Source of the DNA: Candidatus Krumholzibacteriota bacterium | Lineage (GTDB): Bacteria; Krumholzibacteriota; Krumholzibacteriia; LZORAL124-64-63 | DNA length: 64,000 bases | Assembly (NCBI GenBank): GCA_022711765.1 | Contig: JAKLEB010000002.1 | Coordinates: 1,120,620-1,184,619, forward strand | Direction of reading: 5' to 3' | In this document: positions 1-64,000 of the stretch, one piece after another | Layout of the letters: every line of letters starts with the position of its first letter | Position numbering within the stretch: the stretch's first letter is position 1 | The notes under the pieces: generated by a model | The model's database searches: none | The model's input: only the letters and a program-made list of their open reading frames with translations | What the model was told of the DNA's origin: nothing | Program-made: the position numbers and the translations under genes

Positions 1-2641
1 CGTCGAGGTCGCCGTCGGCCGGCTGCTCGCGCGTGCTGATGCCGTCGAGGTCCCAGGGCAGCTCGAGGGGCGCCGACCGGAGGGGCTGCAGGCGCCTTGC
101 GGCCGGCGGCGCCGCGAGCTGCAGCGCGACCGTGCGCGGCCGGTAGGGCGCGAGGTCGCAGCGGAGCGCGCCGTCAGCCAGCGTCGCGCCGGCGCCCGCG
201 GGCAGCTCGACCTCGTCCGCGCGCAGCTCCCGGAACGCGGTGACCGCCGCCGGCGGGGCGAGCCTGACGCCGGCCGCCGGCCGGCCGGTCGTCTCCTGCA
301 GCCGCACGACCAGCCAGTCGCTCTCCTCGCTCTTCTTGAGCGCGCGCACCGCGACCTGAGGGTGGTCGACCTCGAGGAGCGACAGGCTGCGGCCCCAGGG
401 GCCCGGGTGGCGGTCCGTCGCGAACGCGAGGAGCGGCTGGTTCAGCTCGTCGGCCGCCCGCACGCTCGCGGTCCGCCACTCGGGGCCGTGCCCGCGGAGG
501 CTCACGGTCACGCGGTGGCGGCCGAGGTCCTGGCTCTTCTCGTCGTCGACCCAGGACCAGCGCTCGTTGACGGCCGGCGTGTGGATCAGCGACAGCCGCA
601 GGGCGCCCGCGTCCGGGTGGTCCCAGCCGAAGCGGCCGTCGTTCATCACCGTGAGCCCGAACGCGCCGGTCGCGTCGGTGAGGTCGGCCCAGCGCTGCGC
701 GGGCACCTCGTAGAGCGCCGGCCGGTTCACGCCGCGGCGGATCGCGCCGAGGCCCAGGTCGTACGTGACCGCGGTGTCGCGCGCGGTCGTGAAGAAGGCG
801 GCCTTGAGCAGCGTGCCCTTGGTCGCCCAGTCGATGTCGAGCGTCCAGTCGAGGCGGTCGTCGACCAGGGTCAGCGTCTCGCGGAAGACCGAGCCTGCCG
901 CCTCGTGGGTGAAAAAGAGGCGCGCGAACGCCGGACCAAGCTCCACCGCGTCGGGCAGCCCGCCGAGCGGGACCTCGGCGTAGGGCGCGGCCATCACGTC
1001 GTCGAAGTCGATCTCCCAGGCGGGCCACCGCTCGGGATCGTCGCGCAGGAGTTGCAGGCGGGGCGGCGCGGCGAGCAGCTCGCGGCCGGTCGCCTTGTCG
1101 ACGAGGGACGTGACGCCCTCGGCGCCGAGGCGAACGCGATAGGCGGCGTTCTCGATCAGCCCGGTCGCGGGGTCCCAGGTCGCGCTCGGCGGGAGGCCCG
1201 CGCCGGGGGTCCGCGCGCGCAGCTCGTAGACCGCGCAGCCGTTGCCGCGGACCGCGGCCGCGAAGGCGAGGCGGTCGACCGGCCCCCGGTCGCCCTGCGA
1301 GCGCCACGCTTGCGCTGGCACCTCGCGGCCGTCCGGGCCGAAGACGCCGGTGCCGGGCGCGAACTCGCCCTCGACGGTCACGACGTCCGTGCGCGGGTGC
1401 GCCAGCGAGTTGAACACGACGAGCGGCTCACCGGCGACGTCGGTCGCGAGGCCGCGCGAGACGGACTCGAGCGAGCTCTCCAGCACCTGCGCGAACTCCT
1501 GCTGGCTCAGCAACAGGTCGTTCCAGCTGAAGGCGTAGGCCTCGGGGATGCTGGTGCCGGTGAGGTCGTCGTGGAAGCCGTGCCACAGGAACCGGGTCCA
1601 CGCGCGCTCCAGCTCGGCGTGCGGATACTCCTTGCCGCCGAGCCACCAGGCCAGCGCCGCGGCGCGCTCGGCCGCGTCGGCCAGCACCTCGCAGCGCCGG
1701 TACCAGCGCTTCATCGCGGCCTGCGAGGTGTAGCAGCCGGCGCCGTGACGGGTCATGACGAGCTCGCCGTCGTGGACGGGGAGTGCGGCCGCCTGCCCGG
1801 GCGTCAGCTCGCGGAAGATCTGGTCGGCGCCCGCCGAGACGACCTCGATCGGTCCGTCCGACGCAATGCTCTTCTCGAGCCACTGCACCGACGCTTCGGT
1901 GGGCGCGCCGCCGGTGTCGCCGGTCCCGTAGTACCTGAACGCGACGGGCGGCCCGCCGGCGGCCACGGTGCGCTCGATGGCGGCCGTCACCGTGGAGTCG
2001 CGGGAGACGTCGCCCTCGAGGTCGCTCACGTAGGCGCCCGGGTTCACGGCCGCGACGACCTCGCTGCCGTCCACGCCGCGCCAGCGGCCGATGTCGAACG
2101 GCGTGCCGTAGGCCGAGCCCCAGGCGAGCTTCTGGGTGGAGAAGCCCGTGAGGCCCGAGTGCGCCATGACCGACGGCAGCGCCCAGCCGAAGCCGAAGCA
2201 GTCGGGCAGGAAGACGTCGACCGAGCGCACGCCCAGCTCGCGCGCGAACCAGCCGTTGCCGTAGAGCGCGTGGCGGAAGAGCGACTCGGGCGAGGGCAGG
2301 TTGGTGTCGACCGCGTCGAGCCAGGAGCCGCAGACGCGCCAGCGGCCCTGCCGCACGTACTCGCGCAGGCGCTCGAACTTCTCGGGGTAGTATTCCCGCA
2401 TGAGCTGGTAGCGGAACGCGCCCTCGAAGTTGAAGACGTAGTCCGGGTAGCGCTCGAGCAACGCGAAGTTGTCATCGAGAGTCGCCCGCAGGTACTCGTC
2501 GATCGTGGTCTGGATGGTCCAGCGCCACTGCGTGTCGAGGTGGCTGGTGGCGACCGTGTAGACCTTCGGCGTCGGGTCGGCGGCGAGCGCGGATCCGGCG
2601 AGGGCGGCGAGTGCGACGAGAGCGATGAAGAGCGGGCGCAA
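1..2641 (-). CDS. GH38 family alpha-mannosidase. Partial: the C-terminus lies beyond the window start.
   Basis: Not in the ORF track because there is no in-window stop. Reverse-complement translation from a TTG start at 2641 gives a signal peptide (LRPLFIALVALAALAGSALA), then DPTPKVYTVATSHLDTQWRWTIQTTIDEYL and DVFLPDCFGFGWALPSVMAH, the GH38 catalytic signature. The minus-strand sequence GGAGG lies 8 nt upstream (a ribosome-binding site). The frame is open down to position 1. Confidence 0.75.
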   Translation of the reverse strand, partial: MRPLFIALVALAALAGSALAADPTPKVYTVATSHLDTQWRWTIQTTIDEYLRATLDDNFALLERYPDYVFNFEGAFRYQLMREYYPEKFERLREYVRQGRWRVCGSWLDAVDTNLPSPESLFRHALYGNGWFARELGVRSVDVFLPDCFGFGWALPSVMAHSGLTGFSTQKLAWGSAYGTPFDIGRWRGVDGSEVVAAVNPGAYVSDLEGDVSRDSTVTAAIERTVAAGGPPVAFRYYGTGDTGGAPTEASVQWLEKSIASDGPIEVVSAGADQIFRELTPGQAAALPVHDGELVMTRHGAGCYTSQAAMKRWYRRCEVLADAAERAAALAWWLGGKEYPHAELERAWTRFLWHGFHDDLTGTSIPEAYAFSWNDLLLSQQEFAQVLESSLESVSRGLATDVAGEPLVVFNSLAHPRTDVVTVEGEFAPGTGVFGPDGREVPAQAWRSQGDRGPVDRLAFAAAVRGNGCAVYELRARTPGAGLPPSATWDPATGLIENAAYRVRLGAEGVTSLVDKATGRELLAAPPRLQLLRDDPERWPAWEIDFDDVMAAPYAEVPLGGLPDAVELGPAFARLFFTHEAAGSVFRETLTLVDDRLDWTLDIDWATKGTLLKAAFFTTARDTAVTYDLGLGAIRRGVNRPALYEVPAQRWADLTDATGAFGLTVMNDGRFGWDHPDAGALRLSLIHTPAVNERWSWVDDEKSQDLGRHRVTVSLRGHGPEWRTASVRAADELNQPLLAFATDRHPGPWGRSLSLLEVDHPQVAVRALKKSEESDWLVVRLQETTGRPAAGVRLAPPAAVTAFRELRADEVELPAGAGATLADGALRCDLAPYRPRTVALQLAAPPAARRLQPLRSAPLELPWDLDGISTREQPADGDLD

Positions 2642-2701
2642 CGGGACACCTCCGGAGCATCGACGATGCCGTCCGGGGGATCCCGAACGCGCCCGCAGAG
2701 T

Positions 2702-5700
2702 CTACTTCACGAGCGCGAGTTTGTGCACCTTCACTTCGCCCGCGGCGCGGGTCTCGCAGAAGTACACGCCCGAGGGCACGGCGGCGCCCCGGTCGTCGGT
2801 CCCGTGCCAGGCGACCTCGTGGCGGCCGGTCGCGAGCCGCTCGTCGACGAGCGTCCGAACCAGCGCGCCGCGCAGGTCGAAGATCCGGACGCTCACGTCG
2901 CCGTCGCGCGGCAGGTCGAGCGCGATCGTGGTCGCGGGGTTGAACGGGTTCGGGTGGTGGCTCACGCGCAGGACAGCGTCCGGCGCGACGGCGATTGGCG
3001 GACCGAACCAGACGCTGAAGCGGGTCAGCACGTCGTCGAGGATGATCGTGCGCGCCGCCTTGCCGGCGGAGCCGGCCGGCGGCGTCCAGCCCGGCGCGTT
3101 GAGGAGATAGCGGAAGTCGACGGGCATCAGCACGACCTGTGCGTCCTCCGCGGCGTGGCAGGCGTAGACAGCAGCCGCGAACGGATAGACCCCGGGTTGT
3201 CCGTCCGGACCGGTGAACTCGGCCAGGCGGACCGCGGATCCGGCGCCCGTGATCGCGTCGAACGCGCTGCGGGAGGGACAGCCGCCGTAGGCGATCCACA
3301 CCGGTACGCTCGAGATCACGCCGTTACCGGCGATCGAGGCGACCCGCGGCGAGACCTGGTTGCCGATGAAGGTGGAGACATCCGGGCCGTGGTAGCTCAC
3401 GTCGAGGTATGTGCTCACGAACGCGGCGCCCTGAGCGCCCGCGTCGAGCAGCGCGGATACGAGGTGGTCGCCGGTCAGGAAGGCGCGCTTGCCGCCCTGG
3501 CCGAACCACTGGGTGAGGACCGCGAGGTCGTTCGACGGATCGTCGTAGAAGTCGCCGTTCCCCAGGACCGACAGCGCGAGGTCGCCCGCGGAGTAGAGCA
3601 GCACCCGGTAGCCGCTGAGGACCGCGGACGTGGCCCGGCCGCCCAGGCCGTTGCCGACGCCGGAGGTGGGGCTGCGCGTGGTGTAGAGGTCGTAGGAGAC
3701 GCCCGCCGTGAAGCCCAGGTTCCGCAGGGCGTGGTGCCAGTGGTTCTCGCCGGGTCCGGTGCCGAAGTCATTCCAGAAGAGGACCTCCGGCTGGTCGTCG
3801 GGCGCGGGTGAGACCATGGTCGGCAGGGCGCGCACGATGAAGTCGCTGTCGTAGAGGAGGTCGTGGTGGAAGCTCGCGAAGCCGGCGGTGTCGGCGGGCA
3901 GCAGCGCGAGACCGATCTCGCCGGCCTGATCGTCGCGGACCTCGAAGCGGTAGTGGAGCACGTCGCCGGGGTAGAAGAAGTCGCTGTCGGGCAGGTCGAA
4001 GTGCCAGCGGTCGGGCACCGGCTCGCCGGCGGCGTTGAAGGTCGAATCGCCGTCGACCCAGCCCGTGACGACGGCTCCGGTCTGGACCAATCCGGCCGGC
4101 AGTTCGCGGACCGCGTCGAAGAGCGAATTGGCCTTCATCCGCACGTGCATCTGCGGCGGCCCGGCGAGGACGGCGCCCGGGCGGATCGTGGTCGCGGTGA
4201 CGACGACCGAGTCGCCGGGGTCGTTGCGCAGGTGCGCGGCGGGGCTGATGTTGCCGGCCATGTCCAGGCGGACCGCGTTGCGCGCGAGGTCCGTCGGGTC
4301 GATCGCGCCGGCGGCGGGGAAGCCGTCGTTGAAGAGGTCGACGCTGCGGGCGGAGAGGCTGGGGCCGGCCGTCGTCCACGCGGTGACCCGGACATTGTCG
4401 AAGTAGGGGGCGGGGGTGCCGTCGTCGCCCTCCCACCAGCCCGGCGAATCGTCGATCACGAGCAGGGAGACCTGGACGTGCGTGGGATTCGGGACGAGCA
4501 GGTCGGAGATGACCTCGTGCTGGCGGAGGTACGCGGGGCTGCCGTAGTAGAGGAAGTACCGCGTTCGCCAGGAGGCGCCGGCGAGATCGGCGGGGTCGCC
4601 GGTGTTCACGGAGCGGACGTGCCATTGATAGACGATCCCCGGGGATTCGGGCGATAGCGTCTCGTGCCGGTACACGCCGAACTCGAAGGAGGCGGCGTCG
4701 GCGCCCGCCGGCCACGCCAGCACGGGGCTCGTGATCCGGTTGGCGAGATAGTAGGGGTCGCCGAGCAATCCGCCGGAATGGTTCACGATGTAGCCGCCCG
4801 GCCCGTAGCACCAGTTGATGCACGGCGTGCCGCCGGTGCCCGGGACGACCAGGCCGTCGTCGATGAACGCGACCTGGGCCGACGAATTCGACACGCAGGG
4901 GTCGAGATCGACCAGGTGGATCCAGAGAGCCGCGAAATCGCCGACCGCCTCGGCGACAGGCCGCCAGCGGTCGCTCACGCCGTCCTCGAAGTCCTCGTCA
5001 TCGACGACGCTGCCGTCGACGGTGACCGTCACGTCGTCGAGCTGGCAGGCGCCGTCGGTGTCCCAGAGGCCGTCCTCGTCCGACCAGGCGCCGTCGGAGG
5101 AGAATCGCACCCGCAGCTGCACCTCGTCGCCGCCCGGGCCGACCAGCTCGCCCGCCGCGAGGACGACGGTCTCGTCGACCAGGATCGTACACTCGCCGTC
5201 GTAGGACCGGAGCGACTCCCACGAGCCGCCGCGGTTCACCTGCAGGTACGTGTAGTCGTAGCGCGGCTCGGTGTCGTTGCGCAGGGTCGCCGTCCAGCGC
5301 ACGCTGACGGGGACGGACGGGTCGGCGACGGCGTGGCTGAAGACGAGGTTCTGGCGCCAGTCGTTGCCGTAGCCCGGATCGCCGTCCGGGAACACCGTAC
5401 CGCACCACATGGCGTTCTGGCCGTGGGGCGCCAGGAACGGGCTCACCTGCCAGTAGCTCGGCTGCTCCCAGAGGTCCTCGTGGGCCCAACCGTGCCAGGA
5501 CGGCTGGCCGCCGGCGTCCTCGAAGCGGCCGTCGAGGCGAGCGGGTCCGCCGAGCAGGTCCAGGGTGTCGACCTCGGCCCTGGCGCCGCCGGCGACGCCG
5601 CCGTGGCGGATGTCGCCGGGATCGGCGCGGACCCGAACCGGCGTGTCCGGCCCGCCGGCCGCGGACGCGCCGATGGACCAGAGGACGCAGAGACCGAGCC

Positions 5701-5719
5701 AGAACCAGCGTCTCGTCAT
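2702..5719 (-). CDS. Large secreted hypothetical protein (1005 aa) with a T9SS/FlgD-Ig-like C-terminal sorting domain
   Basis: ORF in the track. N-terminal signal peptide MTRRWFWLGLCVLWSIGASAAG. GGGAGGG ribosome-binding site upstream. C-terminus HPNPFNPATTIALDL...IFDLRGALVRTLV...GVYFCETRAAGEVKVHKLALVK matches the C-terminal domain shared by four other secreted proteins in the window. Confidence 0.7.
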   Translation of the reverse strand: MTRRWFWLGLCVLWSIGASAAGGPDTPVRVRADPGDIRHGGVAGGARAEVDTLDLLGGPARLDGRFEDAGGQPSWHGWAHEDLWEQPSYWQVSPFLAPHGQNAMWCGTVFPDGDPGYGNDWRQNLVFSHAVADPSVPVSVRWTATLRNDTEPRYDYTYLQVNRGGSWESLRSYDGECTILVDETVVLAAGELVGPGGDEVQLRVRFSSDGAWSDEDGLWDTDGACQLDDVTVTVDGSVVDDEDFEDGVSDRWRPVAEAVGDFAALWIHLVDLDPCVSNSSAQVAFIDDGLVVPGTGGTPCINWCYGPGGYIVNHSGGLLGDPYYLANRITSPVLAWPAGADAASFEFGVYRHETLSPESPGIVYQWHVRSVNTGDPADLAGASWRTRYFLYYGSPAYLRQHEVISDLLVPNPTHVQVSLLVIDDSPGWWEGDDGTPAPYFDNVRVTAWTTAGPSLSARSVDLFNDGFPAAGAIDPTDLARNAVRLDMAGNISPAAHLRNDPGDSVVVTATTIRPGAVLAGPPQMHVRMKANSLFDAVRELPAGLVQTGAVVTGWVDGDSTFNAAGEPVPDRWHFDLPDSDFFYPGDVLHYRFEVRDDQAGEIGLALLPADTAGFASFHHDLLYDSDFIVRALPTMVSPAPDDQPEVLFWNDFGTGPGENHWHHALRNLGFTAGVSYDLYTTRSPTSGVGNGLGGRATSAVLSGYRVLLYSAGDLALSVLGNGDFYDDPSNDLAVLTQWFGQGGKRAFLTGDHLVSALLDAGAQGAAFVSTYLDVSYHGPDVSTFIGNQVSPRVASIAGNGVISSVPVWIAYGGCPSRSAFDAITGAGSAVRLAEFTGPDGQPGVYPFAAAVYACHAAEDAQVVLMPVDFRYLLNAPGWTPPAGSAGKAARTIILDDVLTRFSVWFGPPIAVAPDAVLRVSHHPNPFNPATTIALDLPRDGDVSVRIFDLRGALVRTLVDERLATGRHEVAWHGTDDRGAAVPSGVYFCETRAAGEVKVHKLALVK

Positions 5720-5910
5720 GACCAGCCCTCCCGACGGGGGTTCTCGAACCTCGCATGACTGAATCTACGGTATCAGTCGGCTGAGCGCCGCCCGTTCCCG
5801 GTCAGTCCGCCCCGGACCGCGAAATCGGACCCGCCCCGGTCGATCGTAGAATCACGCGGGCGTCACCGGGCGCCGGGTCCGGCAGCTCGACGCCGCGCGG
5901 CAACCGGTGC

Positions 5911-5950
5911 GCAAGAAGAAGAACCGGACGGCTCACGGGGAGCCGTCCGG
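5911..5950 (-). terminator. Rho-independent terminator for the 5998..6621 gene
   Basis: Perfect 11-bp stem CCGGACGGCTC / GAGCCGTCCGG (5924-5934 / 5940-5950) with a 5-nt loop. On the minus-strand RNA it is followed by the U-rich tract UUCUUCUUCUU (plus-strand gcaagaagaagaa, 5911-5923). Sits 48 nt downstream of the stop. Confidence 0.7.
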
Positions 5951-5997
5951 CTGGCTGGCGGAAGGACTGCGCCGGTGGACCGGCGCTGGTCGCGAGC

Positions 5998-6621
5998 CTA
6001 GTCGAACAGCGCCTTGACGCTCGACCAGCTCTGGTTGTCGGTGCCCACGGGGCCCGTGCCCGGGAAGTACAGCCACGCGTCGACCGGCTTGGTCACGCAG
6101 AGATTGTCGATCCAGTTCGAGCCGGCCCAGGGACTCGCGTTGTACGGACGGATCTCGACCACGAGGCCCTGGCCTTCCTGGGCCGCGCCGGCGGTCCAGG
6201 TGTAGCTCAGCTCGATCCACTCCTCGCCGGTGCCGCTGTAGGTACTGTTGCCGCTGGCACTGCCGGCGTAATCGTCGATGGTGCCGCCGGCGGTGGTCCA
6301 GTGGCCCCAGATGCGGCACGACGGGTTGCCGGTGATCATATCGAGGGTCATGATCGACGCCGTCACCTGGTCACCCTCGTGCAGACCGGTGATCCAGGCC
6401 ACGTACGCCTGAGGTGTGCCGGTCGCTCCGATTTCGTAGATCTCCAACGAATGGGTGCCCTCGAACGCCTGGGCTTCGGTGTTGGCGATATACATGTCAT
6501 CGGGCAGGTAGGCGCCGAGCATCGTGCCGCCATCTTCCCAGCCGTAGCACCAGGTATCCTGCGCCACGGCGACGCCAGCCATCAGGCACACCGCCGCGAA
6601 CAACGTGAACAAGGCCTTCAT
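5998..6621 (-). CDS. Small secreted hypothetical protein (207 aa, Cys-containing)
   Basis: ORF in the track. Signal peptide MKALFTLFAAVCLMAGVAVAQD. GAGAGGAG ribosome-binding site 8 nt upstream on the minus strand. The AT-rich promoter region lies directly upstream. Confidence 0.65.
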   Translation of the reverse strand: MKALFTLFAAVCLMAGVAVAQDTWCYGWEDGGTMLGAYLPDDMYIANTEAQAFEGTHSLEIYEIGATGTPQAYVAWITGLHEGDQVTASIMTLDMITGNPSCRIWGHWTTAGGTIDDYAGSASGNSTYSGTGEEWIELSYTWTAGAAQEGQGLVVEIRPYNASPWAGSNWIDNLCVTKPVDAWLYFPGTGPVGTDNQSWSSVKALFD

Positions 6622-6865
6622 GGTGAACTCCTCTCAGGTCTAGAACTCGAGGCAACGCGGCATCCGGGACCACCGCTCGAGGTTCCCCAGGCCGCTCACG
6701 CGACTGCGCTATTTTATCACGATTCGTAAGAGAAGTACACCCCGGGCGTGACGAAATATGTGATCATATGTAAACCAAGCGTTCGACTAGCCATATCTTT
6801 CCCTACGCGCAACGCCCATAAATACTGGATAAACGACAGACTGATAATGGATTACGTTATTTGAC

Positions 6866-6901
6866 CCGCGCTGGCGCCGGCGCTAGTTGCGCCGGCGCAA
6901 C
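6866..6901 (-). terminator. GC-palindrome hairpins at the end of the ABC permease gene, a candidate operon terminator
   Basis: Two self-complementary GC blocks, GGCGCCGGCGCT and GTTGCGCCGGCGCAAC, overlap the stop codon. On the minus-strand RNA they are followed by an A/U-rich tract (CAAAUAACGUAAUCCAUUAUC). Confidence 0.4.
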
Positions 6902-8220
6902 CGGTCGATCAGCACGGCGCCGAGGATCACGAGCCCGAGCACGACCTTCTGCGTGTAGCTCTCCACGTTGGTCAGGTTCATGCCGTTCTGGATGACAGCG
7001 ATGATGAACGCGCCGATCAGCGTGCCGAGCACCCGCCCCTCGCCGCCCGAGAGGCTCGTGCCGCCGACCACCACCGCGGCGATGACGTACAGCTCGTACA
7101 TCAGGCCGTAGGTCGGCGCGCCGCTCTTGAGCTGGCTCGCCATCAAGACCCCGCCGAGCCCCGCGAGCGCGCCGCACAGCGCGTAGGCGAAGAGCAGCAC
7201 CGCGCCCGTGCGCACCCCGGCGAGCCGCGCCGCCTCCGGATTGCCGCCGACCGCGTAGACGTACCGCCCCAGCGCGGTGCGGCTCATCAGCAGATGGGCG
7301 ACGGCGTAGAGGAGGAGCATGAGCCACACGGCCCACGGCACGCCCGCGAGCGGATCGACGCCGCGCCCCAGCGTCGTGATCGACTCCGGCGCGTCGTAGA
7401 TGGGCCGGCCGCGGGCGACGATGTAGGCGACCCCGCTCGCGACCTGCATCATCGCGAGCGTGGCGATGAACGGCGGCAGCCGGAACCGCACGATCATGGC
7501 GCCCGAGAAGAGCCCCGCGAGCGCGCAGAGCGCGATGGCGCCGAACCCGGCCGCGAACAGCGCGCCCGCGCCCGCGCCCGCTCCGCCCAGCGCGCGCACG
7601 AGCCAGGCGCACACGACCGCCGACAGCGCGATGAGCGACCCCACCGAGAGGTCGATCCCCGCGGTGATGATCACGAGCGTCATGCCGACCGCGACGATGG
7701 CGATCACCGCGATCTGGTTCGCGACGTTGCGCAGGTTGTCGGCGAGCAGGAAGGTCGGCCAGCGGTACGACGCGGGCGCGAGGACCGTGGCGCCGGCGAG
7801 GCCCGGCACCGCGGCAGCGATCGATCGCGCCGCCGGCAGGCCGGACGTGAGGGTGGCGAGCCAGATGTCGGCCGGGCCGTCGTCGACGAGACGCTCGCAG
7901 GCCGCGCGCAGCTCGGGCGGACCGCCGGCGGCTGTCGCGACGGCGGTGAAGCCTGCCGCGCGCAGCCGAGCGGCGAGGTCGTCGGAGAATCCGCGGTCCT
8001 GCTCGCTGTCGCGGATCAGGATCAGGATGGCCGCATCGGGCTCGGCGTGGCCGATGAGCTCGGTCGCCAGCTCGGCGGCGGCGCGGGCGCCCGTGGGGTG
8101 CTGGTCCTGCATGGTCAGCACGGAGAAGAGTACGCAGAGCAACAGCAGCACGCCGAGCATGCCGTAGCCCGCGAAGCGGCGGCGCAGGGCGCCGGTCAGG
8201 TTCGTCGCGTCAGGCGCCAT
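6883..8220 (-). CDS. Sugar ABC transporter permease (CUT2 / RbsC-like) with an ~120-aa periplasmic insertion after TM1
   Basis: ORF in the track. Multi-TM permease core resembling ribose/xylose-type permeases, with an 11-nt overlap onto the ATPase gene. Confidence 0.7.
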   Translation of the reverse strand: MAPDATNLTGALRRRFAGYGMLGVLLLLCVLFSVLTMQDQHPTGARAAAELATELIGHAEPDAAILILIRDSEQDRGFSDDLAARLRAAGFTAVATAAGGPPELRAACERLVDDGPADIWLATLTSGLPAARSIAAAVPGLAGATVLAPASYRWPTFLLADNLRNVANQIAVIAIVAVGMTLVIITAGIDLSVGSLIALSAVVCAWLVRALGGAGAGAGALFAAGFGAIALCALAGLFSGAMIVRFRLPPFIATLAMMQVASGVAYIVARGRPIYDAPESITTLGRGVDPLAGVPWAVWLMLLLYAVAHLLMSRTALGRYVYAVGGNPEAARLAGVRTGAVLLFAYALCGALAGLGGVLMASQLKSGAPTYGLMYELYVIAAVVVGGTSLSGGEGRVLGTLIGAFIIAVIQNGMNLTNVESYTQKVVLGLVILGAVLIDRLRRRN

Positions 8221-9721
8221 GAGGCTCCTTGGCCACGGCCAGGGCCAGCACGTCGGCCTGGCTCGCGGCGCGGGGATCGGGGATCTCGCCGGCGAGGCGA
8301 CCCTCGTGCATCACGAGGATGCGGTCGGCCATGCCGAGCACTTCCGGCAGCTCGCTCGAGATCATCACGACGGCCTTGCCGCGGGCGGCGAGGTCGTTGA
8401 TCAGCTCGTAGATCTCGTACTTGGCGCCGACGTCGATGCCGCGCGTGGGCTCGTCGAAGATCACGACGCGGGCGTCGCGCTCGAGCCAGCGCGCGACGAG
8501 CAGCTTCTGCTGATTGCCGCCCGAGAGCTGGCCGGCGCGCTGGTCGGGGCCGGCGACCTTGATGCGCAGGCGCGCGACGTGGCCGGCGAAGCGGTCGGCC
8601 TCCGTCGTCCGGTCCAGCCAGCCGGCGCGTGACCAGCGGTCGAGGTTGCCGAGCGCGAAGTTCTCGCGGGCGCCGAGGCCGAGCACGAGACCCTGGCCCT
8701 TGCGGTCCTCGGTCAAGAGCGCGATGCCAGCCCGGATCGCGGCGCGCGGCGAGCCCGGCCGGACCGCGCGACCGTCGACGCGCACGGTGCCCGCGCGCGG
8801 GCGGTCGGCGCCGAACACGAGGCGCGCGAGGTCGGTGCGGCCCGCGCCCACGAGGCCGGCGAGGCCGAGCACCTCGCCGGCGCGGACGGTGAAGGTCACC
8901 GGCTTGACGCGGCCGCCGCACAGGCCGTCGACCGCGAGCACGACCTCGCCACGCACGGCCGCGCGCGGGGGGAACTCGCGATCGAGGGGTCGGCCCACCA
9001 TCAGCTCGATGAGCCGGCCGCGGTCCAGCGCGGAGGCGGCCCAGACGCCGAGCAGCTCGCCATCCCGCATCACGGCGATGCGGTCGGCGAGGCGCGCGAC
9101 CTCGTCGAGGCGGTGGCTGATGAACACGAGGCCCAGGCCCTGGGCCTTCAGCTCGCCGAGCACCGCGAACAGGCGCTCGGTCTCGCGGGGCGTGAGGGCC
9201 GCGGTGGGCTCGTCGAGGATCAGGACGCGGGCGTCGGCCAGCAGCGCGCGGGCGATCTCGACGAGCTGGCGGTGGGCGAGGTCGAGCTGGGCGACGGGCA
9301 CGTCGGGGTCGACGTCGCAGCCGAGACGGGCGAGGACCTCGCGAGCGCGCTGGCGTTCTGCGGCGCGGTTGAGCGGACGCAGGAGCCGCGGCTCGCGGCC
9401 GAGGAAGAGGTTGTCGCGCACGGTGAGGCCCGGGACCTGGCTCAGCTCCTGATAGATCACCGCCACGCCGGCGCGGGCCATTTGCGCCGGCGCAAATCCG
9501 GTGAGGTCGCGGCCGTCGATCTCGACCGTGCCCGCGTCCGGCGCGTGCGCGCCCGAGACGACCTTGATGAGCGTGCTCTTGCCCGCGCCGTTCTCGCCGA
9601 CGAGCGCGAGGACCTCGCCAGCGCGGACGTCGAGGTCGGCGCCCGCCACGGCGACCACGCCGGGGAACGTCTTGCGCACGCCGCGCAGGCTCAACAGCGG
9701 GGTGTCAACGGCCGGCGGCAT
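8210..9721 (-). CDS. Sugar ABC transporter ATP-binding protein (tandem NBDs, RbsA-like)
   Basis: ORF in the track, 503 aa. Two Walker A motifs (GENGAGKST; GLVGAGRT) and an LSGGNQQK signature. Confidence 0.8.
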   Translation of the reverse strand: MPPAVDTPLLSLRGVRKTFPGVVAVAGADLDVRAGEVLALVGENGAGKSTLIKVVSGAHAPDAGTVEIDGRDLTGFAPAQMARAGVAVIYQELSQVPGLTVRDNLFLGREPRLLRPLNRAAERQRAREVLARLGCDVDPDVPVAQLDLAHRQLVEIARALLADARVLILDEPTAALTPRETERLFAVLGELKAQGLGLVFISHRLDEVARLADRIAVMRDGELLGVWAASALDRGRLIELMVGRPLDREFPPRAAVRGEVVLAVDGLCGGRVKPVTFTVRAGEVLGLAGLVGAGRTDLARLVFGADRPRAGTVRVDGRAVRPGSPRAAIRAGIALLTEDRKGQGLVLGLGARENFALGNLDRWSRAGWLDRTTEADRFAGHVARLRIKVAGPDQRAGQLSGGNQQKLLVARWLERDARVVIFDEPTRGIDVGAKYEIYELINDLAARGKAVVMISSELPEVLGMADRILVMHEGRLAGEIPDPRAASQADVLALAVAKEPHGA

Positions 9722-10670
9722 CGTCGCCCGCGTAGAGCTGGCAGGGGATGAGCTGCTGCGGGGGCACGGACTGACCGCTGAGGTACGCGGCCACCGCCTC
9801 GATCGTCATGCGGCCGATCTCGCGCGGCTGCTGCACGACGTCGGCGTGGATCTTGCCGGCGTTGATCGCCGCGCGCGCCTCGGGCACCGCATCGAAGCCG
9901 ACGATCACGATCTGGCCGAGCTTGCCCGCCTTCTCGACCGCCGCCAGGGCGCCGAGGGCGCTGTCGTCGTTGATGCCGAAGATCGCGTCGAGACCCGGCT
10001 GCGATTGCAGGATGTCCTCGGCGGTGCGGAAGGCGATGTCCTTCGTGCCGCGGCCGGGCAGCTTGGCGACGATCGTGACGCCGGCGTGCTTCGCGAGCTC
10101 CTCCTCGAAGCCCGCCACGCGCTGGATCACCGACTCGACCTCGGGATGGTCGATGATCGCGACCTCGCCTGAACCGCCGATCGCCTCCACGAGCGCCTGG
10201 GCGGCGAGGCGGCCGCCAGCCACGTTGTCGCTCGCGGTGTGGCAGACGATCTGCGCGTTGTCGGCGAGGACTGCGATGTCCGCGGTGAACACCGGGATGC
10301 CCGCCGCGTTGGCCGCGGTGACCGAGGTGCCGATCGAACGCGAGTCGCAGGGGGAGAGCACGATCGCGTCGACCTTTCGCACGAGGAAGTTCTCGAGCTG
10401 GTCCTTCTGCTTCGCGACGTCGAACTCGCCCGCCTGGACGAGGAGCTGGTAGCCGCGCTCGTTGGCGGCCTGCTGCAGGCCGGCCTCGAGGTCCTGGTAG
10501 AAGGGGTGGGTGCGGGTGAGGAGGGAGACGCCGATCACGGCCGCGGGCGTACCGGGCGCGCGGGGGGTGTCGGCGGACTTGCCGGCGTCGCCGTTGCTGC
10601 TGCAGCCGGCTAGGGCGGTGAGTGCAATCGCGACGACGATTGCTGGTGCCGTGCGCATGGAAGATCGCAT
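9705..10670 (-). CDS. Sugar ABC transporter periplasmic substrate-binding lipoprotein (RbsB-like)
   Basis: ORF in the track, 321 aa. Lipoprotein signal ...ALAGCSSNG. Periplasmic-binding-protein type I fold. Overlaps the ATPase gene start. Confidence 0.75.
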   Translation of the reverse strand: MRSSMRTAPAIVVAIALTALAGCSSNGDAGKSADTPRAPGTPAAVIGVSLLTRTHPFYQDLEAGLQQAANERGYQLLVQAGEFDVAKQKDQLENFLVRKVDAIVLSPCDSRSIGTSVTAANAAGIPVFTADIAVLADNAQIVCHTASDNVAGGRLAAQALVEAIGGSGEVAIIDHPEVESVIQRVAGFEEELAKHAGVTIVAKLPGRGTKDIAFRTAEDILQSQPGLDAIFGINDDSALGALAAVEKAGKLGQIVIVGFDAVPEARAAINAGKIHADVVQQPREIGRMTIEAVAAYLSGQSVPPQQLIPCQLYAGDDAAGR

Positions 10671-10868
10671 CGGGGCCTCCTCGAAATATTACGGTCCGTT
10701 GGCGTCGAACCTAGCATGTCCCGCGAGGCTACTCAACCCGACACCTGAAACCGGGAGTCGCTCAACAGCAACTACACTAGGACCGGCCCGTTCACTTCCC
10801 TTTGGCGGGCGTCAGAGACGAAATCTCCATGTGGACGAGAGTACCTGCCACAGGGGGTGGACGGGCCG

Positions 10869-13474
10869 GTTGTGGGTAGCCTACGGACCCTGATCGGTTA
10901 CACTTTTCCGCCTGGTGTCCACGTCAGTCCTCCAGTTGTGGGTGGCCTACGGACCCTGATCGGTTACACTAGAGGCGCTACCGCGCCGAGTACGGCGAGG
11001 TTGTGGGTGGCCTACGGACCCTGATCGGTTACACTCGGGGGCGCTAGGCGCTGGTCGCCGTACCAGTTGTGGGTGGCCTACGGACCCTGATCGGTTACAC
11101 TGAACGGCCGTCTGCCGAATCAGCACATGCCGTTGTGGGTGGCCTACGGACCCTGATCGGCTACACTCTGACCGCCCCCACTGACACCCCCCAAAGGGTT
11201 GTGGGTGGCCTACGGACCCTGATCGGCTACACTTGTCTGAACAATACCACAATTGCCCAAAAAGTTGTGGGTGGCCTACGGACCCTGATCGGCTACACTC
11301 GTACACCACTTGCTCAATCGTTCTTGCCAGTTGTGGGTAGCCTACGGACCCTGATCGGCTACACTCAGAGTCGCCGCGTCGCTGAATCTCCCCTTGTTGT
11401 GGGTGGCCTACGGACCCTGATCGGCTACACTGCTCGCCGGAGGCTAGGACCGAGAATTGAGGTTGTGGGTGGCCTACGGACCCTGATCGGCCACACTTAT
11501 CACCAAGAAAAGGAGCAAGACGCGACAGTTGTGGGTGGCCTACGGACCCTGATCGGCTACACTGAATCGCTCGCGATACTGCGTGATGGGCTTGTTGTGG
11601 GTGGCCTACGGACCCTGATCGGCTACACTCCTTGGAGCTGATGCCTGGTGAGTCCGTATGTTGTGGGTGGCCTACGGACCCTGATCGGCTACACTCGGCC
11701 GGGCTCACCGTGCGTTTCACGCAGAGTTGTGGGTGGCCTACGGACCCTGATCGGCTACACTTCCGTCGCCTGCAGCGTATGAGGCGGCGCCGTTGTGGGT
11801 GGCCTACGGACCCTGATCGGCTACACTGGATGGTCGGACCGCCAGGTCGTCAAGGTTGTTGTGGGTGGCCTACGGACCCTGATCGGCTACACTGCCGGGG
11901 ACCTGATCCTCACGACCGAAGACGTTGTGGGTGGCCTACGGACCCTGATCGGCTACACTCGGCACGGTGCGGCTGTCGATCTGGCTGAAGTTGTGGGTGG
12001 CCTACGGACCCTGATCGGCTACACTTCGCCGTGCGTTTCTCGAGTAGAGACTTCTGTTGTGGGTGGCCTACGGACCCTGATCGGCTACACTATCGACGAG
12101 GTTCCCCCAGGCGGCGGGATAGTTGTGGGTGGCCTACGGACCCTGATCGGCTACACTGTCGGCCGCTTTGATGAGAATGTCCTGGTAGTTGTGGGTGGCC
12201 TACGGACCCTGATCGGCTACACTCCGCCGCCGCTCGGCCGCGAATCGGGGACTGTTGTGGGTGGCCTACGGACCCTGATCGGCTACACTGGGCGGCGCGG
12301 TGTTCATCTCGACGCCCGAGTTGTGGGTGGCCTACGGACCCTGATCGGCTACACTAGCAGATCCACACGACCACTGGCCTGATGAGTTGTGGGTGGCCTA
12401 CGGACCCTGATCGGCTACACTTGCGCCTGCTTTGCTGGCAGCCGCGCGCTGGTTGTGGGTGGCCTACGGACCCTGATCGGCTACACTTGACAGACCTCCT
12501 AGTCGTCGTGGCTGGTGTTGTGGGTGGCCTACGGACCCTGATCGGTTACACTTCGCACGATGATGCCCTGCGCCCGGCGAAGTTGTGGGTGGCCTACGGA
12601 CCCTGATCGGTTACACTATGCCTCCCTGCATGAGCACCGCGAGCCTGTTGTGGGTGGCCTACGGACCCTGATCGGTTACACTGGCCGTGGAGCTCGACCG
12701 CGTGGCACTCAAGTTGTGGGTGGCCTACGGACCCTGATCGGTTACACTCCTGGCCTCGACGCGGGTAACCCGGTCGCCGTTGTGGGTGGCCTACGGACCC
12801 TGATCGGTTACACTCGTCTACGCGAAATTCTGGACCCCAGGGCAGTTGTGGGTGGCCTACGGACCCTGATCGGTTACACTCGAAGTCGTGCCAGGCATTG
12901 GTGGCGGACAGTTGTGGGTGGCCTACGGACCCTGATCGGTTACACTGCAGCCATCCTCGTGGGTCCATCCAGGGCAGTTGTGGGTGGCCTACGGACCCTG
13001 ATCGGTTACACTTCAACGCGCGGCGGCGATATGCGTCGCGCAGTTGTGGGTGGCCTACGGACCCTGATCGGTTACACTTGTAATCGGAGACGTCAGAAAG
13101 GCTGGGAAGTTGTGGGTGGCCTACGGACCCTGATCGGTTACACTCCGCGGCGACCGAGGCCGTGATCACTCGCAGTTGTGGGTGGCCTACGGACCCTGAT
13201 CGGTTACACTCGCGCACGATCGCGACCGTGCGGTATGGGAGTTGTGGGTGGCCTACGGACCCTGATCGGTTACACTACTGCGCGAGTTCGCTAGCGAGCT
13301 CGGAGAGTTGTGGGTGGCCTACGGACCCTGATCGGTTACACTCAGGCCGATCGCTTCGAGCGGATGCTCACGGTTGTGGGTGGCCTACGGACCCTGATCG
13401 GTTACACTAGACGACAGCCAAAACCGAGAGCGGAGGACGTTGTGGGTGGCCTACGGACCCTGATCGGTTACACT
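10869..13474 (+). CRISPR. CRISPR array with 40 direct repeats of 36 bp and 39 spacers (35 of 30 nt, 4 of 29 nt); type II-C style
   Basis: Repeat consensus GTTGTGGGTGGCCTACGGACCCTGATCGG[T/C]TACACT. Repeats start at 10869, 10935, 11000, 11066 and then mostly every 66 bp up to 13439. There are three blocks of variants: R1-R4 GGTTACACT, R5-R25 GGCTACACT, R26-R40 GGTTACACT. R1 and R8 carry GGGTAGCC; R10 carries GGCCACACT. Strand assignment (plus, toward cas2) follows from the repeat 5'-GTTGTGG start typical of type II repeats, the -10-like TACACT at each repeat 3' end, and the plus-strand tracrRNA. Confidence 0.95.
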
Positions 13475-13475
13475 A

Positions 13476-13515
13476 CCTCCCTCTCAACCGGTTGGATTAC
13501 CACTGGTTGAGAGGG
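13476..13515. terminator. Long hairpin between the last repeat and the cas2 stop, a candidate bidirectional terminator
   Basis: CCCTCTCAACC GGTTGGATTACCACT GGTTGAGAGGG: an 11-bp perfect outer stem plus an inner TGG/CCA stem. Sits 1 nt after repeat 40 and 9 nt from the cas2 stop. No U-tract. Confidence 0.4.
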
Positions 13516-13523
13516 ATCCAGGG

Positions 13524-13853
13524 TCAGAAAAGCTGGATCTGCGAGGGCTGGGATTCTGGTTTCGTCGCGGTTCTGCTGAGGTAGCATTCCATTCTCGCGT
13601 ATTGCTTGTCGGTGAATTTCAGGATCCGCACCTGCCCGTTTGGTGGCATGATGGATTTTACTCGCCCGACGTGGACAGCGGCGTTCTCGTCGCTCGGGCA
13701 CGGTCTCGAATACACCGAGTATTGTAGCATGTCGAACCCGTCCTGGATCAGGGATTTCCGGAATTCCGTCGCAGCCTTGCGCTGAGGCTTCGTGATCACG
13801 GGTAGATCGAACATCACCAGTACCCACATGGCTCTCATCCCGCTCAGTTTCAC
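13524..13853 (-). CDS. cas2: CRISPR-associated endoribonuclease Cas2
   Basis: ORF in the track, 109 aa. N-terminus MKLSGMRAMWVLVMFDLPV resembles the type II Cas2 N-terminus (MSYRYMRMILMFDMP). ATGA overlap with the cas1 stop. Confidence 0.85.
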   Translation of the reverse strand: MKLSGMRAMWVLVMFDLPVITKPQRKAATEFRKSLIQDGFDMLQYSVYSRPCPSDENAAVHVGRVKSIMPPNGQVRILKFTDKQYARMECYLSRTATKPESQPSQIQLF

Positions 13854-14782
13854 GACGGCTGGATCTCCGGTAGTTGGAGTTCCTTCGCCGCGACCGGTGC
13901 CGAGGCTCCGTTCTTGACCTGTTCCTCGATCGCGTGCGCGAGGGAACTTGCGGTCGACTCCAGGGCAACGGCGAGCGAGGTGCTTTCTCCCAGGATGGAT
14001 ACCTCGCGATAGAGCACCCCGATCAACCCCTGCTTGACGTCTTTGTCGATCTCCAGCCTGCCTTGGACCGCGAACTCGCGAACGACCGAGTCGACGACGG
14101 GCCTATACGGCTCCATGACATCGTCGGCGAGGCAGAATCCGCTGTATCTGTTCCGGTGGTGAAGCCCGATCACCGGCTGCAGGCCGGCCATGCAGAGTGC
14201 TCGTGCTGTCGCCGCGCGGAGGACCGCGTAACCGTAGTTCAACAGGTTGTTGGGCGGTGCTCCTTCGCGATGTCGCCGGAACGGATGCTTGGTGATGGCG
14301 GCGCATTCTCGAAACACGAGGGGCCAGTAGATCCGGGAGGCCTGACTCTCGTGAGCGCCGATGTTGCCACTGCGGGTCGTTTCAGCCAGCCTACGTAACG
14401 GGACCGCATCATCGCCCCGCAGCAGAGCCGCCTGGTTGGCGATCTTCGCTCCGACGATCCTAGCCCAGAGGTTCTTCTTGAGAGGCGCCGACATCTCCGA
14501 CTGCAGGCGCACTCGTTCACTGTGCAGAGAGTGCACGTCGAGCGGGATGAACATGCCGCACGGGTGAAACGTCTCGTCGCAGGCGAGGATCGCGCCACCG
14601 GTCTTGCCGAGCGCTGCCATGACGCCGGACGAGATCGAGATCCCGGTCGACTCCAGGACGATGAGACCGAGATCCTCGGCGGGGATGTCCGCGAGAGTCT
14701 CGTCATCACGAGTGATCGTGATCCTGGTATTGCGGAGCGCCAATTGCGTGCCGCGCGTAGCGACCGAGATCGTGCGTTTCAT
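13850..14782 (-). CDS. cas1: CRISPR-associated endonuclease Cas1 (type II)
   Basis: ORF 13850..14806. Start moved to the ATG at 14782 (MKRTISVATRG...), which has a GGAGG ribosome-binding site 6 nt upstream; the 14806 ATG has none. Cas1 fold, adjacent to cas2 and cas9. Confidence 0.85.
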   Translation of the reverse strand: MKRTISVATRGTQLALRNTRITITRDDETLADIPAEDLGLIVLESTGISISSGVMAALGKTGGAILACDETFHPCGMFIPLDVHSLHSERVRLQSEMSAPLKKNLWARIVGAKIANQAALLRGDDAVPLRRLAETTRSGNIGAHESQASRIYWPLVFRECAAITKHPFRRHREGAPPNNLLNYGYAVLRAATARALCMAGLQPVIGLHHRNRYSGFCLADDVMEPYRPVVDSVVREFAVQGRLEIDKDVKQGLIGVLYREVSILGESTSLAVALESTASSLAHAIEEQVKNGASAPVAAKELQLPEIQPS

Positions 14783-14832
14783 GAGGCCTCCAGCCCCTGG
14801 CCCCATGAAGATCGACGCCGGTATTGCCGACT

Positions 14833-17800
14833 TTAATCCCTGGCCTGTCGAATCCTACCGATCGGGTCCACCTGGACCTTCGTAATTGAGTGCTTGCGCC
14901 AGTCTACGAAAGAAGAAATACGTCGGAATGGCTGCTTGTTTCCATGAGTGGCCGGTCGACTGTCTCGACAATCACGAATTGTGATATCGAACCGGCTAGA
15001 GGGTGTTGGCTCGCCGGTTAATTTCTGGACTACTCCTATGATACGTTCTCCCGTGACGGGGTTTACGATCCAGACCGACTCTTTCCGCGCCAGCGACATC
15101 ACGAACACCTTCCCCCCTCCGTGATCTCGATTTACCGCGGGAAGCCCCTGTCGACGGACCCGATCGGCCGCAGCCATGGTCGAGACTGCAGTAGCCCACA
15201 TGGCCCTGGGTGCGCCCTGGTCGTCGGTCTCTGCGGAGGCGACGATCTCGAGATGATGGTTGTTGCCCAGGATCGCGAACCGGTGTTTCAGCTGACGCGC
15301 GTTCTTGATGGCGACCTCGATCCTGACTTTCCGAATCGGGATGCCGTTCGCCATGAGGATCGGCTCGGCGTGCCAATTCTTGGGCAGCGTGTTGCTCTGG
15401 CCATCCCAGCCATGGATGCGCAAGCGATCCTCGATCAAGCGACGACACGTGTCATCGCGGATCGTGGCGATGTTCGACCCAGTGAGCGTATCGAGCCGTT
15501 TTCGCGTGACGTAGCGGTCAGCAGCGATCTCGCCGTCACGATTGCGGGCAGGCCCATAGAAGGTCTCTTCGTGGAACGCGCCGCTGATCTTCCGCAGGGC
15601 TCGGTGTGAGACCGTTATGCGCGACGCGAGGTCGCGCGCCGTATCGCGTAACGTGTCCCAAGGAACCGGGAACGGGGGCCGGCCCGGCTCTGGGTGGTGA
15701 TCGCGAGATTTCCAGTAATCCTGATATCTCTTTAGAAGCGCTCGCGAGGAGAGGGCGATCACCAAGGCGTCGATCGCGTGGTGTCGGTGGTCATCACGAG
15801 ACTTGTAGGGTTTTCCATCGTCGTCGACGCGATCCGAAAGGAGCGGTTCACCCTTGGCGTCGTACAGGTCCGGCAGGATGTTGTTCAAGCCCCACTGTCG
15901 CCTCAATTCGGCGGTCAAGCCGCCGCGGCACGACTGGATGGCCTTTTCGCCAGTGCGCAACTCCGGCGGGAAGAGCAATGACAAGTACTCCACGACGGCT
16001 CGCGTGAGATAACGCGTATCGTTGAGCTGGCGGGCCGCGAAATCCTCGGTGTCGAGTTCGGCGCGTTTGAGGCGTTCGAACTTTCCACGTGAAAGCGCAC
16101 CGGAGTGCTGCAGGCCGGCTGCCCGCCGCAGGAGTTGACGGAAAGCCTCGGAACTCTCGCCGAGCCACTCCATCGGCGTCCTGTCGCCCTTCTCCTTGTT
16201 GGCGAGTCGATGGACGAGCACCTTGTTCGCCTGCGAGTCGTCGAGACTGCGCCACCGCGGTAGGATGTGGTCGATCTCCCACTCGCCGCCCGCGAACAAT
16301 TCGGAAACAGGGATCGGCTGGCCGGTATAGAGGCAGTGCCGCCCCTGTTCCTCCCAGATCAGCCACCGATTCACGTCATCGCGACTTCGCGGGTTGCCGC
16401 CAAACTCGGCCACACGGCTCGCCGCCTCTTCGCGCACCCGTTCCCGGTCCCTGAGCGTCTTGGCCTCTTCGCGTCGCCGTTCCGCGCCGTCCTTCATATC
16501 CCGGGCGAGCTCGACGACGATCCTGGCCGGGCAACCGTGTTCTCGGATCAGCGCATTCACGACCTTGCGTACTTCGACCAATGCGCGACGAACGACGGGG
16601 TTCGTGAGATTCTCGAGATCGGTCGGCAGATCGCTCGACGACAACGGCGGCAGCGTCGCGAAACGCGAACTCCCGGGCCGTTGCGGGTAGGCTTTCTGGA
16701 TCGCCTCGAATTCGTCCAACCCGTCGGCGAGGAGCGGCATCAACTTCCGAATCGCTTCGAGCGAATAGCCCAGATAGCCGTCGGCCGGGGTCCACCGGAC
16801 GAGTTTCTCGATCGATTCCGGTTCGACACCGAGGCCTTGCAGAACAGCGATGAGGTCTGTCGGATCATCCGCCTGGACGAGGTGGTCGCGCAAACGCTGT
16901 CGCGTTTGCTCGGCGACCTTTCGCCAGGCCGGGCGGCCAACCGTGGTCGCGAGCTTGTGTTCCACGGAGTTGCCGAGCAACGCCGACCGCCCGCCGCGCT
17001 CCAGGTTGAACTGTGCGTCGGGGTCGACGCCGGTCTTGGCCAGGGCTTTGCGGATGTCGTCGAATTTCACGCGGTCCTTCGACATGAGAAGATCGAGAAC
17101 GACCTGTCGCTCGCCCGCGGTGAGCACCCGCTCGCGCCCGAGGTGCTCACTCACGCGGAGGTTCGCAGTCTCCTTGTGGATGCGAAACTGTTGGGCCTCC
17201 CAGAGCCCTCGCGGGCAGCAGTACTGGCCGGGCTCCAACGGGCATAATCGTACCGACGGCGCGCGATGCAGATTGGCGCGTGATGGCGCGGCCAACCGCC
17301 TCTCTTCCGTCACCTCGAACGGGTGCTGGAAGAAGATCGTGTGACGCAACCGCGACACGAGTGGAGCGGATAGCAGATCCGGATGGCACGTCTGCTGGCG
17401 GGCGACGATCGCTTCGAACTCGGCAAGGTACATGTCTCGCCGCGTGTGGCGATTTCGCAGCCGCGGCTGGTCGACAGGACCGGTGCCTCGTGCGAGGGTG
17501 TGGAGGTACTCACCGAGGGATCGGCAGCCAGAATCCTTGATCGCACGTTCGAGCACGCCGATCTCCTCGAGGATCCCCTCATCCTCTTTCGCCTTCCCAC
17601 TCTTGCGGTTGGACTGGAAGCCCCGGCGCTGGCCAAGGTGGAAAACTGCGCGACCGATCTCGTACGGCTCGAGATCTTCCGTCAACGCGCGTGCACGCAG
17701 TTCGTACGGATCGCTTCGAAAAAGGTCTTCGAGCAACTTGTCATCGACAGGCAGAAGCCCGCCTTCTCGCAACTGCGCCTTCAGGCGGTTACGACGGGCA

Positions 17801-18042
17801 TTCCGCCGCGCGTGGTTCCGCCGCATGCATCTCGCAGTCCGCCGAGACTGGTTGAGAGACATCTCCTTCGCGGTCCCGAAATTGTGCAATCCCGCCTCGA
17901 ATACCCGGACGCCCAAGGGGGGATGGCCAGCACTGTCGGTGTCGGCGAAACCTACAGGCTCAAACGAATTCGGGTTGGCTTCGAGCATCGCCCAACCGAC
18001 GGAGTTCGGCCCGAGATCAAGCCCGAGGATGTACGCTTTCAT
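14833..18042 (-). CDS. cas9: Cas9 (type II-C, 1069 aa)
   Basis: ORF in the track. RuvC-I ILGLDLGPNSVGWAML. Arginine-rich bridge helix RRTARCMRRNHARRNARRNRLK. HNH EIDHILPRWRSLDDSQANKVLV. RuvC-III HHAIDALVIA. GGGGAGGA ribosome-binding site 8 nt upstream of the ATG. Compact size and cas9-cas1-cas2 with no csn2 or cas4 fit type II-C. Confidence 0.95.
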   Translation of the reverse strand: MKAYILGLDLGPNSVGWAMLEANPNSFEPVGFADTDSAGHPPLGVRVFEAGLHNFGTAKEMSLNQSRRTARCMRRNHARRNARRNRLKAQLREGGLLPVDDKLLEDLFRSDPYELRARALTEDLEPYEIGRAVFHLGQRRGFQSNRKSGKAKEDEGILEEIGVLERAIKDSGCRSLGEYLHTLARGTGPVDQPRLRNRHTRRDMYLAEFEAIVARQQTCHPDLLSAPLVSRLRHTIFFQHPFEVTEERRLAAPSRANLHRAPSVRLCPLEPGQYCCPRGLWEAQQFRIHKETANLRVSEHLGRERVLTAGERQVVLDLLMSKDRVKFDDIRKALAKTGVDPDAQFNLERGGRSALLGNSVEHKLATTVGRPAWRKVAEQTRQRLRDHLVQADDPTDLIAVLQGLGVEPESIEKLVRWTPADGYLGYSLEAIRKLMPLLADGLDEFEAIQKAYPQRPGSSRFATLPPLSSSDLPTDLENLTNPVVRRALVEVRKVVNALIREHGCPARIVVELARDMKDGAERRREEAKTLRDRERVREEAASRVAEFGGNPRSRDDVNRWLIWEEQGRHCLYTGQPIPVSELFAGGEWEIDHILPRWRSLDDSQANKVLVHRLANKEKGDRTPMEWLGESSEAFRQLLRRAAGLQHSGALSRGKFERLKRAELDTEDFAARQLNDTRYLTRAVVEYLSLLFPPELRTGEKAIQSCRGGLTAELRRQWGLNNILPDLYDAKGEPLLSDRVDDDGKPYKSRDDHRHHAIDALVIALSSRALLKRYQDYWKSRDHHPEPGRPPFPVPWDTLRDTARDLASRITVSHRALRKISGAFHEETFYGPARNRDGEIAADRYVTRKRLDTLTGSNIATIRDDTCRRLIEDRLRIHGWDGQSNTLPKNWHAEPILMANGIPIRKVRIEVAIKNARQLKHRFAILGNNHHLEIVASAETDDQGAPRAMWATAVSTMAAADRVRRQGLPAVNRDHGGGKVFVMSLARKESVWIVNPVTGERIIGVVQKLTGEPTPSSRFDITIRDCRDSRPATHGNKQPFRRISSFVDWRKHSITKVQVDPIGRIRQARD

Positions 18043-18098
18043 TTGGATGATCCTCCCCAGAAGTCACCGATCGGCCCCAACTCAAGCAGCATACTATC

Positions 18099-18127
18099 TT
18101 GACAATGCGAAATCCAGCCCCTAAGCT
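18099..18127 (+). promoter_or_regulatory. Sigma70-like promoter of the predicted tracrRNA
   Basis: -35 TTGACA (18099-18104), 17-nt spacer, -10 TAAGCT (18122-18127). The predicted transcription start at ~18134 coincides with the first base of the anti-repeat. Confidence 0.55.
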
Positions 18128-18133
18128 GTCACC

Positions 18134-18230
18134 AGTGTAACCGATCAGGGTCTGTGGTCCCATCCATACCAAGGACTCAGATCCGCAGGCTCTGCGGCTC
18201 GGCTTCGGCCGAGCCGCAACCGTTTCCGGG
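18134..18230 (+). ncRNA. tracrRNA: Predicted tracrRNA, divergent from cas9
   Basis: 18134-18152 AGTGTAACCGATCAGGGTC is a 19/19 match to the reverse complement of the repeat 3' half (T-type). Complementarity to the repeat 5' half continues imperfectly, with G-U wobbles, through ~18170. Two GC hairpins follow: CCGCAG-GCT-CTGCGG at 18183-18197, and GCTCGGC-TTCG-GCCGAGC (UUCG tetraloop) at 18197-18214. Lies in the 200-bp gap between the GH92 stop and the cas9 start. Confidence 0.65.
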
Positions 18231-18244
18231 AGGTCCGCACCGCG

Positions 18245-20611
18245 CTACCGCGACATCGAGTACGGCGCCGCCGCGTCGCCTGTCGCCCGCCCCCGATCCG
18301 CCTCCGCACCCATCACGAACCGCAACGTTCCGCCCCGCGCGACCTCCTCGTGCGTGATCCAGTTCCGCTCGAGCGCGACGCCATTCAACGAGACTTCCCG
18401 CACGTACATGTTCGCCGCCCCCTGGTTCTCCGCGACCACCGTGAACGTCCGCCCGCCCGGAAGCGCGATCTCCGCCCGCCGCACGCACGGGCTGCCGAGC
18501 ACGTACTGGTCGCTCCCCGGCGCCACGGGGTAGAAGCCGAGTGCGCTGAAGATGTACCACGCCGACATCTGCCCGCAGTCGTCGTTGCCGCATAGCCCGT
18601 CCGGCGCCGGCCGGTACATCGTGTCCAGGATCTCGCGCACCCGCGCCTGCGTCCGCCACGGCCGCTCGATGAACGCGTCGAGGTACGGCACGTGGTGGCT
18701 CGGCTCGTTGCCGTGGACGTAGTTGCCGATCATCCCCGCGCGCGTGATGTCCTCGTTCGCGGCGAAGGTCTCGTCCGCGACCTGCATCACGAACAGCGTG
18801 TCGAGCCAGGCGGCGAGGCGCTCGCGGCCGCCGATCAGCTCTGCGAAGCCGGCCACATCGTGCGGCACATACAGCGAGTAGTTCCAGGCGTTGCCCTCGA
18901 TGTAGCCCTGGCCGTGCGTGTCGAGCGGATCGAACCCCGCGGGGAACGACCCGTCGGCGTTGCGCGCGCGCAGGAAGCCGCTCGACGGATCCCACAGCGC
19001 GCGCCACGACCCGGCGCGGCGATCGTACTCCGCCGCCACGTCGGCGCGCCCCAGCGACTCCGCCATCCGCGCGATCGTCCAGTCGTCGAACGCGTACTCG
19101 AGGGTCTGCGAGGCCGCGTAGCGGCTGCTGTCGGCCGGCACCCAGCCGAGGCGGCGGTACGCGCCGAGGCCGTCGTAGCGGTCGTAGGTGGCGCTCGCCA
19201 GCATCGCGTCGAGCGCCTCCGCGGGGTCGAAGCCGCGCACGCCCTTGACCCAGGCGTCCGCGATCACCGGCACCGCGTGGTAGCCGATCATGCACCAGTT
19301 CTCGGCGCCGTGATGGGACCACACCGGCAGGATGCCGTGCACGCTCTCGCGCCGGTGGGCGAGCATCGACTGCACGAAGTCGCCCGTGCGGGCCGGTTGC
19401 AGGAGCGTGAGCAACGGGTGCAACGCGCGGTAGGTGTCCCACAGCGAGAAGATCGTGTGGTTCGTATAGCCCTCGGCGCGGTGCACGTTCTGGTCGAGGC
19501 CGCGGTACTGGCCATCGACATCGCTCCAGACGACCGGGCCCAGGTGACAGTGGTAGAGCGCGGTGTAGAAGTTGACGAGGCCCGCGGGGTCGGCCTCGAC
19601 CACGATCGCGCCGAGCGCCCGGTCCCAGGCCGCGGCGGTCCGCCGGCGCGCGCCGTCGAAGTCCCAGCCGGGGGCCTCGGCGGCGAGGTTCGCGAGCGCG
19701 CCCGCCGTGCTCGTGCCAGAGAGCGCTACCTTCACGAGGATCTGCTCGCCGGCCTCGGTCGCGAAGTCGAAATGGCATTTCACGCGCCGGCCGGCGCGCT
19801 CCGGGAATCCGCGGTCCTCGTCGAACTTGCGCCAGAAGCCGCGGTAGACGATCGGCTCCTCGTTGCGTAGGCCGAAGGACGCAACCGGCTTGCTGAACGC
19901 GATCGCGAAGTAGAGCGTGCGCGTCCGCGCCCAGCCGCTCGTCTGCCGCGAGCCGGTGAGCAACGTGTCGTTCTCCATGCGCACGTACGACCACACGGTC
20001 TTGCCGGGGTAGTCGTAGATGTTCGACGTGAGGTCGAGGATCAGGTGAGCCTCGTCGGTGGCCGGGAACGTGTAGCGGTGCAGGCCGACCCGCTCGGTCG
20101 CCGTCAGCTCGGCCTCGATGTCGTGGTCGAGCAGCGTGACGCGATAGTAGCCGGGACTCGCCGACTCCTGCGCGTGCGAGAAGCGCGAGCGGTAGCCGAG
20201 GTCGGGCTGCGCGGCGGGGCCCGGTTCGAGCACGAGGTCGCCGATCGTGGGGGCGATGAGCAGGTCGCCGAGGTCGCTGTGGCCGGTGCCGTTGAAGTGG
20301 GTGTGGGCGAACCCCACGATCGTCGAGTCGCCGTACTGGTAGCCGCTGCAGTACCGGTACGCGGCCGCGTTGTAGCCCTCGCCGAGGCTGTAGGGTACGA
20401 TGTCGGTCTCCGGGCTGAGCTGCACGAGCCCGAACGGCGCCGTGGCGCCGGGATACGTGTGGCCCATCTCGGCGGTCCCGATGAACGGATCGACGAGGTC
20501 GCGCGGCGCCGGCGCCGGCTCCTCGGCGAACGCGATCGCGGCAGCCAGGCCGAGCGCGGTGATGAGCGAGGAACGTCCACCCCGGCGCCGACCGTTCGCG
20601 GGTCCGTGCAT
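18245..20611 (-). CDS. GH92 family alpha-1,2-mannosidase (secreted)
   Basis: ORF in the track, 788 aa. Signal peptide. GH92 hallmark GNEPSHHVPYL. Confidence 0.85.
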   Translation of the reverse strand: MHGPANGRRRGGRSSLITALGLAAAIAFAEEPAPAPRDLVDPFIGTAEMGHTYPGATAPFGLVQLSPETDIVPYSLGEGYNAAAYRYCSGYQYGDSTIVGFAHTHFNGTGHSDLGDLLIAPTIGDLVLEPGPAAQPDLGYRSRFSHAQESASPGYYRVTLLDHDIEAELTATERVGLHRYTFPATDEAHLILDLTSNIYDYPGKTVWSYVRMENDTLLTGSRQTSGWARTRTLYFAIAFSKPVASFGLRNEEPIVYRGFWRKFDEDRGFPERAGRRVKCHFDFATEAGEQILVKVALSGTSTAGALANLAAEAPGWDFDGARRRTAAAWDRALGAIVVEADPAGLVNFYTALYHCHLGPVVWSDVDGQYRGLDQNVHRAEGYTNHTIFSLWDTYRALHPLLTLLQPARTGDFVQSMLAHRRESVHGILPVWSHHGAENWCMIGYHAVPVIADAWVKGVRGFDPAEALDAMLASATYDRYDGLGAYRRLGWVPADSSRYAASQTLEYAFDDWTIARMAESLGRADVAAEYDRRAGSWRALWDPSSGFLRARNADGSFPAGFDPLDTHGQGYIEGNAWNYSLYVPHDVAGFAELIGGRERLAAWLDTLFVMQVADETFAANEDITRAGMIGNYVHGNEPSHHVPYLDAFIERPWRTQARVREILDTMYRPAPDGLCGNDDCGQMSAWYIFSALGFYPVAPGSDQYVLGSPCVRRAEIALPGGRTFTVVAENQGAANMYVREVSLNGVALERNWITHEEVARGGTLRFVMGAEADRGRATGDAAAPYSMSR

Positions 20612-20690
20612 GTCGCCTCCTGGAGCGGCCGCGCGCGCACGCCGCCGCGAGAGTAGAGGATCGCGCCTCGTGCCCCGGGGGACCGTAGCA

Positions 20691-21833
20691 ATGGAGCGCC
20701 TGCATTACAACGGCCGGGACTATCGCCTCGAGCGCCGGCCGCCGGTGCGCGACCAGGCGCTGCGCGCCTGGGACGCCGCCGACGAGTACCTGCTCGCCGA
20801 GCTGCCGGCGCCGGCCGGCCGCACGCTGCTCGTCAACGACGCGTTCGGCGCCCTCGCCGTGGCCCTGTGCGACCGCCGGCCTGTCCTGTGGAGCGACTCG
20901 CACCTCGCGCGGCTCGCTCTGCGGGACAACCTCGCCCGCAACGGCCTCTCGCCGGACGCGGTCGCCTTCGTGCCGGCCGACGAGGCGCCGGCCGGGCCGT
21001 TCGACGTGGTCGCGGCGAAGTTCCCGAAGTCGCTCGCGTTCTGGGAGGACATGCTGCTGCGCCTGCGGCCGCTCCTGCACGACGGGTCGCAGGTGCTCGC
21101 CGGCGGCATGATCAAGCACACGCCCGCCCGCGCGTATCGCCTGATGGAGACGATCCTGGGCGAGACCCGCACGAGCCTCGGCCGGAAGAAGGCCCGCCTC
21201 GCCGTCGCCCGCCTCGATCCTGACCGCGCCCTGCCCGACCGCCTTGCCGACACGGAGTACCCGCTACCGGGCACGGACCTCACGTTGCGCAATGGGCCGA
21301 ACGTCTTCGCGCGCGAGCACCTGGACGTCGGCACGCGCTGCCTGCTCGCGCACCTGCCGGCCGCCGCGGGCGAGCTGCGCGCCGCCGACCTCGGCTGCGG
21401 CAACGGCGCGGTGAGCCTCGCCCTCGCGGCGCGCAATCCGCGTGCCGAGATCCTCGGCGTCGACGAGTCGTACCAGGCGGTCGCCTGCGCGCGCGCGAAC
21501 GCGGAGCGCGCGGGGCTCGACCCGGCACGGGTCGCGTTCGCGGTCGGCGACGGGCTGGAGGACACGGCGGCCGACTCGCTCGACCTGGTCGTGGTGAACC
21601 CGCCGTTTCACCAGGCGCAGGCCCTCGGCGACGTGGTCGCCTGGTCGATGTTCATGCACGCGCGACGGACCCTGTGCGATGGCGGCCGGCTGCTCGTGGT
21701 CGGCAACCGCCACCTCGGCTACGGCGCGAAGCTCGCGCGGCTCTTCGGCAACTGCCGGACGTTGGCGACAGAGCCGAAGTTCGTGGTGCTCGAGGCGGTG
21801 CGGCGGTTCGGCGAAGGGGCCGACATGCTATAA
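20691..21833 (+). CDS. rlmG: 23S rRNA (guanine-N2)-methyltransferase, RlmG/RsmC family
   Basis: ORF 20400..21833. Start placed at the ATG at 20691 (MERLHYNGRDY). Tandem methyltransferase domains with VVNPPFH and GCGNG motifs. Confidence 0.6.
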   Translation: MERLHYNGRDYRLERRPPVRDQALRAWDAADEYLLAELPAPAGRTLLVNDAFGALAVALCDRRPVLWSDSHLARLALRDNLARNGLSPDAVAFVPADEAPAGPFDVVAAKFPKSLAFWEDMLLRLRPLLHDGSQVLAGGMIKHTPARAYRLMETILGETRTSLGRKKARLAVARLDPDRALPDRLADTEYPLPGTDLTLRNGPNVFAREHLDVGTRCLLAHLPAAAGELRAADLGCGNGAVSLALAARNPRAEILGVDESYQAVACARANAERAGLDPARVAFAVGDGLEDTAADSLDLVVVNPPFHQAQALGDVVAWSMFMHARRTLCDGGRLLVVGNRHLGYGAKLARLFGNCRTLATEPKFVVLEAVRRFGEGADML

Positions 21834-21869
21834 TGGGCGGAAAGCGATTCCACGAGCCGGAGGTCGCCC

Positions 21870-24512
21870 ATGATCCGCCCGTCCCGCCGCCAGCGCCTGG
21901 CCGTCACGGCCGCGATCCTCGCCACCGTCGCGGTCGTCGTGATCCGCGACCGCCTCGTTTCGCCCGAGGGGACGGACGTCTTCGTCCCGCAGGAAGGAAC
22001 GCGGTGGTCGCGCCTGCCCGGCGACGGCAAGCCGGTGCGCGAGCCGAACCAGAGGTTCTTCACCGAGCGCGCCTGGCCGCAGATGTCGATCCCCCTCGAC
22101 GTCTGGCGCGCCGCGCAGCTGCAGGCTCGCGCGCTGGCCGACGACTTCGCCGCGGCTCACGAGCGCGACGTCACGACAGGGTGGGCTCCGCGCGGTCCCA
22201 CCAACGTCGGCGGCCGCATCACGGACCTCGCCGTCGACCCGCGCGACCAGGCCGTGGTCTACGCCGGCGCGGCCGAGGGCGGGCTCATGCGCACGCACGA
22301 CGCCGGCCAGCACTGGGACCTCGTGTTCGACGACCAGCCCTCGCTCGCGGTCGGCGCGGTCGCGCTGGACCCCGTCAACCCGGACATCGTCTACGTCGGC
22401 ACCGGCGAGGTGAACCCTGGCGGCGGCAGCGTGGCGTACGGCGGCACGGGCATCTACCGGTCGCTCGACCAGGGCGACACCTGGACCGGGCTCGGCCTCG
22501 AGAACTGCGGCTCGATCGGCCGCATCGTGATCGATCCGGCCAATCCCGACCGCATCTACGCGGCCGCGATGGGCAATCTCTGGGCGCCGGGGCCCGACCG
22601 CGGCGTCTACCGCAGCACGGACGGCGGCGCGACGTGGGATCTCGCCCTGTACCTCGGCGACACGATCGGCTGCGTCGACCTCGTCATCCGTCCCGACAAC
22701 CCGTGGATCATCCTGGCCGCGATGTGGCAGCGCATCCGCACGCCCGAGCGCTACGACTACGGCGGTCCGGGCTGCTCGATCTGGCGCACCGACGACGGCG
22801 GCAACACCTGGGGACAGGTGACCGGGTCGCTGCCGACGCCACAGGTGAACTCCGGGCGCATCGGGCTCGCGCTCTGTCAGGCCCAGCCCAACCGCATGTA
22901 CGCCGTCTACGCCGACCGCACCGGCTACTTCGCCGGTCTCTTCCGCAGCGACAACGGCGGCGCGAACTGGGCGCCGACCAATGACGACGCGCTCGCCTCG
23001 GTGTTCGCGAGCTACGGCTGGTGGTTCGGCAACGTCCGCTGCCATCCGGACAACCCGGACGTCGTCTTCGTGCTCGGCCTCGAATTCTACCGGTCCACGA
23101 ACGGCGGCGCGAGCTGGTCCTTGGCGAGCAGCGGCGTGCACGTCGATCACCACGCGATGGCCTGGGGCCCCGCGCCGGCCCGTGTCCTCTACGAGGGGAG
23201 CGACGGCGGCGTCTATCGCTCCACGAACGGCGGCACGGTCTGGACGATGTTGCCCGACCAGCCCATCACCCAGGTCTACCGCCTCGGGCTCGATGCGCAG
23301 AACCCCGACGCCATCTACCTCGGCGGCCAGGACATCTCGACCGTGCGCACCCTCACCGGGGCGCTCGACGACTGGACGACGATCCTCGGCGGCGACGGCT
23401 TCCAGCCGCTCGTCCACCCGCTCCTGAGCAGCCGCATCTGGGCGCAGTACCAGTACGGCGCGGTCTACTACTCGAGCAACGGCGGCAGCACGTTCAGCTG
23501 GGCCGGCAACGGCATCGGCAGCGCCGACCGCATCGCCTGGAACGCGCCCCACGCGCAGGACCCGACCATCGCCGACCGCCGCTACTTCGGCACCAACAAG
23601 CTGTACCGCAACAGCGGCCCCACGGGCTGGGCCCCGATCAGCGGCGACCTCACCGGCGGCCCGCATCAGGGCCAGGGCGGGCAGGTCGACGGCACGCTGA
23701 CCACGATCGGCGTGTCCGCGCAGGACCCGGACGTGATCTGGACCGGCAGCGACGACGGCCGCGTCCACGTGACCACCAGCGGCGGCCTCGCCTGGACCGA
23801 CGTCTCGGCCGGCCTGCCCGAGCGCTGGATCACGAGCGTGCGGGCCGATCCCTTCGACCGCGAGACGGCGTACGTGACGGTGAGCGGATTCCGCTGGGAC
23901 GAGCCGCTCCCGCACGTCCTCATGACGGACGACCTCGGCCTGACGTGGTCCCCGATCGCCGGCAACCTGCCCGAGGCGCCGGTCAACGATCTGCTCGCCT
24001 GTCCGGAGCGTCCGGGGCTCCTGTTCGTGGCGACCGACCTCGGCGTGTACCAGACGACCCAGGGCGGGTCGGTCTGGAGCCTCGTGGCCGACGGTCTACC
24101 CAACGTGGTCGTCACCCACCTGGCCTGGAACGCCGCGCGCGACGAGCTCCTCGCCGGCACCTACGGCCGCAGCGTCTACGCGGTGGCGGTAGTCGATCCC
24201 ACGCCCGCGCCCGACCAGGTCGACCTCGCTGCCCTGGGCCGCCTGCGTCCGGCGTTCCCGAATCCCGCGAGCGGCGGCACCATGTTCGCCTGGGACCTCG
24301 CTCGCGGGGGCGAGGTCACGGTCGAGGTCTTCACCGTGAGCGGGCGGCGCGTGTGGCAGGCCGGCGCCGGCGGCCGCGCCGCGGGTCCGGGCTCGCTGTT
24401 CTGGGACGGCCGCGACGGCGGCGGCCGGCCCGCCGCCGCGGGGGTGTACCTCGCGCGCGTCCTGGTCGACGGCCGCGTGCTCGGTCGCGAGACCGTGGTG
24501 CTCGCGAGGTAG
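21870..24512 (+). CDS. Secreted BNR/sortilin-type beta-propeller repeat protein with a T9SS/FlgD-Ig-like C-terminal domain
   Basis: ORF in the track, 880 aa. GGAGG ribosome-binding site. Repeated SxDxGxTW BNR motifs. C-terminus PAFPNPASGG...VEVFTVSGRRV...GVYLARVLVDGRVLGRETVVLAR. Confidence 0.7.
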   Translation: MIRPSRRQRLAVTAAILATVAVVVIRDRLVSPEGTDVFVPQEGTRWSRLPGDGKPVREPNQRFFTERAWPQMSIPLDVWRAAQLQARALADDFAAAHERDVTTGWAPRGPTNVGGRITDLAVDPRDQAVVYAGAAEGGLMRTHDAGQHWDLVFDDQPSLAVGAVALDPVNPDIVYVGTGEVNPGGGSVAYGGTGIYRSLDQGDTWTGLGLENCGSIGRIVIDPANPDRIYAAAMGNLWAPGPDRGVYRSTDGGATWDLALYLGDTIGCVDLVIRPDNPWIILAAMWQRIRTPERYDYGGPGCSIWRTDDGGNTWGQVTGSLPTPQVNSGRIGLALCQAQPNRMYAVYADRTGYFAGLFRSDNGGANWAPTNDDALASVFASYGWWFGNVRCHPDNPDVVFVLGLEFYRSTNGGASWSLASSGVHVDHHAMAWGPAPARVLYEGSDGGVYRSTNGGTVWTMLPDQPITQVYRLGLDAQNPDAIYLGGQDISTVRTLTGALDDWTTILGGDGFQPLVHPLLSSRIWAQYQYGAVYYSSNGGSTFSWAGNGIGSADRIAWNAPHAQDPTIADRRYFGTNKLYRNSGPTGWAPISGDLTGGPHQGQGGQVDGTLTTIGVSAQDPDVIWTGSDDGRVHVTTSGGLAWTDVSAGLPERWITSVRADPFDRETAYVTVSGFRWDEPLPHVLMTDDLGLTWSPIAGNLPEAPVNDLLACPERPGLLFVATDLGVYQTTQGGSVWSLVADGLPNVVVTHLAWNAARDELLAGTYGRSVYAVAVVDPTPAPDQVDLAALGRLRPAFPNPASGGTMFAWDLARGGEVTVEVFTVSGRRVWQAGAGGRAAGPGSLFWDGRDGGGRPAAAGVYLARVLVDGRVLGRETVVLAR

Positions 24513-24525
24513 CCGCGCCGGGCGA

Positions 24526-25032
24526 TCAGCCTCGACGGCCGGCTGCCCGGGCCTCGAGGTCGAGCAGGGTGCGCTTGATCGCGAGTCCGCCTCCGTAGCC
24601 CGTCAGGCTGCCGTCCGCGCCGATCACCCGGTGGCAGGGCAGCACGATCGGCAGGGGGTTGCGGCCGTTGGCGGCGCCGACGGCGCGGACCGCGCGCGGC
24701 CGGCCGACGCGCCGGGCCAGCTCGGCGTAGCTGATCGTCTCGCCGTGCGGGATCGATTGCAGGGCTCGCCAGACGTCGCGCTGGAACGGCGTACCCGCGA
24801 ACGCGAGGGGCAGATCGAACGTGCGGCGCTCGCCCGCGAAGTACTCCGCGAGCTGGGCGGCCGCCGCGGCGAGGATCGACCGCGCCCGCGCCGCCGCCTC
24901 GCCGGTCAGCGAGTCCGCGGGCGCGGGGCCGGCATCGCCGGCGAAGCGGATGTCCGTGAGGCCGTCGGCGGTGGCGGCGAGCAGGAGGGGGCCGACCGGG
25001 CTGTCCACGGTCGCGGTCGAGGTTCCGGTCAT
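24526..25032 (-). CDS. ogt: Methylated-DNA--protein-cysteine methyltransferase
   Basis: C-terminal part of the long track ORF 24526..28737. Real start is the ATG at 25032 (MTGTST...). PCHRVIG active-site motif. ATGA start/stop overlap with the upstream Ada-AlkA gene. Confidence 0.8.
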
Positions 25033-26543
25033 GCGGATGCTCCTTTCGAACTGTCCAGGCGCGGCAGCCCGAGCTGCCAGAGCCACAGGGCGGCGTAGCC
25101 TCGCCAGGGTCGCCAGGCTTCGGCCCGCCGCGTGAGGTCGACCGGACGGGGCAGCGCGCCGCCACGCGACCACGCGCGACGCAGCGCGAGGTCGCCCGCG
25201 GGGAACGCGTCCGGTTCCCGGAGCGCGCGGAGGCACACGTACTGCGCGGTCCAGTCGCCGATGCCCGGGATGCGCCGCAGGCGGGCGGCGGCGTCCTCGA
25301 GGCCGCCGGAGGCGTCCAGGAGCGTCCCGTCGGCAGCTATGGCCGCGGCGAGAGCCCGCACGGTGGCGGCCCGCGCGCGCGTCAGTCCGAGCGGCTGCAG
25401 GTCGGCCTCGGCCAGCACCGCCGGCGCCGGGAAGATCCGGTCGGGCCCATCGCCCCCGTCGCCCCCGTCCGCGCCGGTCAATCGCTCGCCGTACGCCGCG
25501 ACGAGCCGGCCGGCCAGCGTCGTCGCGCCCTGGACGGTGACCTGCTGGCCGAGCACCGCGCGGACCGCGAGCTCGAAACGGTCCCAGGCGCCGGGCAGGC
25601 GCAGGCCGGCGCCCCGCCGCGCGAGCCGGGCCAGCCGGCGGTCGCGGGCGAGGCGATCCGCGATCGCCTCGGGGTCCGCGCCGACGTCGAACATCGACCG
25701 CACGCGCTCGGTGACGGCGAGCAGGTGGGGCGTCAGCGCGGTCGGCACGCGGAGCAGCAAGCAGGAGTCCCGCGGGTCGGGCCCGACCTCGATCACGCCG
25801 GCGGCGCCGGCGATGCATACCGCGCGCCGGTACACCGCCGCGGTCACGCGCTCCACTTTGGGCAGCGCGCGCGGCACGAGGTACGCGATGAGCGCGTCCC
25901 AGTCGTAGGGCGGCCGGTACGGCAGGCGCAGGACGTGGTGCCCGTGCGGCGCCGTGCCCGGTTCGTGGCGAAGCCGCCGGCGCAACGCGGTCGGCGTCTC
26001 GTGGAAACTGCGCTGGACGGCGGCGTTGAACCGCCGCACCGAGCCGAAGCCGGCGCTCAGCGCGATCTGCCCGAGCGGCAGGTCCGTCTCCGCGATGAGG
26101 TGACGCGCGAAGTGGACGCGTCGCAGCGAGGCGACAGCGTGCGGCGACGCGCCGAGGTGCTCCGCGAACAGGCGCCGCACGTGGCGGTCGGTCAGCCCGA
26201 GACGATCCGCGAGATCCTCGATGCGGCCGTCGTCGAGCGCGCCCTCGGCGATCAGGCGCAGAGCCCGCGACACGGTGGCCGACGTGCCGAGCCAGGCCGG
26301 GGTGCCGGGCGACGTCTCCGGGCGGCAGCGGCGGCACGGGCGGAAACCCGCCTCCTCGGCGCCCGCCGCGCTCGGGAAGAAGGCACAGTTCTTGCGTTGA
26401 GGAGTCCGCGCCGGGCACACGGGCCGGCAGTAGACGCCCGTGCTGCGCACCCCGGTGAAGAAGCGGCCGTCGAAGCGTGGATCGCGGCTCGCGACCGCTC
26501 GATAGCAGATTTCGTGGTCGAGGCTCATGGCGCCAATATACAC
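25029..26543 (-). CDS. alkA: Ada N-terminal (Zn/AraC HTH) domain fused to DNA-3-methyladenine glycosylase II (Ada-AlkA fusion)
   Basis: ORF in the track, 504 aa. Cys-rich Ada metal-binding region (CRPVCPAR...CRRC), an HTH AraC region, then an AlkA HhH glycosylase domain. An alternative ATG lies at 26528. Confidence 0.7.
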
Positions 26544-29500
26544 CGTCGTTCGCCGGCTGTTGGACGATTTCGGACGTCGCCGTCCGGCGCCGGCGGCCGG
26601 CCAGAATCAGCCGCGGGCGGCCGAGAACGCGCGGGGTCGCCCGGCAGGGCTGCGCGCCGGAACCCGGGCGGTGGTGCGGCGTCTCGTCTACGCCGGGTTC
26701 GCGCTGCTGGCCGGCGCGCTCCTGCTGACGATCTCCTGGACCGAGCCGCCGCGAGCCCCGGCGCCGCGCCACGCGCCGGGAGGGACCCTGCCGGCGACGG
26801 CGGGAGGCCGGCGCGCGGCCCGGGACGCGGCCGCTTCGCGCGCCTGGCGCGACACCACGCTCGCGGGCGCGGGCGTCCGCGCCCCGCTCGTCGCGGCGGC
26901 GACGATCCCGCTTGCCCTGCGGCAATCCGCCGGCACGGTCCCTCGCCGGGCCGGACCGTCGCGCCTTGCGCCCTGGTCCGCGAACCGGCTGCTCGCGGAT
27001 CCCACGCACATGAACGACGAGCACGTTGCGCTCGTCGCGGATCCCGTGACCGGACGCCTGTTCGCCGCGTTCGCGTCCTACGACCTCGGCGGCAGCGACC
27101 GCGACATCCACATCGCGAGCAGCGCCGACCACGGCGCGACCTGGACCGTGCGGGAGTTGCCGTCCTCGAGCCTCGACGAGGCCCAGCCCGATCTCGCCCT
27201 CGACGACGCGGGCTACCTCCACGCGGTCTGGGTCCGCGCGGACGGCGCGCTCGTGCGCGCGCGGTCGGCCGGACCCGGGGACATCGAGCACTGGGCGTTC
27301 ACGCGCGTCTTCGAGGTCGGCGAGCCCGTCGCCGTGCCGTCGATCGCCGTGTCCGGCAGCGGCGACTTCGCGCGCGTGTTCATCGCCTGTTCGTGGTACA
27401 CGGTCAACTGGGACTGGTACCAGCACGAGTACACGCTGCTGTGGCTCTTCTCGACGAACGGCGCGCAGACCGTCGCCTACGACTACCTCGTGCCGGACGG
27501 CTACCAGGATCTCTGGCCGGACGTCGCGATCGACGAAGCCACGGTCTACCTCGTCAACGGCGAGCAGGATCCCGGCACCGGGCGCATCCGCATCCTCGCG
27601 GCGGCCGACGCGATCTCGGGCACGTTCGTCGACTACGTCGACCTGACGCAGTCCACGCCGATGTCCAGCGGCTTTCCGGCCGTCGCGGCCGACGGCGAGA
27701 AGGTCTACCTCGTCTACCAGCTGGACTGGGACGACGGCCTCGGCAACCTCGACGGCGACGTCATGTACTGCTTTTCCTGGGACGGGCTCGCCACGGTCTA
27801 CGGCCCCTACGACCTGATGGCCACGCCGAGCGAGAGCGTGGGGCCGGTCGTGTTCGCGCGCGACGGCCTCGTGGGGTGCCTGTGGCTCGAGGCGCCGTCC
27901 GGCGGCGACGAGTTCGATCTCGCGGCCCGCCTGGCGTCGCTCGACGGCCATCCCGACTTCTGGAGCGAGCCGGAGACCGTCACCGACCTGCCCATGGTCG
28001 CGCCGCAATTCCGGTCGGCCGCCGGCGTCGCGGGCGGTCCCGGGCTGGTCGCCGCGTGGATCGACCGGCGCGATTTCGCGACCCAGGGCTTCAACGTCTA
28101 CACGAGCGGGCGTGGCCTGTCGCCGGACCTCGCGCCGTACGCGCCGGCCGGCTGGGAGCAGCCGCTCGTGGTGTCGATGGTGGAGGGCGAGCGGGCGGAC
28201 GGGATCCTCGCGGCCGGATTCCCGGCGTACGCGAGCCTGGCGATCGCGAACCTCGGCCACACCGGCGCGGCGGCGCCCGTCGAGACCGAGCTGTGGCTCG
28301 ACGGCGCGCGCGTCGGGTCGTGGACGCTCGCCAGCGGCCTGCCCCCGGCGACCTGCGCGACGGTGACCGACCACGCGCTCGACCTCGCGGCCGGCGCCCA
28401 CATTTTGACCCTGCGGATCGACCCCGCCGGCCGCATCGCCGAGAGCGACGAAACGGACAACGAGCTGGTCAAGGACATCTGGGTCACGACCGCGGAACCG
28501 CGCCTCGAGCTCTCGCCGGCGAGCCTGCGCTTCGACGCCGCGGCGCCCGCGACCGCGCCGCCGCCGTCCCGCCGCGTCGTCGCCGAGCGCGTCATCGAGC
28601 TGCGGCTCGACGAGGCGCTGGCGCGCGCCGGCGCCGGCGAGCGGCTGCGCGTGGTCGTGGGTCCGGTGGACCGGCTCGACCCGGCCGCGCTCGCGTCCCT
28701 GGGGCGAGCGGCCGCCGTCGCGGCGCTCAAGCGCCACGCGGCGCGTACCGGCGCCGAGCTCACGAGCCGCGCCGACGTTTCCCTGCGGCCGCTATGGCTT
28801 TCCGGCGAGCTGGTGGGCGAGCTGTCGGCGGACGAGGTGGCGGCGCTCGCGGTCCTGCCCGAGGTCGGCAGCCTTTGGCTCGACGACCGGCGCAGCGAGT
28901 ACCTCGGCGGGCCGGGCGACCCCCTGCTCGACCCGCTGGCGATGGACGAGCCGTCGCGCGCGACGTGGCCGCTGGAGATGCTGAACGTGCCCGGCACCTG
29001 GAGCCAGGGCCTGGACGGCAGCGGCATCCTGGTCGGCCACACGGACAGCGGCGTGGCGTACGACCACCCGGATCTCGCCGGCCGCCTCTGGGACGGCGGC
29101 CCCGAGTTCCCGCACCACGGCTACGACTTCCTCGACGAGGACGACGATCCCTACGATCCCGGCACCGGCGACTTCTGGCACGGCACCCACACCGCCGGCC
29201 TCGTGGTGAGCGCGAGCCACGGGGCGGCGCCGGGCGCCCGGCTGCTGATCACGCGCTGCGTGCCCGGCTATTACGAGGACATGGTGCAGGCGCTGCAGTT
29301 CTGCCTGGACCACGGCTGCCGCGTCATCACGACCAGCGCGGGCTGGACCCAGGCGAGCGAGCCGCTCAGGACCGCGAACCGGATCAACGCCGAGGTCCTG
29401 CTCGCGCTGGGCGTCGCCTGGTTCGTCGCCGCCGGCAACGGCGACAACTACGGCGGCCACCTCGCGATCCCCCACGACATAGGGTCGCCGGCGGATTGTC

Positions 29501-30483
29501 CGCATCCGTGGTTCGGGGCGGCCGGCCACACGGCGGCGATCGCCGTCGGCGCGGTGACCCAGACGGGCGAGGTCTGGGCTCCGTCGAGCCGCGGTCCGGC
29601 CGCCTGGGACCTGGCCGGCGACAGCGGATTCGACGACTACCAGTATCCGCCGGGACTGGGGAAGCCGGACCTCGCGGCGCCCGGCGCGGAGATCGTCTCG
29701 ACGATCGGCGACGCCGGTTACGCCGCCTACAGCGGCACCAGCATGGCGACGCCGCTGGTGGCCGGGTGCGCGGCGATCCTGCTCGAGGCCAACCCGACGC
29801 TCACGCCGGTGGAGCTCGCCGCGGCGCTGGAGCAGACCGCGGCGGATCTGGGTGCGGCCGGACGCGACTACGACACCGGGGCCGGACTCGTCGACGCGCC
29901 GGCCGCCGTGGCCGCGCTGCCCGCGAGCCAGGCGGCGTTCGTGCACGTCCGCAACACGGGCGGCGCCCCGCTGGTGATCGCCGGCGTCACGACGGCGGCG
30001 GCATGGCTGTCCGTCGCGCCGGCGGCCGGCATCGTCGCGCCCGGCGACTCCCTCAGGCTGGCCGTCTCCTGGGACGCAAGTGGCCTTTCGGAAGGCGCTT
30101 ACTTCACGGATCTGAGATTCGACTCCAACGATCCGGCCACTCCCGCGTCCCTGCCGGTCACCCTCCTCGTCGGCACCGTAATCGCCGTCGAGGAGGGCGC
30201 GCCCGCGCCGGTGCGCGACCTGGTCGCGTATCCGAATCCGTTCAATCCCCGGACGCTCGTGCGCTTCGAGGTCGGCGCCGCGGGCCCGGTCTCGCTGCGC
30301 ATCTTCGACGCGCGCGGGCGGCTGGTCCGCGATCTCGTGGCGGCCGACCTTGCGGCCGGACCTCACGAGGTCGCGTGGGACGGCCGCGACCAGGCGGCGC
30401 GACCGTGCGCGGCCGGCGTCTACCTCGCGCGGCTCGTCACGCCCGGCATCGTGCAATCCGGACGGATGCTCCTGGTGCGGTAG
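26527..30483 (+). CDS. Secreted subtilisin-like (S8) serine peptidase with an N-terminal BNR-like region and a T9SS/FlgD-Ig-like C-terminal domain
   Basis: ORF in the track, 1318 aa. S8 motifs HGTHTAGLV and [22 protein letters not shown] motif. C-terminus [15 protein letters not shown]...[13 protein letters not shown]...[22 protein letters not shown]. Start uncertain: it overlaps the divergent alkA start, and a GTG at about 26671 is possible. Confidence 0.65.
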
Positions 30484-30644
30484 CGCGACACCGCCCGGCA
30501 GAGCCGCCCGGTCGGGACACCGCCCGCCGCCACGCGAATAATCCCCGCCGATTCCGGGTTTTCTGTTCCGGACGATCCGCGTCTGATCTAGAGTGGTCGG
30601 ATCGTGAACCCGTTCGCGGACCCGAGCGCAGCGAGGTGGGGGAC

Positions 30645-31241
30645 ATGATGGAATGGTGGGGCGCCTTGACGCTCGAGCTGCAGATCTTCTACGGCGTCGG
30701 CATCCTGGCGACGGTCCTGCTCGTCATCCAGCTGATCATGAACATGGTGGGCGCGGGCGACGACGGCGGCGGTCTCGACCTCGGCGGCGGCGATCACGCG
30801 ATCCTCGACGGCGCCCCCGATCTCGAGCACGGAAGCGGTCTCGGGCTCGTGTCCGCGCGCACGGTCATCGCCTTCCTCGCCGGATTCGGCTGGACCGGCG
30901 CGCTCGCGCGCACGGGCGGCCTGGGACTGCTGCCGTCGGTGCTCGCCGCGCTCGTCGTCGGCTTCGGGCTGATGCTCCTGATCTTCTGGCTGATGCGCGG
31001 CCTCTACTCGTTGCGGCAGAGCGGCACCCTGGATTACCGCAACGCCGTGGGGGCGGTCGGTACGGTCTACGTGAAGGTCCCGGCCGCCGGCGAGGGCACG
31101 GGGCAGATCCAGGTCGTGGTCCAGGGCCGCCTGGCGACCGTCGCCGCGGCCACCGAGGGCGCGGCGGCGATCGCGAGCGGCCGCCAGGTCAAGGTCGTCA
31201 AGCTGCTCGCCGGCAACACGGTCCTGGTCGAAGCCATCTGA
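30645..31241 (+). CDS. NfeD-like membrane protein (YuaF/NfeD family), partner of flotillin
   Basis: 3' end of the spurious long track ORF 25725..31241. Real start is the ATG at 30645 (MMEWWGALTL...) with a GAGGTGGGGGA ribosome-binding site. Two TM segments plus a C-terminal OB-fold. Lies directly upstream of flotillin. Confidence 0.7.
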   Translation: MMEWWGALTLELQIFYGVGILATVLLVIQLIMNMVGAGDDGGGLDLGGGDHAILDGAPDLEHGSGLGLVSARTVIAFLAGFGWTGALARTGGLGLLPSVLAALVVGFGLMLLIFWLMRGLYSLRQSGTLDYRNAVGAVGTVYVKVPAAGEGTGQIQVVVQGRLATVAAATEGAAAIASGRQVKVVKLLAGNTVLVEAI

Positions 31242-31283
31242 ACGCGGCCGGCCGGATCGCGGCGGCCATGAGGGGGACTCGTC

Positions 31284-32717
31284 ATGGGCGGATTCGAATT
31301 CCTGATTCTGATCGCCACCGTCGTCCTGATCTTCTTCGTGACCCTGATCAGTTTCGCGACCCGCTTCAAGCGATGTCCCTCGGACAAGATCCTCGTCGTC
31401 TACGGCAAGATCGGCGGCAAGGGCGCCAACCAGTCGGCGAAGTGCATCCACGGCGGCGCGACCTTCGTCTGGCCGGTCCTGCAGGACCACGCCTTCCTCG
31501 ACCTGACGCCGATCCCGATCGACATCAAGCTCGAGGGCGCGCTCTCGCAGCAGAACATCCGCGTCAACACGCCGTCGACCTTCACGGTGGGCATCGCGAC
31601 CGAGCCGGGCGTGATGCAGAACGCCGCCGAGCGGTTGCTGGGCCTCACTCTCCAGAACGTCCAGGAGCTGGCGCGCGACATCATCTTCGGCCAGATGCGC
31701 GTCGTCATCGCGACGATGTCCATCGAGGAGATCAACGCGGACCGCGAGAAGCTGATCGACAACATCACCAAGGGCGTCGAATCGGAGCTGCAGAAGGTCG
31801 GCCTGCGGCTGATCAACGTGAACGTCCAGGACATCACCGACGAGTCCGGCTACATCGAAGCGCTCGGCAAGGAAGCCGCCGCGCGCGCGATCAACGAGGC
31901 CAAGAAGAAGGTGGCCGAGCAGCTGCGCGACGGCGAGATCGGCAAGGCGGAGGCCGAGCGGGAGCAGCGCATCAAGGTCGCGGCCGCCCACGCGACGGCG
32001 GTCGAGGGGGAGAACGTCGCCAAGGTCACGATCGCGAACTCGGACGCCGAGCGGCGCGAGCGGACGGCGGAGGCCGAACGCCGGGCGACCGCCGCCGAGA
32101 AGGTGCAATCGGCCCAGGCGCTCCAGGAAGCCTACACCGCCGAAGGGCTGGCCGAGCGGGAGCGCGCCCAGCGGGAAGAGGCGACCCAGGTCGCCAACAT
32201 CATCGTGCCCGCCCAGATCGAGAAGCGGCGGATCGAGACGATCGCCGAGGCCGAGGCCGAACGCATCCGCCGCACCAAGCGCGGCGAGGCCGACGGCATC
32301 CTGTCGGTCATGACCGCCGAGGCGGACGGCCTCAAGGCCATCCTCACCCGCAAGGCCGCTGGCTTCGCGGACATCGTCAAGTCCGCCGAGGACAAGGCGG
32401 AGCTGGCGGCCCTGCTCCTGATCACCGAGCAGATGCCGAAATTGATCGAGGAGCAGGTCAAGGCCATCGCCAATCTCAAGATCGACCAGATCACGGTCTG
32501 GGAGGGCGGGCGCAAGGCGGACGGCCGCACGTCGACCGCGGACTTCCTGTCCGGGATGATCGGCTCGCTGCCGCCGCTGCACGAGCTCACGCGCAACGTC
32601 GGGATCGACCTGCCGCAGTATCTGGGCAAGCTGAGCGAGCAGCGGTCGAGCGGCGGCGGCCCGGCGGCGCCGTCGGCGGACGCGCCTCGCCCGGCGCCTC
32701 GGGACGACGCGCCGTAG
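31284..32717 (+). CDS. floT: Flotillin (SPFH/band-7 domain, FloT/YuaG-like)
   Basis: ORF in the track, 477 aa. N-terminal TM, SPFH domain, long EA-rich coiled-coil repeats. Confidence 0.85.
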
Positions 32718-32787
32718 GGGGTGGCCTCCGGCGGCGGCGGCCTTCGCGCGACCGGCGTATCTTGTCGTCGTGCGAGGAGGCTGCCGA

Positions 32788-33270
32788 ATGAAAAGATCGA
32801 TTCCATTCGCGGTGATGCTGCTCGCGACGGCGGGCGCCGCCGCCGGGCCGCAGCCGCCGGAGGAGCCAGCGGTGGAATACAACGCCCTGACCCCGGAGGA
32901 GCGGCGCGTCATCCTGGACAAGGGCACCGAACGTCCCTTCTCCGGCGAGTACGAAGCGCACTGGCAGGCGGGCACGTACCTCTGCAAGCAGTGCAACGCG
33001 CCGCTGTACCGATCGAGCGACAAGTTCGACGCCCGCTGCGGCTGGCCGAGTTTCGACGATGAGATCGCCGGCGCGGTCAACCGCCGCACGGATCGGGACG
33101 GGCATCGCACCGAGATCCTCTGCGCGAACTGCGGGGGACATCTCGGCCACGTGTTCCTCGGCGAGGGATTCACCGCCAAGGACACGCGGCACTGCGTCAA
33201 TTCGATCTCGCTCGCCTTCGTGCCGGACGGCGAGCCGCTGCCCGAGGTGATCCGCCCCGCGGCGCCCTGA
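32788..33270 (+). CDS. msrB: Peptide-methionine (R)-S-oxide reductase MsrB with a signal peptide
   Basis: ORF 32770..33270. Start placed at the ATG at 32788 ([20 protein letters not shown]) after a GAGGAGG ribosome-binding site. Zn-binding CxxC pairs (CKQCNAP...[12 protein letters not shown]) and the CGWPSF motif. Confidence 0.8.
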
Positions 33271-33457
33271 CCGGGAGCCTTGCAGGTTGCAGATCTGCGA
33301 GTTTGGTACTATTGTTGCTAAGCAGGCCGCGGGCGAAGAACTGCTCGCGGCCGTCCACTACCGACGATTTCCTGCATCCAATCTCGGCACCCAAGCCTGT
33401 TTGAGCGCGATCCGAGACGAAGCAGCCGTAGATCTCGGGTCAGCGAAACAGGAGTTC

Positions 33458-34720
<1,263 letters not shown>

Positions 34721-34755
34721 CACCGCGCCCGCGGCGGCGCCGATCGTCCGGACGG

Positions 34756-34790
34756 AACCGGTCCCCGGGGGGGCCGGTTTCGCGGTTTTG
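34756..34790 (+). terminator. Candidate terminator after the helicase gene
   Basis: AACCGGTCCCC/GGGGGCCGGTT imperfect hairpin followed by TTTCGCGGTTTTGG. Confidence 0.35.
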
Positions 34791-34873
34791 GCGGGAAGTT
34801 CTCAATGTTTCCCGAAAGGTGCCGATAGGGTTGGTCAAGCCCTCAGTTCGGACCCGACACGCTGGACTGGACC

Positions 34874-37800
34874 ATGACCCGCGAGCGCCTCTCTATCGCC
34901 GTCTGCGCGTTCCTCGCCCTCGCCTCCGGAGCGCTCGGCCTGCCGGCCGATCGCCGGCCGTCCCAGTACGTCCACGACCGCTGGGACAAGGAGGACGGTC
35001 TTCCGCTCGACATGGTCGGCGCCGTCCAGCAGACGTCCGACGGCTACCTCTGGCTCGCGACCCAGCAGGGCGTCGCCCGTTACGACGGACTGGCGTTCAC
35101 CGTCTATGACGCGCTCAGCACGCCGGCCTACCCGCACAAGCAGGCCGAGACGGTGTTCGCGCAGGGCGACAGCCTGTGGATCGGCGGCAGCAACGGCGTG
35201 GCGCTGCTGCACGACGGCCGGGTCGAGTGCTGGAACCGGGGCGAGACCGCGCCGGCGGCCCCGGTCCAGATCCTGGCGGCGACCAGCGATGGTCGGGTCT
35301 ACGCCGGGACGACCAACGGACTCGCGCAACTGATCGGCGGCCGGTTCAGCTTGCTCGACCAGCAGGATCCGGTCCTGGGCTCCGAGGTGCGGGCGCTCGC
35401 CTGCGACGGCGCCGGCCGCGTCTGGGTCGGCACGCGGGGCGGCCTGGCCATCATCGGTCCGGCAGGGGTCACGACGCACGGCGACGGCCCCTGGCTCACT
35501 CCCGAGGGAGTGCTGGGGCTGGCCCAGGGGCGGGACGGCCGCATGTGGGTCGCGACGGCGGTCGGACTCTGGCGCACCGAGGGAGGGCTGCTGGTCCGCG
35601 TGGAGATCCGTGGCGATCCGTATCCGGGCGGGATGATCTGGTCGATCATGGAGGACAGCCAGGGCGTGCTCTGGATCTGCGCGGAGAATCGCGGGCTCTT
35701 CCGCCTGCTCGGCGGCCAGCTGGAGAGCGTCACCGACGACGGCGGCCTGGTCGATGCGATCACCGCGTACGAGGATCCCCAGGGCACCCTCTGGATCGGC
35801 AGCTTCGGCAGCGGCCTCCACCGGTTCCGGGCCGGCCCGTTCGTGTCGTGGGCCGAGGCGGAAGGCCTGTCCGGGGACGCGGTCCGCGTCGTGTGCGCCG
35901 CGCACGACGGCGGCGTCTGGATTTCGACGTACGGCGCCGGGCTCGATCACCTGCGCGACGGCGTGTTGACCCGCTACGGGGTCGCGGAGGGTGTGCCCCC
36001 GGGCAACGTCGGCGCCCTCATGGAAGACCGCCGGGGCCGGCTGTGGGTCGGCGTCAGCGAGGGGATCGCGGTCCTGGAAGAGGATGGGCGGTTCCATCCC
36101 GTCAAGGTCCCGGAGAATCTCGCGTACGGCGGCGTGCGCTCCATGCTCGAGGACAGCCGCGGGAATCTCTGGTTCGGCACCCGGATGCAGGGAGTCTTCC
36201 GGATCTCGCCCACCGGCGTCCGCCAGTTCACGAGCGCCGACGGACTCTCGAGCGAGGTCGCCCGGGGCGGTCTGCTCGAGCTCGACGACGGCGCGATCCT
36301 GGTCGGCACCGACGGCGGCGTGAATGTGATCCGCGGGGATCGGGTCGAGGTTCTGGGGCCGGCCCAGGGCGTACCGGAAGGCCTGATCCTCTGCATGTAC
36401 CGGGATTCGCGGGGCGACGTGTGGATCGGCGGCCCCGGCGCCGGCCTGGTGCGCCTGCGCGGCGGTCGCGGGCAAGTGTTCGGACTGAAGGACGGCCTGA
36501 TCGACGACGCGCTGTTCGGTTTCCTCGAGGACGAGAGCGGGCGGCTCTGGGTCGCGAGCAACAGCGGCGTGTTCAGCTTCCATCGCGAGAGCTTCGATCG
36601 CTTCGCCAGCGGCGAGAAGGCCACGATCTCGTGTCGTCTCTACGGCCGCGGCGACGGACTCAAGAACAGCGAGTGCAACGGCGGCTGCACGCCCGCCGTG
36701 GCGGCCGACCGTTCCGGCGTCCTCTGGTTCGCGACCAACGGCGGGGTCGCGGCGGTGGATCCGCGCCTGGTCGCCGAACGGCCGCCCAGCCCGCCCGTGC
36801 TGCTCCAGGAGGCGTCGCTCAGCGGCGCGCCGTATCCGGTCGATCAGCCGGTCCAGGTCAGGCCGGGCAGCGGCGATCTGGTCTTCACCTACACGGCCAT
36901 CGCGCTCAACGAGGCCGAAGAGGTTCGCTTCCGCTACATGCTCGAGGGCTACGACGAGGAATGGACCCAGGCCGGCACCCGGCGGCAAGCCATCTACACG
37001 AACATCCCGCCGGGCGACTATCGCTTCCGCGTCCAGGTCACCGACCTCGGCGGACAGGTGGGCCGGGCCGAGACCACGCTCTCGTTCCGCCTGCAGCCGT
37101 ACTTCTACCAGTCGGTGTGGTTCTACGCGGCGGTCCTTTTCAGCGGCGGAGTGTTGCTCGTCGGCGTGCTGGTGCAGCGCGAGCGCCGGCGGCTCCTCCG
37201 CGAGCGCGAGCTCGAGGCGCAGGTCACCGCCCGCACGCGCGAACTGCAGGAGGCGAAGGAACTGGCCGAGGCGGCGAATCGATCCCGCGGCGAGTTCCTG
37301 GCCAACATGAGCCACGAGATCCGGACGCCCCTCAACGCGGTCATGGGCATGACGGAGCTCGTGCTGGAGACCGACCTCGACGCCGATCAACGCGAATGCC
37401 TGGCGACGGTCCAGTCGTCGGGGCGCACCCTCCTCGCTCTGATCAACGACATCCTCGACTTCTCGAAGATCGACGCCGGCCGCCTGGAGCTCGAGCAGGC
37501 GCCGTTCAGCCTGCGGCAGTGCGTGGACCGCACGCTCGCGCTCCTGCGGGTCAAGGCGGAAGCCCGCGGCCTGGACCTGCAGGGCAGCGTCGACGACGTG
37601 TGTCCGGATGGTCTGGTGGGGGACGCGGTCCGCCTGCAGCAGGTGCTGGTCAATCTGCTCGGCAACGCGCTCAAGTTCACGGAGCGGGGGCGGGTCACGC
37701 TCCGGGTCACGCCCGCGGCCGGCCCGTTCTGGCGTGCGGGCGATCTCGCGCGGCTGCATCTCGCCGTCGCCGACACGGGCATCGGGATCCCTCCGGCCAA

Positions 37801-38431
37801 GCAGAAGGTGATCTTCGAAGCTTTCCGGCAGGCCGACGGCTCGACGACCCGCCGGTTCGGCGGCACCGGGCTGGGCCTGTCCATCTCCGCCAGCCTGGTG
37901 CGGCTGATGGGCGGCGAGCTGAGTGTCACCAGTCGCGAGGGCGAGGGCAGCACGTTCTACTTCGAGGCCGCGTTCGCGCTGGCCGCCGAGAGCGGCGTTC
38001 CCGAGCGCGAGGTGGCCACGTCCGCGGCGGCGGGCCATGCGTCGTGGAAGGTGCTCGTGGCGGAGGACAATCCGGTGAATCAGAAGGTGATCCGCCTGGT
38101 GCTGGAGCGCCTCGGCCACCAGGTGGTCGTGGTCGGCGACGGTCGCGAGGCCCTCGAGCGCAGCGCGGACCCGTCGATCGACCTGGTGCTGATGGACCTG
38201 CAGATGCCGGTGATGGACGGTCTCGAGGCGACGACGGCGATCCGCGCGCGCGAGGCGGCCGGCGGGGGCCGCCGTCTGCCGGTCGTGGCGCTCACGGCGC
38301 GCGCGATGCGCGACGACACGCAGGCTTGCCAGGCGGCCGGCATGGACGGCTTCGTCGCGAAGCCCGTGGCGCGGGATCAGCTGGTCGCGGCGATGGCCGC
38401 GGCGATGGCCGGCGAACCTCAGGTCGCCTGA
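34874..38431 (+). CDS. Hybrid sensor histidine kinase with a periplasmic beta-propeller (two-component regulator propeller + Y_Y_Y) sensor and a C-terminal receiver
   Basis: ORF in the track, 1185 aa. Signal peptide and ~700 aa of propeller repeats. TM segment YFYQSVWFYAAVLFSGGVLLVGVLV. HisKA (NMSHEIRTPLN), HATPase_c and a receiver (DLVLMDLQMPVMDG). Confidence 0.85.
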   Translation: MTRERLSIAVCAFLALASGALGLPADRRPSQYVHDRWDKEDGLPLDMVGAVQQTSDGYLWLATQQGVARYDGLAFTVYDALSTPAYPHKQAETVFAQGDSLWIGGSNGVALLHDGRVECWNRGETAPAAPVQILAATSDGRVYAGTTNGLAQLIGGRFSLLDQQDPVLGSEVRALACDGAGRVWVGTRGGLAIIGPAGVTTHGDGPWLTPEGVLGLAQGRDGRMWVATAVGLWRTEGGLLVRVEIRGDPYPGGMIWSIMEDSQGVLWICAENRGLFRLLGGQLESVTDDGGLVDAITAYEDPQGTLWIGSFGSGLHRFRAGPFVSWAEAEGLSGDAVRVVCAAHDGGVWISTYGAGLDHLRDGVLTRYGVAEGVPPGNVGALMEDRRGRLWVGVSEGIAVLEEDGRFHPVKVPENLAYGGVRSMLEDSRGNLWFGTRMQGVFRISPTGVRQFTSADGLSSEVARGGLLELDDGAILVGTDGGVNVIRGDRVEVLGPAQGVPEGLILCMYRDSRGDVWIGGPGAGLVRLRGGRGQVFGLKDGLIDDALFGFLEDESGRLWVASNSGVFSFHRESFDRFASGEKATISCRLYGRGDGLKNSECNGGCTPAVAADRSGVLWFATNGGVAAVDPRLVAERPPSPPVLLQEASLSGAPYPVDQPVQVRPGSGDLVFTYTAIALNEAEEVRFRYMLEGYDEEWTQAGTRRQAIYTNIPPGDYRFRVQVTDLGGQVGRAETTLSFRLQPYFYQSVWFYAAVLFSGGVLLVGVLVQRERRRLLRERELEAQVTARTRELQEAKELAEAANRSRGEFLANMSHEIRTPLNAVMGMTELVLETDLDADQRECLATVQSSGRTLLALINDILDFSKIDAGRLELEQAPFSLRQCVDRTLALLRVKAEARGLDLQGSVDDVCPDGLVGDAVRLQQVLVNLLGNALKFTERGRVTLRVTPAAGPFWRAGDLARLHLAVADTGIGIPPAKQKVIFEAFRQADGSTTRRFGGTGLGLSISASLVRLMGGELSVTSREGEGSTFYFEAAFALAAESGVPEREVATSAAAGHASWKVLVAEDNPVNQKVIRLVLERLGHQVVVVGDGREALERSADPSIDLVLMDLQMPVMDGLEATTAIRAREAAGGGRRLPVVALTARAMRDDTQACQAAGMDGFVAKPVARDQLVAAMAAAMAGEPQVA

Positions 38432-38573
38432 GCCGTGGCCCGGGGCCGGGCCCGCGGGCGCCGGACGCCCCGGCCGGCGGCCAGCCCGGCGGCCGCCCGG
38501 GACCGAGGGACGGGGCCGTCCCCGGGGGCTTCCGGGAGTTTTGCGGGCTAGGAATATTCTTGCACATGGAGCA

Positions 38574-38603
38574 TTGCCTGTCCGGCGGACCCTATGTTAT
38601 AAT
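38574..38603 (+). promoter_or_regulatory. Extended -10 promoter for the dockerin-protein gene
   Basis: -35-like TTGCCT (38574-38579), 18-nt spacer, TGtTATAAT (38595-38603), in a locally AT-richer stretch ~85 nt upstream of the ATG at 38689. Confidence 0.45.
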
Positions 38604-38688
38604 CTCACCAAGCCTCAAGCAGTGGTGCGCCATGACCGGGGCGCCGCAGCATGTTACACCTGAAGTGATCCGATTGGTGGAGGTCGTC

Positions 38689-39297
38689 ATGAATCGTTGC
38701 GCTTGCCTCGTTTTCGCGCTCATCCTCGCCGCAGTGCCGGCCCTGGCGAACATTCCGTTCCCTGACCTGTGCGTGCTGGACAACCCGGTCGGTACCGACG
38801 GGGCGACGGTATTCACCCTGCCCAACGGCGCGGGTGCGGCGTTCACGAACGCCAAGCTGGCCGGTTCGACCGTTGACGCCACGCTGACCCTGACCGTGGT
38901 CAACTCCGATGGCAACGCCATCGCCGACTACCCGGCCGAGGACATGTGGCTGGTCTCGACCGCCGGTGGACTCGTCACCTGCGGCAACGCCGTTGCCGAC
39001 GCGGCGACCGACGTCAACGGGATGACGGTGTGGCAGCAGCCGCTCAATGGCGGCGGGCACAGCCTCACCGAGGACGCTCAGGCGATCATCTTCGGCGATC
39101 CGGTCCCGAACACGGCCGCGGTGCACTTCGTGAGCGCGGACATCAACGGTGACCTCACCGTCAACCTTTCCGACATCACGGTCTTCACCCAGGCGCTGAG
39201 CGTCTACAACGCCATCGCTGACTTCAACAACGACGGCGTGGTCAACCTGTCCGATATCACCCTGATGACCCAGGGCATCGGCACGACCTGCCCGTAG
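38689..39297 (+). CDS. Small secreted protein (202 aa) with a C-terminal pair of dockerin type I-like Ca-binding repeats
   Basis: 3' end of the spurious track ORF 35176..39297. Real start is the ATG at 38689 (MNRCACLVFALILAAVPALA signal) with a GGTGGAGG ribosome-binding site. Repeats DINGDLTVNLSDITVFTQAL and DFNNDGVVNLSDITLMTQ. Confidence 0.65.
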   Translation: MNRCACLVFALILAAVPALANIPFPDLCVLDNPVGTDGATVFTLPNGAGAAFTNAKLAGSTVDATLTLTVVNSDGNAIADYPAEDMWLVSTAGGLVTCGNAVADAATDVNGMTVWQQPLNGGGHSLTEDAQAIIFGDPVPNTAAVHFVSADINGDLTVNLSDITVFTQALSVYNAIADFNNDGVVNLSDITLMTQGIGTTCP

Positions 39298-39327
39298 ACC
39301 CGTCGTTTCGACACTCGGTCCGGTTGC

Positions 39328-39359
39328 GACGCCCGCCTCGATCGAACGAGGCGGGCGTC
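39328..39359 (+). terminator. Terminator-like hairpin after the dockerin-protein gene
   Basis: Perfect 13-bp stem GACGCCCGCCTCG / CGAGGCGGGCGTC with loop ATCGAA, 31 nt after the stop. No clear U-tract. Confidence 0.45.
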
Positions 39360-39567
39360 CGCGTTCACGGCGGCGGTGGCCGTGGACCTGGAGTCCACCC
39401 CTCCGACGGGCGGCGCCGTGCCGCCGGCGTCGCCGGGGGCCCCAATTTTGATCCTCGCGGAATTGGAAAATCCGTGTCGGATTGGCTATCCTTGCCGGAG
39501 CGCCGCGATCGCCGCCCGCCGGGGGCGGCGGTCTGCCGGACGGCGCCGGCAACCAGGGAGGTCTCTC

Positions 39568-40803
39568 TTGTCCGACATTCGTCCGTTCCGGGGCCTGCGT
39601 CCCCGGCCCGATCTCGTCGCTCAGGTCGCCAGCCCGCCGTACGACGTCCTCAGCAGCGCCGAGGCGCGCGTGCAGGCCGCCGGCAACCCCCACAGTTTCC
39701 TGCACATCAACAAGGCCGAGATCGATCTGCCCGAGGACGTCGACGTCCACAGCGACGCGGTCTACGAGCGGAGCGCGGAGAACTTCCGGCGCTTCATCGC
39801 GGACGGGATCTTCGTGCGCGACCCCCAGGAGTGCTTCTACGTCTATCGCCTGCGCATGGGCGGCCACGTCCAGCACGGCATCGTGGCCGGCTTCAGCGTC
39901 CAGGAATACGAGGACGGCCTGATCAAGAAGCACGAGTTGACGCGCCGCGAGAAGGAGGACGACCGCGCCCGCCACGTCGAGAAGCTGATGGCGAATGCCG
40001 GGCCGGTCCTGTTGACCTTCCGCAACCGCCCGCAGATCCGCGCCTTCGTCGCGCGCACGATCGCCACGGCCCCGGCGGTCGATTTCACCGCGAAGGACGG
40101 GATCGGGCACGCGCTCTGGGTGGTGAAGGACGCGGCAGCGGTGAAGGAGCTGCGCGAGGCGTTCGCGGCGGTCCCGGCGACCTACGTCGCCGACGGTCAC
40201 CACCGGTCGGCTTCCGCCTTCCGCGTGCGCAACAACCTGCGCGCCCGCAACCCGCGCCACAGCGGGCAGGAGGGCTACAACCACTTCCTCGCGGTTGCGT
40301 TCCCCGACGACGAGCTGAAGATCATGGGCTACCACCGGGTCGTGCAGGACCTCAACGGCCTGTCCGCCGCCGAGTTCCTGGCGCGGGTCGAGCAGAGATT
40401 CGACGTCGCCGCGACGACGTCGCCCGAGCCGCGCCGAGCGCGGTCGTTCTCGATGTACCTCGACGGGCGGTGGACCACGCTCACGGCGCGGCCGGGGACG
40501 TTTCCGGCCGACCATCCCGTCCGGAGCCTCGACGCCGCGATCCTGCAGGACAACCTGCTCGCGCCGGTGCTCGGCATCGACGACCCGCGCACGAGCAATC
40601 GCATCGACTTCGTGGGCGGGATCCGCGGCACCGGCGAGCTCGAACGGCGTTGCCGCACGGACATGAAGATCGCATTCGCTCTCTATCCGGTGAGCGTCGC
40701 CCAGCTGATGGCCATCGCCGACGCGGGCGAGATCATGCCGCCGAAGAGTACCTGGTTCGAGCCGAAGCTGCGTTCGGGCGTCGTCGTCCGCACGCTCGAC
40801 TGA
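39568..40803 (+). CDS. DUF1015 family protein (conserved partner of serine-biosynthesis genes)
   Basis: ORF 39376..40803. Start placed at the in-frame TTG at 39568 (LSDIRPFRGLRP...) after a GGGAGG ribosome-binding site. About 411 aa, as typical for DUF1015. Immediately followed by serA-like and serC genes. Confidence 0.55.
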   Translation: MSDIRPFRGLRPRPDLVAQVASPPYDVLSSAEARVQAAGNPHSFLHINKAEIDLPEDVDVHSDAVYERSAENFRRFIADGIFVRDPQECFYVYRLRMGGHVQHGIVAGFSVQEYEDGLIKKHELTRREKEDDRARHVEKLMANAGPVLLTFRNRPQIRAFVARTIATAPAVDFTAKDGIGHALWVVKDAAAVKELREAFAAVPATYVADGHHRSASAFRVRNNLRARNPRHSGQEGYNHFLAVAFPDDELKIMGYHRVVQDLNGLSAAEFLARVEQRFDVAATTSPEPRRARSFSMYLDGRWTTLTARPGTFPADHPVRSLDAAILQDNLLAPVLGIDDPRTSNRIDFVGGIRGTGELERRCRTDMKIAFALYPVSVAQLMAIADAGEIMPPKSTWFEPKLRSGVVVRTLD

Positions 40804-40821
40804 GTGCGAAAGGAGCACGAG

Positions 40822-41706
40822 ATGCTGATCCTGATCTGCGATGCCTTCGACCCGGGTCTGCCCGCGAAGCTGGCCCGCTTCGGCGAGGTCACCGACGACA
40901 TGGGACGCCTCGGCCAGGCCGACGTGGCCCTGATCCGCTCCAAGACCAAGGCGACCCGGGAATGGCTCGCCGGCGCGAACAGCCTCAAACTCATCATTCG
41001 CGGCGGCGTGGGCATGGACAACATCGACAAGGCGGCGGCCAAGGAAAGGGGCATCCGCGCCACGAACACGCCGAAGGCCTCGAGCATCGCGGTCGCCGAG
41101 CTCGCCTTCGCGATGATGCTCGCCGTGCCCAACCAGCTCATCAAGGCGCACAACTCGATGGTCGCGGGCGAGTTCCTCAAGAAGGAGCTCAAGCGGACCG
41201 AGCTGTTCGGCAAGACTCTGGGCCTTGTCGGCATCGGCAACATCGCTCAGGAGGTGGCCAGGCGCGCCGCCGCCTTCGGCATGGTCGTGAAGTACTACGA
41301 CCCCTACGTGGCCAAGAGCCCGCTCGCGGCCAAGGTCGCGACCCTGGCCGAGCTGTTCCGGACGAGCGACTACATCAGCATGCACCTGCCACTGACCCCG
41401 GAGACCGAGAACCTGGTCAACGCGGACATCCTCGCCGGGGCCAAGAAGGGAATCGTCGTCGTGAACACCGGCCGCGGCAAGACCGTGGACGCCAAGGCGA
41501 TGGCCGCCGCCCTCAAGAGCGGCCAGGTCGCCGCCTACGCCACCGACGTCTGGCCGAGCGACCCGCCGCCGGCGGACTACGAACTCCTGAAAGCGCCCAA
41601 CGTGCTCATGGCGCCGCACCTGGGCGCGAGCACCAAGGAGAACCTGCTGCGCATCGGCGCCGAGGTCGAGCAGATCATCGAAGCCTTCGTCAAGGAGGGG
41701 AAATAG
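40822..41706 (+). CDS. serA: D-3-phosphoglycerate dehydrogenase-like 2-hydroxyacid dehydrogenase (short form)
   Basis: ORF 40804..41706. Start placed at the ATG at 40822 (MLILICDAF) after an AAAGGAG ribosome-binding site. NAD-binding GLVGIGNIAQ motif. D-isomer-specific 2-hydroxyacid dehydrogenase fold. Confidence 0.7.
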   Translation: MLILICDAFDPGLPAKLARFGEVTDDMGRLGQADVALIRSKTKATREWLAGANSLKLIIRGGVGMDNIDKAAAKERGIRATNTPKASSIAVAELAFAMMLAVPNQLIKAHNSMVAGEFLKKELKRTELFGKTLGLVGIGNIAQEVARRAAAFGMVVKYYDPYVAKSPLAAKVATLAELFRTSDYISMHLPLTPETENLVNADILAGAKKGIVVVNTGRGKTVDAKAMAAALKSGQVAAYATDVWPSDPPPADYELLKAPNVLMAPHLGASTKENLLRIGAEVEQIIEAFVKEGK

Positions 41707-41708
41707 TC

Positions 41709-42791
41709 ATGGCGCGCATCTTCAACTTCGCGGCCGGCCCGTCGACGCTGCCCCTGCCCGTGCTCGAGCAGGTCCAGAAGGACCTGGTCAACTACAAGAG
41801 CGCCGGCTTCTCGCTGATCGAGGCCAGCCATCGCGGTTCGCACTACAGCGAGGTCCACGCGGCTGCCGGCGCGGGTCTGCGCAAGCTGCTCGGCCTGCCG
41901 GACAACTACAAGGTCCTGTGGCTGCAGGGCGGCGCCACGTTGCAGTTCAGCATGGTCCCCTTGAACCTGCTCGCGGGCGGCAAGCCGGCGGACTACACGC
42001 TCACCGGCACCTGGGCCAAGAAGGCGATCGCCGACGCCAAGAAGGTCGGCAAGGTCACCGTCGTCTTCGACGGGACCGAGCAGAAGTTCATGACCCTGCC
42101 CAAGGCGTCCGCGGTCAAGGCCACGGCGGGCGCCACGTACCTGCACCTGACGAGCAACGAGACGATCGGCGGCGTCCAGTGGCAGGAATGGCCGCAGGTG
42201 GGCGTGCCCATCGTCTGCGACATGAGCAGCGACTTCCTGAGCCGGCGGATCCCGCTCGAGAAGTTCGGCCTGATCTACGCCGGCGCCCAGAAGAACCTCG
42301 GTCCGGCCGGGCTCGCCGTGGTGATCATCCGCGACGACATGCTCGCGCAGTGCAGCGAGGAGCTCACGGCGTATCTCAGCTACAAGGTCCACGCCGGCGA
42401 GGATTCGCTGTACAACACGCCGCCGGTGTTCCCGATCTGGGTGTCGCGCCTGGTGATCGACTACCTGAACGGCAACGGCGGCCTGCCCTGGGTGGAGACG
42501 CTGGCCCAGGAGCGCAGCAGCCTGCTCTACTCGATGATCGCCAAGCACCCGAACTTCTATCGCTGCCCGGTGGACGCCCACTGCCGCAGCAAGATGAACG
42601 TGGTCTGGCGGCTGCCGACCGAGGACCTCGAGAAGCAGTTCATCACCGAGGCCAAGGCTGCGGGCATGGACGGGCTCAAGGGTCACCGGTCGGTCGGCGG
42701 GTGCCGAGCCAGCATCTACAACGCGATGCCGGTGGAAGGCGCGGCCGCGCTCGCCGACTTCATGGACAAGTTCGCCAGGAAGCACGGCTAG
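41709..42791 (+). CDS. serC: Phosphoserine aminotransferase
   Basis: 3' part of the track ORF 39324..42791. Real start is the ATG at 41709 (MARIFNFAAGPSTLP), the classic SerC N-terminus. PLP-dependent class V aminotransferase. Confidence 0.85.
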   Translation: MARIFNFAAGPSTLPLPVLEQVQKDLVNYKSAGFSLIEASHRGSHYSEVHAAAGAGLRKLLGLPDNYKVLWLQGGATLQFSMVPLNLLAGGKPADYTLTGTWAKKAIADAKKVGKVTVVFDGTEQKFMTLPKASAVKATAGATYLHLTSNETIGGVQWQEWPQVGVPIVCDMSSDFLSRRIPLEKFGLIYAGAQKNLGPAGLAVVIIRDDMLAQCSEELTAYLSYKVHAGEDSLYNTPPVFPIWVSRLVIDYLNGNGGLPWVETLAQERSSLLYSMIAKHPNFYRCPVDAHCRSKMNVVWRLPTEDLEKQFITEAKAAGMDGLKGHRSVGGCRASIYNAMPVEGAAALADFMDKFARKHG

Positions 42792-42815
42792 CGCGGGCGC
42801 GGGCGACGGTTCGCG

Positions 42816-42843
42816 GGGGCTCCGGCCAGGTGGCCGGAGCCCC
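42816..42843 (+). terminator. Terminator-like hairpin after serC
   Basis: Perfect 12-bp stem GGGGCTCCGGCC / GGCCGGAGCCCC with loop AGGT, 25 nt after the stop. Confidence 0.5.
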
Positions 42844-42947
42844 GTTCGCCTGGGCGCCACCCCGGGAGAATGGCCGCGCCTGACGCATCTGCGATTCACC
42901 TCAGAAAGTCTCAAGCAATCTGATGCTAGGCAGGCAAATCTGATTCG

Positions 42948-42956
42948 TGATATAAT
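42948..42956 (+). promoter_or_regulatory. Extended -10 promoter (TGaTATAAT) for the metalloprotease gene
   Basis: Perfect TATAAT preceded by TG, in an AT-richer stretch. Two direct repeats AATCTGAT lie just upstream (at about 42917 and about 42937). Confidence 0.5.
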
Positions 42957-43076
42957 GCGAGTCGATCTGCCGCGTCTGGTCCGGCGCCCGCTGACCGGCC
43001 GGGCGGGGAGCGTCAGCCGTCACCCCTGACCCCGCTCTGGCTGCTTCCTGTCGCCACCAACCGAGGAGTGTTGCGA

Positions 43077-46043
43077 ATGCCCACCGTGAAATCTGCCATC
43101 AGAAGCGTGGCTCTGCTGGGCGCCCTGGCGCTCGTGCTCGCCGCGGCGTCGGCCTCCGCCTTCAACCCCGCCGACGACGTCAATCAGCGCTACGAGGTCC
43201 GGCTGCCCGCCTTCCGCGGCGACCACGCGAAGGACTTCGGCGGCCTGGCAGCCAGCCAGCGCGCCGAGGCGACCCTGGCCGCCCGGTACGGCGGCACCTG
43301 GACCGTCCATGCCTGGAGTGCCCAGACCGAGACTCCTCGCTGGGTGTACGGTTCCGCCCCCCGCCTCGCGCCGGCGATCACGTCGGCCGCCCAGGTCGAG
43401 CAGCTCGCCCGACAGACGGTGGCGGCGAACTACGACGTGCTGGGCGCGGATGTGGATGACCTCGAGGTCGTCGCCACGCCGCGGGCGATGGGCAAGTGGG
43501 CCGCCCACCTGCAGCAGTACTGGAACGGCTATCCGGTGTGGCAGGGCAAGGTCCGCCTGGTCTTCCACGAGAACGGCAACCTGATGCTCATGGGTTCGGA
43601 CTTCCACCGCAACATCGACCTCGATCCGCGACCTGCCCTGACCCCGGGCGCCGCTGCGGACCAGGCTCGCCGCGACCTGCCGTACCAGCCCGAGCTGGGC
43701 GACAGCTACGAGGTCGAGCCCGAGCTGATGGTGCTGCCGGTGCCCGTGTCCGAGTCCGACCTGGAGTACCACCTGGTCTACCGGGTGCGCGTATCGACCG
43801 CCGAGCCGCTCGGCGAGTGGGTCACCCACGTGGACGCCCACACCGGCGATGTCGTGTGGCGTTACAACGACGTCCACTTCGATTTCGGCGGCGACGCCGA
43901 GCACGAGATCCAGCCGCACACCTACTGCAATCCCGATGAATTCACCGCCGCCCCCTACCTGAACCTCACGGTCAGCGGCGTCGGCTCGACGACGACGAAC
44001 GCTGCGGGAGCCTGGAGCGTGGCCGGCGGCGGCGCCTCGGCGACCGTGACGTCGACGCTGCAGGGCCCCTACGTGCGGGTCTACAACCAGAACGGGACGA
44101 GCGCGGCGTTCTCCGGGACGGCCTTCGCCGGGGTGCCCTTCACCCTCAGCTGGAACGATCTCAACGCCCGCCAGGACGAGCGCGACGTGTTCGACGCGGT
44201 CAACCGCATCCACACGTTCTTCCAGGCGTTCGACCCGACCTTCAACTACGTCAACGTGCCGATCAACGCCTACGTCAACCGCACCGACGGCTATTGCCCG
44301 GGCAACGCCTGGTGGAACGGCACGATCAACTTCTGCGCCGGCACCTCGACCTACGGCAACACGGGCGAGATCCAGCAGGTCGTCGAACACGAGTTCGGCC
44401 ATGGCGTCCAGGACGCGATCCTGGGCGGCACTCAGGGCAACGAGGGCCTGGGCGAGGGCAACAGCGACATCCTGGGCAACCTCATCACCCAGGACCACAT
44501 CATCGGCCTCGGCTTCTACCTCAACAACTGCACGAGCGGCATCCGCGATGCGCTGAACACCATGCAGTACCCGGAAGACCTCAACGGCAGCGTGCACAAC
44601 GACGGTCAGATCATCGCCGGCTTCAACTGGGACAGCATGGTCCTGTTCCAGGCCGCCTTCGGCCGCGATCCCGGCACGGTCATGTCGGCGGAGCGCTGGC
44701 ACTTCGGCCGCGTGCTGATGCACCCGATGTACCAGGACGACCAGGTGTTCGCGACCTTCATCGCCGACGACGACAACGGCGACCTCGACGACGGCACGCC
44801 GAACTACGACATCCTGGCCGAGGCGGCTGAGAACCACAGCTACCTGGTGCCCGAGATCCTGGTCGGCATGTTCGTCTACCATGACGGCGCGCCGTATCAG
44901 ACGGCATCGGTCGGCAATTACCAGATCAAGTGCACGGGCGCATCGCTCGGCGGCGGCGAGGTCGACGCCGGCAGCTTCGAGCTGCATTATGAGATCGACG
45001 GCGGCGCCATGACCACGGTGTCCATGACGGCGAGCGGCGACGAGTTCGTCGGTTTCATCCCGAGCCAGATCTACGGCTCGGTGGTGCGGTACTACATCTC
45101 GGCGCAGAACACCCTCGGCATGGTCGGCACCAGCCCGCGCGAGGCGCCGGCGGTGCTGCACTATTTCGAGGTCAACGACCAGTTCGACGACGCGATGGAG
45201 ATCGCCACGGCGTGGGTGGGCGGCGTTCCCGGCGACACCGCCGGATCCGGGACCTGGGAGCGGGCGGTGCCCCAGGGGACCACGTACAACGGCACGCCGG
45301 TCCAGCTCGGCGCGGACCATACGCCGGATCCCGGCGTCGCCTGCTGGGTCACCGGTGCCGCGGCCGGCAGCGCCGCGGGCTCCAACGACGTGGACGGCGG
45401 CCGCACGACGCTGCTGAGCCCGCTGTTCGACCTGACCGGCGGCCAGAACATCCAGATCAGCTACTGGCGCCACTACACCAACGCGCTGGGCAACTCGCCC
45501 AACCTGGACTACTGGCGCGCCGACATCTCGAACGACGGCGGCGCGACCTGGACCGCGCTCGAGAACTCGACCGTTTCGGACACGGCGTGGCAGCAGAAGA
45601 CCTACGCGCTGAGCACCTATTTCCCGGTGCCCGGCGTCGTGCGCCTGCGTTTCATCGCCGAGGACGCCGGCGACGGCTCGCTCGTCGAAGCCCAGGTCGA
45701 CGACTTCATGCTCGTCGGCGAATTCGTCGATCCGACGCCCGTCGAGGGCAGCCCCGAGCTGCAGCTCGTCTTCGGGCTCGATCAGAACCGCCCCAATCCG
45801 TTCAACCCGACCACGCAGGTCAAGTTCAGCCTCGACCGGGCCGGCGCGGCGAGCCTGCGGGTCTTCGACGCCCGCGGCCATCTCGTCAAGACCCTGGTGA
45901 ACGAGAACCTGGCGGCCGGAGCTCATACGATCACCTGGAACGGCGACGACAATGGCGGCCGCCCGGTCGCGTCCGGCGTCTACTTCTATCGCCTCGAGGC
46001 GAACGGCCAGACGGCCGAGCGGCGGATGCTGCTGGTGAAATAA
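43077..46043 (+). CDS. Secreted thermolysin-like (M4-type) zinc metalloprotease with a T9SS/FlgD-Ig-like C-terminal domain
   Basis: ORF 43068..46043. Start placed at the ATG at 43077 (MPTVKSAIRSVALLGALALVLAAASASA) after a GAGGAG ribosome-binding site. HEFGHGVQD ... GEGNSDILG resembles the thermolysin pattern HExxH ... NExxSD. C-terminus RPNPFNPTTQVKFSL...VFDARGHLVKTLV...GVYFYRLEANGQTAERRMLLVK. Confidence 0.7.
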   Translation: MPTVKSAIRSVALLGALALVLAAASASAFNPADDVNQRYEVRLPAFRGDHAKDFGGLAASQRAEATLAARYGGTWTVHAWSAQTETPRWVYGSAPRLAPAITSAAQVEQLARQTVAANYDVLGADVDDLEVVATPRAMGKWAAHLQQYWNGYPVWQGKVRLVFHENGNLMLMGSDFHRNIDLDPRPALTPGAAADQARRDLPYQPELGDSYEVEPELMVLPVPVSESDLEYHLVYRVRVSTAEPLGEWVTHVDAHTGDVVWRYNDVHFDFGGDAEHEIQPHTYCNPDEFTAAPYLNLTVSGVGSTTTNAAGAWSVAGGGASATVTSTLQGPYVRVYNQNGTSAAFSGTAFAGVPFTLSWNDLNARQDERDVFDAVNRIHTFFQAFDPTFNYVNVPINAYVNRTDGYCPGNAWWNGTINFCAGTSTYGNTGEIQQVVEHEFGHGVQDAILGGTQGNEGLGEGNSDILGNLITQDHIIGLGFYLNNCTSGIRDALNTMQYPEDLNGSVHNDGQIIAGFNWDSMVLFQAAFGRDPGTVMSAERWHFGRVLMHPMYQDDQVFATFIADDDNGDLDDGTPNYDILAEAAENHSYLVPEILVGMFVYHDGAPYQTASVGNYQIKCTGASLGGGEVDAGSFELHYEIDGGAMTTVSMTASGDEFVGFIPSQIYGSVVRYYISAQNTLGMVGTSPREAPAVLHYFEVNDQFDDAMEIATAWVGGVPGDTAGSGTWERAVPQGTTYNGTPVQLGADHTPDPGVACWVTGAAAGSAAGSNDVDGGRTTLLSPLFDLTGGQNIQISYWRHYTNALGNSPNLDYWRADISNDGGATWTALENSTVSDTAWQQKTYALSTYFPVPGVVRLRFIAEDAGDGSLVEAQVDDFMLVGEFVDPTPVEGSPELQLVFGLDQNRPNPFNPTTQVKFSLDRAGAASLRVFDARGHLVKTLVNENLAAGAHTITWNGDDNGGRPVASGVYFYRLEANGQTAERRMLLVK

Positions 46044-46081
46044 TCCGCTGGCGGCCCGAGCCGCGAGCGGTAAGCAAGGAA

Positions 46082-46109
46082 GGGCCCCGGCTGGCGACGG
46101 CCGGGGCCC
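46082..46109. terminator. Hairpin between the convergent metalloprotease and MFS genes
   Basis: 10-bp stem GGGCCCCGGC / GCCGGGGCCC with an 8-nt loop. Confidence 0.4.
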
Positions 46110-46132
46110 TCGTGTCTCGCGCGCGGCGGCGC

Positions 46133-47416
46133 TCAGGCCTTGATCGTGTCCAGTCCGTGGCCGCCCGGTCCGGCCTCGGCGCGTCGCAGCATGATGGCGA
46201 AGAAGAGCGCCAGGAACCCGAGGACGCTGAAGATCCACATCCCCGGGATGTAGCCGCCGGGGTCGGCCGCGCTCGCGCCCGCCACGTCGTTGGCCTTGCC
46301 GATGAGCCAGTTCATGCCCGCCACGCCGATCTGCTGCACCAGCGTCATCAGCGAGTAGGCGGTGCCCAGCCGCTTCTGGTCCACGATGTACGCGACCGAC
46401 GGCCACATGATCGCGGGGATCAGGGAGAACGCGACGCCCATGAGCGCGATCGGCACGCCCAGGGGCAGGAGCTGGTAGGCGAGCAGCAGGTACACCGGCA
46501 TCAGGAGGAACGCTCCGAGCAGCATCAGGTGGGTGCGCCGGCCGACCTTGTCGACGAGCAGCCCGAAGAGCGGGGTCACGATCATCGCCGACAGGGGCAG
46601 CACGCTATTGGCCTGGCCGGCGGCTTCGCGGGTCATGCCCCAGGCCTCGATGAAGAACTTGATGGCGAAGCTGCGGAACGGGAAGATCGCCGAGTAGAAC
46701 GTCACGCAGAGCGCCACGACGAACCAGAACGAGCGGTCGAACCGGAAGAGGTCGCTCCAGGTGAACTTGTCGGTCGCGCCGGCCTGGCCGAGTCCGAAAC
46801 GGCGCCTGGCGTTGGCCTCGAGCGCGCCGTAGCCGAGAGACGAGACGACACAGAACGCGCCGATCACGGCGGCCACGACGAGGGGCGCCTGCCAGCTCGT
46901 GTAGGCGAACTTGGCCCAGGTCGGGGACCAGTCGGCCGCGACCGAGCCCAGGCGAGCCACCGTCAGGTTGATGCCGAAGGCGAAGCTGAGCTCGCGCCCC
47001 TTGAACCACTTGGCGAGCGCCGTGGTGATGGCCACGATGAGCGGTTCGGCGCCGAGGCCGAGGATGAAGCGCGCCGCCATCATCACCGAGAAGCTGTCGG
47101 TCACGGCGTTGACCACGCCGGCCACGGTGCACAGCGCGCCGAAGATGATGGTCGATTTGACCGTCCCGTAGCGGTCGATGAACACGCCGCCGAACATGAG
47201 CACGATCACGGCGGCGATGCTGTAGATCGAGTAGAGGCTGCCGATGTCCGCGTCCGAGTAGCCGAGGTCCTTCTTCAGGAGGTCCGCGATCGGCGCGATG
47301 CTGTCGTAGACGTAGTAGTTCCCGAACATCGCCAGGCTGATGACGATCAGGACCAGCCAGCGGTACGACCGGGGGATGGGCCTGCTCTCCTGGACGGCGG
47401 CGGGGTTGGCCGGCAT
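46133..47416 (-). CDS. MFS transporter
   Basis: ORF 46133..47491. Start placed at the ATG at 47416 (MPANPAAV...) after an AGGAGA ribosome-binding site. Twelve predicted TM segments. Confidence 0.7.
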   Translation of the reverse strand: MPANPAAVQESRPIPRSYRWLVLIVISLAMFGNYYVYDSIAPIADLLKKDLGYSDADIGSLYSIYSIAAVIVLMFGGVFIDRYGTVKSTIIFGALCTVAGVVNAVTDSFSVMMAARFILGLGAEPLIVAITTALAKWFKGRELSFAFGINLTVARLGSVAADWSPTWAKFAYTSWQAPLVVAAVIGAFCVVSSLGYGALEANARRRFGLGQAGATDKFTWSDLFRFDRSFWFVVALCVTFYSAIFPFRSFAIKFFIEAWGMTREAAGQANSVLPLSAMIVTPLFGLLVDKVGRRTHLMLLGAFLLMPVYLLLAYQLLPLGVPIALMGVAFSLIPAIMWPSVAYIVDQKRLGTAYSLMTLVQQIGVAGMNWLIGKANDVAGASAADPGGYIPGMWIFSVLGFLALFFAIMLRRAEAGPGGHGLDTIKA

Positions 47417-47500
47417 GGCTCTCTCCTGAAGCTGGGGTGGACGAGGCGGCGAGCGGGGTCCAATATGGGGTATCGGCGGGCGCGGCGGCAACGGGAGATG

Positions 47501-48250
47501 TCAGCGCCACGCGACCCGCGCCCGGCACACGTCCTTGCCGTCGCTCTGGCGCACCAGCGCGTGCAGCCAGGCGTGCGGCCGGCCCGATTCGGCGAGACGC
47601 CGGCTGACGAGGGTGTCCGGGTACTGCCCCTCGGCCAGGAAGTTCAGTTCGATCTCGGCGATCTCGTGGTTGCGCAGCCATTCGGCCGAGTACGACTCCA
47701 TCAGCAATTCCTGGTACCGGGTGTTCGTGACGTGGCCGACGAGGTCGAGGTCCCCCCAGCGCAGCGGCACGGCGACCTCGGCGTCGGCGTCGGCGATCGC
47801 GGGCAGGCGGCCGCAGTCGCCGTCGAGGGCGCGCTCGTCAGCCTGCCACGGGCGTGTGCGCCAGCGTTCGGGCGAGACGGGCCGGCGGTCGGCGAGGTCG
47901 AGGCAGAACCAGGCGCTGGCCGCGGCGGCGAAGACCGCGCCGGTCTCGGCGCGCAGCCGGAAATCCCGCAAGGCGCGCCGGCGGACGATGTCGCGCGGCC
48001 AGGTCTCGATCCGGATGCGGTCGCGGAAGCGGGGATAGCGGTCGACGCGGATCAGGAGGCCGGAGAGCACCCAGGTCTGGCCGGCCCGCTGCAGGTCGTC
48101 GAAACCCGCGCCGAGGGTCCGGGCGTTCGTTTCGGCCGCTTCCTGCATGAACCGGCCCATGGCGGCGGTCGTCAGGAGCCCGCGCGCGTCGACGTCCCAG
48201 CTCGCGACCTGAAACTCCACGCCAGTCAGCCGGGCGATCTCGTGGTCCAT
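47501..48250 (-). CDS. Acyl-ACP thioesterase family protein (double hotdog fold)
   Basis: ORF in the track, 249 aa. GAGGAGG ribosome-binding site. Similar to FatA/FatB-type acyl-ACP thioesterases. Confidence 0.55.
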   Translation of the reverse strand: MDHEIARLTGVEFQVASWDVDARGLLTTAAMGRFMQEAAETNARTLGAGFDDLQRAGQTWVLSGLLIRVDRYPRFRDRIRIETWPRDIVRRRALRDFRLRAETGAVFAAAASAWFCLDLADRRPVSPERWRTRPWQADERALDGDCGRLPAIADADAEVAVPLRWGDLDLVGHVTNTRYQELLMESYSAEWLRNHEIAEIELNFLAEGQYPDTLVSRRLAESGRPHAWLHALVRQSDGKDVCRARVAWR

Positions 48251-48374
48251 GGCGGCCTCCTCGCTTGAAGCAAAGGAAGCCGGACCGCGCGAGTCAAGGA
48301 CCTGAATCGATCGCCGTGCGGTTCTCGCTTGGGCCCCGCGCCGATCCGCGCTAGTCTTGCCGGCAGGAGGCCCG

Positions 48375-49400
48375 ATGCGCGAGCAGGACAGCGACGATCA
48401 ACCCGGCGGGCGGCGGCGCCGCCTGGCGACCGATGAGTACGTGGCCGGGGTCCTGTCCGGCGACCGCGCCCTGCTCGCGCGCGCGATCACCCTGATCGAG
48501 AGCAACGCGCCGGCGCATTTCGACCAGGCGCAGGAGATCGTGCAGGCGCTCCTGCCCTATCGCGGCCGGGCCGTGCGGGTGGGGATCACCGGCACGCCCG
48601 GCGCCGGCAAGAGCACCTTCATCGAGACCCTCGGCACCCTCCTGACCGGCGCGGGCCACCGCCTCGCGGTCGCGGCGGTCGATCCCAGCAGCACCGTGAC
48701 CGGCGGCAGCGTCCTCGGCGACAAGACCCGCATGACGAGGCTCGCCACCGACCCGCGGGCGTTCGTGAGACCGTCGCCGTCGGGCGGCACGCTCGGCGGC
48801 GTGACCCGCAAGACCCGGGAGACGATCCTGCTCTTCGAGGCGGCGGGTTACGACATCGTCGTGGTGGAGACGATGGGCGTGGGCCAGGGCGAGACCGTGG
48901 TCCGGGAGATGGTCGACTTCTTCCTGCTCCTGCTGATCGCGGGCGGCGGCGACGAGTTGCAGGGGATCAAGAAGGGCGTGATCGAGCTCGCCGACGCGAT
49001 CGTGGTCAACAAGGCCGACGGCGCGAACCGTCAGGCGGCCGACCTCGCGCGCGCGGAGTACGAACAGGCGCTGCACTACCTGCGGCCGGCGACGGCCGGC
49101 TGGCAGACGCGGGCGTTCACGGCGTCGGCGCTCACGGGCGAGGGGGTCCGCGAGGTCTGGCGCGTGGTCGAGACGTTCCTGGATCGGACGAGGCAGAGCG
49201 GCGGGCTCGAGGAACGACGGCGGCGGCAGGAGCGCCAGTGGGTGCGGCAGCTGGTGCGCGACCGGCTGGAAGAGGTGTTCCTGGGCCACCCCGAGGTCGC
49301 GCGCCTTCTGCCCGGGCTCGAGACGGCCGTCGAGCGCGGCGAGATCCCGGCGGTCACGGCGGCGCGCCGGTTACTGGACGCGTTCGGCTCCTTGACCTAG
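48375..49400 (+). CDS. meaB: MeaB/ArgK-like GTPase (methylmalonyl-CoA mutase-associated G-protein family)
   Basis: ORF 48357..49400. Start placed at the ATG at 48375 after an AGGAGG ribosome-binding site. P-loop ITGTPGAGKSTF and NKAD G4 motif. Confidence 0.75.
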   Translation: MREQDSDDQPGGRRRRLATDEYVAGVLSGDRALLARAITLIESNAPAHFDQAQEIVQALLPYRGRAVRVGITGTPGAGKSTFIETLGTLLTGAGHRLAVAAVDPSSTVTGGSVLGDKTRMTRLATDPRAFVRPSPSGGTLGGVTRKTRETILLFEAAGYDIVVVETMGVGQGETVVREMVDFFLLLLIAGGGDELQGIKKGVIELADAIVVNKADGANRQAADLARAEYEQALHYLRPATAGWQTRAFTASALTGEGVREVWRVVETFLDRTRQSGGLEERRRRQERQWVRQLVRDRLEEVFLGHPEVARLLPGLETAVERGEIPAVTAARRLLDAFGSLT

Positions 49401-49447
49401 ATTTCCCGCTTCGCCTGGAACCTGGCCGAGACTGCGAGGCTGCCGCG

Positions 49448-50974
49448 ATGCCTGGTACCGTCCTGAATCTCCCCGAGATCCTGCTGACCGACACGTTCAG
49501 CGGCAAGAAAGTGCCGCTCGCCACGCTCGTGCCCGGCGCGGTCGGGATCTACTGCTGCGGCCCCACGGTCTACGACCTGAGCCACGTCGGCCACGCGCGC
49601 GCCGCGCTCGTGCCGGACGTGATCGTGCGTTTCCTGCGCGCGCAGGGCTACCGGGTCAAGTACGTGCGGAACATCACCGACATCGACGACAAGATCATCG
49701 CCCGCGCGCAGCGCGACGGCATCGCCGCTGCGGACGTCGCGGAGCGCTTCGCCGCCGAGTACCACCGGGATCTCGACGCGCTCGGTATGCTGCGGCCCGA
49801 TGTCGAGCCGCGCGTGAGCGAGCACCTGCCCGAGATCGTCGCGCTGGTCGAGAACCTGGTCGCGAAGGGCCTGGCCTACGTGGTCGGCGGGGACGTCTAT
49901 TACCGGGTCGCCGCATTCCACCTCTACGGACGCCTGAGCGGCCGCAACCGCGCCGAGCTGCTCGACGGCGCCGGCAGCCGCGTCGAGGTGGACGAGCGCA
50001 AGGAGAGCCCGCTCGATTTCGCGCTCTGGAAGGCCGCCAAGCCCGGCGAGCCCGCGTGGGACAGCCCGTGGGGACCCGGTCGGCCGGGCTGGCACATCGA
50101 GTGCTCGGTCATGAGCTCGACCCACCTGGGCACGTCGTTCGACATCCACTGCGGAGGGCGCGACCTGATCTTCCCGCATCACGAGAACGAGATCGCGCAG
50201 AGCCAGGGCGCGTACGGCGAGCACACGTTCGCCCGCTACTGGGTCCACAACGGGTTCATCAACTTCGCCGGCGAGAAGATGTCCAAGAGTCTCGGCAATG
50301 TCTGGACGATCCGGCAGGTTCTCGACCTCTACCCGGCCGAGACCCTGCGCTACTTCCTGCTGACCGTGCACTACCGGACCGGCTTGAATTTCGAGATCGA
50401 GGAGCGGGCGACCGGCGTGCGGTTCCCGGGACTCGAGGACGCCGACGACCGGGTGGCGTACGTGTACGAGACGCTTGCCGGCGCCCGCGGCGAGCTCGGC
50501 GTCGCCTCGGGGAGCGACGCCGCGGGGGGAATCTCGCCGGGCGAGGTCACTCCGGGTGTCGCCGACCTGGCGGCGGCGTTCGCCGAGGCCATGCGCAACG
50601 ACTTCAACACGCCTGCCGCCCTGGGTGTCCTCAGCAAGCCGCTCGCCGAGGTCAACGGCCTGATCGGTTCCGGCAAGGGCGTCGCGCGGGACGTGCGGCG
50701 GCGGACCCTCGCGCGCTTTTTGGCCGACCTGCGGACGGTGTCCGCGGTGCTGGGGTGTTTCGGACAGGCCCCGGCAACCTTCCTCGCCACGCGGCGTGAC
50801 CTGAAGGCCGCGCGGATGGGCCTCGACACCGCGCGCGTGGAGCGCCTCGTCGCCGAGCGCGGCGCCGCCCGCGCCGCCCGCGACTGGGCGGCCGCCGACC
50901 GACTCCGCGACGAGCTGGCCGCGTTGGGGGTGGCGGTCAAGGACGGCCCCGCGGGGTCGGTCTGGAGTCTCTAA
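49448..50974 (+). CDS. cysS: Cysteine--tRNA ligase
   Basis: ORF 49238..50974. Start placed at the ATG at 49448 (MPGTVLNL). Class I aaRS HIGH-type motif (CGPTVYDLSHVGHAR) and KMSKS. Confidence 0.9.
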   Translation: MPGTVLNLPEILLTDTFSGKKVPLATLVPGAVGIYCCGPTVYDLSHVGHARAALVPDVIVRFLRAQGYRVKYVRNITDIDDKIIARAQRDGIAAADVAERFAAEYHRDLDALGMLRPDVEPRVSEHLPEIVALVENLVAKGLAYVVGGDVYYRVAAFHLYGRLSGRNRAELLDGAGSRVEVDERKESPLDFALWKAAKPGEPAWDSPWGPGRPGWHIECSVMSSTHLGTSFDIHCGGRDLIFPHHENEIAQSQGAYGEHTFARYWVHNGFINFAGEKMSKSLGNVWTIRQVLDLYPAETLRYFLLTVHYRTGLNFEIEERATGVRFPGLEDADDRVAYVYETLAGARGELGVASGSDAAGGISPGEVTPGVADLAAAFAEAMRNDFNTPAALGVLSKPLAEVNGLIGSGKGVARDVRRRTLARFLADLRTVSAVLGCFGQAPATFLATRRDLKAARMGLDTARVERLVAERGAARAARDWAAADRLRDELAALGVAVKDGPAGSVWSL

Positions 50975-51104
50975 AGGTCACCCGCAGTTTTTTCGCGAAA
51001 GTCGTTTCCGCCATTGCCGATCTATAGGTCGGAGCCTGCGGCCCGCGGATGCCGTCCGCGACGCCGCCGGCGCCGTGATCGGCCCATGGTCAAAAGAGGC
51101 GACG

Positions 51105-54100
51105 ATGAAGCGGCTCCTGGGCACGTGCGTCGGCTGGATCCTGGTATTCGCCGTTCCCGCCACCGCGGCGGACTCGCTCCGCGTGCGGCACATGTTCCGC
51201 CACCTGACCATCGAGGACGGGCTCTCGCAGAGTTCGGTCAACTGCCTGCTCCAGGACCGTTATGGCTTCGTGTGGCTGGGGACCCAGGACGGCCTCAACC
51301 GCTACGACGGTCACAGCTTCAAGGTCTGGAAGACCGATGCCGACGATCCGCTGACCCTCTCGGACGCCTACATCACCTGCGTCGCCGAGGACGAGACGGG
51401 GAACCTCTGGGTCGGCTCGGAGTCCTCGGGATTCGCCCTCTTCGACCGGGTCCTCTGGCGCTTCACCTACCTCTGCCCGGGGCCCCTTCGTTCGGCGAGC
51501 GAGACGGGGACCAACTACGAGGTCCTGGCGCTGACGATCGATCCCGGCGGCGCCGTGTGGGTCGGGACGCGGTCCCACGGTCTGCTGCGGCACGATCCCC
51601 AGACCGGCACGCAGCGGCCGTGGCCCGGTCTGCCGTCGACGGAAGTGTCGGCCCTCGAGGTCGACCGGGTCGGTCGGCTCTGGATCGGGACGGTCGACGG
51701 TCTCGCCTGCCTCGATCTGGGGACCGGCGAGCTGCAGGTGATCGATCGGACGACCCTCAGCTCCCGGCGCATCACGGCTCTCCGGGAATCCTCGACGGGT
51801 GATCTCTGGGTCGGCACGGACCGCGGGCTCGATCGCTGGGTGGCCGAGACCGGGACGTTCGAGACGCACGTGGCGGCGGGCGCACTGGCCCCGGGGGGAG
51901 TCAGGGCCATCGCCGAGGATCCGACGGGTGCCCTGTGGCTCGGCGGCGAGGGCGCCGGTCTGATGAAGTACGTGCCCGAGACCGGCGAACGGCAGATCTT
52001 CGCGCCGGATCTGATCAACTCGACCGCGTTACAGACGGCCAACGTCAAGGCGGTCATGGTCGACCAGGCCGGCGTGGTCTGGACGGGCCATGACCTCGGC
52101 GCGAGCCTCCTCGACGCCAACGCCAAGCAGTTCTATCACTTCCGCCACGAGCCGAGCGACGCCAACTCGATCAGCGACAATACCGTCTGGTCGATCATCG
52201 AGGACCGCCGCGGCCTCGTCTGGGTGGCGACCAACCACGGCCTCAACCGCTTCGATCCCACGACAGGCCGGGTCGAGCGGTTGATGGCTGAGCCGGGCAA
52301 TCCCCTGCGGCCCGAGAACGACCGGACGACCGCCCTGCGCGAGGACAGCCAGGGCCGGATCTGGCTGGGCAACTCCCAGGGCGCGTTGAACTGCTACTCG
52401 CCCGAGACGGGTCGCTTCGAGAAATTCCGGCAGGATTCGACCGGAGTCGACGGCGCGCCGAGCCTGCGCGTCTACGATGTCGAGGAGAGTCGCGACGGCA
52501 CGATCTGGATGGCCACCTTCGACGGCGTGCAGGCCTGGGATCCCCGCACCGGCCGTTTCACCGGCTACTTCCTGGCCCCGGGCGGCATCTTCGACCTCGG
52601 CGGCAACGCGTGCAAGACGCTCGAGATCGAGCCCGACGGCGCACTGTGGCTGGGCACCTGGGGCATCGGCGTGATGCGGATCGATCCCCTCACCCAGAGC
52701 CGCCGCCACTACCGGCACGAATCGACGGACCGCCAGACCCTCTCGAGCGACACCGTGACGGCCCTGCTGCGCGATCGGCACGGCCGCATCTGGGTCGGGA
52801 CGGGCTCCGGGCTCAATCGCCTCGATCCGGCGACCGGGCTTTGCGTCCGGCTGACCGAGAAGGACGGGTTGCCCAACAACACGATCTACGCGCTGAGCGA
52901 AGACCAGGACGGGCGCATCTGGGCCAGCAGCAACTTCGGGCTGGTCTGCCTGGATCCCGAGACGCTCGTCTTCGACCACTACCAGGCCAAGGACGGCTGC
53001 CAGAGCAACGAGTTCAACATGGGCGCCGCCTCGTACGGCGCGAGCGGCCGAATGTACTTCGGCGGCATCAACGGCTTCAACGTCTTCTACCCGGGACAGA
53101 TCAAGGCCAACCAGTACGTGCCGCCGGTCGTGATCACCGACTTCCAGATCAACAACCATAGCGTCGAGGTCGGCAAGCCGAACCGCGGGCGCGAACTGCT
53201 CACGCGGCCGATCTACCTGACCGACCAGCTCGCCCTGGACTACCGGGACCACGTCATCTCGTTCGCCTTCACCTCGCTGCACTTCGCGGCGCCCGAGAAG
53301 AACCGCTACGCCTATCTGCTCGAGGGCTTCGACCTGGACTGGACCGACGCCGGCAACCGGACCCACGCCACCTACACGAACCTGCCGGCCGGCCACTACA
53401 TCTTCCGCGTCCGCGGCACGAACAGCGACGGCGTCTGGAACGAGGAGGGCGCCGCGGTCGCCGTCACGATCAGCCCGCCCTTCTGGCAGACGCCGTGGTT
53501 CCTCACCCTGGCGGCGCTGGCCGGCCTGAGCGCGATCAACGGGATCATCCGCTACCGCACGCGCCTGATGAAGGTGCGCACCCAGGACCTCGAGAAGCGG
53601 GTTGCCCGGCGGACCGCCGACCTCACGCGCGCCAATCACTTCCTGCAGCAGGAGATCACCGAGCGCCGCCGGGTCGAGGAGGCGCTGCGGATCGCCAAGG
53701 AGCAGGCGGAGGAGGCGACGCGCGCCAAGAGTGAATTCCTCGCCAACATGAGCCACGAGATCCGGACGCCCATGAACGGCGTCCTCGGCATGACCTCGGT
53801 CCTCCTGGAAGGCGACCTCGCGCCGGAGCATCGCGAGCACCTGGAGGTCGTGTACGCGAGCGCGCGGAACCTGCTGAGCATCATCAACGACATCCTCGAC
53901 TTCTCGAAGATCGAGGCCGGCAAGCTCGAGCTCGAGTCCATCGACTTCGACCTGCGCTGCATCGTGGAGGAGGTCGCCGAGATGCTGGCGCCGCGGGCGC
54001 GCGACCGGGGGCTGCAGTTCCACCTGCTCGTCGGCCACGACGTCCCGGCCAGCGTGCGGGGCGATCCCGTCCGCACGCGCCAGATCCTGGTCAACCTGGT

Positions 54101-55304
54101 GAACAACGCGGTGAAGTTCACGGACAAGGGACACGTCGAGGTCAAGGTCACCCTCGACGGCCAGAACGAAGGAGGCGTCAGCCTGCGCTTCGAGGTCGCC
54201 GACACGGGCGTGGGCATTCCCGCCGATCGGATGGACCGGCTCTTCGAGTCGTTCTCCCAGGTGGATACGTCGACGACGCGCCAGTACGGCGGCACCGGGC
54301 TCGGCCTCGCGATCTGCAAGCAGCTGATCGACCTGATGCACGGCGAGATCGGCGTCGAGAGCGCGGTGGACCAGGGCACCACGTTCTGGTACCGGATCGA
54401 CTTCGGCCAGAGCGCCCAGCCAGCGGCCGACGAGCCCATCGGTGGTCGCGTGCTCCTGATCATCCCGGATTCCCGGACGCGCGACGTGGTCGCGGAGACC
54501 GTCCGCTTCCTCGGCTGCGAGTGCATCGCCCCGTCGATCGACGGCGACGCCGGCGAAGCGGCGCTCGCGGCCCTCGACCGGCAACCGGACGTCCTCGCGG
54601 TGATCGCGGGCGCCTGGAGCCAGGATCCCGCGACCCGCGAGGTTCCCCGCAAGCTCCGGGCGGCCCGGGGGCTGCCGATCCCGCCCTGCCTGACGCTGTT
54701 CTGCCTCGGCGAGCCGCTGGACGGCGACGACCTGCGCGCCGCCGGATTCGCCGGGTGGGTCAGCCGCCCGGTGCGCCACCGCAAGCTCCGCGACGCGCTG
54801 CTGGCGATCGCCGCGGGTCGGACCGCGCCTCAGGAGCTGCTCGTTCCCCGGCGTCCGGCGGCGCCGGCGCCCGCGGTCCGCCCGGCGGCGTCGGCCGGCA
54901 CGGCGACCCAACTGCCGCTGCTCCTCGCCGAGGACAACCCGGTCAACCAGAAGGTCGCCAGCATCCTGCTGCGCAAGCAGGGTCACCAGGTCGAGGTGGT
55001 CGGCAATGGAGCGGAGGCGCTGGCCGCGCTCGCGCAGCGGCGGTTCGCCCTGGTGTTCATGGACGTCCAGATGCCGGTGATGGACGGGTACGAGGCTGTC
55101 CGGCGGATCCGAGCGGGCGAGGACGGCGTGCTGGAGCCCCGTGTTCCGATCATCGCGCTGACGGCGCACGCGATGAAGGGCGACCGGCAGCGCTGCCTGG
55201 ACGCCGGGATGGACGACTACCTCGCCAAGCCGATCGACCAGAAGTCGCTGGTCGCCCTGCTCGAGCGATATCTGGGTGCGGCGGAGCCTGTCGTTGCTAA
55301 ATAG
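51105..55304 (+). CDS. Very large hybrid sensor histidine kinase (~1400 aa): beta-propeller sensor, HisKA/HATPase, and two receiver-like domains
   Basis: ORF 51075..55304. Start placed at the ATG at 51105 (MKRLLGTCVGWILVFAVPATA signal). Two-component regulator propeller repeats plus a Y_Y_Y domain. TM segment and coiled coil. NMSHEIRTPMNGV H-box, HATPase. An intermediate pseudo-receiver and a C-terminal receiver (FMDVQMPVMDG). Confidence 0.85.
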   Translation: MKRLLGTCVGWILVFAVPATAADSLRVRHMFRHLTIEDGLSQSSVNCLLQDRYGFVWLGTQDGLNRYDGHSFKVWKTDADDPLTLSDAYITCVAEDETGNLWVGSESSGFALFDRVLWRFTYLCPGPLRSASETGTNYEVLALTIDPGGAVWVGTRSHGLLRHDPQTGTQRPWPGLPSTEVSALEVDRVGRLWIGTVDGLACLDLGTGELQVIDRTTLSSRRITALRESSTGDLWVGTDRGLDRWVAETGTFETHVAAGALAPGGVRAIAEDPTGALWLGGEGAGLMKYVPETGERQIFAPDLINSTALQTANVKAVMVDQAGVVWTGHDLGASLLDANAKQFYHFRHEPSDANSISDNTVWSIIEDRRGLVWVATNHGLNRFDPTTGRVERLMAEPGNPLRPENDRTTALREDSQGRIWLGNSQGALNCYSPETGRFEKFRQDSTGVDGAPSLRVYDVEESRDGTIWMATFDGVQAWDPRTGRFTGYFLAPGGIFDLGGNACKTLEIEPDGALWLGTWGIGVMRIDPLTQSRRHYRHESTDRQTLSSDTVTALLRDRHGRIWVGTGSGLNRLDPATGLCVRLTEKDGLPNNTIYALSEDQDGRIWASSNFGLVCLDPETLVFDHYQAKDGCQSNEFNMGAASYGASGRMYFGGINGFNVFYPGQIKANQYVPPVVITDFQINNHSVEVGKPNRGRELLTRPIYLTDQLALDYRDHVISFAFTSLHFAAPEKNRYAYLLEGFDLDWTDAGNRTHATYTNLPAGHYIFRVRGTNSDGVWNEEGAAVAVTISPPFWQTPWFLTLAALAGLSAINGIIRYRTRLMKVRTQDLEKRVARRTADLTRANHFLQQEITERRRVEEALRIAKEQAEEATRAKSEFLANMSHEIRTPMNGVLGMTSVLLEGDLAPEHREHLEVVYASARNLLSIINDILDFSKIEAGKLELESIDFDLRCIVEEVAEMLAPRARDRGLQFHLLVGHDVPASVRGDPVRTRQILVNLVNNAVKFTDKGHVEVKVTLDGQNEGGVSLRFEVADTGVGIPADRMDRLFESFSQVDTSTTRQYGGTGLGLAICKQLIDLMHGEIGVESAVDQGTTFWYRIDFGQSAQPAADEPIGGRVLLIIPDSRTRDVVAETVRFLGCECIAPSIDGDAGEAALAALDRQPDVLAVIAGAWSQDPATREVPRKLRAARGLPIPPCLTLFCLGEPLDGDDLRAAGFAGWVSRPVRHRKLRDALLAIAAGRTAPQELLVPRRPAAPAPAVRPAASAGTATQLPLLLAEDNPVNQKVASILLRKQGHQVEVVGNGAEALAALAQRRFALVFMDVQMPVMDGYEAVRRIRAGEDGVLEPRVPIIALTAHAMKGDRQRCLDAGMDDYLAKPIDQKSLVALLERYLGAAEPVVAK

Positions 55305-55368
55305 CTAGTTTAAATATAGGCTTTCCTCGGTCACGAGACGCACGTCCCTTGCCGAGGAGCCTTCAAAG

Positions 55369-56235
55369 ATGCGCCGCCTGATCGTACTCGCCCTCGTCAT
55401 CGCGGTAGCCGGCTGCAGCGGGCAGCCGACGTCCCGACCGGTCCTGAAGTACACGGCGATCCCCGACCAGAACACGACCGAGCTCATCGCGAAGTTCGCG
55501 CCGCTCAGCGCGCACCTCGGCCAGGTGCTCGGCGTGCCGGTCGAATATGTCCCGGCTCGCGACTACCAGGCCTCCGTCGAGATGTTCCGCAACGGCGACG
55601 TCCATTTCGCCTGGTTCGGCGGCCTGACGGGGGTGCAGGCGCGGGCGGCCGTTCCGGGGGCGAAGGCGATCGCCCAGGGGTCCGACGACCCGACGTACTT
55701 CTCGTACTTCATCTGCAACGCGAGCGCCGGCCTCGAACCCGGCGAGACGTTCCCGTTCGCCATCAAGGACCTCGCCTTCACGTTCGGGTCGGAGAGCAGC
55801 ACGAGCGGTCGCCTGATGCCGGAGTACTTCATCAAGGAGAACACGGGCCAGTCCCCGCCGGAGTTCTTCAGCCAGCCGATCGGATTCTCCGGCAGCCATG
55901 ACAAGACGTGCGAGCTGGTCGAGGCGGGCCGTTACCAGGCCGGCGTGGTCAACTTCAAGGTCTTCGACCAGCGCATCGCGGCGGGTATGACGGATTCGAC
56001 GAAGGTCGAGGTCATCTGGCAGACGCCGCGCTACGCCGATTACAACTTCACCGCGCACCCCGCGATCGAGACGGTGTTCGGCGCCGGCTTCACCGGCCGC
56101 CTGCAGCAGGCGCTCGTCGCGATCGACGACCCGGCGCTGTTGCGGGCGCTGCCGCGGGATCGGCTGATCCCGGCGAGCGACGAGGAGTACGCGGGCATCG
56201 AGGCGGTGGCCCGCGATCTGGGGATGCTGCGCTAG
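55369..56235 (+). CDS. phnD: Phosphonate/phosphite ABC transporter substrate-binding lipoprotein
   Basis: ORF in the track, 288 aa. Lipoprotein signal VAGCSG. PhnD/SsuA-type binding protein. GAGGAG ribosome-binding site. Confidence 0.75.
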   Translation: MRRLIVLALVIAVAGCSGQPTSRPVLKYTAIPDQNTTELIAKFAPLSAHLGQVLGVPVEYVPARDYQASVEMFRNGDVHFAWFGGLTGVQARAAVPGAKAIAQGSDDPTYFSYFICNASAGLEPGETFPFAIKDLAFTFGSESSTSGRLMPEYFIKENTGQSPPEFFSQPIGFSGSHDKTCELVEAGRYQAGVVNFKVFDQRIAAGMTDSTKVEVIWQTPRYADYNFTAHPAIETVFGAGFTGRLQQALVAIDDPALLRALPRDRLIPASDEEYAGIEAVARDLGMLR

Positions 56236-56236
56236 C

Positions 56237-57013
56237 ATGACCGGACGTTTCGCGCTCGCCGACGTGACCGTCCGCTACGGGAGCCAGACGGCGCTCCGGG
56301 CGGTCACGCTCACGATCCGCGCCGCCGAGCGGATCGCGCTGGTCGGACCGAGCGGAGCGGGCAAGACGACCCTCCTGCGCCTGCTGAACGGGAGCGCCCG
56401 CGCGACCGCGGGCCGGGTGTCGGCCGACGGCCGCGACCTCGCCGGGCTGGCGCGAGCCGACCTGCGCCGATTGCGGGCGGCGATCGGCGTCGTGCACCAG
56501 GACCTGCGCCTGGTCGACAACCTGCGCGTGAGCCAGAACGTCCTGGCCGGCGGCTTCGGGCGCCAGGGATTCTGGGGCTCCGTACGGGCGATGGTCCGGC
56601 CTCGGCGCCAGGACCTCGCCCGGGCACACGCCATCCTCGAGCGCGTGGGCATCGGCGAGGCCCTGTTCCAGCGCGTCGACCGCCTCTCGGGCGGCCAGCA
56701 GCAACGGGTCGCGATCGCCCGCGCGCTCTACCAGGAACCGCACGTCCTGCTCGCCGACGAGCCGGTCGCGAGCGTCGACCCCGCCCGCGCGCGCGATACC
56801 GTCGCCCTGTTGACCGACGTCTGTCGCGAGCGCGAACTCACCCTGGTGATGAGCCTGCACAATCTCGACCTCGCCCGCGAATTCTTCCCGCGGCTGGTCG
56901 GGCTGCGGGAGGGCGCCGTCATCTTCGACGGCCCGCCCGCGGCGCTGGGCGGAGAATCGTACCGGGACCTCTACCGGCTGCCGCCCCTCGCGAGGTCGCT
57001 CGATGGCACCTGA
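56237..57013 (+). CDS. phnC: Phosphonate ABC transporter ATP-binding protein
   Basis: ORF in the track. Walker A GPSGAGKTT, LSGGQQQRV signature, Walker B LLADEP. Confidence 0.8.
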   Translation: MTGRFALADVTVRYGSQTALRAVTLTIRAAERIALVGPSGAGKTTLLRLLNGSARATAGRVSADGRDLAGLARADLRRLRAAIGVVHQDLRLVDNLRVSQNVLAGGFGRQGFWGSVRAMVRPRRQDLARAHAILERVGIGEALFQRVDRLSGGQQQRVAIARALYQEPHVLLADEPVASVDPARARDTVALLTDVCRERELTLVMSLHNLDLAREFFPRLVGLREGAVIFDGPPAALGGESYRDLYRLPPLARSLDGT

Positions 57014-57863
57014 ACGCGCTCTCGTGGTCCGCGGGTCCGGACCAGGTGGAGCCCGGCTGGCGGTCTTCCTCCTGCTGGCGGCCGCGGGACTCTGGGCCGC
57101 GCTCGTCCTGGACCTGGATCCGCGCCGGCTCTGGCCAGGCCGCGAAGGCTGGCAGCTGGGGGCCGAGTTCTTCGGCCGCGCCCTGCGTCCCGCGCTCGCG
57201 CGTGAAGGCGCCGATCTGCCGCCCGACCTGCCGCCCCTGTGGTGGCAAGCGACGCGCGCGGCCTGGCGGACGGTCTCCTTCGCCGCCGCCGCGATGCTGC
57301 CGGCGCTCGCGGGCGGCCTCCTGCTCGGATTCGGCGGCGCGACCGCCTGGTGGGCCGGCGGCCGGCGTTCCTGGCTCGGCCCGGCCGTGACCGCCGCGTG
57401 CCGCCTGGCTTCCGTCGGCCTGCGCTCCGTGCACGAGCTGCTCTGGGCGGTGCTGCTCCTGGCGGTCTTCGGGGTGACGCCGCTGGCGGCCGTGGTCGCG
57501 CTCGCCCTGCCGTACGCCGGCACCCTGGGGAAGATCTTCGCGGAGCTGATCGACGAGGCGCCCCGGGGGCCGGCCGGCGCGCTCCGCGACGCGGGCGCCC
57601 TCCCCGTCCAGGTCTTCCTGTTCGGCCTCCTGCCGCGCGCCCTGCCCGACATGACCGCGTACTCGCTCTACCGCTTCGAATGCGCGCTCCGGTCGGCCGC
57701 GGTCCTGGGTTTCTTCGGATTCCCGACCCTCGGCTACTACATCTCGGCCAGCTTCGAGAATCTCTACTACGGCGAGGTATGGTTCTACCTGTACGTCTTG
57801 CTCGCGCTGGTGGCCGGCGTGGACTGGTGGAGCGGCGCGATCCGCCGGAGGCTCGGGCGATGA
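57003..57863 (+). CDS. phnE: Phosphonate ABC transporter permease
   Basis: ORF in the track, 286 aa. Multi-TM PhnE-type permease. Overlaps the phnC stop. Confidence 0.7.
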   Translation: MAPERALVVRGSGPGGARLAVFLLLAAAGLWAALVLDLDPRRLWPGREGWQLGAEFFGRALRPALAREGADLPPDLPPLWWQATRAAWRTVSFAAAAMLPALAGGLLLGFGGATAWWAGGRRSWLGPAVTAACRLASVGLRSVHELLWAVLLLAVFGVTPLAAVVALALPYAGTLGKIFAELIDEAPRGPAGALRDAGALPVQVFLFGLLPRALPDMTAYSLYRFECALRSAAVLGFFGFPTLGYYISASFENLYYGEVWFYLYVLLALVAGVDWWSGAIRRRLGR

Positions 57864-58774
57864 CGGCGCGCGAGGCCACGATCCGCCGCCTGCGCGCCGA
57901 GCGCCCCCGCAGCCGGTTCTTGCGGGCGAGCGGCTGGGCGGTCGTCGGTCTCGTCGCCGTCAGCTGGGCCCTCGGCGGATTCCTCGCCGAACCCGCCTGG
58001 TCGGCGGGCCGCGCCGCCAACCTGCGGCGGCTGCTCCACGAGGTCGTCCCCTATCCGCTGCAGGGCGCCGATTGGAGCTGGTCGGTCGCCGCGACCTGGC
58101 TGGGCGGCATCTGGCGCGACTACCTCGGGGAGGCCACCTTCAGCACCCTCGCCACGAGCGTGGCGGCGATCCTGCTCGCCGGATCGCTCGGCGCGTTCCT
58201 CGTGCCGTGGGCCGCGCGCGGCTTCGCGTGCCCGGAACCCTTCCTGACCGATCCCGTCGCGCCGCGGTGGCCGGTCCGGCTCGCCTGGGGTGCCGTCGTG
58301 GTCGTCGCGCGGGCCCTGCTGACCCTGCTGCGCTCGATCCCGGAGTACGTGTGGGCCTTCCTCCTGATCGCGCTCTACGGTCCGACCGCCTGGCCCCTGG
58401 TGCTGGCGCTGGCGCTGCACAACGCCGGCATCCTCGGCAAGCTCACGGCCGACCTCGTCGAGCACCTCGAACAGCCGACCCTCGCGGCCCTGCGCGGGCT
58501 CGGCGCCAGGCGCCGGCAGATCGTCTTCGCCGGGATCTTCCCGCTCTCGGTGAACCGATTCCTGCTGTACCTCTTCTACCGCTGGGAGACCTGCGTCCGC
58601 GAGGCCACGGTCCTCGGGATGCTGGGGCTCGCATCGCTCGGCTTCTGGATCCAGGACGCCCGGGCTCGCAACCATTACGACGAGATGGTGCTCGTGATGG
58701 CGGCGGGCGGCCTGCTCGTGACGGCCGGCGATCTGGTCTCCGCGCTCGCGCGCGAACTGGTCAGGCGGACCTGA
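57860..58774 (+). CDS. phnE: Phosphonate ABC transporter permease (second PhnE paralog)
   Basis: 3' part of the track ORF 57239..58774. Start placed at the ATG at 57860 (MTAREATIRRL), overlapping the upstream stop (ATGA). Confidence 0.65.
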   Translation: MTAREATIRRLRAERPRSRFLRASGWAVVGLVAVSWALGGFLAEPAWSAGRAANLRRLLHEVVPYPLQGADWSWSVAATWLGGIWRDYLGEATFSTLATSVAAILLAGSLGAFLVPWAARGFACPEPFLTDPVAPRWPVRLAWGAVVVVARALLTLLRSIPEYVWAFLLIALYGPTAWPLVLALALHNAGILGKLTADLVEHLEQPTLAALRGLGARRRQIVFAGIFPLSVNRFLLYLFYRWETCVREATVLGMLGLASLGFWIQDARARNHYDEMVLVMAAGGLLVTAGDLVSALARELVRRT

Positions 58775-58815
58775 GCGCGCTATCGTTGGCGCGACCTCGC
58801 CGCGGAGGAATCGCC

Positions 58816-60183
58816 GTGACCGCCGTTGACCGCGTCCATCCCGATCGGGTCCGCGCGCTGCGCGCCGGCGACGTCGGCACCGGTCCGGTCGTCTGCTGGC
58901 TGCGCCGCGACCAGCGCGTCCGCGACAACTGGGCGTTGCTCTACGCGCAGGACCTGGCCCTCGCGTCGGCGCAGCCGCTCGCGGTCGCGTTCTGCCTCGT
59001 GCCCGAGTTCCTGGGCGCGACGCGCCGGACGTTCGCCTTCATGCTGGCCGGCCTGCGGCAGGTCGCTCGCGACCTGCAGGCCCTGGGCATCCCGTTCCTG
59101 CTCGTGCGCGGCGATCCGGGCCGCGAGATCCCGCGGCTCGTCGCGCGCGCGGGCGCTGGCTGCCTGGTGACGGACTTCAACCCGCTGCGCCCGAGCCGCG
59201 CGTGGGAGGACGCCGTGGCGGCGCGGGTCCGCGTGCCCGTCCGCCAGGTCGATGCGCACAACGTGGTGCCGGCCTGGCGCGCGAGCGGCAAAGAGGAGTA
59301 CGCGGCGCGGACGATCCGGCCGAAGCTGCAGCGCCTCCTGCCGACCTTTCTCGGGGAATTTCCCCGGCTGCGCCGGCATCCATATCCGTGGCCTGCGGAT
59401 CCGCCGCCAGCCGACTGGTCGCTCGCGGCGCCCGCCGCGGGGCCGGCGATCGCGTGGTGCGACCCCGGCGAGGCCGCCGCGCGCGCCGCGCTCGCGCGGT
59501 TCCTGTCCACGCGGATCGCCGCCTACGACACGGCGCGCAACGATCCCACCGTCGCCGGCCAGTCCGACCTCTCCCCGTACCTGCACTTCGGTCAGCTGGC
59601 GCCGCAGCGCGTCGCGCTGGACGCGGCGCGGTCGCCGGCCGACGCGGGCCGGGACGCGTTCCTGGAGGAGCTGATCGTCCGCCGGGAGCTGGCCGACAAT
59701 TTCTGCCACTACAACCACGATTACGACCGGTTCGAGGGTCTGCCAGCCTGGGGACGCCGCACGCTCGAGGACCACGCGGACGACCCGCGCGAACATGTCT
59801 ACGACGTCGGCGAGCTCGCGGCGGCCGCGACCCACGATCCGCTCTGGAACGCTGCGCAGACGGAGCTGGTCGCGCGCGGCAAGATGCACGGGTACCTCCG
59901 CATGTACTGGGCGAAGAAGATCCTCGAGTGGACCCGCGACCCCGGCGAGGCGCTCGACGCGGCGATCGCCCTGAACGATCGCTACTCGCTCGACGGACGC
60001 GATCCGAGCGGCTACGCCGGTTGCGCCTGGTCGATCGGCGGCCTGCACGACCGTCCGTGGTCCGAGCGCCCGGTCTTCGGCAAGATCCGCTTCATGAACC
60101 TGGCCGGTTGCCGCCGCAAGTTCCGAGTCGACCGCTACGTCGAGCGGATGGCGCGTCTCGGCGACCCGGAGGTCTCCGCATGA
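58816..60183 (+). CDS. phr: Class II CPD deoxyribodipyrimidine photolyase
   Basis: 3' part of the track ORF 58072..60183. In-frame GTG start at 58816 after a GGAGG ribosome-binding site (VTAVDRV...). Class II signature GKMHGYLRMYWAKKILEW. FAD-binding domain. Confidence 0.8.
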   Translation: MTAVDRVHPDRVRALRAGDVGTGPVVCWLRRDQRVRDNWALLYAQDLALASAQPLAVAFCLVPEFLGATRRTFAFMLAGLRQVARDLQALGIPFLLVRGDPGREIPRLVARAGAGCLVTDFNPLRPSRAWEDAVAARVRVPVRQVDAHNVVPAWRASGKEEYAARTIRPKLQRLLPTFLGEFPRLRRHPYPWPADPPPADWSLAAPAAGPAIAWCDPGEAAARAALARFLSTRIAAYDTARNDPTVAGQSDLSPYLHFGQLAPQRVALDAARSPADAGRDAFLEELIVRRELADNFCHYNHDYDRFEGLPAWGRRTLEDHADDPREHVYDVGELAAAATHDPLWNAAQTELVARGKMHGYLRMYWAKKILEWTRDPGEALDAAIALNDRYSLDGRDPSGYAGCAWSIGGLHDRPWSERPVFGKIRFMNLAGCRRKFRVDRYVERMARLGDPEVSA

Positions 60184-61136
60184 GCGGCCGGATCCTCGTG
60201 GGAGTCAGCTCCTGTCTGCTGGGCGAGCCGGTGCGCTGGGACGGCGGCCACCGGCAGGACCGCTACCTCTGCGACGTGCTCGGCCGGTTCGTCGAGTTCG
60301 TGCCGGTCTGTCCGGAGGCGGAGGCGGGCATGGGCATCCCGCGCGAACCGGTCCACCTGGAGGGCGACCTCGCGGCGCCGCGCCTGGTCGGCAATCGCAG
60401 CCGGACCGACTGGACGGCCCGCATGCGGCGTTCCTGTCGGCGGCGGGTCCGCGAGCTCGCCCGGCTCGGCCTGTCCGGCTACGTGCTCAAGAGCCGGTCG
60501 CCGAGCTGCGGGCTGGAGCGCGTGGAAGTGGCGGCGCCCGGCGGTGGCGGTCGACCTCGCCGGGCGGGCGTCGGCGTGTTCGCCGCGGAGCTGCGGCGAC
60601 GGCTGCCCCTCTTGCCGGTCGAGGAGGCGGAGCGCCTCGGCGATCCCCGTCTGCGCGAGCACTTCATCGTGCGCGTGTTCGCCCACCACCGCGTGCACGC
60701 GTTCTTCGCGGCCCGACCGGGTCGCGGCGAGATCGTGGCGTTTCACGCCCGTGAGAAGTACCTGCTGCTCGCGCACCGTACCGAGGGCTACCGCGAGCTC
60801 GGCCGGCTCGTGGCGCGGGTCGGGGATTTCTCGCCGGCCGACTTCCGCGATCGGTACGTGCGCGCCTACCTGGACACCCTGCAGCACCCGGCGACCGTGC
60901 GCAAGCACGTCAACGTGCTGCACCATCTCCTCGGCTACCTGAGGAACTCGCTCGGCCCAGCGGAGCGGGAGGACATCCTGCGGGCCATCGACGCCTATCG
61001 CGCGCAAGAGGTCCCGCTGATCGTGCCGGTGACCCTGCTGGAGCACCACCTCAGGATCCGGCAGGTGACCTACCTGCTCGACCAGGAATACCTGCATCCG
61101 GCGCCGGCCGAGCTCGCCCTGCGGTACCACGCCTAG
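60181..61136 (+). CDS. ybgA: DUF523/DUF1722 fusion protein (YbgA-like photolyase-operon partner)
   Basis: ORF 60135..61130 on the other strand is spurious. The plus-strand ORF MSGRILVGVSSCLLGEPVRWDGG... has an ATGA overlap with the photolyase stop. YbgA (DUF1722) is encoded next to phr in E. coli. Confidence 0.7.
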
Positions 61137-61160
61137 GCGTCCGGCCGACCTGACGGCACA

Positions 61161-61185
61161 GCGGCTCCAGTCGCGCTGGAGCCGC
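61161..61185 (+). terminator. Terminator hairpin after the phr-ybgA operon
   Basis: Perfect 10-bp stem GCGGCTCCAG / CTGGAGCCGC with loop TCGCG, 25 nt after the stop, followed by CGTTACCATCGCCGGTTCTGTC. Confidence 0.5.
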
Positions 61186-61389
61186 CGTTACCATCGCCGG
61201 TTCTGTCGGGGGGAAGCGGCGACCGTCCTTGGAGGGGACCGGTTTCCGGTCGACGACGTCACCCCGGCCAGGGCGACTCCTGAAGGAACAGAACGGCCGG
61301 CCCGCCGTCAACCCGTGCTGGCGCCGGGACCTGGACGTGGCGTATGTTCACGCGAGCCCGACCCCGGACCCTCGACCGCGAGGTCTGCG

Positions 61390-62964
61390 ATGCTGCGTAC
61401 CGCGATGATCCTGTTGCTGCTCGCCGGCCCCGCCGCGGGCGCCCTGGCCGCCGGGCCGCGATCCCTGGACCTGCCGGGCCCCGATGTCGCCACCCTGGCG
61501 GCCGAGGACGCCGCGGCGCGCGGCGGCGGCGGCCCGGAGCGTTTCGCCTCGCCGTACGACCTCTCGCTCGCCCCCGACGACGGCGACGGCTGGGACCGTC
61601 TGCCGGACGGGAGCCACCGCTGGCGGCTGCTGGTCAGCGCGCCGGGTTCGCTCAGCCTCAACTTCGGCTTCCGCCGGTTCGACCTGCCGTGGGGCGCGCG
61701 ACTCGTGATCGCCGGCCGCCAGGGCCCGGAGCGCACGTTCACCGCGGCCGACAACCGCGAGGACGGACAGCTCTGGACGCCGGTCGTCCTTGGCGACACG
61801 GCCCTGGTCACCCTCGTCCTGCCGCCCGGCGATCGCGATCGGTTCGCGCTCGAACTGCAACGGGTGAGTCGTGGCTATCGCTACTTCGGCGACACGGACC
61901 AGTCGAAGCAAGGCGTCTGCAACATCGACGTGGTCTGCCCGGAAGGCGATCCCTGGCGGCGGCAGATCCGCAGCGTGGCGGTCTACACGGTCGGCGGCTC
62001 CTGGCGATGCTCGGGCGCCATGATCAACAACACCGGACAGGACGGCACCCCGTACTTCCTGACCGCGAACCACTGTGGCGTGACCAGCGAGAACGCCGCG
62101 ACGGTCACGGTCTACTGGAACTTCATGAGCCCGGAGTGCGGCCAGCTCGCCGGGGGCAGCCTGGAGGAGACCCAGACGGGAGCGATCTGGCGAGCGTCGT
62201 ACGTCGCCACCGACATGACCCTGCTCGAGCTGTCGGCCCTGCCGGACACCGCGTCGCGGGTCAGCTATGCGGGGTGGGACCGCCGCGGGATCGACGTCGC
62301 GCAGGCGGTCGCGATCCATCACCCCAGCACGGACGAGAAGGCGATCAGTTTCGAGCACGATCCGCTCGAGATCACCTCGTACCTGAGCCAGGTCGTGCCG
62401 GGCAACGGCACGCACTGGCGGGTCGTGGACTGGGACCTCGGCACGACGGAACCCGGGTCGAGCGGCAGCCCGCTGTTCGACCAGGCCAGGCGCATCATCG
62501 GCCAGCTGCACGGCGGCGACGCCGCGTGCGGCAACGACGAGAGCGACTGGTACGGCCGGTTCGCGCTGTCCTGGGAGGGCGGGGGAGACGCGGCGTCCCA
62601 GCTCGCGCCCTGGCTCGACCCCACCGGCAGCGGCGCCGAGACCCTCGACATCTACGATCCGTACGGTCCCCAGGAACCGCCCGTCGAGCCGGATGGCGAC
62701 CAACTCGCGCAGCTGGACGGCGCCCGGCCGAATCCAGCGGTCGGCAGCGCGCAGATCCACTTCCGACTCGCGCGGGCCGGCCACGCCAAGCTGTCGGTCT
62801 ACGACCTGCGCGGGCGGCGGGTCGTGGTGCTGCTCGACGCCGACCTCGGGGTGGGCGACCAGACGCCGCTCGAGTTCGGCGCCGGCGCCGCGTCCGGCCG
62901 CTACTTCTGCAGGCTCGAGGCGCTGGGCGAGGAGCGGACCTGCGGCTTCACCCTGCTGCGCTGA
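61390..62964 (+). CDS. Secreted trypsin-like (S1) serine endopeptidase with a T9SS/FlgD-Ig-like C-terminal domain
   Basis: ORF 61315..62964. Start placed at the ATG at 61390 (MLRTAMILLLLAGPAAGALA signal). Catalytic triad context TANHCGV / DMTLLEL / GSSGSPLFD. C-terminus RPNPAVGSAQIHFRL...VYDLRGRRVVVL...GRYFCRLEALGEERTCGFTLLR. Confidence 0.7.
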   Translation: MLRTAMILLLLAGPAAGALAAGPRSLDLPGPDVATLAAEDAAARGGGGPERFASPYDLSLAPDDGDGWDRLPDGSHRWRLLVSAPGSLSLNFGFRRFDLPWGARLVIAGRQGPERTFTAADNREDGQLWTPVVLGDTALVTLVLPPGDRDRFALELQRVSRGYRYFGDTDQSKQGVCNIDVVCPEGDPWRRQIRSVAVYTVGGSWRCSGAMINNTGQDGTPYFLTANHCGVTSENAATVTVYWNFMSPECGQLAGGSLEETQTGAIWRASYVATDMTLLELSALPDTASRVSYAGWDRRGIDVAQAVAIHHPSTDEKAISFEHDPLEITSYLSQVVPGNGTHWRVVDWDLGTTEPGSSGSPLFDQARRIIGQLHGGDAACGNDESDWYGRFALSWEGGGDAASQLAPWLDPTGSGAETLDIYDPYGPQEPPVEPDGDQLAQLDGARPNPAVGSAQIHFRLARAGHAKLSVYDLRGRRVVVLLDADLGVGDQTPLEFGAGAASGRYFCRLEALGEERTCGFTLLR

Positions 62965-64000
62965 CGGCGCCGCCGGAGCGCGGCGACGATCGACGCCGCC
63001 GCCCCGACGGCTCCCGCCGTCGCGGCGAGTCGGCCGGCGATGCCCGTGCGCTCGGCCAGCGCGACGGTCTGCCGGCCCTCGCCGAGCAGGACGTAACCGG
63101 CCCAACTCGCCGGGTGGGCGGTCTCGGGGCGCCCCCGGAGCCATTGCTGGGTGCGCTGGAGCGCCTCCGCGGCGGTCCGTCCCTGAGCCAGCTCCCGGTA
63201 GAACCGCCGGGAGAACGCCGGCGCGTCGCGGTCCTCGATCGGCCACAACGTCGCCACGACCGTCCCGACGCCGGCCGACACGAACCCCGACGCCGGCCCG
63301 ACCATGCCCTCGCCGGAGATGACGGCGCCGCTCGCGCTGCCGCAGCTGGTGAGGACCGCGAGCCGCGCCGCGAGCCGGAGTTCGGCCACGTCGCCCGCGC
63401 GCAGGCGCGACGGCGACCCGGGCGCGCCGAAGACTAGGGCGCTGTTCCACGGCCGCTCTGCGTCGGTCTCGGCGTGAGCGGCGATGTGCAGCAGGTCGAA
63501 CCCGGCCGGGTCGTGCCCGCCGAACGGCGCGGCCTCCGTGGAATCGACGATCGCCGTCACGCCCTCGAAGTGGCCGGCGAGCCAGGCGATCTCCGCGGCG
63601 GCGCCAGGCAACGGTCGACCCTCGCCGTCCGCCAGACCGGCCGCGGCCAGGATCGAGGTCGACGCCGCGCGAGCCGCGACCGGGCGGCGGCGCAGCTCCG
63701 CCAGGAAGGTCGCCGAAGGCGCGCGCGCGACCGGCAGTTCCCGGGACTCCAGCAGCAACCCGAGGGGCAACCGGTGCAGATCGCTGTCCGGCGACCAGCA
63801 GATCGAGGTGGCGGAGTCGAGGACCGCCGCGAGGTCGACCGGCGGCAGATCGTCGTGGCGCCGGTCGACCACGCCGGCCACGAGCCGTGCGAGGGCGTCG
63901 TCGTCGCGCCGGTACGCGCGGTCGGCGATGAGGCCCTCGAGCACGGAGAGCGCCGCGACGACGGCCGCACGCTCGCGCAGCGGCAGGACGAGCAACGTGT
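62901..64000 (-). CDS. CHAT-domain protein (caspase-like peptidase fold). Partial: the N-terminus lies beyond the window end.
   Basis: ORF 62901..63995, probably open to the window edge. CHAT His/Cys dyad context HIAAHAE ... LAVLTSCGSASG. The 3' end overlaps the convergent S1 protease gene by ~64 nt. Confidence 0.55.
   Translation of the reverse strand, partial: TLLVLPLRERAAVVAALSVLEGLIADRAYRRDDDALARLVAGVVDRRHDDLPPVDLAAVLDSATSICWSPDSDLHRLPLGLLLESRELPVARAPSATFLAELRRRPVAARAASTSILAAAGLADGEGRPLPGAAAEIAWLAGHFEGVTAIVDSTEAAPFGGHDPAGFDLLHIAAHAETDAERPWNSALVFGAPGSPSRLRAGDVAELRLAARLAVLTSCGSASGAVISGEGMVGPASGFVSAGVGTVVATLWPIEDRDAPAFSRRFYRELAQGRTAAEALQRTQQWLRGRPETAHPASWAGYVLLGEGRQTVALAERTGIAGRLAATAGAVGAAASIVAALRRRRQRSRVKPQVRSSPSASSLQK

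Follow-up and report, generated by a model that had tools for sequence, protein, structure and literature searches.

[quoted passage not shown] The components of this system follow the order cas9-cas1-cas2-array without a fourth cas gene, and its effector, Nme1Cas9 (PDB 6JDQ, 6JDV), has ~1070-1080 aa. The arrays of N. meningitidis and Campylobacter jejuni have been documented to be transcribed in the direction opposite to their cas operon (PMC3737331), as are the characterised II-C arrays (PMC12080349, PMC3737331). In C. jejuni (Dugar et al., summarised in PMC12080349), each repeat has its own promoter, new spacers are added at the repeat that is transcribed last, and the oldest repeat is the first one, an 'extra' copy that is often mutated within its first 15 nt. 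Compact Cas9s of similar length are also found in the II-C systems of Geobacillus, namely GeoCas9 and ThermoCas9 (PDB 8JTR, 8UZA, 9AR4).

A locus with the same gene order as in N. meningitidis and no fourth cas gene was analysed in a 64-kb window (the whole stretch of DNA under study), and it is very probably a complete type II-C CRISPR-Cas9 locus for adaptive immunity, located on the chromosome of an uncultured Candidatus Krumholzibacteria bacterium and probably functional. An array of 40 repeats, cas9, cas1, cas2 and an anti-repeat were all found intact, which bears out the preliminary description of a complete type II system, and the array with its 39 spacers adjoins the adaptation genes cas1 and cas2. 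The distance between cas9 and cas1 is 26 nt, cas1 and cas2 either overlap or lie ~20 nt apart, and cas2 is separated from the array by 49 nt. Since the gaps inside the locus do not exceed 50 nt and the flanking genes encode a sugar ABC-transporter binding protein (9705-10670) and a GH92 glycosidase (18245-20611), neither csn2 (II-A) nor cas4 (II-B) is present in the locus. This gene content and the nearest solved Cas9 structures, all from II-C systems, agree with the subtype first proposed. The locus is conventional, and all observations are consistent with the textbook II-C model.

The locus belongs to a Candidatus Krumholzibacteria MAG obtained from a JGI metagenome, and its host is a high-GC bacterium in contrast to the proteobacterial host of Nme1Cas9. 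The phylum Krumholzibacteria is usually assigned to the FCB superphylum, whereas the taxonomy copy consulted places it directly under Bacteria. An uncultured host of the FCB group, as originally suggested, was near the mark: Candidatus Krumholzibacteria MAGs at NCBI contain the identical Cas9 as well as a housekeeping helicase of the window.

The cas9 gene (14833-18042, minus strand) is an uninterrupted ORF encoding 1069 aa, which matches the profile TIGR01865 end to end (residues 4-1063, 598 bits) and the Pfam families RuvC_III, HNH_4 and Cas9_a. These profile searches, which had been recommended for Cas9 in the preliminary description, also recovered type II models for Cas1 and Cas2. The effector is a single protein with a split RuvC domain, an inserted HNH domain and a bridge helix; RuvC-I (LGLDLG, with D9), RuvC-II (IVVELAR), RuvC-III (HRHHAIDA), HNH (EIDHILP...NKVLV, with D591, H592 and N615) and the Arg-rich helix (residues 66-84) are all intact, as had been read from the sequence earlier. 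Residues D9, E511, D591/H592, N615 and H755/D758 are invariant in 32 Cas9 orthologues, and the enzyme would be a candidate for PAM-dependent double-strand cleavage of its targets.

Judged from the best named sequence matches and fold matches, the protein groups with II-C rather than II-A or II-B Cas9s. The top sequence match among solved structures is 21dz_A, for which no protein name is given, and the best named ones are Nme1Cas9, HpaCas9, ThermoCas9 and GeoCas9, the closest solved structures, with identities of 22-24%. The same four proteins are the nearest folds to an AF2 model (pLDDT 80.7), with E-values of ~1e-50 to 1e-43, while the II-A St1 and Sau Cas9s and SpCas9 score far below them. 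Nme1Cas9 is the best structural match, with an identity of only ~24% over the structural alignment. GeoCas9 and ThermoCas9 match with E-values of ~1e-62 to 1e-66 by sequence and ~1e-43 to 1e-48 by fold, but they share only 22-23% identity and come from another phylum, and thermostability of the present enzyme is unsupported. CjeCas9, a much smaller protein, matches only distantly. Because the sequence match to Nme1Cas9 ends at about residue 720-830, its WED/PI domain and PAM are not transferable to this protein, whose C-terminal WED/PI region (~residues 830-1069) matches no solved Cas9 in sequence. The PAM of the clade could be an undescribed one; the PI domain is without a detectable sequence relative among solved structures.

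The identical 1069-aa Cas9 is found on six contigs and under three NCBI accessions, where it is annotated as Cas9. Already present in public databases under this annotation, the protein may be a new enzyme but is no surprise biologically: one more compact Cas9 orthologue (1069 aa), from a little-studied candidate phylum. Its orthologues, none of them characterised, occur in Candidatus Krumholzibacteriia and Planctomycetota MAGs (P0001, P0003-P0033, P0056, P0068). The closest (P0001) is 86% identical; about ten metagenomic orthologues share 60-66% identity, two of which are named as Krumholzibacteriia MAGs by NCBI, and the planctomycete orthologues share 36-45%. These MAG orthologues have similar lengths (1053-1084 aa in P0001-P0032) and the same locus layout, tracrRNA promoter and scaffold, but their repeats and anti-repeats vary by co-varying substitutions and their neighbourhoods are not syntenic. 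A scan of genome contigs found two related loci only, and a metagenome scan mostly distant relatives of 30-40% identity. An 866-aa 'truncated Cas9' (P0002) was recognised as a gene-calling artefact and not a genuine truncation.

Downstream of cas9 on the minus strand, cas1 (13850-14806) encodes a type II Cas1 of 318 aa from ATG 14806 or 310 aa from ATG 14782, the latter, preceded by GGAGG, being more likely. It matches TIGR03639 cas1_NMENI (218 bits) and PADLOC Cas1_II (285 bits). The cas2 gene (13524-13853, minus strand) matches TIGR01573 and PADLOC Cas2_II (151 bits) and encodes 109 aa from GTG 13853 or 101 aa from ATG 13829. The translational coupling of cas1 and cas2 claimed earlier is uncertain and hangs on the start codon chosen: from GTG 13853, cas2 has a 4-nt overlap with the cas1 stop (GTGA, 13853-13850), whereas from ATG 13829, the start of the JGI gene caller, it has its own purine-rich stretch, the canonical Cas2 N-terminus MWVLVMFDLP and a 20-nt gap to cas1.

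On the plus strand, opposite to and divergent from cas9, a tracrRNA of ~94 nt is predicted at ~18134-18227 (112.9 bits); this position upstream of cas9 differs from that in N. meningitidis. It starts with the anti-repeat (18134-18169), 92 nt upstream of the cas9 ATG, where 30 of 36 positions can pair with the repeat compared with at most 27 elsewhere in the 64 kb outside the array; the site proposed at the outset is therefore the best repeat-complementary one. A nexus-like element follows (18170-18184, CAAGGACUCAGAUCC), then GCAGGCUCUG, a GC hairpin (18194-18217) and a tail, AACCGUUU, in which the RNA ends without a classic U-tract. This 3' part, GCUCUG-[hairpin]-A(A/U)C(C/G)GUUU, presumably resembles that of the Nme tracrRNA. 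The anti-repeat-nexus-hairpin module stands upstream of, and antisense to, cas9 in all close relatives, and a covariance model located it at the same position in 41 related loci. Compensatory changes were present at 16 of the 16 scaffold pairs, 97% of the scaffold alignment cells are paired (44-51% with the partners slid), and the anti-repeat co-varies with its own repeat locus by locus. The predicted repeat:anti-repeat duplex has an energy of -58.5 kcal/mol, and the fold of an sgRNA-like fusion reaches -87 kcal/mol (z = -11). Thus, a predicted RNA with both an anti-repeat and a structured scaffold accompanies the effector, and a confidently delimited tracrRNA and a ready sgRNA design would allow screens of the Cas9 for its PAM and for editing activity. 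Searched against Rfam, the whole window (at gathering thresholds) and the surroundings of the tracrRNA and of the array end (by E-value) gave chance-level matches only. When the tracrRNA was folded alone by RNAalifold, the anti-repeat paired with the nexus via a palindromic GATC, an artefact that arises when the crRNA is missing as a partner; the scaffold structure used comprised the nexus and terminal helices only.

The candidate tracrRNA promoter (18099-18127, plus strand) consists of TTGACA (18099-18104), a 17-nt spacer and TAAGCT (18122-18127), 6 nt before the first base of the anti-repeat. TTGAC, a spacer of 17-18 nt and a -10 box starting with TA, placed 6-7 nt before the anti-repeat, were found in all 12 close loci, and in 11 of them the -10 box reads TAnnnT. 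Back to back with it lies a putative cas9 promoter, whose -10 element (TAGTATGCT, 18088-18096, minus strand) was read from aligned upstream regions. Most close relatives have an extended -10 (TGnTAnnnT) on the cas9 side with TTGnnn 17 nt upstream; in the present locus and its 86% relative this promoter appears weaker than in the other relatives. A generic sigma-70 scan of 10500-18400 called no promoter-like site, the tracrRNA and cas9 promoters included, so the calls depend on conservation across loci. Overlapping promoters of this kind could couple the transcription of cas9 and tracrRNA in the clade.

The array (10869-13474) contains exactly 40 copies of a 36-nt repeat by fuzzy repeat search, reading GTTGTGGGTGGCCTACGGACCCTGATCGGTTACACT on the plus strand, and the same array was detected by Tandem Repeats Finder with a period of 66. 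All 39 spacers are unique; the repeat number and length given in the preliminary description hold, but its uniform 30-nt spacers do not, as 35 spacers have 30 nt and four have 29 nt. Like those of N. meningitidis, the repeats start with GTTGT and end in a -10-like box, here TACACT (TAnnnT), which has no -35 element and, unlike the Nme repeat promoter, no TG extension. At position 30 of the repeat, copies 5-25 have C and all the others (1-4 and 26-40) have T, and the C30 of these 21 repeats (of 40) mismatches A7 of the tracrRNA. The repeat at the cas2-distal end (10869-10904, plus strand) carries G10A, and its predicted duplex with the tracrRNA is weaker for this reason, at -52.7 instead of -58.5 kcal/mol; relatives likewise have a degenerate repeat at the cas-distal end. 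It fits the II-C pattern in which a mutated 'extra' repeat at that end is the oldest (PMC12080349), as in the C. jejuni model, and the newest spacers probably adjoin cas2. The C. jejuni array also has a Rho-independent terminator upstream, for which there is no clear counterpart here within ~150 nt of the 10869 end. A terminator scan of 10500-18400 found none inside the locus and a single terminator-like site just outside the array (10693-10711).

A search for protospacers of the spacers had been proposed as a route to the PAM, and no PAM could be derived in this way. By blastn, the whole array had only matches of E >= 0.2 in 50,697 phage and 72,556 plasmid records, exact 24-nt searches of IMG/VR with spacers 39, 38, 37, 36, 34, 6, 10 and 7 gave none, and no match with up to six mismatches, hence no self-target in the window, was present in the rest of the 64 kb or the relative loci fetched. 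The lack of a protospacer in these searches would also suit a silent or decaying locus that only looks complete by sequence, an island gained by horizontal transfer that lost its immunity or took on a non-defence role, and so would its GC content (61-64% throughout, against 70-75% in the flanks), the weak cas9 promoter elements and the tracrRNA mismatch in half of the repeats. Decay does occur in the clade, since in one relative (L087) cas1 is truncated and both cas2 and the array are missing, and another (L086) has IS66 genes within its array. Such a state is nevertheless very unlikely here: the three ORFs are intact with conserved catalytic residues, a long array whose 39 spacers are all unique implies that acquisition was sustained, the tracrRNA is intact together with its promoter and the hairpin, several assemblies gave an identical sequence, and missing protospacers are expected for an uncultured lineage. 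A functional immune locus remains the preferred reading.

As to the strand from which this immune locus is read, the tracrRNA lies opposite to cas9, which argues that the crRNAs come from the plus strand and that array and cas operon are transcribed convergently. In seven of seven loci, G-U wobbles give the strand antisense to cas9 a repeat:anti-repeat duplex that is 8-15 kcal/mol more stable than that of the other strand. Both tracrRNA orientation and wobble energetics thus support the plus strand as the crRNA strand, on which the repeat would be GUUGUGGGUGGCCUACGGACCCUGAUCGGUUACACU. The same system in the conventional orientation, with array and tracrRNA on the cas9 strand, a crRNA repeat of AGUGUAACCGAUC..., a tracrRNA that stops at the anti-repeat or reads into cas9, and a classical leader in the cas2-proximal flank, would bring a 19-nt perfect match to the then spacer-proximal repeat end, would put the acquisition end beside cas2, the usual site of classical leaders, and is what default CRISPR tools presume (PMC3737331); it is highly improbable, because the anti-repeat would be followed not by a scaffold but by the cas9 promoter and 5' UTR, the wobbles would turn into costly A-C mismatches, a hairpin variant in one relative (L002) forms a G-U pair only on the antisense strand, the conserved TTGACA-N17-TAnnnT promoter faces the other way in every close locus, and characterised II-C arrays run against their cas genes.

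In the preferred reading, the cas9-cas1-cas2 operon lies on the minus strand, and the tracrRNA would be transcribed divergently from its sigma-70-type promoter directly upstream of cas9. crRNAs would be transcribed from the plus strand towards cas2. On the model of Neisseria and Campylobacter, their transcription would probably start from the -10-like TACACT in which each repeat ends, and such repeat-internal starts would give guides of ~23-24 nt. Repeat and anti-repeat would form a 33-bp duplex with one internal loop, and Cas9 with this dual RNA would cut PAM-flanked DNA at its RuvC and HNH sites. Cas1 and Cas2 would insert new spacers at the cas2-proximal repeat, which would make the mutated repeat at 10869 the oldest. 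A Neisseria/Campylobacter-style II-C layout, with an opposite-read array, a mutated oldest repeat and a divergent tracrRNA, would accordingly reach Krumholzibacteria and Planctomycetota.

A GC-rich hairpin (13479-13515, no strand assigned; CCCTCTCAACCGGT...ACTGGTTGAGAGGG) separates the stop codon of cas2 from the newest repeat and may insulate or terminate the two convergent transcription units. Abutting the acquisition-end repeat, it might represent a II-C 'leader' or insulator. That the Krumholzibacteria/Planctomycetota Cas9 clade combines an undescribed PAM, a coupled cas9/tracrRNA promoter pair and a leader- or insulator-like hairpin is, as a joint proposal, speculative and rather unlikely. 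The sequence of the hairpin differs among relatives while its structure is kept, with a two-sided change in at least one relative for 9 of its 12 pairs.

The window locus is a real type II-C CRISPR-Cas system, complete and of canonical make-up. Its cas9 gene (14833-18042, minus strand) is an open reading frame of 1069 aa without internal stops, and cas1 (13850-14806) and cas2 (13524-13853) lie on the same strand. By profile search, TIGR01865 (the NCBIfam Cas9 equivalog) covers the window Cas9 end to end with 598 bits, and further domain matches were found to Pfam RuvC_III, HNH_4 and Cas9_a; Cas1 and Cas2 match TIGR03639 (a type II model) and TIGR01573, respectively, and PADLOC called the three proteins Cas9, Cas1_II and Cas2_II. 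The motifs LGLDLG, IVVELAR, EIDHILP...NKVLV and HRHHAIDA are present together with an arginine-rich bridge helix, and the key catalytic residues show little or no variation when 32 orthologues are aligned. The intact RuvC-I/II/III, HNH and bridge helix elements reported in the preliminary description were borne out.

The subtype had been derived from the lack of csn2 and cas4, and this assignment stands. The gaps are 26 nt between cas9 and cas1 and 49 nt between cas2 and the array, while cas1 and cas2 overlap or are about 20 nt apart; neither these gaps nor the space between the flanking genes (a GH92 glycosidase on one side and a sugar ABC-transporter binding protein on the other) leaves room for a fourth cas gene. 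In addition, the best solved-structure matches are II-C enzymes. The phmmer matches to Nme and Geo-type Cas9s reached E values of about 1e-62 to 1e-66, whereas the II-A side scored far weaker (St1 and Sau Cas9 at 1e-35 to 1e-37, SpCas9 at 1e-19), and Foldseek with an AlphaFold model (pLDDT 80.7) placed Nme1Cas9, HpaCas9, ThermoCas9 and GeoCas9 at the top with 22-24% identity. The phmmer alignment to solved Cas9s ends at about residue 720-830, and the WED/PI region is therefore too divergent for PAM transfer. The proposed spacer search did not supply a PAM either: the whole array gave nothing better than chance-level matches against isolate phages and plasmids, eight spacers used as exact 24-mers had no match in IMG/VR, and no PAM could be inferred from protospacer flanks in these searches.

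Translational coupling of cas1 and cas2, as originally proposed, holds only if cas2 starts with the GTG at 13853, which is required for the 4-nt overlap; the alternative ATG at 13829, also picked by the JGI gene caller, yields a canonical Cas2 N-terminus and removes the coupling. For cas1, the ATG at 14782, preceded by GGAGG, is the more likely start.

The array (10869-13474) consists of exactly 40 copies of a 36-nt repeat, GTTGTGGGTGGCCTACGGACCCTGATCGGTTACACT on the plus strand, as determined by fuzzy search with the repeat, and Tandem Repeats Finder recovered the same array with a period of 66 nt. The reported number and length of repeats are therefore correct, but the spacers are not uniformly 30 nt long (35 of the 39 are, and four have 29 nt). 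All of them differ from one another, and with up to 6 mismatches allowed, neither the rest of the window nor any fetched locus gave a match. A G10A change in the repeat that comes first on the plus strand (10869-10904) lowers the predicted stability of its pairing with the tracrRNA by about 6 kcal/mol; the degenerate repeat is cas-distal in relatives as well. It has been reported that in II-C systems each repeat contains its own promoter, that new spacers are inserted at the last repeat along the direction of transcription, and that the first repeat is the oldest, "extra" repeat, mutated in approximately 60% of systems and mostly within its first 15 nt (PMC12080349). The repeat ends at its 3' side with TACACT (TAnnnT). 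Were this hexamer to act as a -10 box in the manner of Neisseria and Campylobacter, transcription would begin about 7 nt into each spacer and guides would be 23-24 nt long.

Outside the array, complementarity to the repeat is highest at 18134-18169, a site that precedes the cas9 ATG by 92 nt, in agreement with the anti-repeat previously placed upstream of cas9. Read on the plus strand, antisense to cas9, it is AGUGUAACCGAUCAGGGUCUGUGGUCCCAUCCAUAC, and on its 3' side follow CAAGGACUCAGAUCC (nexus-like), GCAGGCUCUG, a 10-bp GC hairpin with a UUCG loop, and AACCGUUU. Among the collected loci, which encode Cas9 relatives of 54-86% identity, this module always occupies the same place and strand. 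All 12 close loci have TTGAC(A/G/T/C), a spacer of 17-18 nt and a -10 box beginning with TA (TAnnnT in 11 of them), which lies 6-7 nt from the first base of the anti-repeat. In the window, the predicted promoter comprises TTGACA (18099-18104) and TAAGCT (18122-18127) on the plus strand. Because its -10 box fits just three of six consensus positions, this site was missed by a generic promoter scan, and the prediction therefore rests on conservation across loci.

In 41 of the 88 sources searched, down to about 33% Cas9 identity, a covariance model of the scaffold matched on the strand antisense to cas9 and upstream of that gene. Compensatory changes were observed in 16 of 16 scaffold pairs, with 97% of cells paired versus 44-51% with slid partners and none of 500 shuffles reaching the observed values, in an alignment that was fitted to the model and thus somewhat favours the structure; five compensated pairs were already evident in a hand-made alignment of 12 sequences. 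The anti-repeat also co-varies with the repeat of its own locus (CCG, CTG or TCG at the same positions). Wherever an array is present (7 of 7 loci), pairing of repeat and anti-repeat is favoured by 8-15 kcal/mol on the strand antisense to cas9, since several G-U wobbles turn into A-C mismatches on the other strand. Fusing repeat, GAAA and tracrRNA gave the expected sgRNA-like fold (-87 kcal/mol, z = -11), and the corresponding design is 5'-N23-24-GUUGUGGGUGGCCUACGGACCC-GAAA-GGGUCUGUGGUCCCAUCCAUACCAAGGACUCAGAUCCGCAGGCUCUGCGGCUCGGCUUCGGCCGAGCCGCAACCGUUU-3'. We conclude that the tracrRNA gene points away from cas9 and that the plus strand most likely encodes the crRNAs, in convergent orientation to the cas operon. 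The predicted encoding of both RNAs opposite the cas genes is an addition to the preliminary description. Upstream of one distant cas9 relative (locus L012), two adjacent model matches (1509-1585 and 1612-1712) may represent a tandem duplication of the scaffold.

Within 18088-18133, the predicted plus-strand promoter of the tracrRNA is interleaved back to back with a putative minus-strand promoter of cas9. The pattern in relatives is TTGnnn-N17-TGnTAnnnT on the minus strand; 2-5 nt separate the putative cas9 -10 from the -35 of the tracrRNA promoter, whose spacer and -10 region are overlapped by the cas9 -35. These cas9 elements are weaker in the window and in the related locus L002 (TG is replaced by AG, and the -35 is poorer). 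Such an arrangement could possibly couple transcription of cas9 and tracrRNA. At the other end of the operon, a hairpin of 10-14 bp is found 3-5 nt away from the repeat next to cas2, presumably the newest one, in every relative (window 13479-13515 and equivalent positions in L002, L004, L008, L085, L086, L088 and L089). Its structure is kept while its sequence differs, and neither strand has a U-tract. Possible roles are to insulate the convergent cas and crRNA transcripts from each other in both directions, or to serve as a leader-like element when II-C spacers are integrated.

Copies 1-4 and 26-40 of the repeat have T at position 30, and copies 5-25 have C, which is mismatched to A7 of the tracrRNA. 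The C-to-T block boundary coincides exactly with three of the four spacers of 29 nt (numbers 25-27), a pattern pointing to an earlier recombination event between arrays, to an acquisition-end repeat that mutated twice in succession, or to strain variants joined in a chimeric assembly. The array of L086, a 63%-identical relative found in a Krumholzibacteriia MAG, is split by 2.5 kb: IS66-family genes (transposase, TnpB_IS66 and HTH_Tnp_1) lie inside it at 10259-12515.

The window locus is identical over 14.6 kb, except for one base, to contig Ga0116154_10000002 of JGI metagenome 3300009776 (L001); the sole difference is at position 11636, inside spacer 12. The 866-aa "Cas9" of the JGI record is a gene-calling artefact of high GC: the gene was cut because a spurious 239-aa antisense ORF (window 17383-18102, plus strand; L001 5332-6051) was called over its 5' end, while the ORF is uninterrupted over its full length and has 1069 aa in the NCBI annotation. 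The full-length protein is present in NCBI as HOX25474.1, HPD72513.1 and HRY40555.1, named 'type II CRISPR RNA-guided endonuclease Cas9 [Candidatus Krumholzibacteria bacterium]', and a DEAD-box helicase encoded in the window has a 100% identical counterpart in those same MAGs. The enzyme is thus already correctly annotated but uncharacterised, and a full-text literature search found no papers on Cas9 from this phylum. The interest of the locus is practical rather than conceptual, as one more compact Cas9 for screening.

GC content is 61-64% across the locus (10001-18000) versus 70-75% in both flanks, and the neighbourhoods of the relatives' loci are unrelated, which together suggest a horizontally acquired island. 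In a 62%-identical relative (L087, 8264-9439), cas1 is truncated (253 aa) and followed by neither cas2 nor an array, while the cas9 and tracrRNA module is intact; this locus may be decaying or adaptation-less.

The remainder of the window is ordinary chromosome, including CysRS, MeaB, photolyase, transporters, hybrid histidine kinases and secreted proteins with FlgD_ig tails. Two hybrid sensor kinases (34874-38431 and 51075-55304, both plus strand) combine Reg_prop beta-propellers, Y_Y_Y, HisKA/HATPase and receiver domains, an architecture typical of polysaccharide-utilisation regulators in Bacteroidota, and share the window with GH92 glycosidase and sugar-transporter genes. Three large secreted-type proteins (2702-5719, minus; 26527-30483 and 43068-46043, plus), one of them an S8 subtilase, end in a FlgD_ig domain; the same tail occurs in neighbours of related loci and may be a C-terminal domain for sorting or anchoring that is typical of the lineage.

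Follow-up and report, generated by a model that had tools for sequence, protein, structure and literature searches.

A type II-C CRISPR-Cas9 locus in an uncultivated high-GC bacterium, with an array probably transcribed toward cas2 from promoters in its repeats

In Neisseria meningitidis and Campylobacter jejuni, the CRISPR arrays are transcribed in the direction opposite to the cas operon (PMC3737331). Each repeat of C. jejuni ends in GGTAAAAT, and the primary transcripts begin at spacer position 5 (PMC3656092). In N. meningitidis the promoters are likewise embedded in the repeats and transcription starts at the 6th spacer nucleotide, the last repeat being the one next to the leader (PMC12477760); a review also covers the -10 box within each repeat (PMC5965381). 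In a survey covering over 650 II-C systems, spacer entry was reported at the last repeat and a promoter in each repeat, with a mutated first repeat in 60% of the arrays, and it was proposed that a helix upstream of the first repeat suppresses extraneous crRNA (PMC12080349).

The window analyzed here, a 64,000-nt stretch of a Candidatus Krumholzibacteriota genome, contains a CRISPR array followed by three cas genes:

10869-13474, crRNA sense strand assigned as plus: CRISPR array of 40 repeats of 36 nt and 39 spacers of 29-30 nt
13524-13853, minus strand: cas2 (TIGR01573, E = 3e-22)
13850-14806, minus strand: cas1 of type II (NMENI; TIGR03639, E = 2e-64)
14833-18042, minus strand: cas9, 1069 aa (full-length match to TIGR01865, E = 4e-179)

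The cas gene set consists of cas9, cas1 and cas2, with neither csn2 nor cas4, and the locus is therefore of type II-C; the compact Cas9, which matches TIGR01865 over its full length, is also typical of this subtype. Against solved structures, the best E-value of this Cas9 is 1e-66, covering its N-terminal two thirds, which indicates a distant relation. Judging from their PDB codes, the closest of these structures include what we take to be the 1082-aa Neisseria-type II-C Cas9. The neighboring genes encode a GH92 glycosidase and a sugar ABC-transporter binding protein, and the GC content of the locus is 61-64% compared to about 70-75% for the genome. The named relatives of this Cas9 are all from Krumholzibacteriia MAGs, at ~63% identity, and a JGI metagenome contig (L163) from a near-identical strain has an array identical in its 40 repeats and 39 spacers but for a single spacer SNP. 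An Rfam scan of positions 9000-22000 at E <= 1 gave no match. By gene content the locus is an ordinary type II-C CRISPR-Cas9 system, and its host is uncultivated and rich in GC. For comparison, 160 related loci were fetched via Cas9, together with some closer ones.

The locus resembles the N. meningitidis II-C system (Zhang et al. 2013, via PMC5965381 and PMC12477760) in having cas9-cas1-cas2 only, 36-nt repeats and ~30-nt spacers, in an array that lies after cas2 and is very probably transcribed toward it, in acquisition apparently at the leader-adjacent last repeat, and in a -10 box, here a predicted one, formed by the final bases of the repeats. It differs in the box itself, which is GG(T/C)TACACT here, with half of an extended -10 element present, and TGCTACAAT in Neisseria, as well as in its uncultivated, GC-rich host and its distant Cas9. 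C. jejuni (Dugar et al. 2013, PMC3656092) provides a second parallel: its array is also oriented opposite to the cas genes and its repeats also end in GG followed by TAnnnT (GGTAAAAT there, GGTTACACT here), and its crRNAs were started from each repeat, as is predicted here; sequence and host differ. We consider it probable (roughly 0.72) that this is a type II-C array read toward cas2 from -10 promoters in the individual repeats and ended by a hairpin, and the evidence for the parts of this reading is presented below.

The strand of the crRNA was assigned from the tracrRNA, for which two features were recognized:

18099-18127, plus strand: predicted tracrRNA promoter, read from the sequence as TTGACA (18099-18104), a 17-nt spacing and TAAGCT (18122-18127)
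18134 to ~18227, plus strand: tracrRNA, consisting of the anti-repeat (18134-18166), an AAGG nexus-like stretch, a GC hairpin (18194-18217) and then AACCGTTTCC

The anti-repeat is the sole one of the window and lies 92 nt upstream of the cas9 start, and its complementarity extends through the 3' end of the repeat (AGTGTAACC). The TAAGCT box ends 7 nt ahead of it, placing the predicted tracrRNA start at ~18134, and the terminal hairpin has a perfect stem of 10 bp. The sequence-only reading had held that this tracrRNA is complementary only to plus-strand crRNA. Complementarity by itself cannot fix the strand, because it exists between anti-repeat and array for both strand pairs; the plus strand is instead indicated by the promoter and the structured tail, both of which accompany the anti-repeat on that strand alone. 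Compared with shuffled sequences, the tracrRNA region folds well on the plus strand (z = -4.3) and poorly on the minus strand (z = -1.5), where the alternative transcript would run directly into cas9. This anatomy, an anti-repeat followed by a structured 3' tail as in other II-C tracrRNAs, is conserved: in the 61 relatives with a clear anti-repeat, it lies on the strand opposite to cas9, 0-100 nt upstream of the gene, hairpins come after it, and a canonical GC hairpin with a T-run occurs within 130 nt of it in 37 of 61 on that strand, compared to none of the 61 on the same strand as cas9. L161, a relative at 86% identity, retains the -35 TTGACA and the 17-nt spacing, while its -10 reads TATTGT in place of TAAGCT, still a TAnnnT, and its two substitutions in the tracrRNA result in G.U pairs on the plus strand only.

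With the tracrRNA on the plus strand, the crRNAs would also be plus-strand, running toward cas2 and opposite to the cas operon, and we hold this orientation, which the sequence-only reading had also proposed, with little doubt. CRISPR finders by default suggest the reverse, with the array read on the minus strand as an extension of the cas9-cas1-cas2 transcript; this has in its favor that the array lies directly downstream of cas2 and that a decayed repeat is usually taken as the far end of an array. It is nevertheless very improbable here. A minus-strand crRNA needs a minus-strand tracrRNA, which would have to be the poorly folding transcript ~90 nt before the cas9 start, for which none of the 61 relatives has a terminator, and a strong hairpin separates cas2 from the array. 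Furthermore, repeat decay gives the wrong orientation for II-C arrays, as experiments on N. meningitidis and C. jejuni have demonstrated (PMC3737331).

Read on the plus strand, all 40 repeats open with GTTGTGG, in agreement with the sequence-only reading, and all but one close with TACACT at repeat positions 31-36. This hexamer follows GG(T/C), so that a G is placed at -14 of a promoter of which TACACT would be the -10 element; relative to the extended -10 motif (TGn), the G at -14 is present and the T at -15 is absent. At repeat position 30, repeats 5-25 have C and the others (1-4 and 26-40) have T, and G10A occurs in repeats 1 and 8. Two of the boxes are given as examples:

13469-13474, plus strand: TACACT, the -10-like hexamer of repeat 40, at the 3' end of the repeat and supported by the family logo
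11492-11497, plus strand: CACACT, the -10-like box of repeat 10 (11462-11497), the sole repeat lacking the T at -12

The earlier statement that TACACT lies in every repeat thus applies to 39 of 40. Its description as -10-like is borne out by the family pattern below, although TACAAT, with which it had been compared as the consensus, is the Neisseria repeat box, the sigma-70 consensus being TATAAT. The CACACT of repeat 10 would be a natural promoter-down variant, with a weaker start predicted for spacer 10. At the -35 position this repeat is weak (TGGCCT or GTGGCC, 3 of 6 matches), and a promoter here would therefore lean mainly on the -10 box. A sigma-70 consensus scan of positions 10000-19000 returned no sigma-70-type site and one unrelated terminator-like site, at a -10 threshold that passes over TAnnnT boxes such as TAAGCT and TACACT; the promoter preferences of this lineage may differ from the consensus. 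A comparison of purine content at spacer positions 5-11 was uninformative.

Within the window, the recurrence of TACACT counts as one event, because the repeats are copies of each other. We therefore compared 76 distinct 36-nt repeats from arrays of the related Cas9 loci. These arrays are all downstream of cas2, and their repeats, when read opposite to cas9, have the form G(T/C)T...TAnnnT. The terminal hexamer is TAnnnT in 73 of the 76 (37 of 40 after clustering at 80% identity), while TAnnnT occurs at any other repeat offset in at most 2 of 76 and at the antisense end in none. By position, the end of the repeat is composed as follows:

Repeat position 29 (promoter -14): G in 57 of 76
Repeat position 31 (promoter -12): T in 75 of 76
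Repeat position 32 (promoter -11): A in 76 of 76
Repeat position 33 (promoter -10): varies freely
Repeat position 34 (promoter -9): A in 73 of 76
Repeat position 35 (promoter -8): varies freely
Repeat position 36 (promoter -7): T in 73 of 76

Positions fixed at -12, -11, -9 and -7, with a G at -14, are the signature of a sigma-70 -10 element, and base pairing alone would not be expected to give this pattern of fixed and free positions. A TTGnnn at repeat positions 9-14, 16 nt before the box, is found in many of the relatives, if not most, and is a perfect TTGACA in four; the mean -35 match at the 16-nt spacing (3.36 of 6) far exceeds that at every other offset. In the closest clade (L161, L164, L165, L167 and L168; 62-86% Cas9 identity), TTACACT is kept in all repeats. 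The likeness to the repeat-embedded promoters of N. meningitidis, which the sequence-only reading had pointed out, is supported by this family-wide TAnAnT, present in 73 of the 76 related repeats, along with the G at -14, and by the published experiments in N. meningitidis and C. jejuni. We therefore regard active per-repeat promoters as probable at this array. The 7-9 nt into the spacer first suggested for the starts do not match the model organisms, where starts have been mapped to spacer position 5-6.

The main rival is that the plus-strand array is read from one promoter upstream of repeat 1 into a long pre-crRNA that RNase III cuts with the help of tracrRNA, and that TACACT is kept for pairing or for recognition by Cas1-Cas2. 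Several features are in line with it: pairing with the anti-repeat extends through the 3' end of the repeat (AGTGTAACC), which meets the 5' end of the tracrRNA; TACACT lies on the side of the repeat turned toward the acquisition leader, where the integrase acts; a single TACACT is present ahead of repeat 1; and the -35 region of this repeat is weak. Part of the conservation of the repeat 3' end could indeed stem from tracrRNA pairing or integrase action. However, any sequence that covaries would be enough for pairing, whereas the repeats hold T, A, A and T fixed at -12, -11, -9 and -7 while positions 33 and 35 drift, with a G at -14. The opposite end of the repeat has no mirrored pattern, so that symmetric recognition by the integrase fails to explain the box. 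In both organisms tested, starts map inside the spacers (PMC3656092, PMC12477760), and helices such as the one upstream of repeat 1 have been proposed to suppress read-in and not to promote it. A single upstream promoter is thus disfavored by the pattern of fixed and free positions, and we consider it unlikely.

We next turn to the polarity of the array, which was taken from repeat decay, shared spacers being absent. Of 54 complete arrays from related loci, 50 have a perfect repeat next to cas2, whereas about 24 have 1-5 mismatches in the distal one; in this array repeat 40 is perfect as well. Such polarity agrees with the published entry of spacers at the last repeat (PMC12080349), and identifies repeat 1, as read from the sequence, as the oldest ('extra') repeat and repeat 40 as the newest. 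No spacers are shared between related arrays except in one duplicate contig, and L163 was dropped as polarity evidence since its array is identical but for one SNP. Searches for protospacers, meant to yield a PAM and thereby a separate test of orientation, were negative: the two newest spacers had no match among viral contigs, the whole array had none in a phage collection, and all spacers compared with the window and the fetched loci gave 15-nt chance matches only.

The cas-distal end carries a further structure:

10784-10868, plus strand: long helix of 85 nt adjoining repeat 1 on the cas-distal side (fold z = -2.65)

Both this helix, which covers the stretch just upstream of repeat 1, and the mutation of the oldest repeat within its first 15 nt (G10A) are shared with II-C arrays that suppress extraneous crRNA (Feussner et al. 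2025, PMC12080349). By analogy, we propose that the helix would sequester the pseudo-guide of an extraneous crRNA. In C. jejuni, by comparison, a canonical terminator upstream of the array was the element tested (PMC12080349), unlike the long helix here. Positions 10744-10779 were considered as a decayed repeat and rejected, with 8 of 36 matches. Also on this side, 90 nt before repeat 1, is a lone TACACT (10773-10778).

At the other end of the array, the interval to cas2 is short and highly structured:

13475-13523, plus strand: 49-nt leader from the last repeat to the cas2 stop, a hairpin almost throughout, with AA at +12/+13 (13486-13487)

The long hairpin noted after repeat 40 in the sequence-only reading is real: 13478-13492 pairs with 13502-13516, and the leader folds at -30.1 kcal/mol (z = -4.5) on the plus strand and at -26.1 kcal/mol (z = -4.4) on the minus strand, on which one G.U pair is replaced by A.C. 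The arrangement also recurs among relatives. About 40 of 71 non-redundant relatives have 48-50 nt between cas2 and the repeat, and the leader AA at +12/+13 is nearly invariant (36 and 35 of 41, respectively), being retained even in leaders with a weak helix. Structure with z <= -3 was found in 25 of 71 of the 49-nt flanks, compared to 1 of 44 distal flanks and none of 71 coding controls, and the closest relatives preserve the helix via compensatory changes. In 47 aligned leaders, a 12-pair helix was paired in 65% of cells compared to 57% in shuffles (0 of 500 reaching this value) and at most 50% when the partners were slid, the helix having been drawn from the fold of this window, which favors the unslid version. 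The covariation score was 0.284, against 0.18 in shuffles, and RNAalifold gave no consensus structure on the same 47 leaders.

The hairpin had also been proposed to stop read-through into cas2 antisense, which is plausible from the sequences, given the covariation and the T-runs that some relatives have on the crRNA strand. In this window, however, no T-run follows the hairpin on either strand, and it does not qualify as an intrinsic (Rho-independent) terminator; it may still act like one. T-runs after the stem occur in 10 of 30 related hairpins on the crRNA strand and in 5 of 30 on the other strand, with the strongest cases (L044, L052 and L115) all on the crRNA strand, and wobble pairs modestly favor the same strand in the well-paired subset (16 vs. 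5) but not overall (44 vs. 39).

These data bear equally on a different view of the hairpin, in which 13478-13516 is mainly not an array terminator, and acts as a terminator or 3' stabilizer of the cas mRNA or as a DNA or leader element positioning Cas1-Cas2. The hairpin starts 8 nt past the cas2 stop and folds on the minus strand too, the overall wobble counts are without strand bias, and the fixed 48-50 nt with an AA kept in the absence of a strong helix resembles a spacing or sequence signal. Against this, the T-runs are mostly on the crRNA strand and the helix in this window is more stable on the plus strand; the roles are, moreover, compatible with each other. We regard such a function as a serious possibility, albeit a less than even one, alongside termination of the array transcript. 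More tentatively still, we suggest that a large II-C clade shares the fixed 48-50-nt leader with a conserved hairpin, whose CGnAA/UUnCG core puts the AA at +12/+13 counted from the repeat, and which could both end the two convergent transcripts and set the register of Cas1-Cas2 integration at the last repeat. No description of a conserved cas2-side leader hairpin was found in the II-C literature compared; it is absent from the report on extraneous crRNA suppression (PMC12080349), which is confined to the cas-distal side.

Taken together, the favored reading, of transcription from each repeat toward cas2, would operate as follows. The tracrRNA would be transcribed divergently from cas9 on the plus strand, and the array would be read on that strand too, toward cas2 and beginning from the old end away from the cas genes. 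At each repeat, the terminal TACACT with its G at -14 would act as the -10 element, and RNA polymerase, by analogy with the two model organisms, would start ~5-7 nt into the spacer. This would yield a short crRNA precursor with a ~24-nt guide followed by the next repeat, again as in the model organisms, and the tracrRNA would pair with this downstream repeat, after which RNase III could trim the 3' end. Insertion of new spacers would occur at repeat 40, beside the 49-nt leader, whose hairpin would presumably end the last crRNA transcript and thereby separate the convergent array and cas transcripts.

This layout of per-repeat promoters is an established II-C design, already demonstrated in Neisseria and Campylobacter, and not new; the locus itself adds little beyond the II-C systems of that type. 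The comparative result is more useful. Approximately 90 arrays from very different phyla carry TAnAnT with a G at -14, frequently accompanied by a TTG box 16 nt ahead of the hexamer, and this signature argues for per-repeat promoters as a general trait of this Cas9 clade, including in bacteria of 70% GC. It also provides an orientation rule for such arrays, namely that the repeat is to be read so that it ends in TAnnnT, pointing at cas2. The conserved, fixed-length hairpin on the cas2 side of the leader is the sole item here that may be new, and is a candidate handle on where transcription of II-C arrays ends and where spacers are taken up.

Most of the related type II-C repeats have, at positions 9-14, a -35-like TTGnnn box separated by 16 nt from the downstream -10 box (for example in loci L030, L036, L079, and L113), and in four related repeats it is a perfect TTGACA. 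As these repeats carry both boxes, the entire predicted promoter would be contained within the repeat. The repeat in the window has TGGCCT where most of its relatives have TTGnnn. Other elements within and beside the array and the tracrRNA are as follows:

10773-10778: lone TACACT, 90 nt upstream of repeat 1
10784-10868: long helix, its 3' edge abutting repeat 1 exactly
11132-12487: repeats 5-25, the C-form block
13475-13523: leader hairpin stretch, with an equivalent stretch in the related loci L002-L168
18245-20611, minus strand: GH92 glycosidase gene, convergent with the tracrRNA

Repeat position 30 varies in blocks, being T in repeats 1-4, C in repeats 5-25, and T again in repeats 26-40, a pattern expected if the terminal repeat was copied serially and underwent one change and a later reversal. 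The C form produces an A.C mismatch against the tracrRNA 5' end (AGTGTAACC).

On the cas2 side of the array, about 40 of the 71 related II-C loci share a constant spacing of 48-50 nt between the cas2 stop and the last repeat. AA at leader positions +12/+13 is near-invariant. Conservation of the leader hairpin is accompanied by covariation; the II-C leader/ecrRNA paper (PMC12080349) makes no mention of this hairpin. In L161, an 86%-identical relative, the leader is followed at 14569-14647 by a single repeat and then 43 nt, with no second repeat, up to the contig end; either the array has just one repeat or the assembly broke off there.

At the opposite end, the arms of the long helix (CCGGCCCGTTCAC... 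paired with ...GGGGGTGGACGGGCCG) lie beside repeat 1, which carries G10A, and the helix fits the "guide-sequestering" proposed to silence extraneous crRNA in II-C arrays. The lone TACACT, which has the same sequence as the box in the repeats, may be a chance occurrence or a read-in promoter; a decayed repeat ending there was ruled out (8/36 matches over the 36 nt).

The tracrRNA terminal hairpin, separated by about 30 nt from the GH92 glycosidase stop (18194-18245), may serve as a two-way terminator shared with that gene. Because GC content is 61-64% in the CRISPR-Cas locus (10001-18000) vs. 70-75% elsewhere in the window, base composition suggests that the locus was horizontally acquired.

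What the first reader, a model, noticed from the sequence alone, without database searches (positions are those of the whole stretch)
10869..13474. Block-wise repeat polymorphism (T-type R1-R4, C-type R5-R25, T-type R26-R40) with 29-nt spacers clustered at the C-to-T junction
Position 28 of the repeat is T in repeats 1-4 and 26-40 but C in repeats 5-25. Repeat 10 is additionally GGCCACACT. Repeats 1 and 8 share a G-to-A change (GGGTAGCC). Three of the four 29-nt spacers (S25, S26 and S27, at 12488-12646) sit exactly at the C-to-T transition; the fourth is S2. Because new units copy the leader-proximal repeat, such blocks record the acquisition history. An alternative explanation is recombination between two arrays, or an internal duplication. 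The tracrRNA anti-repeat matches the T-type.
Basis: seen in the sequence. Interest (0 to 1): 0.55.

Follow-up and report, generated by a model that had tools for sequence, protein, structure and literature searches.

The report
Repeat-variant blocks in a CRISPR-Cas9 array
A 40-repeat CRISPR array of a Cas9 (type II-C) system in an uncultivated Krumholzibacteria bacterium carries a one-base repeat variant in three contiguous blocks; the pattern is real and records the array's growth history, but it is an ordinary kind of CRISPR microevolution.

Summary
There are 40 repeats of 36 nt and 39 unique spacers at 10869-13474. The variable base is T in R1-4, C in R5-25 and T in R26-40, but it is repeat position 30, not 28. 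R10 carries T31C. R1 and R8 carry G10A. S2 and S25-27 are 29 nt. Three separately assembled metagenome contigs show the identical pattern, so it is not an assembly artefact.

The array belongs to a canonical type II-C locus: divergent tracrRNA, cas9, cas1, cas2, then the array transcribed toward cas2. Published work on II-C systems places new spacers at the cas2-proximal repeat, so R1 is oldest and R40 newest. T is ancestral: every relative has T30, and the tracrRNA has A opposite it. C30 gives an A·C mismatch that costs about 4 of 58 kcal/mol.

The history is therefore T, then C (copied 21 times), then T again. That needs either an exact back-change in the terminal repeat or recombination with a T-type sister array, and I cannot separate the two. 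Internal duplication is refuted. The 29-nt cluster is marginal, because relatives have 15-21% 29-nt spacers. This is a new member of a known kind, of low to moderate interest.

The parts
10869..13474 (+). CRISPR array: 40 x 36-nt repeats and 39 unique spacers. The crRNA sense is the + strand, so the array is transcribed toward cas2.
   Evidence: Searches give the parse. Searches give the orientation, from the same-strand anti-repeat and the tracrRNA tail.
10869..11101 (+). Oldest block, R1-R4, T at repeat position 30 (the ancestral state). R1 also carries G10A and is the 'extra' first repeat.
   Evidence: One search shows G10A costs 5.8 kcal/mol of tracrRNA pairing.
11132..12487 (+). Middle block, R5-R25, C at position 30 (derived; A.C mismatch with the tracrRNA). 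It includes R8 (G10A, 11330-11365) and R10 (T31C, 11462-11497).
12517..13474 (+). Newest block, R26-R40, T at position 30. R40 (13439-13474) is the inferred acquisition-site repeat.
12488..12646 (+). S25, S26 and S27, three consecutive 29-nt spacers starting at the C-to-T switch. The fourth 29-mer, S2, is at 10971-10999.
10772..10879 (+). Long hairpin formed by the upstream flank and the first 11 nt of R1. [quoted passage not shown]
   Evidence: z = -5.4; 0 of 200 shuffles fold as well; -65.3 kcal/mol. Relatives have hairpins abutting their first repeat.
13478..13516 (.). 15-bp hairpin between R40 and the cas2 stop codon. It sits on the leader side of the acquisition site and is probably a terminator between the convergent array and cas operon.
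   Evidence: z = -5.5; 11 of 15 pairs keep pairing through compensatory changes in 7 relatives.
13524..13853 (-). cas2
   Evidence: TIGR01573, 78.6 bits.
13850..14806 (-). cas1 (type II, NMENI class)
   Evidence: TIGR03639, 217.9 bits.
14833..18042 (-). cas9, 1069 aa
   Evidence: TIGR01865, 598 bits, full length; the exact protein is named Cas9 in three Candidatus Krumholzibacteria MAG records.
18099..18127 (+). Promoter-like TTGACA-17 nt-TAAGCT for the tracrRNA, divergent from cas9.
   Evidence: Read directly. The same TTGAC...TAnnnT arrangement occurs upstream of the anti-repeat in all relatives.
18134..18225 (+). tracrRNA: anti-repeat at 18134-18166 (AGTGTAACCGATCAGGGTCTGTGGTCCCATCCA), followed by a conserved tail with two hairpins.
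   Evidence: The tail is nearly invariant and hairpin 2 shows compensatory changes.

Best explanation
The array is the memory bank of a canonical type II-C CRISPR-Cas9 system. It grows at its cas2-proximal end, at R40. Each insertion splits and re-copies the terminal repeat, so a change in that repeat is inherited by every later unit. The ancestral repeat had T at position 30. After spacer S4 was taken up, a T-to-C transition arose in the terminal repeat and was copied through the next 20-21 insertions (R5-R25). At the insertion of S25 the terminal copy returned to T, by a C-to-T back-transition or a short gene conversion from a T-type copy. That state was then copied through the last 14 insertions (R26-R40). 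The return to T would be favoured in two ways. GC-to-AT is the commonest spontaneous change. T also restores the A-U pair with the tracrRNA in a stem whose pairing is kept by covariation in relatives. R8 (G10A) and R10 (T31C) are one-off changes in copies that were no longer terminal. G10A in R1 is the usual decay or inactivation of the oldest, spacer-less first repeat. What is shown: the pattern, its reality, the locus type, the strand, the ancestral state and the pairing consequences. What is inferred: the acquisition polarity (from experiments in other II-C systems) and the way T was restored.
For: The block pattern has an exact P of 3e-10. The identical pattern is present in three independent assemblies. 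The locus has cas9, cas1 and cas2 only, with a same-strand anti-repeat and a conserved tracrRNA. In II-C systems new units enter between cas2 and the adjacent repeat: this was shown experimentally in Riemerella and Campylobacter and is summarised. The first repeat is the oldest and is usually mutated in its first 15 nt, which fits R1 G10A. All relatives, at 54-86% Cas9 identity, have T30 and tracrRNA A7, and positions 28 and 29 covary between repeat and anti-repeat. Predicted duplex energies are -58.5 kcal/mol for the T type and -54.2 for the C type. All spacers are unique and all repeats are exactly 36 nt. All five inferred repeat changes are transitions and fall on only three sites (P = 0.018 if sites were hit uniformly), which suggests few tolerated or mutable sites and makes recurrence at position 30 less surprising.
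Against: An exact reversion at one specific base is improbable a priori: about 1 in 108 for a uniform substitution, or a few percent among GC-to-AT transitions. No intermediate array was found, for example one ending at S24 with a C-type terminal repeat. The acquisition polarity was not demonstrated in this lineage. Published orientation tools disagree with one another for some II-C arrays. The benefit of T over C is modest in predicted energy, and position 30 probably lies beyond the RNase III cut, so selection for reversion may be weak.
Confidence: 0.45

Rival explanations
1. Recombination between two sister arrays. A C-type lineage (S1-S24/25) and a T-type lineage that never had the mutation diverged after S4. 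A crossover inside a repeat (R25 or R26), possibly anchored in the cas genes on the other side, replaced the cas2-proximal end of the C-type array with the T-type lineage's newest spacers (S25/26-S39). Only one point mutation is then needed.
For: This needs no reversion. Recombination between homologous arrays is documented, although it is uncommon (5 of 70 S. thermophilus strains, none detected in E. coli or S. agalactiae). A diverged lineage with the identical 36-nt T-type repeat and a nearly identical leader exists (L003/L004, Cas9 86% identical), so compatible partners occur in nature. The same G10A change on two different position-30 backgrounds (R1 and R8) could also reflect exchange between repeats.
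Against: No sister array sharing any of these spacers was found. The repeat is absent from the genome and metagenome collections. All 18 contigs carrying the exact Cas2 have the same gene neighbourhood. The three full arrays I could read are identical apart from two spacer SNPs, so the sampled population looks clonal. With the most likely crossover site (repeat positions 1-29 of R26), the run of 29-nt spacers S25-S27 would be split between the two parental lineages.
Confidence: 0.35
2. The C block was inserted into a formerly contiguous T-type array (R1-R4 + R26-R40). This could have happened by repeated ectopic (internal) spacer integration at one mutated internal repeat, or by an intra-array rearrangement (duplication plus deletions) that moved a block.
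For: It needs only one point mutation. Ectopic integration is known in natural type II-A strains. If the two T blocks were once adjacent, all four 29-nt spacers would fall within six consecutive old spacers. My own count gives P of about 0.004 for that, but the test is post hoc.
Against: About 20 successive insertions would have had to occur at one internal site while the normal site stayed idle. S25, which would have to mimic the leader, does not resemble the sequence that follows R40 at the junction (TGACAG... versus ACCTCC...). A rearrangement would need at least three repeat-repeat events. No duplicated spacers remain.
Confidence: 0.08
3. Artefact: sequencing errors, a collapsed assembly, or a chimera of two strains' arrays.
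For: Arrays are hard to assemble. The k=31 Logan contigs of the same organism do collapse the array to R1-S1-R-leader, or stop inside repeats.
Against: Three independent long-contig assemblies (1.32 Mb, 0.70 Mb and 0.75 Mb contigs from different samples and pipelines) give the same 40 repeats, the same block string and the same spacer order. Every spacer is unique, so each junction must be supported by reads that span it. Random errors would not form three runs (P = 3e-10).
Confidence: 0.02
4. Internal duplication of part of the array created the second T block.
Against: No spacer is repeated. The longest word shared by any two spacers is 11 nt, which is about what chance gives.
Confidence: 0

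Closest known systems
Type II-C CRISPR-Cas9 loci of Neisseria meningitidis and Campylobacter jejuni
   Same: The gene order is the same: tracrRNA upstream of cas9, then cas9-cas1-cas2, then the array, with no csn2 or cas4. The 36-nt repeat starts GTTGT and ends in a -10-like hexamer (here TACACT). The array is read toward cas2. The first repeat is the oldest. The resemblance to the Neisseria repeat GTTGTAGC...GCTACAAT is from my own memory.
   Different: The host is a high-GC Krumholzibacteria MAG. Repeat-internal promoters are not demonstrated here, and there is no TG extended -10. The internal repeats carry an unusually large number of variant copies: 23 variant bases in 1368 nt, against about 1.07 per 1000 nt for II-C internal repeats. 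These trace to only about four events.
Riemerella anatipestifer type II-C CRISPR1 (He et al. 2018, PMC6008519)
   Same: It is a II-C system with 30-bp spacers, from a bacterium I place, from my own knowledge, in the same broad FCB group. New units were shown experimentally to enter between cas2 and the adjacent repeat, with occasional off-length spacers.
   Different: Its repeat is 47 bp and its leader is A/T-rich. Here the repeat is 36 nt and a G+C-rich hairpin follows the terminal repeat directly.
Rare internal repeat variants in type II-A arrays (S. agalactiae CRISPR1, PMC4466440)
   Same: Single-nucleotide repeat variants coexist with the typical repeat in one array and are read as markers of lineage.
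   Different: There the variants make up 1.5% of repeats. Here one variant makes up 52% of the array and is flanked on both sides by the ancestral type.
Related Krumholzibacteriia II-C loci (L005 JBFXKG010000003.1; L010 JADHED010001973.1)
   Same: They have the same architecture, tracrRNA tail, terminal hairpin, repeat 3' end TTACACT and mix of 29- and 30-nt spacers.
   Different: Their repeats are uniform, apart from a mutated first repeat in L005. There is no block polymorphism.

Membership tests
Type II-C CRISPR-Cas | Cas9 effector gene | tested here: met
   TIGR01865, 598 bits, full-length match over 1069 aa. The exact protein is named Cas9 in NCBI MAG records.
Type II-C CRISPR-Cas | Adaptation module is cas1-cas2 only, with no csn2 or cas4 | tested here: met
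   Only cas1 (TIGR03639) and cas2 (TIGR01573) lie between cas9 and the array. The flanking genes are a GH92 glycosidase and a sugar ABC transporter.
Type II-C CRISPR-Cas | tracrRNA with an anti-repeat complementary to the repeat | tested here: met
   Anti-repeat at 18134-18166, with predicted duplex energy -58.5 kcal/mol. The promoter and tail are conserved in 6 loci, and repeat and anti-repeat covary at positions 28 and 29. There is no Rfam hit.
Type II-C CRISPR-Cas | Array transcribed opposite to the cas operon, with new spacers entering at the cas2-proximal (3') repeat | tested here: inconclusive
   The strand follows from the same-strand anti-repeat and the tracrRNA tail. The acquisition end is taken from the literature. 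It is supported only indirectly here, by the mutated first repeat R1 and by the hairpin conserved next to R40.
Type II-C CRISPR-Cas | Promoter inside each repeat | not testable with these tools
   The repeat ends in TACACT (a TAnnnT match), and this end is invariant in all relatives although other paired positions vary. The consensus scan found no sigma-70 site. This needs 5'-end RNA mapping.
Type II-C CRISPR-Cas | First ('extra') repeat mutated in its first 15 nt and/or preceded by a hairpin or terminator | tested here: met
   R1 carries G10A. The hairpin at 10772-10879 has z = -5.4.
Simple polarised-acquisition record (one mutation per variant block) | Variant repeats are contiguous | tested here: met
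   Three runs, P = 3e-10.
Simple polarised-acquisition record (one mutation per variant block) | Each state arises once, so the ancestral state does not reappear on the newer side | tested here: not met
   T reappears in R26-R40 after 21 C-type repeats. T is ancestral according to all relatives.
Inter-array recombination | Sister arrays share spacer blocks in a conflicting order | not testable with these tools
   No sister array was retrievable. The repeat is absent from the two large collections. The three readable arrays are identical, and the other contigs are hidden as duplicates.
Internal tandem duplication of repeat-spacer units | Duplicated spacers | tested here: not met
   All 39 spacers are unique.

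The most novel reading that the evidence does not exclude
The return to T was not chance or import but a directed or selected correction. On this reading the acquisition-site repeat is kept complementary to the tracrRNA, either by strong selection on newly acquired spacers or by short-patch gene conversion. The donor could be the anti-repeat, which shares a perfect 19-nt identity with repeat positions 18-36 (spanning position 30) about 4.7 kb away, or the old T-type repeats. The array would then be a natural record of a tolerated 'mismatch era' of 21 acquisitions followed by repair. The recurrent G10A change might likewise be a selected way to silence individual crRNAs, namely the extraneous one from R1 and the S7 guide at R8.
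Probability: 0.1. Interest if true: 0.45.

Novelty: new member of a known kind. Interest (0 to 1): 0.2.

Why it matters
The finding matters mostly as a clean worked example. In a type II-C array the chronological order runs from the cas-distal to the cas2-proximal end. A repeat SNP can therefore be used as an internal clock marker, and here it shows that at least two switches occurred at the acquisition-site repeat during 39 acquisitions. It also shows that a repeat carrying a mismatch to the tracrRNA in the distal stem was good enough to be used for about 21 successive acquisitions. That is a natural tolerance datum for guide design with this small (1069 aa), uncharacterised Cas9 family. It does not reveal a new mechanism.

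Tried and rejected
1. An exact search for the repeat (27 nt, Y at position 30) in genome contigs and metagenome contigs found nothing, so no sister arrays could be compared.
2. Cas9-based locus searches returned only distant relatives at 53-62% identity. The closest relative (86%; L003/L004) has contigs that stop at the first repeat.
3. Protospacer searches all failed. I tried the whole array against the phage collection and seven spacers (S39, S25, S26, S27, S34, S7, S10) against IMG/VR. There is therefore no PAM, no independent check of orientation, and no test of whether S25-S27 target one virus.
4. No spacer matches elsewhere in the 64-kb window beyond a 7-mismatch chance hit.
5. I tried to count arrays through a spurious 195-aa ORF that is called inside the array, and through the 383-aa Cas9 fragment P0122. 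Neither is on record.
6. Logan contig ends inside R2 and R40 looked at first like read-level evidence for the T/C branch. I rejected this, because k=31 graphs break there for any 36-nt repeat.
7. I tested whether G10A in R1 stabilises the upstream hairpin. The effect is negligible: -71.2 versus -70.9 kcal/mol.
8. The similarity of S25 to the leader (a shared ACCTCC) is offset by 6 nt from the junction, so I rejected it as support for ectopic integration.
9. Rfam has no family matching the tracrRNA region.
Full report
**1. What is in the sequence**

The region 10869-13474 holds 40 copies of a 36-nt repeat, GTTGTGGGTGGCCTACGGACCCTGATCGGYTACACT, separated by 39 spacers.
It is T in R1-R4, C in R5-R25 and T in R26-R40.
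- R10 also has T31C. R1 and R8 both have G10A.
- Spacers are 30 nt, except S2, S25, S26 and S27, which are 29 nt.

Every item in the finding is therefore correct apart from the position index. With 19 T and 21 C, three or fewer runs has an exact probability of 3e-10. All 39 spacers are unique, and the longest word shared by any pair is 11 nt. This rules out an internal duplication.

**2. Is it real?**

The exact Cas2 of this locus occurs on 18 public contigs, 14 of them longer than 0.2 Mb. I could read three full-length, independently assembled copies.
- ENA ERZ795055 NODE_2 (1.32 Mb) is identical to the window across 3705-19829.
- JGI 3300009776 (0.70 Mb) has one SNP, at window 11636 in S12.
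- JGI 3300009771 (0.75 Mb) has one SNP, at window 12826 in S30.

All three have 40 repeats with the same TTTT-C21-T15 string. By contrast, k=31 Logan contigs of the same organism collapse the array to R1-S1-R-leader or stop inside a repeat. That is what an assembly artefact looks like here. The block pattern is a fixed feature of a nearly clonal, repeatedly sampled population. NCBI records name the exact Cas9 as coming from 'Candidatus Krumholzibacteria bacterium' MAGs.

**3. Context**

Downstream on the minus strand lie cas9 (18042-14833, 1069 aa, TIGR01865 at 598 bits), cas1 (NMENI type) and cas2. There is no csn2 or cas4. This is a type II-C locus.

An anti-repeat sits on the + strand at 18134-18166.
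- It is preceded by TTGACA-17 nt-TAAGCT (18099-18127).
- It is followed by a tail with two hairpins.
- Promoter, anti-repeat and tail are conserved upstream of cas9 in every relative I retrieved, at 54-86% Cas9 identity. The second hairpin shows compensatory changes.

Because the anti-repeat is an inverted copy on the same strand, crRNA and tracrRNA are both read from the + strand. The tracrRNA diverges from cas9, and the array is transcribed toward cas2. This is the usual II-C layout.

**4. Which end is new?**

Published experiments show that type II-C systems add repeat-spacer units between cas2 and the adjacent repeat, that is, at the 3' end of the array in transcript sense. This was shown in Riemerella anatipestifer and is reported there for Campylobacter jejuni. 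It is summarised by Feussner et al. 2025 and by the CRISPR-evOr paper. The first repeat is therefore the oldest. It is mutated in 60% of II-C arrays, mostly within its first 15 nt, and is often preceded by a hairpin or terminator.

This array fits that description.
- R1 carries G10A.
- The flank 10772-10879 folds with the first 11 nt of R1 into a long hairpin (z = -5.4).
- The related arrays L005 and L010 also have hairpins abutting their first repeat, and L005's first repeat is mutated.
- At the other end, a 15-bp hairpin (13478-13516) lies between R40 and the cas2 stop. Its pairing is kept by compensatory changes at 11 of 15 pairs across seven loci.

I therefore read the array chronologically from R1 (oldest) to R40 (newest). 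This polarity is inferred, not demonstrated, for this lineage.

**5. Which state is ancestral, and what does C do?**

Every relative has T at position 30 and the invariant 3' end TTACACT. Every tracrRNA starts AGTGTAA, with A7 opposite position 30. Positions 28 and 29 differ between relatives, and the anti-repeat changes with them. So T is ancestral, and pairing in this distal stem is maintained by selection. C30 produces an A·C mismatch.

Predicted duplex energies with the anti-repeat are:

| Repeat | Energy (kcal/mol) |
|---|---|
| T type | -58.5 |
| C type | -54.2 |
| R10 | -52.2 |
| R1 | -52.7 |
| R8 | -48.4 |

The C type is thus slightly worse but clearly still able to pair, which fits its use through 21 units.

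Position 30 is also the base just upstream of a -10-like TACACT at the end of the repeat. R10's T31C would remove the first T of that hexamer. Whether these repeats carry promoters, as in Neisseria and Campylobacter, cannot be tested here. The simple sigma-70 scan found nothing.

**6. History**

With growth at R40, the sequence of states at the acquisition-site repeat was T, then C after S4, then T again at S25. Copying of the terminal repeat explains why each state forms a block. The reappearance of the ancestral base needs a second event.

*Option A, in-situ restoration.* This is a C-to-T back-transition, or a short gene conversion from a T-type copy.
- It is a priori rare for one specific base.
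- However, GC-to-AT transitions are the commonest spontaneous change.
- T restores pairing with the tracrRNA.
- The five inferred repeat changes are all transitions and hit only three sites (10, 10, 30, 30, 31). This has P = 0.018 under uniformity and suggests a narrow set of mutable or tolerated sites.

*Option B, recombination.* A crossover inside a repeat joins this array to a sister array that never acquired C.
- It needs one mutation fewer, and it is a documented though uncommon process.
- I found no sister array.
- The only other lineage with the same repeat (L003/L004) has contigs that stop at the array.

*Option C, insertion of the C block into a contiguous T array.* This could be ectopic integration (known in II-A) or a rearrangement. 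It is less parsimonious, and S25 does not mimic the leader.

I rate A at about 0.45, B at about 0.35, C at about 0.08 and an artefact at about 0.02.

**7. The 29-nt spacers**

Given 4 of 39, a run of three has P = 0.016. It has P = 0.0026 if the run must also touch a block boundary, but that condition was chosen after seeing the data. In relatives, 29-nt spacers are a normal minority: 3/20 in L005, two of them adjacent, and 3/14 in L010. I treat the cluster as suggestive at most. It does not discriminate between options A and B unless spacer length is autocorrelated in time.

**8. Comparison with what is known, and verdict**

Contiguous inheritance of a repeat SNP follows from the duplication of the acquisition-end repeat stated; I found no paper describing such blocks. 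Rare internal repeat variants are described, and subtype-wide surveys exist. This array is unusual only in degree: 23 variant bases in 1368 nt of internal repeats, against about 1.07 per 1000 nt for II-C. It is also unusual in showing the ancestral state on both sides of the derived block.

The locus is a typical type II-C system in a little-studied phylum. I score it as a new member of a known kind, with an interest of about 0.2.

Noticed in passing
window 11636 (S12) and 12826 (S30): The only two differences between the window and two other independent assemblies are both A-to-C changes, and both fall inside spacers. About 35 kb was compared pairwise (22.6 kb and 12.3 kb). The joint chance of both landing in spacers is about 0.005. 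They could be population variants concentrated in the array or a sequence-context error. Unexplained.
   Followed up: partly
window 10772-10879: A long hairpin is formed by the flank upstream of the array and the first 11 nt of R1 (-65 kcal/mol; z = -5.4). It contains CTACACT, which mimics a repeat 3' end. Relatives L005 and L010 also have a hairpin abutting their first repeat. [quoted passage not shown]
   Followed up: partly
window 13478-13516: A 15-bp G+C-rich hairpin starts 4 nt after the acquisition-site repeat R40 and ends 8 nt before the cas2 stop. Its structure is conserved with compensatory changes at 11 of 15 pairs in seven loci. It is likely a terminator between the convergent array and cas transcripts. 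It could also mark the integration site, in place of an A/T-rich leader.
   Followed up: partly
window 10869-10904 (R1) and 11330-11365 (R8): The same G10A change occurs in two non-adjacent repeats with different position-30 states. It breaks a G-C pair with the tracrRNA in the part of the duplex kept in mature crRNA (5.8 kcal/mol). In R8 it would weaken the crRNA that carries spacer S7. No target of S7 was found.
   Followed up: partly
window 18099-18225: The tracrRNA gene has a near-consensus TTGACA-17 nt-TAAGCT promoter and a tail (ATACCAAGGACTCAGATCCGCAGGCTCTGCGG...CCGCAACCGTTT) that is almost invariant across Cas9 proteins only 54-86% identical. It has no Rfam family.
   Followed up: yes
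L014/L019 (Logan SRR4244739), equivalent to window 10869-13474: The k=31 assembly collapses the 40-repeat array into R1-S1-one T-type repeat-leader. The locus then looks as if it had a single spacer. This is a caution for anyone counting spacers from such assemblies.
   Followed up: yes
window 11696-11725 (S13) and 12026-12055 (S18): The two spacers share an 11-nt word, CCGTGCGTTTC. About 0.14 such matches are expected by chance among 39 spacers, so this is probably nothing. It could mean that the two spacers target related elements.
   Followed up: no

Follow-up and report, generated by a model that had tools for sequence, protein, structure and literature searches.

A predicted tracrRNA gene divergent from cas9 in a type II-C CRISPR-Cas9 locus

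Results

A probable tracrRNA gene in a complete type II-C locus

The plus-strand segment from position 18134 to position 18225 of the analysed DNA (64,000 nucleotides, the whole of which we refer to as the window) very probably encodes the tracrRNA of a type II-C CRISPR-Cas9 locus, as judged from its sequence and from comparison with related loci. A tracrRNA is a helper RNA which forms base pairs with CRISPR repeats and loads Cas9. The identification as a tracrRNA, put forward in an earlier reading of this DNA (hereafter the original prediction), is upheld by an anti-repeat which is unique in the window and lies beside a cas9-cas1-cas2-array module, by a conserved promoter, nexus and terminal stem-loop, and by helices whose base pairs covary. 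The locus is made up as follows:

14833-18042, minus strand: cas9, encoding 1069 amino acids (type II-C size), with Pfam domains RuvC_III, HNH_4 and Cas9_a
13850-14806, minus strand: cas1 (Pfam Cas_Cas1)
13524-13853, minus strand: cas2 (Pfam CRISPR_Cas2)
10869-13474, predicted plus strand: CRISPR array with 40 repeats (36 nt each) and 39 spacers (29-30 nt each), crRNA sense GUUGUGGG...UACACU
18245-20611, minus strand: gene of a GH92 glycosidase (Pfam), which ends at 18245 and is convergent with the predicted tracrRNA gene

The cas operon is contiguous, cas9 being followed by cas1, cas2 and then the array, with gaps of 26 nt between cas9 and cas1 and of 49 nt between cas2 and the array; about 200 nt separate cas9 from its upstream neighbour, the GH92 gene. 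Neither csn2 nor cas4 is part of the operon. With cas9, cas1 and cas2 as the only cas genes and a compact Cas9, the CRISPR locus in the window is a complete type II-C locus. The array is convergent with cas2, its strand being assigned from the G-U asymmetry described below. The solved structures nearest to the window Cas9 (phmmer) are those of compact Cas9 proteins of 1055-1154 residues, with E values of about 1e-58 to 1e-66. The entries of 1082-3 residues among them are presumably N. meningitidis Cas9. The cas9 reading frame in the window is intact from the ATG at 18042 and contains GLDLGPNSVGWA at residues 7-18. A public protein of 100% identity (P0002; JGI, 1.5-Mb contig) begins at residue 204 of the window Cas9, and this gene call is consequently devoid of the RuvC-I N-terminus.

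The array contains two main repeat variants, which occur in blocks and are told apart by position 30. T is found there in repeats 1-4 and 26-40 (19 copies including the 15 nearest to cas2), whereas the 21 repeats from 5 to 25 have C, and one of these 21 is altered at a second position as well. Such blocks suggest either recombination or the spread of a mutated repeat as new spacers were acquired. An 11-bp inverted repeat at 13479-13515 (CCCTCTCAACC ... GGTTGAGAGGG, 15-nt loop), which has no U-tract, fills the 49 nt from the end of the array to the cas2 stop codon and may be a common stop signal for the convergent transcripts of cas operon and array. A search of IMG/VR for protospacers of three spacers, sought for the PAM side as an independent strand test, gave zero exact matches. 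Comparison of the spacers with the rest of the window and with the related loci fetched for this study gave only one 21/22 and one 16/16 match, both uninterpretable. The former links spacer 29 (12749-12778) to positions 10425-10446 of L002 (blastn-short, E 4e-4), 1.4 kb past the array of this Planctomycetales MAG locus, and could be due to chance in GC-rich DNA or to a mobile-element target in common.

Anti-repeat and duplex with the repeat

The gap between cas9 and the GH92 gene harbours the following elements:

18099-18104, plus strand: -35 element TTGACA, read in the sequence, with a position conserved in relatives
18122-18127, plus strand: -10 element TAAGCT (TAnnnT type), 17 nt after the -35 element and 6 nt before the predicted start
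18134-18225, plus strand: predicted tracrRNA of about 92 nt, the 5' end placed by promoter geometry and the 3' end by the point at which conservation stops
18134-18169, plus strand: anti-repeat, positions 1-24 of which pair with repeat positions 36-13 and positions 27-35 with repeat positions 11-3
18173-18184, plus strand: nexus-like small hairpin GGAC-UCA-G(A)UCC, preceded by a conserved CCAAGG, with covariation in alignment A4 (see below)
18185-18223, plus strand: composite terminal stem-loop, a closing helix around an 11-bp hairpin (RNAalifold)
18185-18189 with 18220-18223, plus strand: closing helix GC.GG/CCGU, weakly supported (RNAalifold)
18193-18218, plus strand: 11-bp hairpin with a UUCG loop at 18204-18207, with covariation in alignments A2 and A4 (see below)
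18224-18225, plus strand: short U-tract and predicted transcript end, UUU if the paired U at 18223 is counted

At 18134-18152 the plus strand reads AGTGTAACCGATCAGGGTC, a 19-mer identical to the reverse-complemented 3' half of the repeat in its T-at-30 variant. The original prediction had claimed a 19/19 match to the repeat, which holds for this variant (19/40 repeats) but not for the remaining ones; 20 repeats with C at position 30 match in 18/19 positions and one further repeat, which carries two changes, in 17/19. If up to two mismatches are allowed, 41 occurrences of the 19-mer are found, namely the 40 array repeats on the minus strand and the single plus-strand copy at 18134, as against 0.00 chance matches in shuffled sequence. 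Over the full 36 nt, the site agrees with the reverse-complemented repeat in 27/36 positions without gaps, and no other site in the 64-kb window lies within 12 mismatches of the 36-nt repeat complement. The anti-repeat is located 92 nt upstream of the cas9 ATG and outside the array.

Folding the crRNA repeat together with the predicted tracrRNA by means of RNAcofold, a check proposed at the outset, yields a duplex of 33 bp including 4 G-U pairs (about -58.2 kcal/mol). In this duplex repeat positions 13-36 pair with anti-repeat positions 1-24 and repeat positions 3-11 with anti-repeat positions 27-35, the two helices being separated by a 1x2 internal loop. Cas9 guide RNAs usually show a long distal duplex, an asymmetric bulge and a short spacer-proximal duplex. 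The ungapped pairing originally drawn beyond the 19-mer turns out to be essentially right, although slightly out of register compared to the RNAcofold result. The T variant of the repeat alone pairs perfectly with the tracrRNA, while the C variant introduces a C.A mismatch and reaches -53.9 kcal/mol; 21/40 repeats carry this mismatch, one of them along with a second one. Each upstream anti-repeat of 68 distinct loci forms 22-34 Watson-Crick and 0-6 G-U pairs with the repeat of its own locus, with repeats differing between loci. Across related loci, anti-repeat and repeat evolve in concert.

Conservation in related loci

We fetched 171 related loci, found the array by a k-mer scan in 104 of them and analysed 98 for the position of the anti-repeat. 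Identity to the window Cas9 amounts to 86% in the closest relative, to 62-63% in Candidatus Krumholzibacteriia MAGs and to 30-55% in Planctomycetota and others. Wherever an array was detected (104/104 loci) it follows cas2 and carries the repeat AGTGTA...CACAAC on the cas9 strand, as is the case in the window. In about 85/98 loci the best repeat-like sequence outside the array precedes cas9 by 50-130 nt and is on the strand opposite to it. In the 20 loci with a Cas9 identity of at least 44% (44-86%) a co-linear element of 87-99 nt is present, composed, in this order, of AGUGUAAC..., CCAAGGAC..GAUCCGCAGGCUCUGCGG, a variable hairpin and CCGCAACCGUUU. Similarity within this element ends directly after CCG(U/C)UU, which corresponds to position 18225 of the window. 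The genes flanking it vary by locus and include those of a peptidase, a radical SAM enzyme, a ROK kinase, an MFS transporter and a recombinase; the element is therefore to be regarded as part of the CRISPR module and not of the GH92 gene.

A covariance model (R1) built from alignment A2 assigns 110.5 bits (E 6e-25) to the window element, which is the sole full-length match in the window, all others being array repeats matched by the anti-repeat part only. Every R1 match reported for the related loci is on the strand opposite to cas9, with a position just upstream of the cas9 start in all cases in which this was checked; scores amount to 105-112 bits in 13 loci and to 24-100 bits in further ones. 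The element of the closest relative (L161/L162, 86% Cas9 identity) differs from that of the window in 2/92 positions. Other relatives differ mainly in the spacer-proximal part of the anti-repeat, which tracks their own repeats, and in the sequence of the hairpin, where the changes are compensatory. The predicted tracrRNAs of these uncultured Krumholzibacteriia and Planctomycetota type II-C loci are direct homologues with the same promoter geometry.

Two observations were made in passing. In L161-L171 the tracrRNA-cas9-cas1-cas2-array module is found in a different gene neighbourhood in every relative, adjoining a serine recombinase in L170 and IS66 transposase genes in L165, which is consistent with the module moving horizontally. 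L087 contains two tandem R1 matches upstream of cas9 within positions 1511-1712 (1614-1712, 48.9 bits; 1511-1585, 37.1 bits), which may represent a duplicated tracrRNA gene.

Predicted promoter and transcript ends

The hexamers TTGACA and TAAGCT as well as the 17-nt spacer between them, all of which had been described originally, are present at 18099-18104 and 18122-18127. A consensus scan of 17800-18500 calls neither a promoter nor a terminator at the tracrRNA; the -10 element agrees with TATAAT in 3/6 positions, and the U-tract, just 3 long, is too short for the terminator scan. Since the consensus scan calls neither signal, support for both comes from comparison with relatives. For the promoter, the upstream sequences of 37 distinct relatives were lined up on the base with which the anti-repeat begins. 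Of these relatives, 31/37 possess TTGACN (at least 5/6), located 16-18 nt upstream of a hexamer which ends 6-7 nt before the A of AGUGUAA. The -35 element and TAnnnT occur together in 19/37 relatives versus 0.1 expected from shuffled upstream sequence (maximum 1), and the sequence between the hexamers varies freely. We read this pattern as the phylogenetic footprint of a promoter which is predicted to start an RNA at or next to position 18134.

At the 3' end, U3-U5 directly follow the composite stem in relatives and the sequences diverge immediately afterwards, a pattern which fits an intrinsic terminator with a short tail. In the window conservation stops at 18225, right after CCGUUU, and not at 18240, where the end of the tracrRNA had been placed before. 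With about 92 nt, the predicted length falls inside the range of 75-110 nt reported for primary tracrRNAs (PMC3737331).

Structure of the 3' part

The structure tested comprises the nexus hairpin, the closing helix and the terminal hairpin. In a MAFFT alignment of 20 relatives (A2) 97.4% of cells are paired and 6 pairs show double changes, all of them in the terminal hairpin (6/10 pairs, 100% of cells paired). For the whole structure, 0/500 shuffles reach the observed percentage paired and covariation score, and sliding the partners by 1-3 columns as a control causes pairing to drop to 30-43%. In a wider and more diverse alignment (A4) compensatory changes are found in 17/19 pairs (hairpin 10/10, nexus 4/4), although these counts lean towards the structure since A4 was fitted to the model. 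In the closing helix the inner two pairs are well kept in A4 while the outer two are weak. Folding of 18170-18228 as a single sequence reproduces nexus and terminal stem with an energy of -28 kcal/mol (z -3.0). A 7-nt insertion lengthens the nexus stem in L061.

The original prediction envisaged two GC hairpins in this part. The one with the UUCG loop is retained and covaries, its span being corrected from 18197-18214 to 18194-18217 (loop at 18204-18207). In contrast, the first one (CCGCAG/CUGCGG, 18183-18197) shows no covariation. None of its pairs has a double change, it makes use of bases which also belong to the terminal stem, and it is disrupted in two relatives (L003 and L082) in which the terminal stem is still paired, so that one composite stem is favoured over a separate hairpin. 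A helix between anti-repeat and nexus, proposed by RNAalifold for the free tracrRNA, was set aside as its bases are needed for crRNA pairing.

Strand of tracrRNA and crRNA

G-U pairs allow the two strands to be told apart because a G-U pair turns into a C.A mismatch on the other strand. In the window the duplex amounts to about -58.5 kcal/mol with 4 G-U pairs in the plus sense and to -45.6 kcal/mol with 0 G-U pairs in the minus sense. Of 68 distinct repeat/anti-repeat pairs, 65 are more stable in the plus-equivalent orientation (Wilcoxon p = 3e-12), in which G-U pairs average 2.8 over the 68 loci versus 0.4 in the opposite orientation. G-U asymmetry, promoter and 3' hairpins indicate that crRNA and tracrRNA are both encoded opposite to the cas9 strand, in agreement with the divergent, plus-strand tracrRNA proposed originally; the array would then be transcribed towards cas2. 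Array transcription opposite to the cas operon has been shown experimentally for N. meningitidis and C. jejuni (PMC3737331). This feature of type II-C loci, which is frequent though not defining, is predicted here from the G-U asymmetry and the strand of the tracrRNA.

As to the source of the plus-strand crRNAs, a consensus scan reveals no canonical promoter in or beside the array, so that this source is presumed. In crRNA sense, 80/84 distinct repeats of the clade end with TAnnnT at their 3' side; TACACT is the form seen in 43 and in the window. The TGn extension is absent from the window repeat and present in 6/84 clade repeats. N. meningitidis possesses repeat-embedded extended -10 promoters of the type TGnTACAAT (PMC5965381), and by analogy the TAnnnT repeat end is possibly a repeat-embedded -10 element.

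Alternative explanations

Complementarity at the DNA level is symmetric and the exact 19-nt core fits both strands; moreover, prediction tools often assume array and cas genes to be on one strand (PMC3737331). The tracrRNA might thus be placed on the minus strand, co-directional with cas9 as part of its leader and pairing with minus-strand crRNAs. The resulting duplex, however, would be weaker by 12.9 kcal/mol in the window because its 4 G-U pairs become C.A mismatches, and it is weaker in 65/68 related loci. Furthermore, a minus-strand anti-repeat would run straight into the cas9 start codon without conserved hairpins or terminator, and the conserved promoter, nexus and terminal stem-loop make sense on the plus strand only. 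A minus-strand tracrRNA, discarded on account of the G-U asymmetry, is in our view highly improbable. We attach an equally low probability to the idea of the element as an unexpressed remnant of a CRISPR repeat in decay upstream of cas9, the GC hairpin being simply the terminator of the convergent GH92 gene. Admittedly, 28 nt separate this hairpin from the GH92 stop codon and it could terminate transcripts arriving from either direction; moreover, the consensus scan calls no promoter or terminator. Yet the whole 92-nt unit including the hairpin is conserved where the neighbour is not GH92, the hairpin covaries, the promoter hexamers hold their position, and a decaying repeat would not keep substitutions restricted to G-U.

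Finally, the functional tracrRNA might derive from a different anti-repeat elsewhere in the locus, for instance in the cas2-array gap or beyond the array. The anti-repeats of C. jejuni and of type II-B loci are found near the array (PMC3737331), and in L163, L018 and L050 the best repeat-like match lies just beyond the array. In the window, however, neither the repeat-complement scan at up to 12 mismatches nor R1 detects a better or, array repeats apart, any other notable anti-repeat; the original prediction had named the existence of such a site as a possible refutation. The sizes of the gaps between cas2 and array (49 nt) and between cas9 and cas1 (26 nt) also count against it. The matches beyond the array in the three relatives look like degenerate terminal repeats since they are in the repeat's own orientation. 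The upstream element is also present in L163, and upstream R1 matches exist in L018, where the score is weaker (39.6 bits), and in L050, where it is marginal only (27.6 bits, E 0.0011). This explanation appears the least probable of all. A plus-strand tracrRNA gene at 18134-18225 is the reading we retain.

Discussion

On the basis of these data, a sigma70-type promoter (TTGACA, 17 nt, TAAGCT) would start an RNA at or next to A18134 and direct its synthesis away from cas9. The first 35 nt of this RNA are expected to pair with the 36-nt repeats of plus-strand crRNA precursors, which would result in two duplexes, one of 24 bp on the distal and one of 9 bp on the spacer-proximal side, with an asymmetric internal loop between them. 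Its 3' part is predicted to form the small nexus hairpin, then one long terminal stem-loop and finally UUU. Via nexus and terminal stem-loop this part would bind Cas9, serve as a scaffold and end the transcript. RNase III may cut inside the 24-bp distal duplex, and the dual RNA would guide Cas9 to DNA. Transcription as such, the exact 5' and 3' ends, any processing by RNase III as well as binding and activity of Cas9 are here extrapolated from established type II biology.

The position of the element agrees with the survey of Chylinski 2013, according to which anti-repeats are mostly located upstream of cas9 in types II-A and II-C, while loci within one Cas9 subcluster have the tracrRNA position in common (PMC3737331). 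The sequences of tracrRNAs are too diverse for one model (PMC3737331). A scan of 10000-19000 against Rfam gives no family at E <= 1, a result which is to be expected in view of this diversity and weighs little.

Among known systems, the type II-C tracrRNA of N. meningitidis (Nme; sequence taken from PMC8038530) is one of the closest. Like the RNA predicted here, it starts with a 5' anti-repeat complementary to a repeat of 36 nt (GUUGU...UACA(A/C)U), followed by an AAGG-initiated nexus, CCGCA(A)(C/G)GCUCUGC, a long terminal hairpin and a CGUUU end, and its array is transcribed opposite to the cas operon (PMC3737331), as is predicted here. Alignment of the two 3' modules scores 49.5, compared to 33.7 +/- 4.7 for 500 shuffles, the maximum of which (48) is narrowly exceeded. 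Both modules have in common AAGG, AGAU..CCGCA(A)(C/G)GCUCUGC, the hairpin loop and the CGUUU tail, and their helices are co-linear. The helix closing the terminal hairpin is AACG/CGUU in Nme and GC.GG/CCGU here. In other respects the two differ. Their sequences show no more than a distant resemblance (alignment z about 3.4), the nexus comprises 3-4 bp here in contrast to about 8 bp in Nme, and the window Cas9 is remote from the nearest compact Cas9 proteins with a solved structure (phmmer E about 1e-66). Repeat-embedded TGnTACAAT, as known from N. meningitidis, is not evident here, the repeats ending with TACACT without TGn. While the Nme tracrRNA is experimentally validated, the window RNA is a prediction. 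From this comparison of sequences, the window RNA would work like an Nme-type tracrRNA and probably represents a distant homologue of that of N. meningitidis.

With the type II-A tracrRNA of S. pyogenes the predicted RNA shares the order anti-repeat, nexus and terminal hairpins and a promoter of its own, which in the window is a predicted one. The S. pyogenes tracrRNA, too, is reportedly encoded upstream of cas9 on the opposite strand (Deltcheva 2011). In S. pyogenes the array points in the same direction as cas9 (PMC3737331), whereas it is convergent here. Unlike S. pyogenes, the window locus lacks csn2, its Cas9 is shorter by about 300 aa, and its predicted tracrRNA displays no sequence similarity to that of S. 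pyogenes, no match to an Rfam tracrRNA and no sign of a second, upstream promoter giving rise to a long form.

Although well supported, the predicted tracrRNA is an ordinary component of a type II-C system with the layout common for this type, and the finding leaves the understanding of how type II systems work unchanged. Cas9, the crRNA sense and the boundaries and structure of the tracrRNA are now all assigned for an uncharacterised, compact, high-GC II-C Cas9 clade of uncultured Krumholzibacteriia- and Planctomycetota-like bacteria; a literature search for a characterised Cas9 of this clade found none. With the parts list complete, an sgRNA can be designed directly as guide + GUUGUGGGUGGCCUACGGACC + tetraloop + GGUCUGUGGUCCCAUCCAUACCAAGGACUCAGAUCCGCAGGCUCUGCGGCUCGGCUUCGGCCGAGCCGCAACCGUUU. 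In addition, the orientation of the array is fixed, a point on which annotation pipelines are often wrong in the case of II-C loci.

A further observation concerns the opposite strand of the promoter region. In the subgroup closest to the window (L163-L167, L170 and L171) a cas9-strand TTGAG(C/T)-17-TATTCT overlaps the tracrRNA promoter back-to-back, with its -35 element inside the spacer of the tracrRNA promoter and its -10 element just past the tracrRNA -35 element. In the window itself, 18043-18133 contains a weak version only of a cas9-strand promoter (TGGATT-17-TATGCT, or TAGTAT). One might speculate, although we consider it rather unlikely, that tracrRNA and cas9 are expressed from overlapping divergent promoters, perhaps combined with crRNAs originating from weak -10 elements at the repeat ends. 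Such an arrangement, if true, would constitute a mode of regulation not described for type II-C systems, in which polymerase occupancy of one promoter could limit the other, set the ratio of Cas9 to tracrRNA and couple their expression.
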